Below, piece after piece: positions 1 to 25,523 of a stretch of 25,523 nt of DNA. The notes beneath the pieces were generated by a model, which saw only the letters and a program-made list of their open reading frames with translations, made no database searches and was not told the DNA's origin. How positions within the stretch are numbered: the first letter of the stretch is position 1; every line of letters begins with the position of its first letter. Made by a program: the position numbers and the translations under genes. This stretch comes from Thermodesulfovibrio sp. (GTDB taxonomy: Bacteria > Nitrospirota > Thermodesulfovibrionia > Thermodesulfovibrionales > JdFR-85): the NCBI GenBank assembly GCA_027016675.1, contig JALUSH010000162.1:1-25523 (forward strand), written 5' to 3'.

Positions 1-42
1 GACCAATGATACAACAGCAATAATTATGCCCCTTAATATCAA
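1..42 (-). CDS. 5' end of a gene running off the left edge (MILRGIIIAVVSLV...); hydrophobic N-terminus, probably the next secretion-system component
   Basis: On the minus strand, AAGGAG is followed 7-8 nt later by TTG at 42, and the frame stays open to position 1 with a signal/TM-like peptide. It is co-oriented with the T2SS genes. The product cannot be determined from 14 codons. Confidence 0.55.
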   Translation of the reverse strand, partial: MILRGIIIAVVSLV

Positions 43-77
43 AACTACTCTCCTTTCTTTCTAAATTCAGCGTTAAA

Positions 78-214
78 TTGTCACGCCAGAATCTATCTCA
101 CCATCTCAAAGACCCTGAAACAAGTTCAGGGTGACAAAAAAGTTCTGTCATGCCGAATCTGTTTCGGCATCTCGATTTTAGATCCTGAACCAACCCTGAA
201 CTAAATTCAGGACA
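78..214. repeat. REP/REPIN-like tandem palindromic element (two related double-hairpin units)
   Basis: Hairpins: ACCCTGAA-acaag-TTCAGGGT (112-132), ATGCCGAA-tctgt-TTCGGCAT (150-170) and CCTGAA-ctaaa-TTCAGG (195-211). Outer inverted repeat TTGTCAC (78-84)/GTGACAA (131-137). Both units start TGTCA(C/T)GCC. Confidence 0.7.
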
Positions 215-245
215 ATCTACAGGATAACACTCAAACACCGATGAC

Positions 246-806
246 TCAAGAATTTGAGTCAGATATTGCCGGATTTGAGGATCTTATGTATCCTGTAAAG
301 TGCCCTCTCATCCTGAGCTTGTAAGGGTCCCTGATGTTAATTACCCGGAAATTCAAAAGATCAATACTTATTAAATATTTACTATTAATAATCTTTTGTA
401 AAAATTCCGATAACCTGCCCATGTCTCCAGTAACGGTTATTTGTACAGGAATTCCTTTGTAGTATTTATAATCTATCTTTTCAAGGGGTCTTAAAGAGGT
501 CATCGTTAACATTGAATCATCTACATAGTTACTGATGAGTTCCTGCATGAAAACCCTTGCCCTGTTTTCCTCCTCCACAGGTAATAGTCCTGTTTCTAAT
601 TTCTTTAATAAGGTTTTGTGTTTTTCAAGAGCTTTTACAATTGTCTCCCTGCTCCTTGCCATCTCTGTGTATTTTTTATACCTTTTGGATTTAACGAATA
701 TGGACTCTCGAATTTCTGCTCTTTTCTGCTCAATGGAGGCAATATAATTAAGAATTATTAACATTGTCAGTCCTGACAATATAATAAAAATATAACCCCT
801 TTTCAT
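246..806 (-). CDS. Type II secretion / type IV pilus inner-membrane platform protein, GspM/PilO-like (186 aa)
   Basis: N-terminal TM helix, then a coiled coil, then a PilO/GspM-like C-terminal pattern (IPVQITVTGDMGRLSEFLQKI...LISIDLLNF). Directly downstream of the GspL/PilN-like gene with a 4-nt overlap. Confidence 0.7.
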   Translation of the reverse strand: MKRGYIFIILSGLTMLIILNYIASIEQKRAEIRESIFVKSKRYKKYTEMARSRETIVKALEKHKTLLKKLETGLLPVEEENRARVFMQELISNYVDDSMLTMTSLRPLEKIDYKYYKGIPVQITVTGDMGRLSEFLQKIINSKYLISIDLLNFRVINIRDPYKLRMRGHFTGYIRSSNPAISDSNS

Positions 807-2056
807 TGCTCTATCTCCATCCTTATCACAAATCTCTCTTTGTTCTGCATTGTTACAATGGGAGACGAGAATCGGACATTCTTGAATTTATCCGAACCCT
901 CTAAGGATTTCAAAATATCAATGGCCCTTTCTGAAAAACCTGATATGTCTATTGTCTGTCCATTGTATTTAAACATAATAATCCATGAATGCTCAGGAAG
1001 GGTTTTACTTAGTGCAGAGAGGGCTTCAATCGCCCGGAATCCTTTATTCTTTAAAATAACCAATTCTGCAAGCCTCCGGTCAACCTCATCAAGTTCTCTA
1101 TTCATATTAAGTACATCAGATGCCTCTGTCTCTATGGCCTTTAGTTTCCCCTGTAGATCTGTTAACTCCCTGTAATCAATATAATAGGGTATTAATACAG
1201 AGAAGAGATAAAGTAAAAGAGAGAGCATGGCCAGGGATGTTACTCCCAGAATATATTTAGAAGGATACAAAGCTCCAGCAGTTATGTAGAAATCTATCCT
1301 GACTTTTTTCTTCCTGATAAATATTGCTTCTGATAGAGTTCTAAAATCATATTCAATTCTCTCACAGGGCATGATCTCAGATGGGGAATTATCTGGACCT
1401 GAATAATAAAAAGTCATTTCCTCTTTAACCATACTTTCCAGATATTTTGTTAAGAACTCAGGATTCCTGAAATGCCTTAACGAGAGGATCTTGCTGCTAT
1501 TTAAAAGAGCTGCTGAATAACTTCCACCATCTTTGTGAATAAAAACTGTTTTTTTATCTCTCAACTTATGGGTTTTTATGAAATCATTAAGTATCTCCAC
1601 AAAGGTAATCCTTATACCTTTTACTTTAATTCCCAACTCATTACAGATATTAATATATTGTTCAGTATCTTTTTTTGACACCACCATGACAAGAATATCT
1701 GAATAACCTCCCCTTTGTTCCAGGATATCAAAGGCAACAAGGTATTCATTGATGGATAACGGAAGACGATCTTCAATCTCATAGGGAACAGCCTTCCTTA
1801 TCTCGTTCCTTTTTCTTAATGGAAGGGTTAAGATAAATGCTGTCACACTCTGAAAGGATAGAGAGAGATAACATTGTTTGATATTATATGTCCTGGCTAT
1901 CTCGGCAAGGTCTTTTCTGAGTCTTTCAAATAATGTTGCCCTGTCATTCTCTTCAACTTCATTCTTCAATTCCACCAGTTTTCTTGAAAGCCCCTTACTT
2001 AATACACCTATCTGATATGAACTATGACTTAGTTTCAGTATCGCTATAAAGGACAT
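803..2056 (-). CDS. GspL-like protein with cytoplasmic domain, TM helix and PilN-like periplasmic domain (417 aa)
   Basis: N-terminal GspL/PilM-like segment (LTLPLRKRNEIRKAVPYEIEDRLPL), TM at about aa 270-292, and PilN-like C-terminus (LSKTLPEHSWIIMFKYNGQTIDISGFS...FKNVRFSSPI). GGAG lies upstream of the ATG. Confidence 0.75.
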   Translation of the reverse strand: MSFIAILKLSHSSYQIGVLSKGLSRKLVELKNEVEENDRATLFERLRKDLAEIARTYNIKQCYLSLSFQSVTAFILTLPLRKRNEIRKAVPYEIEDRLPLSINEYLVAFDILEQRGGYSDILVMVVSKKDTEQYINICNELGIKVKGIRITFVEILNDFIKTHKLRDKKTVFIHKDGGSYSAALLNSSKILSLRHFRNPEFLTKYLESMVKEEMTFYYSGPDNSPSEIMPCERIEYDFRTLSEAIFIRKKKVRIDFYITAGALYPSKYILGVTSLAMLSLLLYLFSVLIPYYIDYRELTDLQGKLKAIETEASDVLNMNRELDEVDRRLAELVILKNKGFRAIEALSALSKTLPEHSWIIMFKYNGQTIDISGFSERAIDILKSLEGSDKFKNVRFSSPIVTMQNKERFVIRMEIEQ

Positions 2057-2984
2057 ATTCTCTCCAGTAAAGAGTTACTGTATCAAAACCCTTTGGTGTG
2101 GGTATTCTCTTTATTACAGCCTCTATATTATAGGAAATATTGCTATCCCTTGGTGTTGCCTTTACGGTAATCCTGAAATAGGTTGTTGCCGTTTTTGAAA
2201 ACCCGACACCAGTAAAACGTGGAGGTATTAACCTGTATCCTCCAAGAGTGACTGTCCTCTGGTTCATTGCTCCATCGATCTCTATCTCACTGAGTCCCAA
2301 CAGACTCATCAACTCTCTTGAAACTGTATTGATGTTCAATCCGCCAGTGCCAAATGTCGTTATCATGCTGCTGATACCTTTATGATCTTCATCACCATAA
2401 AGTATGCCTTCACTGAAGCCTTTTACAAGATTAAGCTCTTCAATGGTATCTATACGGTCATTTTTTGTTGAATAACCAAGAGGCTCATAGTATTCATCCT
2501 CTGCACCGTTCAATCTATGGGCATCATCAGGGTCTATCCAGTCCTTCAAGGAATCGATTAATTCATTCTCTTTCTCTCTGTCAACACCGCTGTACTGAAA
2601 GAGCCGCCGCAGAAGACTTTCCGAGGCATAGTTGATATTGATTCTGCTTTCCTCATCTTCCACCTTTACCCTGACCTCTCCATCGGGCAGTTTGATATCT
2701 TCCTGCAAAGGTTCTGATTCTTTATCAAGATAGAACCTTCCCTTTTCGTCTATAAAATCTACAGATACATCTTTATCTGTCATCAGGGCATTCAAGGTCA
2801 TATTATAACCTGCCATGGCAAGATAATTAGCAATGGTCTCTTCCTTGAAGTTCCTGACCATGGCTGTGGAAAGCCTTGTAGACATATTAAATGTCATGGC
2901 TGATATTGTGAGAAGAACCAATACCCACAATACCATTATTAATGCATATCCACTGCCTTTAAGGTATCTATAGAACCCTTTCAT
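2022..2984 (-). CDS. gspK: Type II secretion minor pseudopilin GspK (320 aa)
   Basis: Prepilin-like site G|YALIMVLWVLVLL that lacks Glu+5, as is typical of GspK. Also DEESRININ and the Ca-binding-type DWIDPDD...GAEDEYY segment. Confidence 0.9.
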   Translation of the reverse strand: MKGFYRYLKGSGYALIMVLWVLVLLTISAMTFNMSTRLSTAMVRNFKEETIANYLAMAGYNMTLNALMTDKDVSVDFIDEKGRFYLDKESEPLQEDIKLPDGEVRVKVEDEESRININYASESLLRRLFQYSGVDREKENELIDSLKDWIDPDDAHRLNGAEDEYYEPLGYSTKNDRIDTIEELNLVKGFSEGILYGDEDHKGISSMITTFGTGGLNINTVSRELMSLLGLSEIEIDGAMNQRTVTLGGYRLIPPRFTGVGFSKTATTYFRITVKATPRDSNISYNIEAVIKRIPTPKGFDTVTLYWREYVLYSDTETKS

Positions 2985-2991
2985 CTCTTTA

Positions 2992-4662
2992 CTACAATTC
3001 TACCTGAGTAACCCTGAGAACCTCATCTATAGTGGTAATACCCTGTTTAACCTTTTCCAGGCCATCCTCTCTCAGGGTTCTCATACCCAGTTCGATAGCC
3101 TTCTGTCTCAGTTCTCTTGTGGTTGCCTTTTCCATGATCATCTCACGGATTTCGTCGTTTATGATTAATAATTCAAATATTGCAATCCTCCCAAGATAGC
3201 CAGTGTATGAGCAGTGCTCACATCCCTCTCCCCTGTACAGGGTATTGCTTATGTTAAACTCAAGGGCGATCTCTTTATTTTTAAAATCCTCCACCTTACA
3301 ATGTGTACAGACCCTCCTTACAAGACGCTGGGCCATAACGCCTATCAGGGTAGATGAGACAAGATAATTCTCAACCCCCATGTCCATGAGTCTTGTTATA
3401 GCACCTGGTGCATCATTGGTGTGAAGTGTGCTGAATATCAAATGCCCTGTAAGGGCAGCATGAATAGCAATTCCAGCGGTCTCAAGATCTCTTATCTCCC
3501 CTACCATGATAATATCAGGGTCCTGACGGACAATATGCCTCAGACCATTTGCAAAGGTCAGTCCTATCCTGGGCTGCACATTTATCTGATTTATTCCCTT
3601 CATAACATACTCCACAGGCTCTTCAATGGTGATTATCTTCTTATCAGGGGAGTTAATCCTGTCAAGAGAGGCATAGAGTGTTGTGCTTTTTCCACTCCCT
3701 GTAGGCCCTGTAATCAGAATCATACCATAGGGTCTATGGATTAACTCAATATAATGTTTCAACAGTATCTCATCAAAGCCGATATCTTCCAGGCCGATAA
3801 ATATCGAACCTCTGTCAAGAACCCTCATCACTATGCTTTCACCATGTACAGTGGGAATCGTGGATACCCTTATATCTATCTCCTTACCTGCATATTTACC
3901 CCTGATTCTTCCATCCTGGGGGAGCCTCCTCTCAGCAATGTTCATGGTGGCAAGGAGTTTAATACGGGAGGTCACTGCAGGGGTCATATTTACAGGTATA
4001 ACCTCTTTATCATAAAGAACACCATCGATTCGATACCTTACTCTCAGGATATCCTCTTCTGGCTCGATGTGGATATCACTTGCCCTGTCTCTGACAGCAT
4101 TCTCAATTAAAAGGTTTACTAACTGTATTATTCCCTTTTCCTGTGCAAGTCCTGTAAGGGTGTCAACCTCTACCTTCGACTCCTCGACCGCGATATCCTC
4201 CTGGACATCATCAAGTGCCTTCTTCATCATAGCCTCTCTTGAGGCAAAGAGTCTATTGAGATGTGAGATAATCACGGATTTATGGGTAAGATATGGCTTG
4301 ACATCATAACCAAAAGTAGCCTCGATAGCCTCAAGTGGTTCTATATTGATTGGATCAGCTATTGCTACAGATAGTTGATTACCCTCTATCCTGAGAGGCA
4401 GTATAAGGTTCTCTTTGAGAAACTCCTGTGATAGCCTGTCAAGAGGAAGTTTATCAGGAAGATCATCCTTTGATAATACAGGAATATTAAACTGAATTGA
4501 GAGAGCCTGAATAAGTTCCTCCTCCCTGATGGCCATCTCTGCAAGGATCTCCCCAAGACGTCTCTTATGTGGTTCTTTCTCCTGTAGCTCAAGTGCCCTT
4601 TGAAGTGCTTCTTCTGTTATATACCCCAGGCCGACTAATATTTCCCCTATTCTTTTATGCAT
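2992..4662 (-). CDS. gspE: Type II secretion / type IV pilus assembly ATPase GspE/PilB (556 aa) with N-terminal MshEN motif
   Basis: Walker A GPTGSGKSTT, Walker B IMVGEIRD, His box STLHTNDA, ASDIHIEP and RLPQDGR motifs, and two CxxC Zn pairs (CTHC, CEHC). Confidence 0.93.
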   Translation of the reverse strand: MHKRIGEILVGLGYITEEALQRALELQEKEPHKRRLGEILAEMAIREEELIQALSIQFNIPVLSKDDLPDKLPLDRLSQEFLKENLILPLRIEGNQLSVAIADPINIEPLEAIEATFGYDVKPYLTHKSVIISHLNRLFASREAMMKKALDDVQEDIAVEESKVEVDTLTGLAQEKGIIQLVNLLIENAVRDRASDIHIEPEEDILRVRYRIDGVLYDKEVIPVNMTPAVTSRIKLLATMNIAERRLPQDGRIRGKYAGKEIDIRVSTIPTVHGESIVMRVLDRGSIFIGLEDIGFDEILLKHYIELIHRPYGMILITGPTGSGKSTTLYASLDRINSPDKKIITIEEPVEYVMKGINQINVQPRIGLTFANGLRHIVRQDPDIIMVGEIRDLETAGIAIHAALTGHLIFSTLHTNDAPGAITRLMDMGVENYLVSSTLIGVMAQRLVRRVCTHCKVEDFKNKEIALEFNISNTLYRGEGCEHCSYTGYLGRIAIFELLIINDEIREMIMEKATTRELRQKAIELGMRTLREDGLEKVKQGITTIDEVLRVTQVEL

Positions 4663-4664
4663 TG

Positions 4665-6173
4665 TTACTTTGTTGGTATCCTTGGCACAGTCCCAAAAAG
4701 GTATTTAAAGTCCTCATCCTCGAACGTTATACCACCACCTATAAATAGCCCTCTCCACTTGGAATTCAAGATGTTATCAACTCCCCCACTTATGAATAAT
4801 CCATGATAGATATTATAATCAACTCCTATCTTTAGATGTGGATTCTTGGCTCCTTCCTCATCATTACCAAAGTCCCAGATATCAGCTGAGAGCTTCAGCC
4901 TGTCATCAAGAAAGAACTGGTCTGCACCAACGCCAAAGGTATTCTCTGTAATGCCTATTCTCAGGGCTGTATTGGCAAATCTCTTTGCAAACTGAGCAGT
5001 GAATTCAATCCTTTTCTCTATCTCTTCCTCTTTCTCAACAGTGCTAACACCATTTCTGGTTGTTATGGTCTCAGTGGTGGTCACCCTGCCAATAGGGTCA
5101 CCCACAATGCCAAGTATATAGTACTTATCAGGTTTTGGTTTGAGAGTGAGATAGAAATAGCCCTTACCATCGCCTGGCTTGGATAGATATTCTCCTCTGA
5201 ACGTCAGATAGGTTCTGAACCTTTCAATCTTTGCAATTGTTCGTTCCACGCCCCTGGCTGCATTGTTGACAGAATGATAGAGGCTTTCATCTGTAACAAG
5301 CTTTCCAAGAGTTCCCTCCCCTCTGTTTATCCTTTCAGTGATTGACTTTACATTATCCAGGGTCTCATCTGTTTTCTCCGCAATGCTTAGAAGCCGTGGT
5401 TTACTTTCCTGTATCAGGTCCTTCAACTCTTCTGCCATGCTGTTCAGTCTTTCAATAAGTACAGGTGCTTTTATACTAAATGTCTCTGCTGCTTTTGAGA
5501 TGTTTGTAACTGAGGCTGTAATACCTTTCCTGTTCTCATTAACAAGCTGTTGTAATGATGCTGTAAGGGTTTTTATGCCATCGAGGGTCTCTCTCAACTT
5601 CTGGTCGTTTACAACTATGCTCCTGTTGAGATTCTCTGTAATACGGGAGAGATTCCTTGCTGTTTCCTTCAGGGATGCCCTTGTTTCTTCAGCACCAAAG
5701 ATATCGTTTATGTTTTCTGTCAGTTTTATAATACTATCTGTTACATCAACAAGATTCTTTACCGCCTTTTCAATATCCACAGGTTCCTGAACATACCTGA
5801 TGGTATCCCCCTCTTCAAGTGGAGGCCCTGCTGTACCGGGTTTAATCTCAAGATATTTATCACCAAGTAGACCTGTTGATTTTATCGATGCCACAGCATC
5901 CCTGTATATCTCAATACCAGGGAAGATGCGCAGCTTGACACGAGCAACACTTCCCTTGAGGGTTATACTGTCGATTATGCCTGCATCCACACCTGCAATC
6001 TTGATCCTTGTTCTCTCATCAAGGCCTGCCACATTATGAAAATCAACATAAAGGTAGTAACCACCCTTCCTGAACCACTCTGTACCACTGACTCTGAATG
6101 TCATATAGGTAAGAATCGAAAGTACCAGCAAGGCAAATATGCCGACCTTGGTTTCTGTTGATATCCTTTTCAT
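4665..6173 (-). CDS. mlaD: Long MlaD/MCE-family protein (502 aa): TM, MCE domain, long helical region, beta-strand-rich C-terminus
   Basis: N-terminal VGIF TM anchor, MCE signature (AGL...IKIAGVDAG; ASIKSTGLLGDKYLEIKPG), GEGTLGKLVTDESLY motif. ATGA overlap with mlaF. Confidence 0.88.
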   Translation of the reverse strand: MKRISTETKVGIFALLVLSILTYMTFRVSGTEWFRKGGYYLYVDFHNVAGLDERTRIKIAGVDAGIIDSITLKGSVARVKLRIFPGIEIYRDAVASIKSTGLLGDKYLEIKPGTAGPPLEEGDTIRYVQEPVDIEKAVKNLVDVTDSIIKLTENINDIFGAEETRASLKETARNLSRITENLNRSIVVNDQKLRETLDGIKTLTASLQQLVNENRKGITASVTNISKAAETFSIKAPVLIERLNSMAEELKDLIQESKPRLLSIAEKTDETLDNVKSITERINRGEGTLGKLVTDESLYHSVNNAARGVERTIAKIERFRTYLTFRGEYLSKPGDGKGYFYLTLKPKPDKYYILGIVGDPIGRVTTTETITTRNGVSTVEKEEEIEKRIEFTAQFAKRFANTALRIGITENTFGVGADQFFLDDRLKLSADIWDFGNDEEGAKNPHLKIGVDYNIYHGLFISGGVDNILNSKWRGLFIGGGITFEDEDFKYLFGTVPRIPTK

Positions 6174-6928
6174 ACTGTAACCCCCTCTATCTTGATAGGC
6201 CCTTTGGCACTACCGGTTACAAATTGTCTTACCACTGGGTTGTCAGAATTTCTGATCTCTTCAGGAGTTCCCCTCTGTATAATCCTTCCATCATACAACA
6301 TGGCAATTGTATCAGCTATTTTATAGGCACTGGTCATGTCATGGGTAATGGTTACCGAGGTAACCCTCAGATGTTCCCTCAATCTGATTATCAAATCATT
6401 TATGGCATCAGCCATTATTGGATCAAGTCCTGTGGTAGGTTCATCATAGAGAATAATTTCTGGTTCATGGGCAATAGCCCTTGCAAGGCCTACACGTTTT
6501 TTCATTCCCCCTGATAGTTCTGATGGCATGAGGTCCTCCACATCCTTTAATCCCACTAATCTCAGTTTTTCTATAGCAATCTCCCTGGCCTTTCTGGCTG
6601 GCAGCCTGGTATGTCTTAACAGTGAAAAGGCCACATTTTCCCACACAGGCATTGAATCAAAAAGAGCAGCAGATTGAAAAAGCATACCAAATCTCTTCCT
6701 TATCTCGTAAAGGTCTTTTTCATCAAGTTCTGTAATGTCGACGCCATCAATTAAGACCTTTCCCCTCTCTGGTTTGTAAAGCCCAATAATGTGCTTCATC
6801 AAAACGCTTTTGCCTGAACCACTTCCACCTATGATTACCAGGCTCTCGCCCTTTTCAACCTGCAGATTGACTCCCTTAAGGACATCCTTGTTGTCAAAGG
6901 ATTTAAACAAATCCACGATCTCTATCAT
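6170..6928 (-). CDS. mlaF: ABC transporter ATP-binding protein, MlaF/Mkl family (252 aa from the probable start MIEIV)
   Basis: Walker A GGSGSGKS, GMLFQSAALFDSM, LSGGMKKRVGLARA, YDEPTTGLDP and H-loop TITHD. The ORF-track start at 6955 overlaps pcm; the ATG at 6928 matches the usual family N-terminus. Confidence 0.9.
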   Translation of the reverse strand: MIEIVDLFKSFDNKDVLKGVNLQVEKGESLVIIGGSGSGKSVLMKHIIGLYKPERGKVLIDGVDITELDEKDLYEIRKRFGMLFQSAALFDSMPVWENVAFSLLRHTRLPARKAREIAIEKLRLVGLKDVEDLMPSELSGGMKKRVGLARAIAHEPEIILYDEPTTGLDPIMADAINDLIIRLREHLRVTSVTITHDMTSAYKIADTIAMLYDGRIIQRGTPEEIRNSDNPVVRQFVTGSAKGPIKIEGVTV

Positions 6929-6932
6929 TACA

Positions 6933-7574
6933 CTATTCTTTCCAGCCATACTCACCTATAAGGGGGACAAAAACACAGGGTGTATGATACTCTGTCTTGA
7001 AGCTATGCCCCTTCTTTATAAGTCTGAATAATTGTTGACTGTATTTGCTGCCCACAGGTGCAACAATAATTCCCCCGTCATTAAGCTGTTTCTTTAGAAC
7101 CTCAGGGATCTCGGGTGTGCCAGCAGTTATAAGTATCCTGTCAAAAGGGGCATAATCGGGCAACCCTTTTGTTCCATCTCCAACAAAGACATAAACATTA
7201 TCATAACCAAGGTCTCTCAGTAGAGCCTCTGCCCTTTTTGCAATATCCTCAATCCGCTCAATGGTAAAGACCTCTCTTGCAAGTTCAGCAAGTACAGCCG
7301 CCTGATAACCTGAGCCAGTACCAATCTCGAGTACCCTTTCATCACCATCAAGCTCCAGCAACTCTGTCATTACAGCAACCATATAGGGCTGTGAAATGGT
7401 CTGCCCCTCTCCAATAGGAAGAGCACAATCATCATAAGCCCTGTGTCTGAGTGCTTCACCTACAAATAAATGACGAGGGACCTTTAGCATGGCATCAATT
7501 ACCCTTCTATCAGTGATCCCACGGGGCAGAAGCTGGGTTCTTACCATTTCTCTTCTTAATTCAGAGTAATCCAT
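6933..7574 (-). CDS. pcm: Protein-L-isoaspartate(D-aspartate) O-methyltransferase (213 aa)
   Basis: VPRHLFV, IGEGQTISQPYMVA, SAM motif VLEIGTGSGYQAAVLAEL, APFDRILITA and C-terminal FVPL. Confidence 0.95.
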   Translation of the reverse strand: MDYSELRREMVRTQLLPRGITDRRVIDAMLKVPRHLFVGEALRHRAYDDCALPIGEGQTISQPYMVAVMTELLELDGDERVLEIGTGSGYQAAVLAELAREVFTIERIEDIAKRAEALLRDLGYDNVYVFVGDGTKGLPDYAPFDRILITAGTPEIPEVLKKQLNDGGIIVAPVGSKYSQQLFRLIKKGHSFKTEYHTPCVFVPLIGEYGWKE

Positions 7575-8098
7575 CAGAGTATTTGAGCCCCCAGGACGTC
7601 TTTCATAATTCTCAGTGCTGCCTCATGGTCTTCATCAGACAGACCTGCAACAGCATCTTTCACAACCTCGATATTATAACCTCTCAGAACAGCATCAGAA
7701 GCTGTAAACATTACGCAGATATGTGTCACACATCCTGTAAGTCTCAGTGTATCAATACCAAGTGTCTTTAATGTATTATCAAGTTTTGTTTTGTAAAAAC
7801 CAGAATAGGTGGTCTTTTCAATTATAATGTCATCCTTGGAAGGTTTCAACTCATCCACCACCTGTGCCCCTCCTGTCCCCTTTACTGCATGAACAGGCCA
7901 TCGGAAACGCTGAAACTCACTGTCGTTAGGTTCATGGCTATCACAGACATATATAACTGGTTCACCTTCCTTGTGTGCCCTGTCTATCTCTCTTTTTATA
8001 GCAGGCATAACCTTTCTTGTACTTGGAACCTCAAGAGGCGCACCCTCAAGGACAAAATCATTAAGCATATCAATCACAAGTAATGCCCTTTTACTCAT
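7574..8098 (-). CDS. Isochorismatase-family cysteine hydrolase (nicotinamidase-like, 174 aa)
   Basis: Catalytic triad motifs LLVIDMLNDF (Asp), IIEKTTYSGF (Lys) and TGCVTHICV (Cys); metal-type D-x-H and HAV residues. GGAGG RBS upstream. Confidence 0.88.
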   Translation of the reverse strand: MSKRALLVIDMLNDFVLEGAPLEVPSTRKVMPAIKREIDRAHKEGEPVIYVCDSHEPNDSEFQRFRWPVHAVKGTGGAQVVDELKPSKDDIIIEKTTYSGFYKTKLDNTLKTLGIDTLRLTGCVTHICVMFTASDAVLRGYNIEVVKDAVAGLSDEDHEAALRIMKDVLGAQIL

Positions 8099-8131
8099 AT
8101 CCAGACCTCCTGAGTTTGAAATTATGTTAAA

Positions 8132-8140
8132 ATTATATCA
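8132..8140 (-). promoter_or_regulatory. Extended -10 promoter (TGaTATAAT) for the leftward operon
   Basis: The minus strand reads ctgTGATATAATt about 35 nt upstream of the hydrolase ATG. No clear -35 element. Confidence 0.55.
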
Positions 8141-8343
8141 CAGTTGAATTTAAGAAATCTTTTATTTTTTGGATAGTTTCTTGTAAAATAATTCTTAATC
8201 TGTTCCTTGTTGAAGAGAATTTTTACCCGGTATTTATCATTTTCAGTTGTGTCTGACTGAATCTATTTATCACAGCAGAGAGTAAAAATTTCTTGTTCTC
8301 TTGAGAAAAGCATGGACTGAAAAAAGCTTTACAGGAGGTATAA

Positions 8344-9573
8344 ATGGGATATGTGACAGGTCTAAAATGCAGGGAGTGCGGAAGGCAGTATGAAATAGAG
8401 CCTATTTATGTATGTGAATTCTGTTTTGGACCCCTTGAGGCAGTGTATGACTATCAAAAGATCAAGAAAGCCATCTCAAGAAAGAAGATAGAAAACAGGG
8501 ATGAAAACCTGTGGCGATATAAAGAGCTTCTGCCCATAGATAAGGAGCCCCAGGCAGGGCTATACTCTGGCTTTACCCCCCTTGTCAAGGCTGACAATCT
8601 TGGAAAGGAACTTGGATTGAAAGAACTCTACATCAAGGATGACACTGTGGCTCATCCAACATTTTCCTTTAAGGACCGTGTAGTGGCTGTTGCCCTTACA
8701 AAGGCAAAGGAGTTTGGGTTTGACACTGTTGCCTGTGCCTCCACTGGTAATCTTGCCCATTCTGTTTCAGCCCAGGGTGCAAAGGCTGGTTTCAACAGGT
8801 TCATATTTATTCCAGCAACACTGGAGGAATCAAAGATCACCTCATCTCTGGTTTTCGAGCCTCATCTTATTGCTGTGGACGGTAATTATGATGAGGTAAA
8901 CAGGCTCTGTAGCGAGATAGCAAACAGATACAGATGGGCCTTTGTCAACATAAACATCCGTCCTTATTATGCAGAGGGCTCCAAGACCATAGGCTTTGAA
9001 ATAGCAGAACAGCTTGGCTGGAAGGCACCAGACAATGTAGTGGTACCATGTGCAAGTGGCTCATTGTTGACAAAGATCTGGAAGGCCTTCAAGGAACTGA
9101 AGGAGGTTGGTCTTTTAAGGTCTGCTCATACCAGGGTCTATGCTGCCCAGGCAACAGGATGCAATCCAATTGTAACAGCCATCAAGAACGACACAGATGT
9201 GATCAGACCCATTAAACCTGACACTATTGCCAAAAGCCTTGCCATTGGAAATCCTGCAGACGGATATTATGCCTATGCAGCTGTAAAAGAGTCAGGTGGT
9301 TATGGCGAGGAGGTTACAGACGATGAGATTGTTGAAGGCATGAAATTACTTGCCAGGACCGAAGGTATATTTGCAGAAACAGCAGGTGGTGTTACTGTGG
9401 CGGTGACCAGGAAGCTTGTACAACAGGGCTATATCAGTAAAAACGAGGTTACTGTGATATGTGTAACAGGCAATGGATTAAAAACACGAGAGGCACTTGA
9501 TGGTAAAATGGCCTCACCAATATATATTAAACCCAATATTGATGCCTTTGAAGAGGTACTGAAGAGGATTTAA
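8344..9573 (+). CDS. Threonine synthase-like PLP enzyme (fold type II) with N-terminal Zn ribbon (409 aa); actual reaction uncertain
   Basis: CRECG...CEFC Zn ribbon, PLP lysine in PTFSFKDR, ACASTGNLA, and GIFAETAGG...VTGNGLK. GGAGG RBS upstream. Substrate motifs differ from the canonical thrC downstream. Confidence 0.85.
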   Translation: MGYVTGLKCRECGRQYEIEPIYVCEFCFGPLEAVYDYQKIKKAISRKKIENRDENLWRYKELLPIDKEPQAGLYSGFTPLVKADNLGKELGLKELYIKDDTVAHPTFSFKDRVVAVALTKAKEFGFDTVACASTGNLAHSVSAQGAKAGFNRFIFIPATLEESKITSSLVFEPHLIAVDGNYDEVNRLCSEIANRYRWAFVNINIRPYYAEGSKTIGFEIAEQLGWKAPDNVVVPCASGSLLTKIWKAFKELKEVGLLRSAHTRVYAAQATGCNPIVTAIKNDTDVIRPIKPDTIAKSLAIGNPADGYYAYAAVKESGGYGEEVTDDEIVEGMKLLARTEGIFAETAGGVTVAVTRKLVQQGYISKNEVTVICVTGNGLKTREALDGKMASPIYIKPNIDAFEEVLKRI

Positions 9574-9625
9574 CATATTGAAAATTGAATATTTTTTAAT
9601 TTTCTAATGGAGAAAGGAGGTAACC

Positions 9626-9907
9626 ATGGCTGTAAAGGTAAGAATTCCTACGCCACTTCAGAGACTCACAGAAGGCAAAGAAGAGGTAGAGGGCAAACCT
9701 GGCAAGCTCATAGATCTGATAATGGAACTCGACAAACAGTATCCAGGCCTTGCCGAAAGGGTCTCTGAAAACGGAAAAATCAGACGTTTCGTAAATATCT
9801 ATGTAAACGAGGAAGATGTTCGATTTCTTAATGCTGAGGAGACAGAGATCAAGGACGGCGATGAAGTCTCAATCGTACCTGCTATTGCAGGGGGAAGGGG
9901 GATTTAA
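9626..9907 (+). CDS. MoaD/ThiS/CysO-family ubiquitin-like sulfur carrier (93 aa) with C-terminal extension after GG
   Basis: VKVRIPTPL...RRFVNIYVNEEDVRFL...DGDEVSIVPAIAGG-RGI. AAAGGAGG RBS upstream. Confidence 0.9.
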   Translation: MAVKVRIPTPLQRLTEGKEEVEGKPGKLIDLIMELDKQYPGLAERVSENGKIRRFVNIYVNEEDVRFLNAEETEIKDGDEVSIVPAIAGGRGI

Positions 9908-10143
9908 TGAAACTAAGAGTAAAACTCACTTTCCCACAACACCTTATAAAAGAACCTGTACTCTTTACCATGGCCAAAAAGTATGATGTGATGCCAAACA
10001 TCAGACGTGCCCGTGTAACAGAAACCGTGGGAGAGATGATACTGGAACTGGAAGGCGAGGAGAAGAATCTTGAAGATGGTATTCAATCCCTGAGAGATCA
10101 AGGGGTAGAGGTGGAGTTAGTGGAGGGTGATATAATAGAATAA
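9907..10143 (+). CDS. Standalone NIL-domain protein (78 aa)
   Basis: Pattern LTFPQHLIKEPVLFTMAKKYDVMPNIRRARV...GEMILELEG...GVEVE matches NIL/ACT-like domains. TAATG overlap with the carrier gene. Confidence 0.8.
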   Translation: MKLRVKLTFPQHLIKEPVLFTMAKKYDVMPNIRRARVTETVGEMILELEGEEKNLEDGIQSLRDQGVEVELVEGDIIE

Positions 10144-10168
10144 TTAGAAGAAGGAGGATTACCTGTAT

Positions 10169-11296
10169 ATGAGCCAAAGTGAGTCACAAATGTCCGGTCA
10201 GTCCACTGACCAGGAAGACCGAATGTGCAGAAGATGGAGAGGTATTATAAATGAATATAGAAGTTTCCTGCCAGTAAATATAAACACCCCAGTGATTACC
10301 CTCTTTGAGGGTAACACACCTCTTTTGAATGCAGTCAACTTCAGAAAAGAGCTCGGGTTAGATATCGACCTCTATTTCAAATATGATGGAGCAAATCCAA
10401 CCGGCTCTTTTAAGGACAGAGGAATGACTCTTGCAATCTCAAAGGCAATGGAAGAGGGGGCAAGGGCTGTTATATGCGCATCCACAGGAAACACATCAGC
10501 TTCTGCTGCTGCCTACGCTGCACGGGCTGGAATCAGAGCAATTGTTCTGATCCCGGAGGGTAAGATTGCCCTTGGCAAGCTGGTACAGGCTCTTATACAT
10601 GGTGCAGAGGTGATCCAGATTGAGGGAAACTTCGATCAGGCCCTTAACATTGTGAGGGAGATGGTAAAGAAATATCCCATTACGCTTGTAAATTCTATAA
10701 ATCCCTATCGACTTGAAGGCCAGAAGAGTGCTGCCTTTGAGGTAGCTGATCAGTTAGGTAGGGCACCTGATTTTCATGCACTACCTGTAGGTAATGCCGG
10801 GAATATTACTGCATACTGGAGGGGTTACAAGGAATATTACAAGGCAGGACTTATAGATTCTTTACCAAGGATGCTTGGATTCCAGGCTGCAGGCGCTGCA
10901 CCCATTGTTCAGGGAAGACCTGTGGAAAGACCTGAAACAGTGGCAACTGCAATAAGAATTGGTAATCCTGCAAGCTGGAGGTATGCTATAGAGGCAAAAG
11001 AAGAATCAGGAGGCACTATTGAATCTGTTACTGACGATGAGATACTGAACGCCTACAGATATGTTGCACAGTTAGAAGGTATCTTCTGTGAGCCTGCATC
11101 AGCCGCCTCTGTAGCGGGAGTGTTAAAGCTCCACAGAGAAGGCTATTTCAAAGGTGGTGAGACAGTGGTTTGTACTCTCACAGGACATGGACTCAAAGAC
11201 CCTGACATTGTTTTTTCTGTTGCTGAAACACCCAAAAAGGTTGCCCCCAGGATAGATGCAGTGGAAGAGATTCTTTCTCATGTACTGAATTTCTGA
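10169..11296 (+). CDS. thrC: Threonine synthase (canonical; start could alternatively be 10223)
   Basis: EGNTPL, NPTGSFKDRG (PLP Lys), CASTGNTSASAA, NSINPYRLEGQK, PVGNAGNI, TAIRIGNP and EPASAAS. AGGAGG RBS upstream. Confidence 0.93.
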   Translation: MSQSESQMSGQSTDQEDRMCRRWRGIINEYRSFLPVNINTPVITLFEGNTPLLNAVNFRKELGLDIDLYFKYDGANPTGSFKDRGMTLAISKAMEEGARAVICASTGNTSASAAAYAARAGIRAIVLIPEGKIALGKLVQALIHGAEVIQIEGNFDQALNIVREMVKKYPITLVNSINPYRLEGQKSAAFEVADQLGRAPDFHALPVGNAGNITAYWRGYKEYYKAGLIDSLPRMLGFQAAGAAPIVQGRPVERPETVATAIRIGNPASWRYAIEAKEESGGTIESVTDDEILNAYRYVAQLEGIFCEPASAASVAGVLKLHREGYFKGGETVVCTLTGHGLKDPDIVFSVAETPKKVAPRIDAVEEILSHVLNF

Positions 11297-11332
11297 TCCC
11301 TCTCCATGGATTAGAACAAACAGGTCATTCTC

Positions 11333-11341
11333 TGATATAAT
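11333..11341 (+). promoter_or_regulatory. Extended -10 promoter (TGaTATAAT) upstream of the apgM-like gene and lysC
   Basis: tcTGATATAATaa lies 35 nt upstream of the ATG at 11376, in an AT-rich gap. Confidence 0.5.
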
Positions 11342-11375
11342 AAAAAACTATACCTATACAAAAAGGATTATATTA

Positions 11376-12590
11376 ATGAAATATATCATACTGATAGGCG
11401 ATGGAATGGCTGACAGGCCAATAAAAGAATTAGAGGGAAAGACTCCTCTTCAGGCTGCCTTTACGCCCAATATGGACAGGCTTGCAAAGCAAGGAATTCT
11501 TGGCTCTGTCAGGACAATTCCTGAGGGTTTTCCACCCGGCTCTGACGTTGCAAATCTCAGTATTCTTGGCTATGATCCAAAACAGTTCTACTCAGGCAGG
11601 GCTCCACTGGAGGCAGCAAGCATGGGTATCGAGCTTGAGGAGAATGATGTAGCCTTCAGATGCAACCTTGTTACCCTGAAATATAACAAGACAAAAGACC
11701 GTGCCTTAATGGAAGACTACAGTGCTGGTCACATAAGCACTGAAGAAGCGAGGCAGTTGATAGAAACCATTGATTCTGAGCTGGGTAACGAGAATATCAG
11801 GTTTTTCCCTGGTATCAGTTACAGACACTTAATGATATGGAGGAACGGCGAGGTTGAGATCGAATGTGTTCCTCCCCATGATATCATCGGTAAAGAGATA
11901 ACAGAGTATCTCCCACTGGGCAAGGGTGAAAGGGTAATCCGTTCTCTAATGGAAAGTTCCGTGGGAATACTGGAAAACCACCCTGTCAATAAGAAAAGGG
12001 CTGCAGAGGGCAAGAAGGTCGCCAATAGTATCTGGCTCTGGGGACAGGGGAAAAAACCGAAAATACCCACATTCATGGAAAAGTATGGACTTACAGGCGC
12101 ACTGATCAGTGCAGTGGACCTCACCAGGGGGATTGGCGTCTGTGCAGGATTCGAGATCCTTCAGGTCCCGGGTGTAACAGGATATCTTGATACAAACTAT
12201 ACAGGAAAGGCTGAATATGCCCTGAAGGCACTGATAAAACATGATGTAGTGTACATCCATGTGGAGGCCCCTGATGAGGCAGGACATGAGGGAAACTACA
12301 GGAACAAGATTAAAGCTATCGAAGACTTTGATGCCCTTGTGGTAGGCTCTATTATCAGAGGTGCAAAGGAATTCGATGAATACAGGATACTGCTGCTGCC
12401 AGACCACCCCACACCCATTGAGGTAAGAACTCATACTGATGAACCTGTTCCCTTTGTAATCTTTGATAGCCGCCACAGACAGGACAACGGGGACGTTAGA
12501 TTCGATGAAAACATACTTCAGAGGGCTGAAATAGTAAAGATAGAGGAAGGTCATAAGTTAATGGATTTCTTCCTGAAAAACAGAGAATAA
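11376..12590 (+). CDS. apgM: Cofactor-independent phosphoglycerate mutase, ApgM (archaeal) type; candidate homoserine kinase from context (404 aa)
   Basis: IGDGMAD, GKTPL, catalytic Ser in GSDVANLS, GRAPLEAA, and metal ligands EAPDEAGH and PDH. Lies between thrC and lysC. Confidence 0.85.
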   Translation: MKYIILIGDGMADRPIKELEGKTPLQAAFTPNMDRLAKQGILGSVRTIPEGFPPGSDVANLSILGYDPKQFYSGRAPLEAASMGIELEENDVAFRCNLVTLKYNKTKDRALMEDYSAGHISTEEARQLIETIDSELGNENIRFFPGISYRHLMIWRNGEVEIECVPPHDIIGKEITEYLPLGKGERVIRSLMESSVGILENHPVNKKRAAEGKKVANSIWLWGQGKKPKIPTFMEKYGLTGALISAVDLTRGIGVCAGFEILQVPGVTGYLDTNYTGKAEYALKALIKHDVVYIHVEAPDEAGHEGNYRNKIKAIEDFDALVVGSIIRGAKEFDEYRILLLPDHPTPIEVRTHTDEPVPFVIFDSRHRQDNGDVRFDENILQRAEIVKIEEGHKLMDFFLKNRE

Positions 12591-12655
12591 TTCTATCTTT
12601 AAAAACAGAGGTTCTTGGTTCAGATATCCATAAAGAAGCAGGAGGTTAAACCTGT

Positions 12656-13873
12656 ATGCTCATAGTACAGAAATATGGTGGCACATCTGTAGCAAACATT
12701 GAAAGGATAAAGGCGGTTGCAGAACGGGTGGTCAAAACCGTTAGAGAAGGCAATCAGGTTGTTGTGGTGGTATCTGCCATGGCTGGTGAGACAGACAAAC
12801 TGATTGAACTTGCCCATCAGGTATCTCCATCTCCAGGAGAGAGGGAGATGGACCTACTGCTCTCTTCAGGTGAACGGATAACCTGTGCCCTTACTGCAAT
12901 GGCTATACAGGCCCAGGGAGAAAAGGCTGTTGCTCTGACAGGCAGACAGGTGGGGATTATAACTGATAAGGTTCATACAAAGGCAAAGATCGAGAAGGTT
13001 TCTGCTGACAGGGCTAAGAAGGCCCTTGAAGAAGGTTTTGTGGTGGTTGTTGCTGGATTCCAGGGCATAACAGAAGACACTGAAGAGGTAACAACCCTTG
13101 GAAGAGGAGGTTCTGATCTTACTGCAGTAGCCATAGCCTCGGCACTGGGGGCAGATCTCTGCGAGATTTACACTGATGTGGAGGGCGTATTTACAACAGA
13201 CCCCAATATAGTACCTGAAGCAAGGAAACTGGACAAGATATCATATGAGGAAATGTTAGAGCTTGCAAGTTCGGGTGCCAAGGTATTGCAGACTCGATCT
13301 GTTGAATTTGCAATGAAATACAATGTTCCCCTTGTTGTCAGATCAAGCTTTAATGATAAACCAGGCACCTTTGTAATCAAGGAGGATAAGGACATGGAAA
13401 ATGTTTTGGTTTCTGGAGTTGCGTACGATAAAAACCAGGTAAAGATAACAATCCTTGCTGTGCCTGACAGACCAGGTATTGCCGCATTGTTATTCAAATC
13501 AATCGCTGATGCAAATATTGTGGTTGATATGATTGTCCAGAATGTAAGTAGCGATGGTAAGGCCACTGATATATCCTTTACTGTACCAAGAACAGATTAT
13601 CAGAAGGCAGTAAAAATAACAGAAGATATCGCCCGTGAGCTTGGTGCCAGAGGTGTTACAGTGGATGAAAATATCGCAAAGGTCTCCATTGTAGGGGTAG
13701 GTATGAAAACCCACTCTGGTGTGGCAGCCAAAATGTTTGAAACCCTTGCCAGAGAGGGCATAAATATAATGATGATCAGTACTTCAGAGATCAAGGTCTC
13801 CTGTGTGGTGGATGTGAAATATACAGAACTGGCTGTGCGCGTACTCCACGATGCCTTTGAGCTTGACAAATAA
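12656..13873 (+). CDS. lysC: Aspartate kinase with two ACT domains (405 aa)
   Basis: [35 protein letters not shown] and [17 protein letters not shown] upstream. Confidence 0.95.
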
Positions 13874-13924
13874 AGGGGGCTCCTTCACAACTTTTTCATT
13901 TTTTTATTATATAATCTTAATAAT

Positions 13925-14236
13925 ATGAAGATTGTCCTTACGATCTTATTGTTTTTCCTTACACTGACCCCTCTCTATGGATGGGATAGAAACGAACCTG
14001 TAACCCCTTATGGTGACTATTGTCCAAGATGCAGCAACTATGGTGTCTGCAGACTGATGCTCAGTCCTGCAGAGGCCAGGCAGGCCCTCAAGGACTACTA
14101 TTCAAAAAAAGGACTTGGTATAAAAATAGACAGAATAAGGGGACGTTTCATTAAGGCACGCATACTTGACGGTAGTAAGGTGGTTGATATCATTATATTC
14201 GATCGTAAAACAGGCAGAATAAGATCCATACTATAG
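13925..14236 (+). CDS. Small exported hypothetical protein with YGDYCxxC...C motif and PepSY-like C-terminus (103 aa)
   Basis: Signal-peptide-like MKIVLTILLFFLTLTPLYG, three Cys residues, and a C-terminal VDIIIFDRKTGRI resembling the PepSY end motif. No SD; TATAAT lies at 13910-13915. Confidence 0.7.
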   Translation: MKIVLTILLFFLTLTPLYGWDRNEPVTPYGDYCPRCSNYGVCRLMLSPAEARQALKDYYSKKGLGIKIDRIRGRFIKARILDGSKVVDIIIFDRKTGRIRSIL

Positions 14237-14354
14237 AAATCGTCTCTATTTAATTGCTTTTTTCAGCCTTCTTATATCTGTCAGCAAAACTGACTTTAAA
14301 GTCTATCGGCAATTTACAGTGTAATTCTTTTTATTGATTTAGACCACCCTGGAC

Positions 14355-14506
14355 AGCTATGATATATTATTACCGTGGATTTTCCCTGTGCGCGAAACAG
14401 ACGATTTTCAGAAGGAGAGGCATGGTGAAGCCTTCACCTCACTTCTCCTATGATCATATAGCTGTATTACGGACAAAGGGTTCATTACTCTGGTAACACA
14501 TCAGAT
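14355..14506. ncRNA. Candidate structured RNA: rod-like hairpin with symmetric central bubble (6S RNA-like); strand unresolved
   Basis: Manual pairing: GGTGAA/TTCACC (14424-14438), AGGAGAGG/CTTCTCCT (14413-14449), a 12x12-nt bubble (14401-14412 and 14450-14461), ACAG/CTGT, CCCT/AGGG, TTACC/GGTAA and an outer helix at 14360-14368/14495-14503. It lies in a 340-bp intergenic gap with no ORF. Confidence 0.45.
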
Positions 14507-14608
14507 GTAAAAACCCTTTAAGCTTGAAATCATAAAAAACATTTCATTAGAGCAAATGTAAACTGCCCGTGATTTTTGAGTAATATCAGGATGCCTTTAA
14601 ATAGATCT

Positions 14609-17600
14609 ATGAAAAAAAGAATCTTTTTCTACATAGCTCTTATACTAATCATAGCACTGTTTTCCTCTATAGCCGTATATCTAAGATCAGAACGATTCTC
14701 GACCCAGTTAAAAAACATTTTAATCCCTCAATTAGAGAAGGCAACAGGCGCAGAGGTATATATTGGCAAGGTCTTTCTCAATCCCTTTCCACTATATCTT
14801 GAGCTGCAGGATGTCAAAATAGGGAACAAGAAAGTATCCGGGAGTGTTTTTATAAAAAAAGGCAGGATATTCTTTCTTCCCAGCAGATTGATAGCAAAAC
14901 AACTATATCTTTCCAGAATAGAACTGACAGATCTTGATATAAAAAGCCCCTATGATAATCTCTTGCTTTTTTTTCCAAAAAAGGTACAGGTTAAAAACAG
15001 GGGATTCGAGATCATACCTGTTGAGATTCTCATAAACGGTGGCACTATTGAAATAGCAGCGGATTCAGAAAAATTTGTTCTATCCAATCCTTCTATCAGA
15101 CTCAATCTGAAAAAAGGATTTGTTAACATAAGAGAGCTCCGTTTTCTGTACAGAGGCACTAAAGATGTAAGACTTCCCCTCAAAATGAAAGGTAAGCTCT
15201 TCTTTTTGAGGAATGGAGAGAATATAGAACTGAAAGAGTTAATTGTTAATGATTCCCATTCAAGGGTTGTCTTAAAGGGTCTATACAGAAAAAACAATGT
15301 CAAAGGATTTATAACAGGGCGTTTATCATCTCAGTCACTCTCCCCCTTTCTTGATATTCCTTCAGATCTTATGGCTGAGTTAAACCTTGCTGGTTCCTTC
15401 TCTCTTAAGAATATCCTGCCTGGAAGAAGAATTAAAGAGTATCTCAAAACACTAAACTATAAATTAAAACTAAAGGGCTTCACAGATCTTCAATTCCTCA
15501 TGAATCTTTTAAAAGAAAAGGAACCCCTTTATGGCAGAACATATTTCCAGGGTTTACTGAAGGGTAGTTTCTACTCACCAGAACTATCTTTAACAGCAGA
15601 TATGAAAAAAGGAAGCATCTATGGGATAGACACAGATGAGGTAAGAACAGAGATCAAGTATACACAGGGAATAATGAGTTTCAGGAACTCCATCATCAGA
15701 ACATACAATGGAACTGCAAAGGCTGAGGTGGAGATAGCCCTGCCCCATGTAAGATGGTATTCTATCTCTGTAATGGCAGAAGATCTGGACAGCGCTCCCC
15801 TGCTTAAATTAATAAAATGGGATCCCGGACTCCCCTCTGGTAAGGTCAGAGGTTATCTGTTGTCCACAGGTAAAAGATTCTCACCATCAGGAAGATTTAT
15901 CTTTAAAAGTCTATCCCGGAATGATGGAACCTCTATATTAAATAGCATCAAGCATATAGAGGGAACCTTTCACCTTGCAGGAAACACTCTGAGACTGAAG
16001 GCTCTCGATATTAAAACACTATCAAGCGATGTAACCTCCCAGGGACTTTTAAATCTAAAAACCGGCAATATCAGTTTTAAATTCACTTTAAACACTCAGA
16101 ATATAGGAGACATACTGAAAGTAGAAGGTATTACTGGAAAGGCAAGGATTGATGGTAATGTGACTGGAAAGAGCTCAAATCCTGTAATCAATGGCAGAAT
16201 AAAAGCCACAAGTGTCAACATAGATGGTCTCTCTTCAGGTGACCTTCAGGGCGGGCTTTCCTATAGTAATGGCATAATCAATATACATTCTCTTGTAGGT
16301 GCCATGTACCAGGGACAGTATACCCTTAAGGGGTACATTTATACTGGCTCATCGAAACCCTTTGTTATAAAAAAGACTGACCTTTTGATAAACCTCTCTT
16401 TTTCCTCAATACCTGTAGATTCGCTTGTCAATAGGCTGCCGATCAGGGGGCTCAATGATCTGAAAGGCCATATCAGTGGCAATGCTGTAATTACAGGATC
16501 GATAAAATCCCCTGAGTTCAAGGCAAAACTTCAAAGTATCGATCTTAATTACCATAACATCCCCATTGGAACCTTAAAGGCTAATATAATATTTAAAGAT
16601 CACCATTATTTAGTTGATAATATCTCTATAAAAAAAGGACACTCCTTTATAAAAGGTGCCTTTTCTTATTATGGAAATGGGCAATATGATATCAAGGACA
16701 GCCAGATCATCCTGTCTTCAAAGGATATACCTGTAGGCTTTAACAGGGAAATTATGCTCAGGGGTCGCTTATGGGGAGACAGTAAAAACAATGAGGACAA
16801 AATACAGTTCAAGGGAATTCTCTCAGGTGAAAATACTGATCTGGGCAGAATTGAGATGACTTATGTTAGTGGCATTATAGATATTGGTTCCTTCCTTTTT
16901 AAAAATAATATAAGGATAAGGGGCAGATTATCAACAAACAAAAACGCGGACTGGACGCTAAGTATTGAAGCCAGGGATGGTAGATACGATGAACTTCTCA
17001 GATATTTTGTCAAAAATATACCTGATGACCTTATCTTAAATCTTTCTGCTATGTCAAGGCTTTACGGAAGAGGCCTCAATTTTAATGGAGATATCACCTT
17101 CAAGAAATTCATCTGTAATCTTTATGGCTATAATTTCGTCAATATAGGCGATATACTTCTTTCTATAAAGGAGAATACACTGGCTATCGATTCCTTCAGG
17201 ATGAAGGCTGGCCCTGCTATCTTTAATCTCATGGGAGATATTACAAAATCGGGAAGGATGAATATCACAGCCTATGGAAGCTCTTATCTGACACCTCTAA
17301 AGACACTGCTCTCTGGTATAGAATCAATCAGAGGAGATGTTGACTTCGTACTGGGCCTCACAGGTACCACTGAGTCTCCCATTATCAACGGTGGTATCGT
17401 AATAAATAATACAACTATTGAAATCACTCCCTTTATAGAGAGGATAAGGGGAATTACAGGTTATGCTTATATAGATAACAACAGGATCGTAATCGAATCA
17501 CTCAGCGGAAGATTTGGAGGAGGTGATATTTCACTAATCGGTTCTGTAGATATAGGAAACTGGGAATTCAAAAACTATAATATCGATGTCACCCTGAAGG

Positions 17601-18526
17601 ATGTAACACTGAAACCACTTGATAATGTCTGGTTTTCTGCTGATGGACAAATCACCTTCTCTGAACGTAAAGGCACACCACTGATTGTTGGAGAGCTTGG
17701 CATATCAAAGGCTCGATTTAAAAGGGATATCAACTGGAGGGCCATGATACTGAGCAGACGAATTACTGCAAAAACCCACAAGGCAAAGATGGGCCAGACA
17801 GAACTCAACATAACACTGTCTGGAGATGAAGATATCTTGATCGATAATAATCTGGTCACTGCTCCAGCCAAGATAGATCTACTTATAAGGGGCACCATAT
17901 CAAATCCTGCCATTCTGGGACGGATAGAGCTCTTTGGGGGCAAGTTCTTTTTCAGAAACAACGAGTTCAGAATAGAAAAGGCAAGTGCAGACTTCGTGGA
18001 TCCCCAGGGTATATATCCCTTCTTTGATATTATTGCGTCAACAAGGGTACATGACTATAACATCACTCTGTCTTTAAATGGCTATGTTGATGAGTTTAAC
18101 CTGAGCCTGAACTCCACTCCTTATCTTAATGAGATGGACATCCTTAGTCTTCTCACCCTCGGCAGGGTCACAAAGAACCTGAGGGGACTGGAAGGTGGCA
18201 TAGGGGTGGCTGAGGCAACAGCCTTTCTTACAGGACAGTTACAGAATACCATCGAGGAACGAATCCAGAGCATTACAGGTTTCGACAGAATTGAGGTGGA
18301 ACCATACATTTCAGAGAAAACAGGAGAGATCGGCCCAAGGGTTACAGTTGCAAAGAGACTTCTCTCTGACAGGTTATATGTGACCTATTCAACATCTTTT
18401 GGTTCCGAGGCTGAGCAGTTCCTCAAGCTTGAATTCTCTTTAAGCGATAATATCTCCCTTGTTGGAGAAAGAGATGAAACAGGCACTATTGGTGCTGATA
18501 TTAAGTTCAGAGTGGAGTTCAGATGA
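14609..18526 (+). CDS. tamB: TamB/AsmA-like translocation and assembly module protein with C-terminal DUF490 (about 1305 aa; start may be 14576, 14591 or 14609)
   Basis: N-terminal TM anchor (KKRIFFYIALILIIALF), long beta-taco-type repeats (GSIKSPEFKA, GTTESPIING, GTISNPAILG), DUF490-like C-terminus ending KFRVEFR. ATGA overlap with the Omp85 gene. Confidence 0.88.
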   Translation: MKKRIFFYIALILIIALFSSIAVYLRSERFSTQLKNILIPQLEKATGAEVYIGKVFLNPFPLYLELQDVKIGNKKVSGSVFIKKGRIFFLPSRLIAKQLYLSRIELTDLDIKSPYDNLLLFFPKKVQVKNRGFEIIPVEILINGGTIEIAADSEKFVLSNPSIRLNLKKGFVNIRELRFLYRGTKDVRLPLKMKGKLFFLRNGENIELKELIVNDSHSRVVLKGLYRKNNVKGFITGRLSSQSLSPFLDIPSDLMAELNLAGSFSLKNILPGRRIKEYLKTLNYKLKLKGFTDLQFLMNLLKEKEPLYGRTYFQGLLKGSFYSPELSLTADMKKGSIYGIDTDEVRTEIKYTQGIMSFRNSIIRTYNGTAKAEVEIALPHVRWYSISVMAEDLDSAPLLKLIKWDPGLPSGKVRGYLLSTGKRFSPSGRFIFKSLSRNDGTSILNSIKHIEGTFHLAGNTLRLKALDIKTLSSDVTSQGLLNLKTGNISFKFTLNTQNIGDILKVEGITGKARIDGNVTGKSSNPVINGRIKATSVNIDGLSSGDLQGGLSYSNGIINIHSLVGAMYQGQYTLKGYIYTGSSKPFVIKKTDLLINLSFSSIPVDSLVNRLPIRGLNDLKGHISGNAVITGSIKSPEFKAKLQSIDLNYHNIPIGTLKANIIFKDHHYLVDNISIKKGHSFIKGAFSYYGNGQYDIKDSQIILSSKDIPVGFNREIMLRGRLWGDSKNNEDKIQFKGILSGENTDLGRIEMTYVSGIIDIGSFLFKNNIRIRGRLSTNKNADWTLSIEARDGRYDELLRYFVKNIPDDLILNLSAMSRLYGRGLNFNGDITFKKFICNLYGYNFVNIGDILLSIKENTLAIDSFRMKAGPAIFNLMGDITKSGRMNITAYGSSYLTPLKTLLSGIESIRGDVDFVLGLTGTTESPIINGGIVINNTTIEITPFIERIRGITGYAYIDNNRIVIESLSGRFGGGDISLIGSVDIGNWEFKNYNIDVTLKDVTLKPLDNVWFSADGQITFSERKGTPLIVGELGISKARFKRDINWRAMILSRRITAKTHKAKMGQTELNITLSGDEDILIDNNLVTAPAKIDLLIRGTISNPAILGRIELFGGKFFFRNNEFRIEKASADFVDPQGIYPFFDIIASTRVHDYNITLSLNGYVDEFNLSLNSTPYLNEMDILSLLTLGRVTKNLRGLEGGIGVAEATAFLTGQLQNTIEERIQSITGFDRIEVEPYISEKTGEIGPRVTVAKRLLSDRLYVTYSTSFGSEAEQFLKLEFSLSDNISLVGERDETGTIGADIKFRVEFR

Positions 18527-21282
18527 ACCGTAAGATGGTAATTCTCTTAAGTCTTATACTGATGATCTTTAATATTCAGGCACCTCATGCTGAGGCAAGA
18601 CAGAAGATTGTATCAAAGCCAGACAGATTCTATGTTAATGAAATAGATATTTATGGTCTGAATCTCCTTGACAAAGAGTATTTCCTTTATATATTTGGCA
18701 TACGTAATGGAGAAATCAGTACCGAGCAGATAGACACGGGAATCAAGAGGGTCTTCAGAACAGGGCTCTTCGAGAATGTAACAGTAGAGTTTCTTCCATC
18801 CAGGCCAGTAGATAAAGAAAAAAGGAATAGTTTGAAAAGCGGCATCCTGAGAATCATAGTAAAAGAGCATCCCTTTATTAATAGAATCTATATAAAAGGT
18901 AATGAACATCTTGAGGATGATATTATTCTCAAAAACATTCCTTTTAAGGAAGGAGATATCCTGAGGACAGACAGGATTAAGACTGCTGAAAGGAATCTAA
19001 AAGACCTTTATAGAAGAAAGGGGTTTCCTGATGCAAAGATCAAAATCGATATCATTGAGTTGATGAAATCGGGCCATTTTGATATTAGCATAAATATAAA
19101 AGAAGGCAAACCTCTGCTAATTCGAGAAATCTCTATCACAGGTTATACATCCTGGGTCAAAACCGAAATGGAGACAGAACCAAACGATATATATGATATG
19201 GACAGAATCAAGGAAGATATTGAAAGAATCAGGCATTATTTATATAAGAAGGGGTTTTTTAATCCAAGTATTGGACCTGTAAGCTTTGATAATGAAAAAC
19301 TCACAATACATATAAATCCAGGCAAAAAACTCCTTGTAGATTTTAATGGCAATCATGAGTTCAGTTCAGAAGAACTTGAGGAGGTAATCTCTCTGAAAGA
19401 CACGGAAATAAACACAGATACCATAGCAGAGGCATCTGAAAGGATAGTGAAGCTTTATCATAAAAGGGGATATGTTTATGCCCTTGTTTCTCCTGCAATA
19501 AAGAAAACCGATGATACTATACATGTCAGGTTCTATATCAACGAGGGCAGGCGGTTCTTTGTAAAAGAGATTGTTTTTGAAGGAAACACCCTACCCGCAG
19601 AAAGGCTCAAGGAAGTGCTGTCCACCAAGGAAGAGGCCCCTTTTAATCCCGATCTTTTAGACAATGACCGTGATGGCATCATTGCATTCTACAGGGCACT
19701 GGGATATCTTGATGTCAAAGTAACAGATATGAGTTATCATGAAAAAGACAATGCTATAGTATTAAAAATAAGGATTTCAGAAGGACCCCAGAGCAGGATA
19801 AAGAATATCGAAATACTTGGCAACTCGCTTTTATCATCACAGGAATTATTAGATATTCTCTCTGTAAAAGAGGGGTCTCCTTTCAATGAACTGATACTTT
19901 TTGATATCAAAAGAGAGATCATCAATGCCTACCACGAGAGGGGCTATCTTGATACTGCAGTTAATCTATCAGTGAATAGGGAAAAAAACAAGATATACAT
20001 AAGGGTCGAGATCAAGGAAGGCTATCCCTATTATTTTGGAAAAACCATCATACGTGGCAACAGACAGACATCATTAAAAGTGATACAAAGACAACTAAAT
20101 TACCGGGAGGGAGACCCTCTGAACACAAAGTTACTACCGCAATTGTCACGAAAGCTCTACCAGACGGGACTCTTCAGAGATGTGAAAATTACCATTCTGA
20201 GTCCATACGACCACATTGCGCCTGTTGAAAGACCCAGGGGAGTACAAAACAAAAAAGACATACTGATCGAGTTGACAGAAAGAAAACAGGGACTTTTTGA
20301 GTTCGGTATTGGTTATGGCGAGTACGAGGGACTCAGGGGCTTTATCGATATAAGATATAATAATCTCTGGGGAATGAACAGATCAGCAGGGTTGAGGTGG
20401 GAGATGAGTAATCTGAGAAGCAGGCTTTTATTAACATACAATGAACCTTACTTTCTAAACAGAGACCTCAAGCTGACCTCTGTAATTCAGTATTCAGAGA
20501 GAAAGGAAAAAAACATTGATACAGGTGATGTCCGCTATAGGGTAAGGAGATACTCCGCCAATGCCTCAGTGGAAAAAAAACTCACCGACCGCATCAAGTT
20601 GAATCTTACCTATGGTTATGCCCTCGTGAAGACCTTTGATGTTGAACCTGGCATTGTACTTTCCAGGGAAGACAGGGGAACCCTTGGTATCAGCAGTCTC
20701 ATGCCTGGTGTAATCTATGACTCGAGAGACAATCCATTCAATCCAAGAAGTGGTATACTGGCAGGTGGCTCGCTAAAATTAGCAAGCCAGTTGTTATTTG
20801 GAGAAACGGATTTTGTAAAATTCAACCTCCACTTCAGCATATATCATGCCTTATTAAAGAGAACAGTGATAGCCTTCTCTTTAAGAGGAGGCCTCGCAGA
20901 ATCCTTTAAAGACACAAGAGACCTTCCCTTGGTGGAAAGGTACTTCCTTGGTGGTAGAAATACTGTAAGAGGCTTTCCCCAGGATGGGCTGGGACCAAAA
21001 AGCCCTGACGGCACACCAACAGGTGGCAATGCGTATATGGCACTCAACCTTGAACTAAGAACAGATGTGGGCAGGGGATTCTCTGTTGTAACATTTATCG
21101 ATTCCGGAAATGTTTGGTCCAGGATAAGTGACATTGACGGTTCGTTAAGGTTCAGCGCAGGCGTTGGATTAAGATATAACACACCTGTGGGGCCCATAAG
21201 AATAGATTATGGACATAAACTGGATAGAAGGGAAGGAGAGAGTGCAGGTGAGATTCATTTCAGCATTGGACATGCCTTTTGA
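18523..21282 (+). CDS. Omp85-family outer-membrane beta-barrel assembly protein (BamA/TamA-like, 919 aa) with seven POTRA repeats
   Basis: Signal peptide, repeated POTRA patterns (I.I.GN...Y...G[YF]...I.EG), barrel loop motif GGRNTVRGF, YNTPVGPIRIDYG and terminal FSIGHAF. Confidence 0.92.
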   Translation: MNRKMVILLSLILMIFNIQAPHAEARQKIVSKPDRFYVNEIDIYGLNLLDKEYFLYIFGIRNGEISTEQIDTGIKRVFRTGLFENVTVEFLPSRPVDKEKRNSLKSGILRIIVKEHPFINRIYIKGNEHLEDDIILKNIPFKEGDILRTDRIKTAERNLKDLYRRKGFPDAKIKIDIIELMKSGHFDISINIKEGKPLLIREISITGYTSWVKTEMETEPNDIYDMDRIKEDIERIRHYLYKKGFFNPSIGPVSFDNEKLTIHINPGKKLLVDFNGNHEFSSEELEEVISLKDTEINTDTIAEASERIVKLYHKRGYVYALVSPAIKKTDDTIHVRFYINEGRRFFVKEIVFEGNTLPAERLKEVLSTKEEAPFNPDLLDNDRDGIIAFYRALGYLDVKVTDMSYHEKDNAIVLKIRISEGPQSRIKNIEILGNSLLSSQELLDILSVKEGSPFNELILFDIKREIINAYHERGYLDTAVNLSVNREKNKIYIRVEIKEGYPYYFGKTIIRGNRQTSLKVIQRQLNYREGDPLNTKLLPQLSRKLYQTGLFRDVKITILSPYDHIAPVERPRGVQNKKDILIELTERKQGLFEFGIGYGEYEGLRGFIDIRYNNLWGMNRSAGLRWEMSNLRSRLLLTYNEPYFLNRDLKLTSVIQYSERKEKNIDTGDVRYRVRRYSANASVEKKLTDRIKLNLTYGYALVKTFDVEPGIVLSREDRGTLGISSLMPGVIYDSRDNPFNPRSGILAGGSLKLASQLLFGETDFVKFNLHFSIYHALLKRTVIAFSLRGGLAESFKDTRDLPLVERYFLGGRNTVRGFPQDGLGPKSPDGTPTGGNAYMALNLELRTDVGRGFSVVTFIDSGNVWSRISDIDGSLRFSAGVGLRYNTPVGPIRIDYGHKLDRREGESAGEIHFSIGHAF

Positions 21283-21805
21283 TAATATTAAAAAACTGAA
21301 AGATTTTTTCATCAGGATACTGTTGTCAATGACAGGCATATTCATACTCTTCACTCCTTTGCCCCTACATGCTGAGTTGATTAACACTGTTGTTGCCTTC
21401 ATAGATGACCAGGCCATTACCCTCAGGGATTTTGAGGACTATTATACTATAGCCAAAAAATTTCACACTGATATTACACCTGAGAAGGCACTTGAGACCC
21501 TTATCAATAGACTAATCCTTCTCAGAGAGGCCAGAAGATTGAAATTGAAAGGCTCTACAGAGGATGATATAATCAACACCTACATTGACATAAAGGTTCG
21601 TGCCTTTGTACGGGTTTCTGAAGAGGAGATTAACAGGTTCTATGAAGCCAACAAGGAAAAGATGAAAGATGTCCCTCTTCAGGATGTTCGACAGCAGATA
21701 GAGAATCTTCTTATCGAAAAGAAGGTAAACAATCTTTTGAAAATCCATCTGAGAAAACTGAAGGAGAAATCCTATATAAAGATCAACCGCATCCCGGAAT
21801 TATAG
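21272..21805 (+). CDS. SurA N-terminal-domain-like periplasmic chaperone without parvulin domain (177 aa from ATG 21272)
   Basis: Signal peptide ending LHA|E, then INTVVAFIDDQAITLRDF, ALETLINRLILLREA and VSEEEINRFYEANK, which fit the SurA_N/PrsA pattern. Overlaps the Omp85 stop. Confidence 0.7.
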   Translation: MPFDNIKKLKDFFIRILLSMTGIFILFTPLPLHAELINTVVAFIDDQAITLRDFEDYYTIAKKFHTDITPEKALETLINRLILLREARRLKLKGSTEDDIINTYIDIKVRAFVRVSEEEINRFYEANKEKMKDVPLQDVRQQIENLLIEKKVNNLLKIHLRKLKEKSYIKINRIPEL

Positions 21806-22255
21806 CACTTCCTTTATAAGGGCATATTCATCACAGTCCGGGAACTTATGACACCTTACACAATCAGACCATATCTTATGAGGAAGCTCTGCTTTGTCCA
21901 GGTCTTTAAAACCCATTGTCCTGAAAAAATCAGGCACATAGGTCAGAACAAACACCCTTTTGATACCAAGTTTTCTGGCTTCAGTAATACATCTTTTTAC
22001 CAGACTTGAACCAATCTTCCTGTGCTGATAAGAGTCTCTGATTGCAAGGGATCTGATCTCAGCAAGATCCTCCCAGAGGATATGCAATGCACAGACCCCA
22101 ACAATTTCACCATCCACTTCACAAACAACGTGGTCTCTTATTGTTGTATATATCTCATTGAGGGCTCGAGGAAGCATCAGTCCCTTCTTTGCATGGTCAT
22201 TAATCAGCCTGTGAATCTCTCTGGCATCTTTAATAATCGCCTTCCTGATATTCAT
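21800..22255 (-). CDS. argA: Short GNAT N-acetyltransferase, ArgA-type (N-acetylglutamate synthase-like, 151 aa)
   Basis: GLMLPR, LHILWEDLAEIRSLAI, VFVLTYVPDFF, LPHKIWSDCVRCHKFPDCDE. Confidence 0.8.
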   Translation of the reverse strand: MNIRKAIIKDAREIHRLINDHAKKGLMLPRALNEIYTTIRDHVVCEVDGEIVGVCALHILWEDLAEIRSLAIRDSYQHRKIGSSLVKRCITEARKLGIKRVFVLTYVPDFFRTMGFKDLDKAELPHKIWSDCVRCHKFPDCDEYALIKEVL

Positions 22256-22267
22256 TGGTCTTTCTTG

Positions 22268-22870
22268 TTATCCTCCCTGCCACCTTCTGTAGATATCATT
22301 CTCTACACCTGCCTGATCAAGCAATTTACCAACAATAAAGTCCACCATATCCTCTACTGTAGCAGGCTTATGATAAAATCCTATAACTGGAGGGACAATC
22401 CTTACACCAATGGCTGAGAGCTTTAAAAGATTCTCAAGGTGTATAGTACTGAGGGGAGTCTCTCTTGGACATAAAATAAGTCGACGGCCTTCTTTTATTG
22501 TTACATCAGCAACACGCTCTATAAGCCCACTGGCATAGCCATTGGTAATTGCAGATAGTGTCTTCATACTACAGGGAACAACAAACATCCCCTCTGTCTT
22601 AAAGGAACCACTTGCTATTGGTACCCAGAGGTTGTCCTCATTATAGACATGCAGCGGTACATCCTCCATCTTTAAATACCTCTTAAGAACATCAGCCTTG
22701 TCCTCTGACAGATCAATACCAACCTCATCAAGCACAATAGGGATGGCACTGTTTGATACTATCAGATGTATCTCAAATTTCCCGAGCAACTCCTTGAGTA
22801 ATTTAATACCAATGATAACACCTGTAGTGCCAGTTATTGCAAGAACAAACCTCTTCATCCGTTCTTCCAT
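22268..22870 (-). CDS. ubiX: Flavin prenyltransferase UbiX (start may be 22858)
   Basis: VLAITGTTG, IASGSF, VVPCSMKTLSAI, LILCPRETPL, PPVIGFYHKP. Confidence 0.93.
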   Translation of the reverse strand: MEERMKRFVLAITGTTGVIIGIKLLKELLGKFEIHLIVSNSAIPIVLDEVGIDLSEDKADVLKRYLKMEDVPLHVYNEDNLWVPIASGSFKTEGMFVVPCSMKTLSAITNGYASGLIERVADVTIKEGRRLILCPRETPLSTIHLENLLKLSAIGVRIVPPVIGFYHKPATVEDMVDFIVGKLLDQAGVENDIYRRWQGG

Positions 22871-22877
22871 CCTCCTC

Positions 22878-23783
22878 TCAGGATTTCTTCGCTACCTTGT
22901 GACCACCAAACTGTGCCCTGAGAGATGCCAGTATCTTTTCTGAAAAGGATGCCTCCTGTCTGGAACGAAATCTCCTGAAAAGACTTATTGCTATGGCATC
23001 AGCAGGCACTCCCATCTCGATCGCCTCTTTAAGGGTCCATCTACCCTCACCAGAGTCCTCAACATAGCCAAGTATACTGTCAAGTCGAGGGTCCTCTGCA
23101 AATGCCTTCTCAAGGAGCTCAAGAAGCCATGAACGGATAACACTTCCATGATTCCATAATCTTGCAATGTCTGAAAATTCAAGCTCCTGGGCATAGGTAG
23201 AGGCATTTAATAGTTCAAAACCTTCGGCATATGCCTGCATCATGGCATATTCGATCCCATTGTGTACCATTTTGACAAAGTGGCCTGCACCAGTGCTCCC
23301 ACAATAGAGATAGCCATTCTCTGTTGAGAGAGTTTTCAATAGAGGTTCAATCCTCCTGTAGTCTTCCCTATCACCACCGATCATCAGGCAATAGCCCTCC
23401 TTAAGTCCCCAGATACCACCACTTACCCCAACATCAAGATAATGGATGCCCCTGTGCTGGAGTATCTCCTTTCTCCTGATATCATCCTTATAATAGGAAT
23501 TTCCCCCGTCAATCAGGATGTCACCTTCGCTAAGTAAATCTTTGAATATTTCAACATGTTCATCTACAGGCCTTCCAGCAGGTAGCATCATCCACACAAC
23601 ACGAGGAGATGACAATTTCCGGGGAATCTCCTCGAGGCTATGGGCACCCTCAGCACCCTCTCTTACTATTATCTCTGTCTTCTGAGGCGTCCTGTTATAT
23701 GCAACAACACGATGTCCGCCTGTAAGAAGCCTCCTTGCCATATTCATGCCCATCTTTCCAAGCCCTACCATTGCTATCTCCAT
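22878..23783 (-). CDS. gnd: 6-phosphogluconate dehydrogenase, decarboxylating, short (YqeC-like) form (301 aa)
   Basis: GLGKMG, IDGGNS, DVGVSGG, GHFVKMVHNGIEY, SVIRSWL, VEDSGEGRW and RAQFGGH. GGAGG lies 5 nt before the ATG at 23783. Confidence 0.93.
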   Translation of the reverse strand: MEIAMVGLGKMGMNMARRLLTGGHRVVAYNRTPQKTEIIVREGAEGAHSLEEIPRKLSSPRVVWMMLPAGRPVDEHVEIFKDLLSEGDILIDGGNSYYKDDIRRKEILQHRGIHYLDVGVSGGIWGLKEGYCLMIGGDREDYRRIEPLLKTLSTENGYLYCGSTGAGHFVKMVHNGIEYAMMQAYAEGFELLNASTYAQELEFSDIARLWNHGSVIRSWLLELLEKAFAEDPRLDSILGYVEDSGEGRWTLKEAIEMGVPADAIAISLFRRFRSRQEASFSEKILASLRAQFGGHKVAKKS

Positions 23784-23820
23784 TCGAACCTCCATTGACT
23801 GACCTGACATCAATCTATAG

Positions 23821-23955
23821 GGCTGTGCTGGTATTGGATTTGAGCGGCTTCAGCACACCAATAAATGTCACCTGGATGGTAACATGGTGTGCGTCCTCGG
23901 AGCAGGCCATGGATGGCCTGCGAGAATGAGATGAAAATCCAATACCAGCACTGCC
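23821..23955. mobile_element. 135-bp MITE-like / structured element with 21-bp terminal inverted repeats and two internal hairpins
   Basis: GGCTGTGCTGGTATTGGATTT (23821-23841) matches the reverse complement of 23935-23955 at 20/21 positions. Internal stems: GCACACCA/TGGTGTGC and GCAGGCCAT/ATGGCCTGC. No target-site duplication found. Confidence 0.55.
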
Positions 23956-23968
23956 TTTACTGTTTACT

Positions 23969-23996
23969 ATTATACACTTCCCCAGTTCTCATTGAA
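23969..23996 (-). promoter_or_regulatory. Sigma70-type promoter TTCAAT-N16-TATAAT reading into the inverted-repeat element and gnd
   Basis: Minus-strand -35 at 23991-23996 and -10 at 23969-23974, overlapping the nitroreductase stop codon. Confidence 0.45.
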
Positions 23997-24533
23997 CACT
24001 ATCTCATCAAGTGGCTTTCTTTTTGGTGGCTCCTTTTTTTCTTCCAAAGGATAGCCAATCGGAAAGAGTCCCACCACCCTGACATTTTCAGGGATGGATA
24101 GCAATTCCTTAATGCGGTCTTCATCAAAAACACCCACAAATACTGTTCCAAGTCCAAGTCCATGGGCTGCAAGCATAAGATTCTGACAGGCAATGCCCAT
24201 GTCAGTAAGATAATAATTCTGTCCCCACAGTGAGCCAGAATCCGATGGTACTGCACAGGCAACAATCAGTACAGGTGCCTCTGCAATGCCTTTTTTGGCA
24301 GGATTTACCTTATACCCGAGAGGTGCAAAGAATGACTCCACATAGGTAAGCTCACTGATTGTCTGTCTCTTCTGTATGTCTTTTACCACTATAAACCTCC
24401 AGCACTGGAGGTTGGCCCAGGAAGGCGCCATTCTCGCAGCATCAAGTATCATTTTTATCTTTTCATCATCCACATCCCTGTCGCTAAACCTCCTGATGCT
24501 TCTCCTCGTCTTAATTGCCTCAAAAAGTTCCAT
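23970..24533 (-). CDS. Nitroreductase family flavoprotein (187 aa)
   Basis: [49 protein letters not shown] and RKPLDE. GGGAGG RBS before the ATG at 24533; the ORF-track start at 24620 overlaps dgkA and is unlikely. Confidence 0.92.
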
Positions 24534-24550
24534 AAAAACCTCCCTCTTAA

Positions 24551-25249
24551 TTAATAAAATATACTGAATATCAGAAACGTTACCAGTGCTCCAATAACTG
24601 CACCAAGAACAACCTCCCATGGAGTATGCACCCTGACAGCAACCCTGCTCTGAGCAATCACAAAAGCCGCTACCAGGGTAAGCAAGGATACAATAAAATT
24701 TGAGCTTATATAGGATACTGACACCCAGATTGAAAATGACAAAGCTGCGTGACCACTTGGCAATCCTCCTCTTAAAGGGTGTCCTCTGCCAGCGTAGGCC
24801 TTTGTAATAACCACCAAAATTAATACAACTACAAGGGCAATTATTGCAATGTCCTCAGCAGAGTGTTTCGTGATCTTTATTCCTTCTGTTACAGCTCTTT
24901 CCAGATAGGGTAGTAGTATTATGTACCCTATAACCACAGAGCCAAAAGCTGCAATCAAAACTGCACCAGCAGCAATATCCTTTATCACTCGTGCCTTTTC
25001 ATCTGGTTCAGGCAGAATTATATCAACCACAATCTCAAGGGCAGAATTTATCATCTCTGCAACAATCACTATCACAGAAATCAGACATATGATAAGAAAC
25101 TCGCCCCTGCTGATACCAAGCAGAAAGCTCAGCAGCAGTATTGTAGAGGCTGCGTAGAGATGGTAACGAACATGGCGCTGGGTCTTTGCTGCATAAATAA
25201 TTCCTTCAATTGCATTATTTGCAGACTCAACCCATTTCCTTAATGGCAT
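24551..25249 (-). CDS. dgkA: DgkA-type diacylglycerol/undecaprenol kinase fused to a PAP2-type phosphatase domain (232 aa)
   Basis: DAGK motifs AEMINSALE and KDIAAGAVL; PAP2 motifs PSGH and [12 protein letters not shown]. Follows ybeY, a conserved pairing. Confidence 0.85.
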
Positions 25250-25523
25250 TGAAAAGAACTGTCTCCCTTTCCTTCATCTTTCTTGCCTGATAAGGATTCC
25301 TTTCATGGTCATAACCAAGAAGATGCAGCAGGCCATGGATGGTTACCCTTAAGAGTTCATCCCAGAATGTATTCCCATACAAAGGTGCCTGTCTCTTAAC
25401 CTGATAAGGATTGATTATGATCTCACCCAGAAATATATCTTCCTCTGGGGGCATTAACCCACTTTCCTCTTTTACTCTTAAAAAATCCTTCTTTGATTCA
25501 AACATTGGGAAAGAAAGCACATC
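25227..25523 (-). CDS. ybeY: rRNA maturation endoribonuclease YbeY (5' part outside the window)
   Basis: DVLSFP at the window edge, LGEIII, and Zn motif IHGLLHLLGYDH. Confidence 0.93.
   Translation of the reverse strand, partial: DVLSFPMFESKKDFLRVKEESGLMPPEEDIFLGEIIINPYQVKRQAPLYGNTFWDELLRVTIHGLLHLLGYDHERNPYQARKMKERETVLFNAIKEMG

Follow-up and report, generated by a model that had tools for sequence, protein, structure and literature searches.

A probable MetM/MetO-type homocysteine synthase system with an added NIL-domain protein at the start of a threonine operon in Thermodesulfovibrio sp.

The first three genes of a threonine operon of the sulfur-cycling bacterium Thermodesulfovibrio sp., located in a window of 25,523 nucleotides (contig JALUSH010000162.1), very probably encode a homocysteine synthase system of the MetM/MetO type, which is the best explanation for the observations presented below. 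The initial annotation had proposed that the ThrC-like enzyme replaces the phosphate of O-phosphohomoserine with a carrier thiocarboxylate, making O-phosphohomoserine the threonine/methionine branch point and bypassing MetA/MetX acylation. Both proposals are supported and coincide with the MetM/MetO route already published in 2024 for Streptomyces: as summarized in GapMind 2026 (PMC13759103), Hasebe et al. (2024, Appl Environ Microbiol 90:e0124724) described the conversion of O-phosphohomoserine to homocysteine by MetM, MetO, Mec and MoeZ of S. albulus. In the same summary, MetM is a ThrC homologue 'often misannotated as such'. The earlier statement that the trio had no biochemical characterization thus does not hold for the enzyme-carrier pair, but it stands for the NIL protein, as no NIL partner was found in the published accounts of the route that could be searched. 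The NIL protein, small and methionine-sensor-like, is the only undescribed part of the gene set.

Gene content and order of the locus

Six co-directional ORFs occupy positions 8344-13873 of the + strand, with the identities and placement observed initially. The first is P0001 (8344..9573, 409 amino acids; PALP, 7.5e-69), a fold-type II PLP enzyme of the ThrC family taken as a MetM-like homocysteine synthase, with an N-terminal 4-Cys zinc ribbon. It is followed by P0002 (9626..9907, 93 amino acids), a ubiquitin-like sulfur carrier of the MetO/CysO type (ThiS/MoaD family; ThiS family, 6.4e-18), and by P0003 (9907..10143, 78 amino acids; NIL, 3.2e-18), a stand-alone NIL-domain protein. The block continues with the canonical threonine synthase ThrC, P0004 (10169..11296; TIGR00260, 336 bits), the ApgM-like homoserine kinase/phosphotransferase HomK, or ThrB2 (11376..12590; TIGR02535, 580 bits over a cut-off of 446), and a monofunctional aspartate kinase with two ACT domains (12656..13873; AA_kinase and ACT; NF005155, 621 bits). 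The intergenic distances are, in order, 52, -1, 25, 79 and 65 nt; a Shine-Dalgarno sequence precedes every gene, and no terminator-like site was predicted on the + strand within the block. In the upstream promoter/leader region (8099..8343, + strand), AGGAGG stands 7 nt before the ATG.

Both ThrC paralogues, 41% identical to each other in the window, were present in 21/21 genomes searched in the order and adjacent in most of them, with a gap the size of carrier plus NIL. So, the arrangement is not due to chance. P0004 matches T. thermophilus ThrC (1UIM) with an E value of 1.8e-145 and keeps its K61, T88, N154, S155, R160 and N188, all of them conserved. Concerning HomK, the model that it matches is named 'proposed homoserine kinase', members of the family rescue E. 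coli lacking thrB (GapMind 2026, PMC13759103), and the five genomes searched gave no ThrB match above cut-off.

No Rfam match at gathering score was obtained in the whole window, and scanning 7900-8500 at relaxed thresholds yielded nothing beyond noise; the lack of a SAM riboswitch in the window counts against the main interpretation. Orthologues of P0001 are under SAM-riboswitch control: a SAM-I riboswitch (RF00162, 68-92 bits) lies upstream in 15/25 tested loci, on the same strand and 70-420 nt from the MetM-like gene, and in the tree the riboswitch-bearing members are scattered through the clade that contains P0001.

The MetM-like enzyme

P0001 starts with a CxxC...CxxC ribbon, matches the ThrC models and carries its PLP lysine, K110, within an SFKDR motif. 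In a 90-sequence tree, the clade of 83 P0001-type sequences split from canonical ThrC with an SH-aLRT support of 100%. The residues that we take to hold the phosphate in ThrC (T88, S155, R160 and N188, T. thermophilus numbering) map by alignment to L137, N204, Y209 and S238 of P0001, the first three being invariant across the 83 MetM-like sequences. Orthologues (55-92% identity) were recovered at 80 loci of about 15 phyla. The co-occurrence of the three genes is strong across phyla, with a carrier gene at no more than 4 kb in 69/80 loci and NIL in 44/80.

The orthology of P0001 to the characterized MetM is suggested by the treatment of Dissulfurispira thermophila in GapMind, together with cyanobacterial homologues, one of which is reported to be 51.6% identical to MetM. 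Homology to the published Streptomyces system points to homocysteine synthesis as the probable reaction of P0001. The D. thermophila protein is 79% identical to P0001.

Sulfur carrier and activation genes

P0002 ends in AIAGG-RGI, and by its sequence the RGI tail after the GG must be trimmed to expose the diglycine. The C-terminal VSIVPAIAGG is common to 69 loci, and in about half of the carriers at MetM loci the GG itself is the C-terminus and no NIL follows in the same chain. A modelled orthologous carrier superposes on M. tuberculosis CysO (3DWG_C) with a TM-score of 0.91 and 52% identity.

The E1 and JAMM genes, expected in the initial annotation to be unlinked, are both present in the source genome away from the window: hom-tusA-E1 lies on contig C63, and asd-JAB on contig C124, with a 4-bp overlap and a complete JAMM motif in the JAB protein. 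The source-genome E1 lacks the rhodanese domain present in MoeZ, which counts against the main interpretation; the sulfur donor to the carrier is probably a TusA persulfide or sulfide. The source genome contains two CysK/M genes and four ThiS-family genes, P0002 and three others, so that cysteine and other carrier needs are provided for.

Standard homocysteine routes in the order

The standard homocysteine routes are missing. A survey of 21 genomes of the order, 19 of which have a completeness of 90% or more, found MetA, MetX and DUF39 in none of them, while its controls gave the expected matches. Real MetB/C/Y/Z-type (Cys_Met_Meta_PP) enzymes were found in only 4/21 genomes, and neither in the source genome nor in 16/20 relatives. 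For MetA, MetX, MetB and MetY, the initial annotation had predicted these absences. The main interpretation is weakened by the completeness of the source genome, only 75%, and by the search for the homocysteine consumers MetE and MetH, which found neither.

The closest cultured relative is D. thermophila, whose strain T55J (AP022873.1; G018 among the comparison genomes, with a protein 100% identical to P0050) is listed as a prototroph. Its genes stand in one row, hom-tusA-thiF(E1)-JAB(JAMM)-metM-carrier-NIL-thrC-homK, with ask about 1 kb further. GapMind 2026 (PMC13759103) covers the MetM/MetO route, and a diverged Mec of this species is among its entries.

The NIL-domain protein

P0003 is a bare NIL domain without Cys. 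Its start codon shares the sequence TAATG with the stop codon of the carrier gene, and it appears to be translationally coupled to the carrier. Five genomes were checked for NIL domains, and in each of them this type was the only one present. Its N31-I-R-x-A aligns with N295-I-I-S-A of MetN, where the change N295A abolishes L-Met binding, and the motif is well kept across sequences (N31 89%, R33 98%, A35 100%). In 7 of the 44 NIL-bearing MetM loci the carrier and NIL are fused, with the layout carrier(1-91)-GG-NIL(94-171), and in the model of a fusion orthologue the NIL half superposes on the MetN C2 domain with 0.9-1.4 Å rmsd over 73-78 residues. It is tentatively proposed, at close to even chances, that P0003 is a detachable methionine- (or homocysteine-) binding regulatory subunit acting by protein-level feedback. 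Against a role of NIL in the pathway, it is absent from 36/80 MetM loci, including all six cyanobacterial ones, the published in vitro system, in the summary available, is described without it, and modelling of a natural fusion gave no fixed packing of NIL on the carrier.

NIL could instead cap the carrier GG ahead of JAMM cleavage, as a structural pro-domain or chaperone, or serve MetM as a docking subunit, which we consider possible though rather unlikely. This would agree with the mere 2-3 residues that separate GG from NIL in the seven fusions, with the JAMM gene on the same retrieved locus in 7/7 of them, with the coupling of the two genes in the window, and with the identity of NIL among Nitrospirota (82-99%), higher than that of MetM. 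On the other hand, the retained methionine-binding Asn and its motif, the unfused carriers that end at GG and the loci without NIL speak against it, as does the model of the natural fusion (pTM 0.54), with no fixed or confident packing between the domains. The sensor and the pro-domain or chaperone roles do not exclude each other.

Alternative reactions of P0001

It is improbable that P0001 merely duplicates threonine synthase, or moonlights as a threonine deaminase, with carrier and NIL as unrelated neighbours. P0001 does score above the cut-offs of NCBIfam models for threonine synthase (NF006050, 306 vs 303; TIGR00260, 290 vs 167), and the cyanobacterial homologue of the group mentioned above reportedly acted as threonine synthase and as threonine deaminase in vitro and did not raise methionine in vivo, both of which count against homocysteine synthesis. 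However, the window has, 600 nt downstream, a canonical ThrC that keeps all known active-site residues, none of the 83 clade members retains the phosphate-holding residues, the SAM riboswitches before orthologues would be senseless for threonine, the carrier adjoins across phyla, and the source genome would be left with no homocysteine route.

Even more improbable is that the trio makes cysteine from O-phosphoserine in the manner of CysM/CysO, or another thio-amino acid: the carrier is of the CysO type and a 300-350-residue CysM-like PLP enzyme occurs in the same cluster in many other phyla, but that enzyme has its own gene next to MetM, and MetM is then not the cysteine synthase, and against this reading stand also the two ordinary CysK/M genes, the SAM riboswitches of the orthologues and the linkage to hom, homK and thrC, makers or users of O-phosphohomoserine.

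Discussion

Gene content, gene order and family assignments of the locus resemble those of S. albulus in that a ThrC-homologous PLP enzyme, labelled threonine synthase in databases, adjoins a GG sulfur carrier, with a JAMM peptidase and a ThiF-type E1 in the genome, an O-phosphohomoserine branch point and no MetA/MetX. The SAM riboswitch reported for S. albulus in the accessible account also precedes actinobacterial and many other orthologues. In contrast, the window lacks it, adds the NIL gene and has the genes inside a thrC-homK-ask operon, while in the source genome the E1 without rhodanese is paired with TusA and the JAMM gene shares a transcript with asd.

CysM/CysO/Mec/MoeZ of M. tuberculosis (PDB 3DWG) likewise combine a fold-type II PLP enzyme, a phospho-amino acid, a carrier thiocarboxylate and a JAMM peptidase; unlike CysM, P0001 is of the ThrC family, with O-phosphohomoserine and homocysteine as its probable substrate and product. 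The MetN C2 domain (PDB 3DHW, 3DHX, 3TUI, 3TUZ) shares Pfam family and fold with P0003, but here NIL is a free protein or a carrier C-terminal extension and not part of an ABC ATPase. The links drawn initially to two other systems remain analogies; their defining enzymes were not found here. The methanogen/Desulfovibrio pair DUF39 (MA1821) and NIL-ferredoxin (MA1822) also ties NIL to homocysteine synthesis, but its substrate is aspartate semialdehyde, and P0003 has no ferredoxin domain. Wolinella HcyS/HcyD/HcyF/MetY uses a ThiS-like carrier with a JAMM-trimmed C-terminal extension to supply sulfur for homocysteine, but with MetY and O-acetylhomoserine.

In the mechanism proposed, aspartate kinase, Asd, homoserine dehydrogenase (encoded on C63) and HomK would produce O-phosphohomoserine, which canonical ThrC would convert to threonine. 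The JAMM peptidase encoded beside asd would trim the carrier from GG-RGI to GG, the MoeB/ThiF-type E1 encoded after hom and tusA would adenylate it, and sulfur would reach it probably from TusA persulfide or sulfide. MetM would then eliminate phosphate and add the thiocarboxylate sulfur at C-gamma, giving homocysteine, the methionine precursor, by the carrier route. NIL, presumably produced about 1:1 with the carrier, may provide methionine (or homocysteine) feedback at the protein level. Such feedback would matter at this locus, because threonine genes belong to the same operon and no SAM riboswitch precedes it.

Gene Block and Assembly

The three genes leading the plus-strand block at window positions 8344–13873 are assigned here, by sequence comparison, to a homocysteine system of the MetM/MetO type. 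All six open reading frames of the block were found where the initial annotation had placed them, and were identified with Pfam and NCBIfam profiles. The first (8344–9573) codes for P0001, a PLP enzyme of the ThrC family, 409 aa long, whose N-terminal part carries a four-cysteine ribbon; the second (9626–9907) for P0002, a 93-aa ThiS/MoaD-family carrier with the C-terminus ...VSIVPAIAGG-RGI; and the third (9907–10143) for P0003, a 78-aa protein made of a NIL domain only. They are followed by genes for a canonical threonine synthase, P0004 (10169–11296), an ApgM-like protein exceeding the NCBIfam cut-off of TIGR02535, 'proposed homoserine kinase' (11376–12590), and aspartate kinase (12656–13873). 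The carrier gene starts 52 nt 3′ of the P0001 gene, its stop overlaps the NIL start in TAATG, and no plus-strand terminator-like site was predicted within 8344–13873.

The window comes from an assembly of 263 contigs with a completeness of 75%. The nearest named homologues belong to Nitrospirota, order Thermodesulfovibrionales, and the orthologue from Dissulfurispira thermophila T55J (genome G018, AP022873.1), the closest cultured relative, is 79% identical to P0001 and 100% identical to P0050, one of the named homologues. The pilus/T2SS-like genes on the minus-strand flank (PilO/PilN/T2SSK/T2SSE; 246–8098) are unrelated to the block; the same flank holds an MlaD-MlaF-like ABC pair, a protein-L-isoaspartate methyltransferase and an isochorismatase-family hydrolase. 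Equally unrelated are the products of the plus-strand genes at 14576–21282, a TamB-like protein of 1316 aa and an Omp85/POTRA protein of 919 aa.

P0001 as a MetM-Like Enzyme

P0001 matched PALP in Pfam (7.5e-69), and its Schiff-base lysine, K110 in the motif SFKDR, was invariant among 42 representatives, being the counterpart of K82 in ThrC and of K61 in the Thermus thermophilus enzyme. The NCBIfam cut-offs for threonine synthase were exceeded (TIGR00260, 290 vs. 167; NF006050, 306 vs. 303), and 'threonine synthase' was the label of every named source protein among the matches listed in two homologue lists. The profile scores favour a second threonine synthase, and a report on a Microcystis homologue speaks for a threonine synthase or deaminase; the NCBIfam models, however, fail to separate MetM from ThrC, so that passing their cut-offs is not discriminating.

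P0004 aligned without gaps to T. thermophilus ThrC, its residues K82, T109, N175, S176, R181 and N209 corresponding to K61, T88, N154, S155, R160 and N188. In the T. thermophilus enzyme, T88, S155, R160 and N188 are the residues holding the phosphate by which the addition of water is steered ('product-assisted catalysis'), as reportedly described by Omi in 2003 and Murakawa in 2011. P0004 keeps all four, while P0001 has L137, N204, Y209 and S238 at these positions. The first three are invariant across 83 MetM-like sequences, and the MetM group has a new invariant arginine, R206, two residues earlier. This pattern fits a protein in which binding of a phospho-substrate is retained and threonine is no longer made.

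In a tree of 90 sequences, obtained by a quick search, the 83 MetM-like sequences were split from seven canonical ThrCs with SH-aLRT support of 100%, and P0001 grouped, with good support, with homologues from cyanobacteria and actinobacteria. The characterised MetM of Streptomyces albulus is A0A059WBP2, and a cyanobacterial homologue is reported to be 51.6% identical to MetM. A homologue search seeded with an actinobacterial locus returned unnamed or MAG proteins and no named Streptomyces protein.

Other ThrC-family genes occur in the order. In the genome G013, which lacks MetA and MetX, an extra ThrC-like gene (27% identical to P0001) lies directly 5′ of a true Cys_Met_Meta_PP gene (contig C2, 3298–5797), a pair that may represent another O-phosphohomoserine-based route. 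On contig C202 of the genome G000 (locus L003, 353–2724, minus strand), a third ThrC-family gene codes for cysteate synthase (TIGR03844, 485 bits vs. a cut-off of 325), and the next gene for a sulfopyruvate decarboxylase with alpha and beta parts fused; both are methanogen-type coenzyme M steps, here in a Thermodesulfovibrionales bacterium.

Pathway Gap, Substrate Supply and Partner Genes

The initial annotation had proposed looking for the absence of metA/metX and for unlinked E1 and JAMM genes, and both checks came out in its favour. None of 21 genomes of the order gave a match to MetA (PF04204), MetX (TIGR01392) or DUF39/HcyBio (PF01837); 19 of them reach a completeness of 90% or more, and the profiles matched in the named control genomes as expected. 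True Cys_Met_Meta_PP enzymes (MetB/C/Y/Z) were present in four of the 21, the window's genome not being among them; this genome has two copies of ordinary cysteine synthase (CysK/M). Both ThrC paralogues occurred in all 21 genomes, mostly adjacent and separated by a gap of the size of carrier plus NIL.

Concerning substrate supply, no ThrB scored above cut-off in five genomes of the order, and so the ApgM-like protein, HomK, is the likely source of O-phosphohomoserine. It scored 580 bits with TIGR02535 (cut-off 446) and also passed the phosphoglycerate mutase model NF003242; members of the HomK family complement E. coli thrB (GapMind 2026, PMC13759103).

The partner genes are best seen in D. 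thermophila, where the row reads aminotransferase, hom, tusA, thiF-type E1, JAB, metM, carrier, NIL, thrC, homK, three small ORFs and ask, with the E1 and JAB genes directly 5′ of metM. In the window's genome, they lie on two other contigs, C63 (aminotransferase-hom-tusA-E1) and C124 (asd-JAB, with a 4-bp overlap), and the products are 80% (E1) and 58% (JAB) identical to those of D. thermophila. The HSHPE...S..D motif of the JAB protein is complete. The E1, of 271 aa, covers only positions 14–273 of the 392 of the MoeZ model, i.e., the adenylation part, and no C-terminal rhodanese domain of the MoeZ type was found on it. On C63, tusA overlaps the start of the E1 gene, which suggests a TusA persulfide as the sulfur donor.

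As to the last step, five genomes of the order (G000, G002, G009, G018, G019) yielded neither MetE (PF01717) nor the homocysteine-binding domain of MetH (PF02574), even at E ≤ 1; one of the five is the closed genome of D. thermophila (G018), a prototroph grown in defined medium (GapMind 2026, PMC13759103). PF01717 misses MesC in a control, and a MesB/MesC-like methionine synthase is thus possible; methionine itself is probably made by a core synthase beyond the reach of the MetE/MetH profiles.

MetM Loci across Phyla: Carrier and Riboswitch

A scan of species-representative genomes yielded 80 loci, from about 15 phyla, whose proteins share 55–92% identity with P0001. The scan was based on a 12-sequence alignment, that of the 42 representatives being too diverse. 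Carrier and NIL were counted with clean single-domain HMMs, as an iterated carrier HMM had absorbed NIL through fusion proteins. The co-occurrence that the initial annotation had suggested profiling was confirmed: a carrier ending in ...PA[IV]AGG lay no more than 4 kb from the MetM-like gene in 69 of the 80 loci, and NIL, within the same distance, in 44, from at least 12 phylum-level groups. That a carrier of Moco or thiamine synthesis lies here by chance is excluded by this cross-phylum linkage and by the three other ThiS-family genes in the window's genome.

The GG-RGI end implies that three residues have to be trimmed from the window carrier. Over all loci, 75 carrier genes were listed close to MetM, and 42 of them have no tail after GG; in the order, the tails are K, GRE, RGI, SC and AFIM. 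At window positions 9893–9909, AGG GGG ATT encodes the RGI tail and at the same time serves as the Shine-Dalgarno sequence of the overlapping NIL gene, which may explain the free variation of tails in the order.

Rfam was run on 25 loci; in 15 of them a SAM-I riboswitch (68–92 bits; gathering score, 44) preceded the MetM-like gene by 70–420 nt on the same strand, and a further locus gave a borderline SAM-alpha match. In the tree, the riboswitch-bearing members were scattered within the clade of P0001. Control by SAM is compatible with methionine synthesis and not with threonine synthesis. In the window no riboswitch was found with Rfam, even at a permissive threshold, and SAM riboswitch control is hence a property of the MetM family and not of the window copy.

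A threonine synthase or deaminase role for P0001 is outweighed by the pathway gap, the conservation, the partners, the family-wide linkage, the riboswitches, the active site and the substrate supply. That the trio makes cysteine is unlikely, since the window's genome already has CysK, and a CysM-like gene, where present, is a separate neighbour of MetM. Such a neighbour, a PLP enzyme of 300–350 aa, was seen beside MetM-carrier(-NIL) outside the phylum of the window, in loci L039, L041, L042, L045, L046 and L057, and in the Nitrospira-type loci L049, L052, L053, L061, L066 and L106; these loci also hold one or two ThiF E1 genes, JAB and sometimes TusA. One carrier may, from this arrangement, serve both cysteine and homocysteine synthesis. 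In locus L033 (7235–8302), with MetM and NIL as neighbours, a natural carrier–E1 fusion of 355 aa joins a carrier domain, through an internal GG, to a C-terminal E1 domain of the ThiF type.

The NIL Protein

P0003 scored 65.8 bits with the NIL profile (PF09383; cut-off 24). NIL identity among Nitrospirota was 82–99%, and no second NIL domain was found in any of five genomes of the order; NIL was absent from all six cyanobacterial loci. In four loci (L054, L067, L072 and L101), NIL lies 3′ of MetM, behind the SAM riboswitch. The conserved stretch N31-I-R33-x-A35 aligns with N295-I-I-S-A299 of the C2 domain of E. coli MetN, and N31, at the position of MetN N295, is retained in 89% of 47 NIL sequences. 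In MetN, the N295A change lowers L-methionine binding to undetectable levels (PMC6233128). P0003 contains no cysteine, which rules out a ferredoxin, as it is named in some records, or a persulfide relay.

In seven loci carrier and NIL are fused, as carrier(1–91)-GG-NIL(94–171), an example being L039 (7275–7787), and the carrier–E1 fusion occurs in one other locus (L033). The GG being internal, a JAMM peptidase must free both parts of the carrier–NIL fusion. An AlphaFold model of a natural fusion (mean pLDDT 92, pTM 0.54) has both domains confident and their mutual orientation not fixed, so that at this pTM it gives no information on an interface. The modelled carrier half resembles Mycobacterium tuberculosis CysO (TM 0.91, 52% identity), and the NIL half superimposes on MetN C2, including a selenomethionine-soaked crystal, within 0.9–1.4 Å. 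A carrier–NIL fusion also aligns (E 1.4e-10) with PDB 1V8C, a two-domain T. thermophilus 'MoaD related protein' of 168 aa, across the internal ...PPVAGG-GFE and up to the start of the second domain; 1V8C may show, in a solved structure, what a carrier extended by a C-terminal domain looks like.

It is quite conceivable, and in our judgement close to evenly balanced, that NIL is a detachable amino-acid sensor for protein-level feedback. More tentatively, and as something we would hold for somewhat less than probable, NIL could be an undescribed third component of MetM/MetO, a methionine- or homocysteine-binding off-switch. It would be produced with the carrier at a ratio of 1:1. In some lineages the JAMM peptidase would free it from a carrier-GG-NIL precursor, as in ubiquitin fusion processing, and NIL would then shut down homocysteine synthesis at the protein level. 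On this view NIL would be the main methionine feedback in this lineage, given the operon shared with threonine genes and the lack of a SAM riboswitch. NIL could also be a pro-domain of the carrier or a docking subunit, roles that could coexist with that of a sensor.

Relation to Known Systems

The published route (Hasebe 2024, as summarised in PMC13759103) has four parts: MetO (the carrier), Mec (a JAMM hydrolase), MoeZ (the E1) and MetM. GapMind 2026 (PMC13759103) assigns the pathway to D. thermophila and lists a diverged Mec for it. The mechanism put forward in the initial annotation, in which carrier sulfur replaces the phosphate of O-phosphohomoserine, is thus correct and is the published MetM/MetO route. 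Its statement that the trio had no biochemical characterisation does not hold for the enzyme–carrier pair and does hold for NIL: a full-text search for NIL together with a sulfur carrier or homocysteine gave only work on DUF39/NIL-ferredoxin. A Wolinella-type homocysteine system was rejected because its enzymes were not found, and the methanogen type (DUF39 plus NIL-ferredoxin) because PF01837 was missing from the 21 genomes and P0003 has neither cysteine nor a ferredoxin domain.

Like the Streptomyces system, the window's genome has a Mec-type JAMM peptidase and an E1. For S. albulus MetM, a SAM riboswitch upstream is reported, whereas the window copy has none; moreover, the window genes lead an operon that makes threonine as well, the E1 is rhodanese-less and goes with TusA, the carrier has three residues to be trimmed, and a NIL partner is added. 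These features, i.e., the NIL partner, the rhodanese-less E1 with TusA, and the threonine-operon placement without riboswitch, are what is new in the window system; the core chemistry was already published and is unchanged by them.

The MetM assignment corrects a widespread misannotation as threonine synthase, and would fill the homocysteine gap of Thermodesulfovibrionales and of many further phyla. O-phosphohomoserine would then be, in these bacteria as in plants, the point at which Thr and Met synthesis part. With the NIL partner, it becomes testable whether a portable methionine sensor can be attached to a ubiquitin-like sulfur carrier, and the natural carrier-GG-NIL fusions are a case in bacteria where a precursor would be processed at a GG site.
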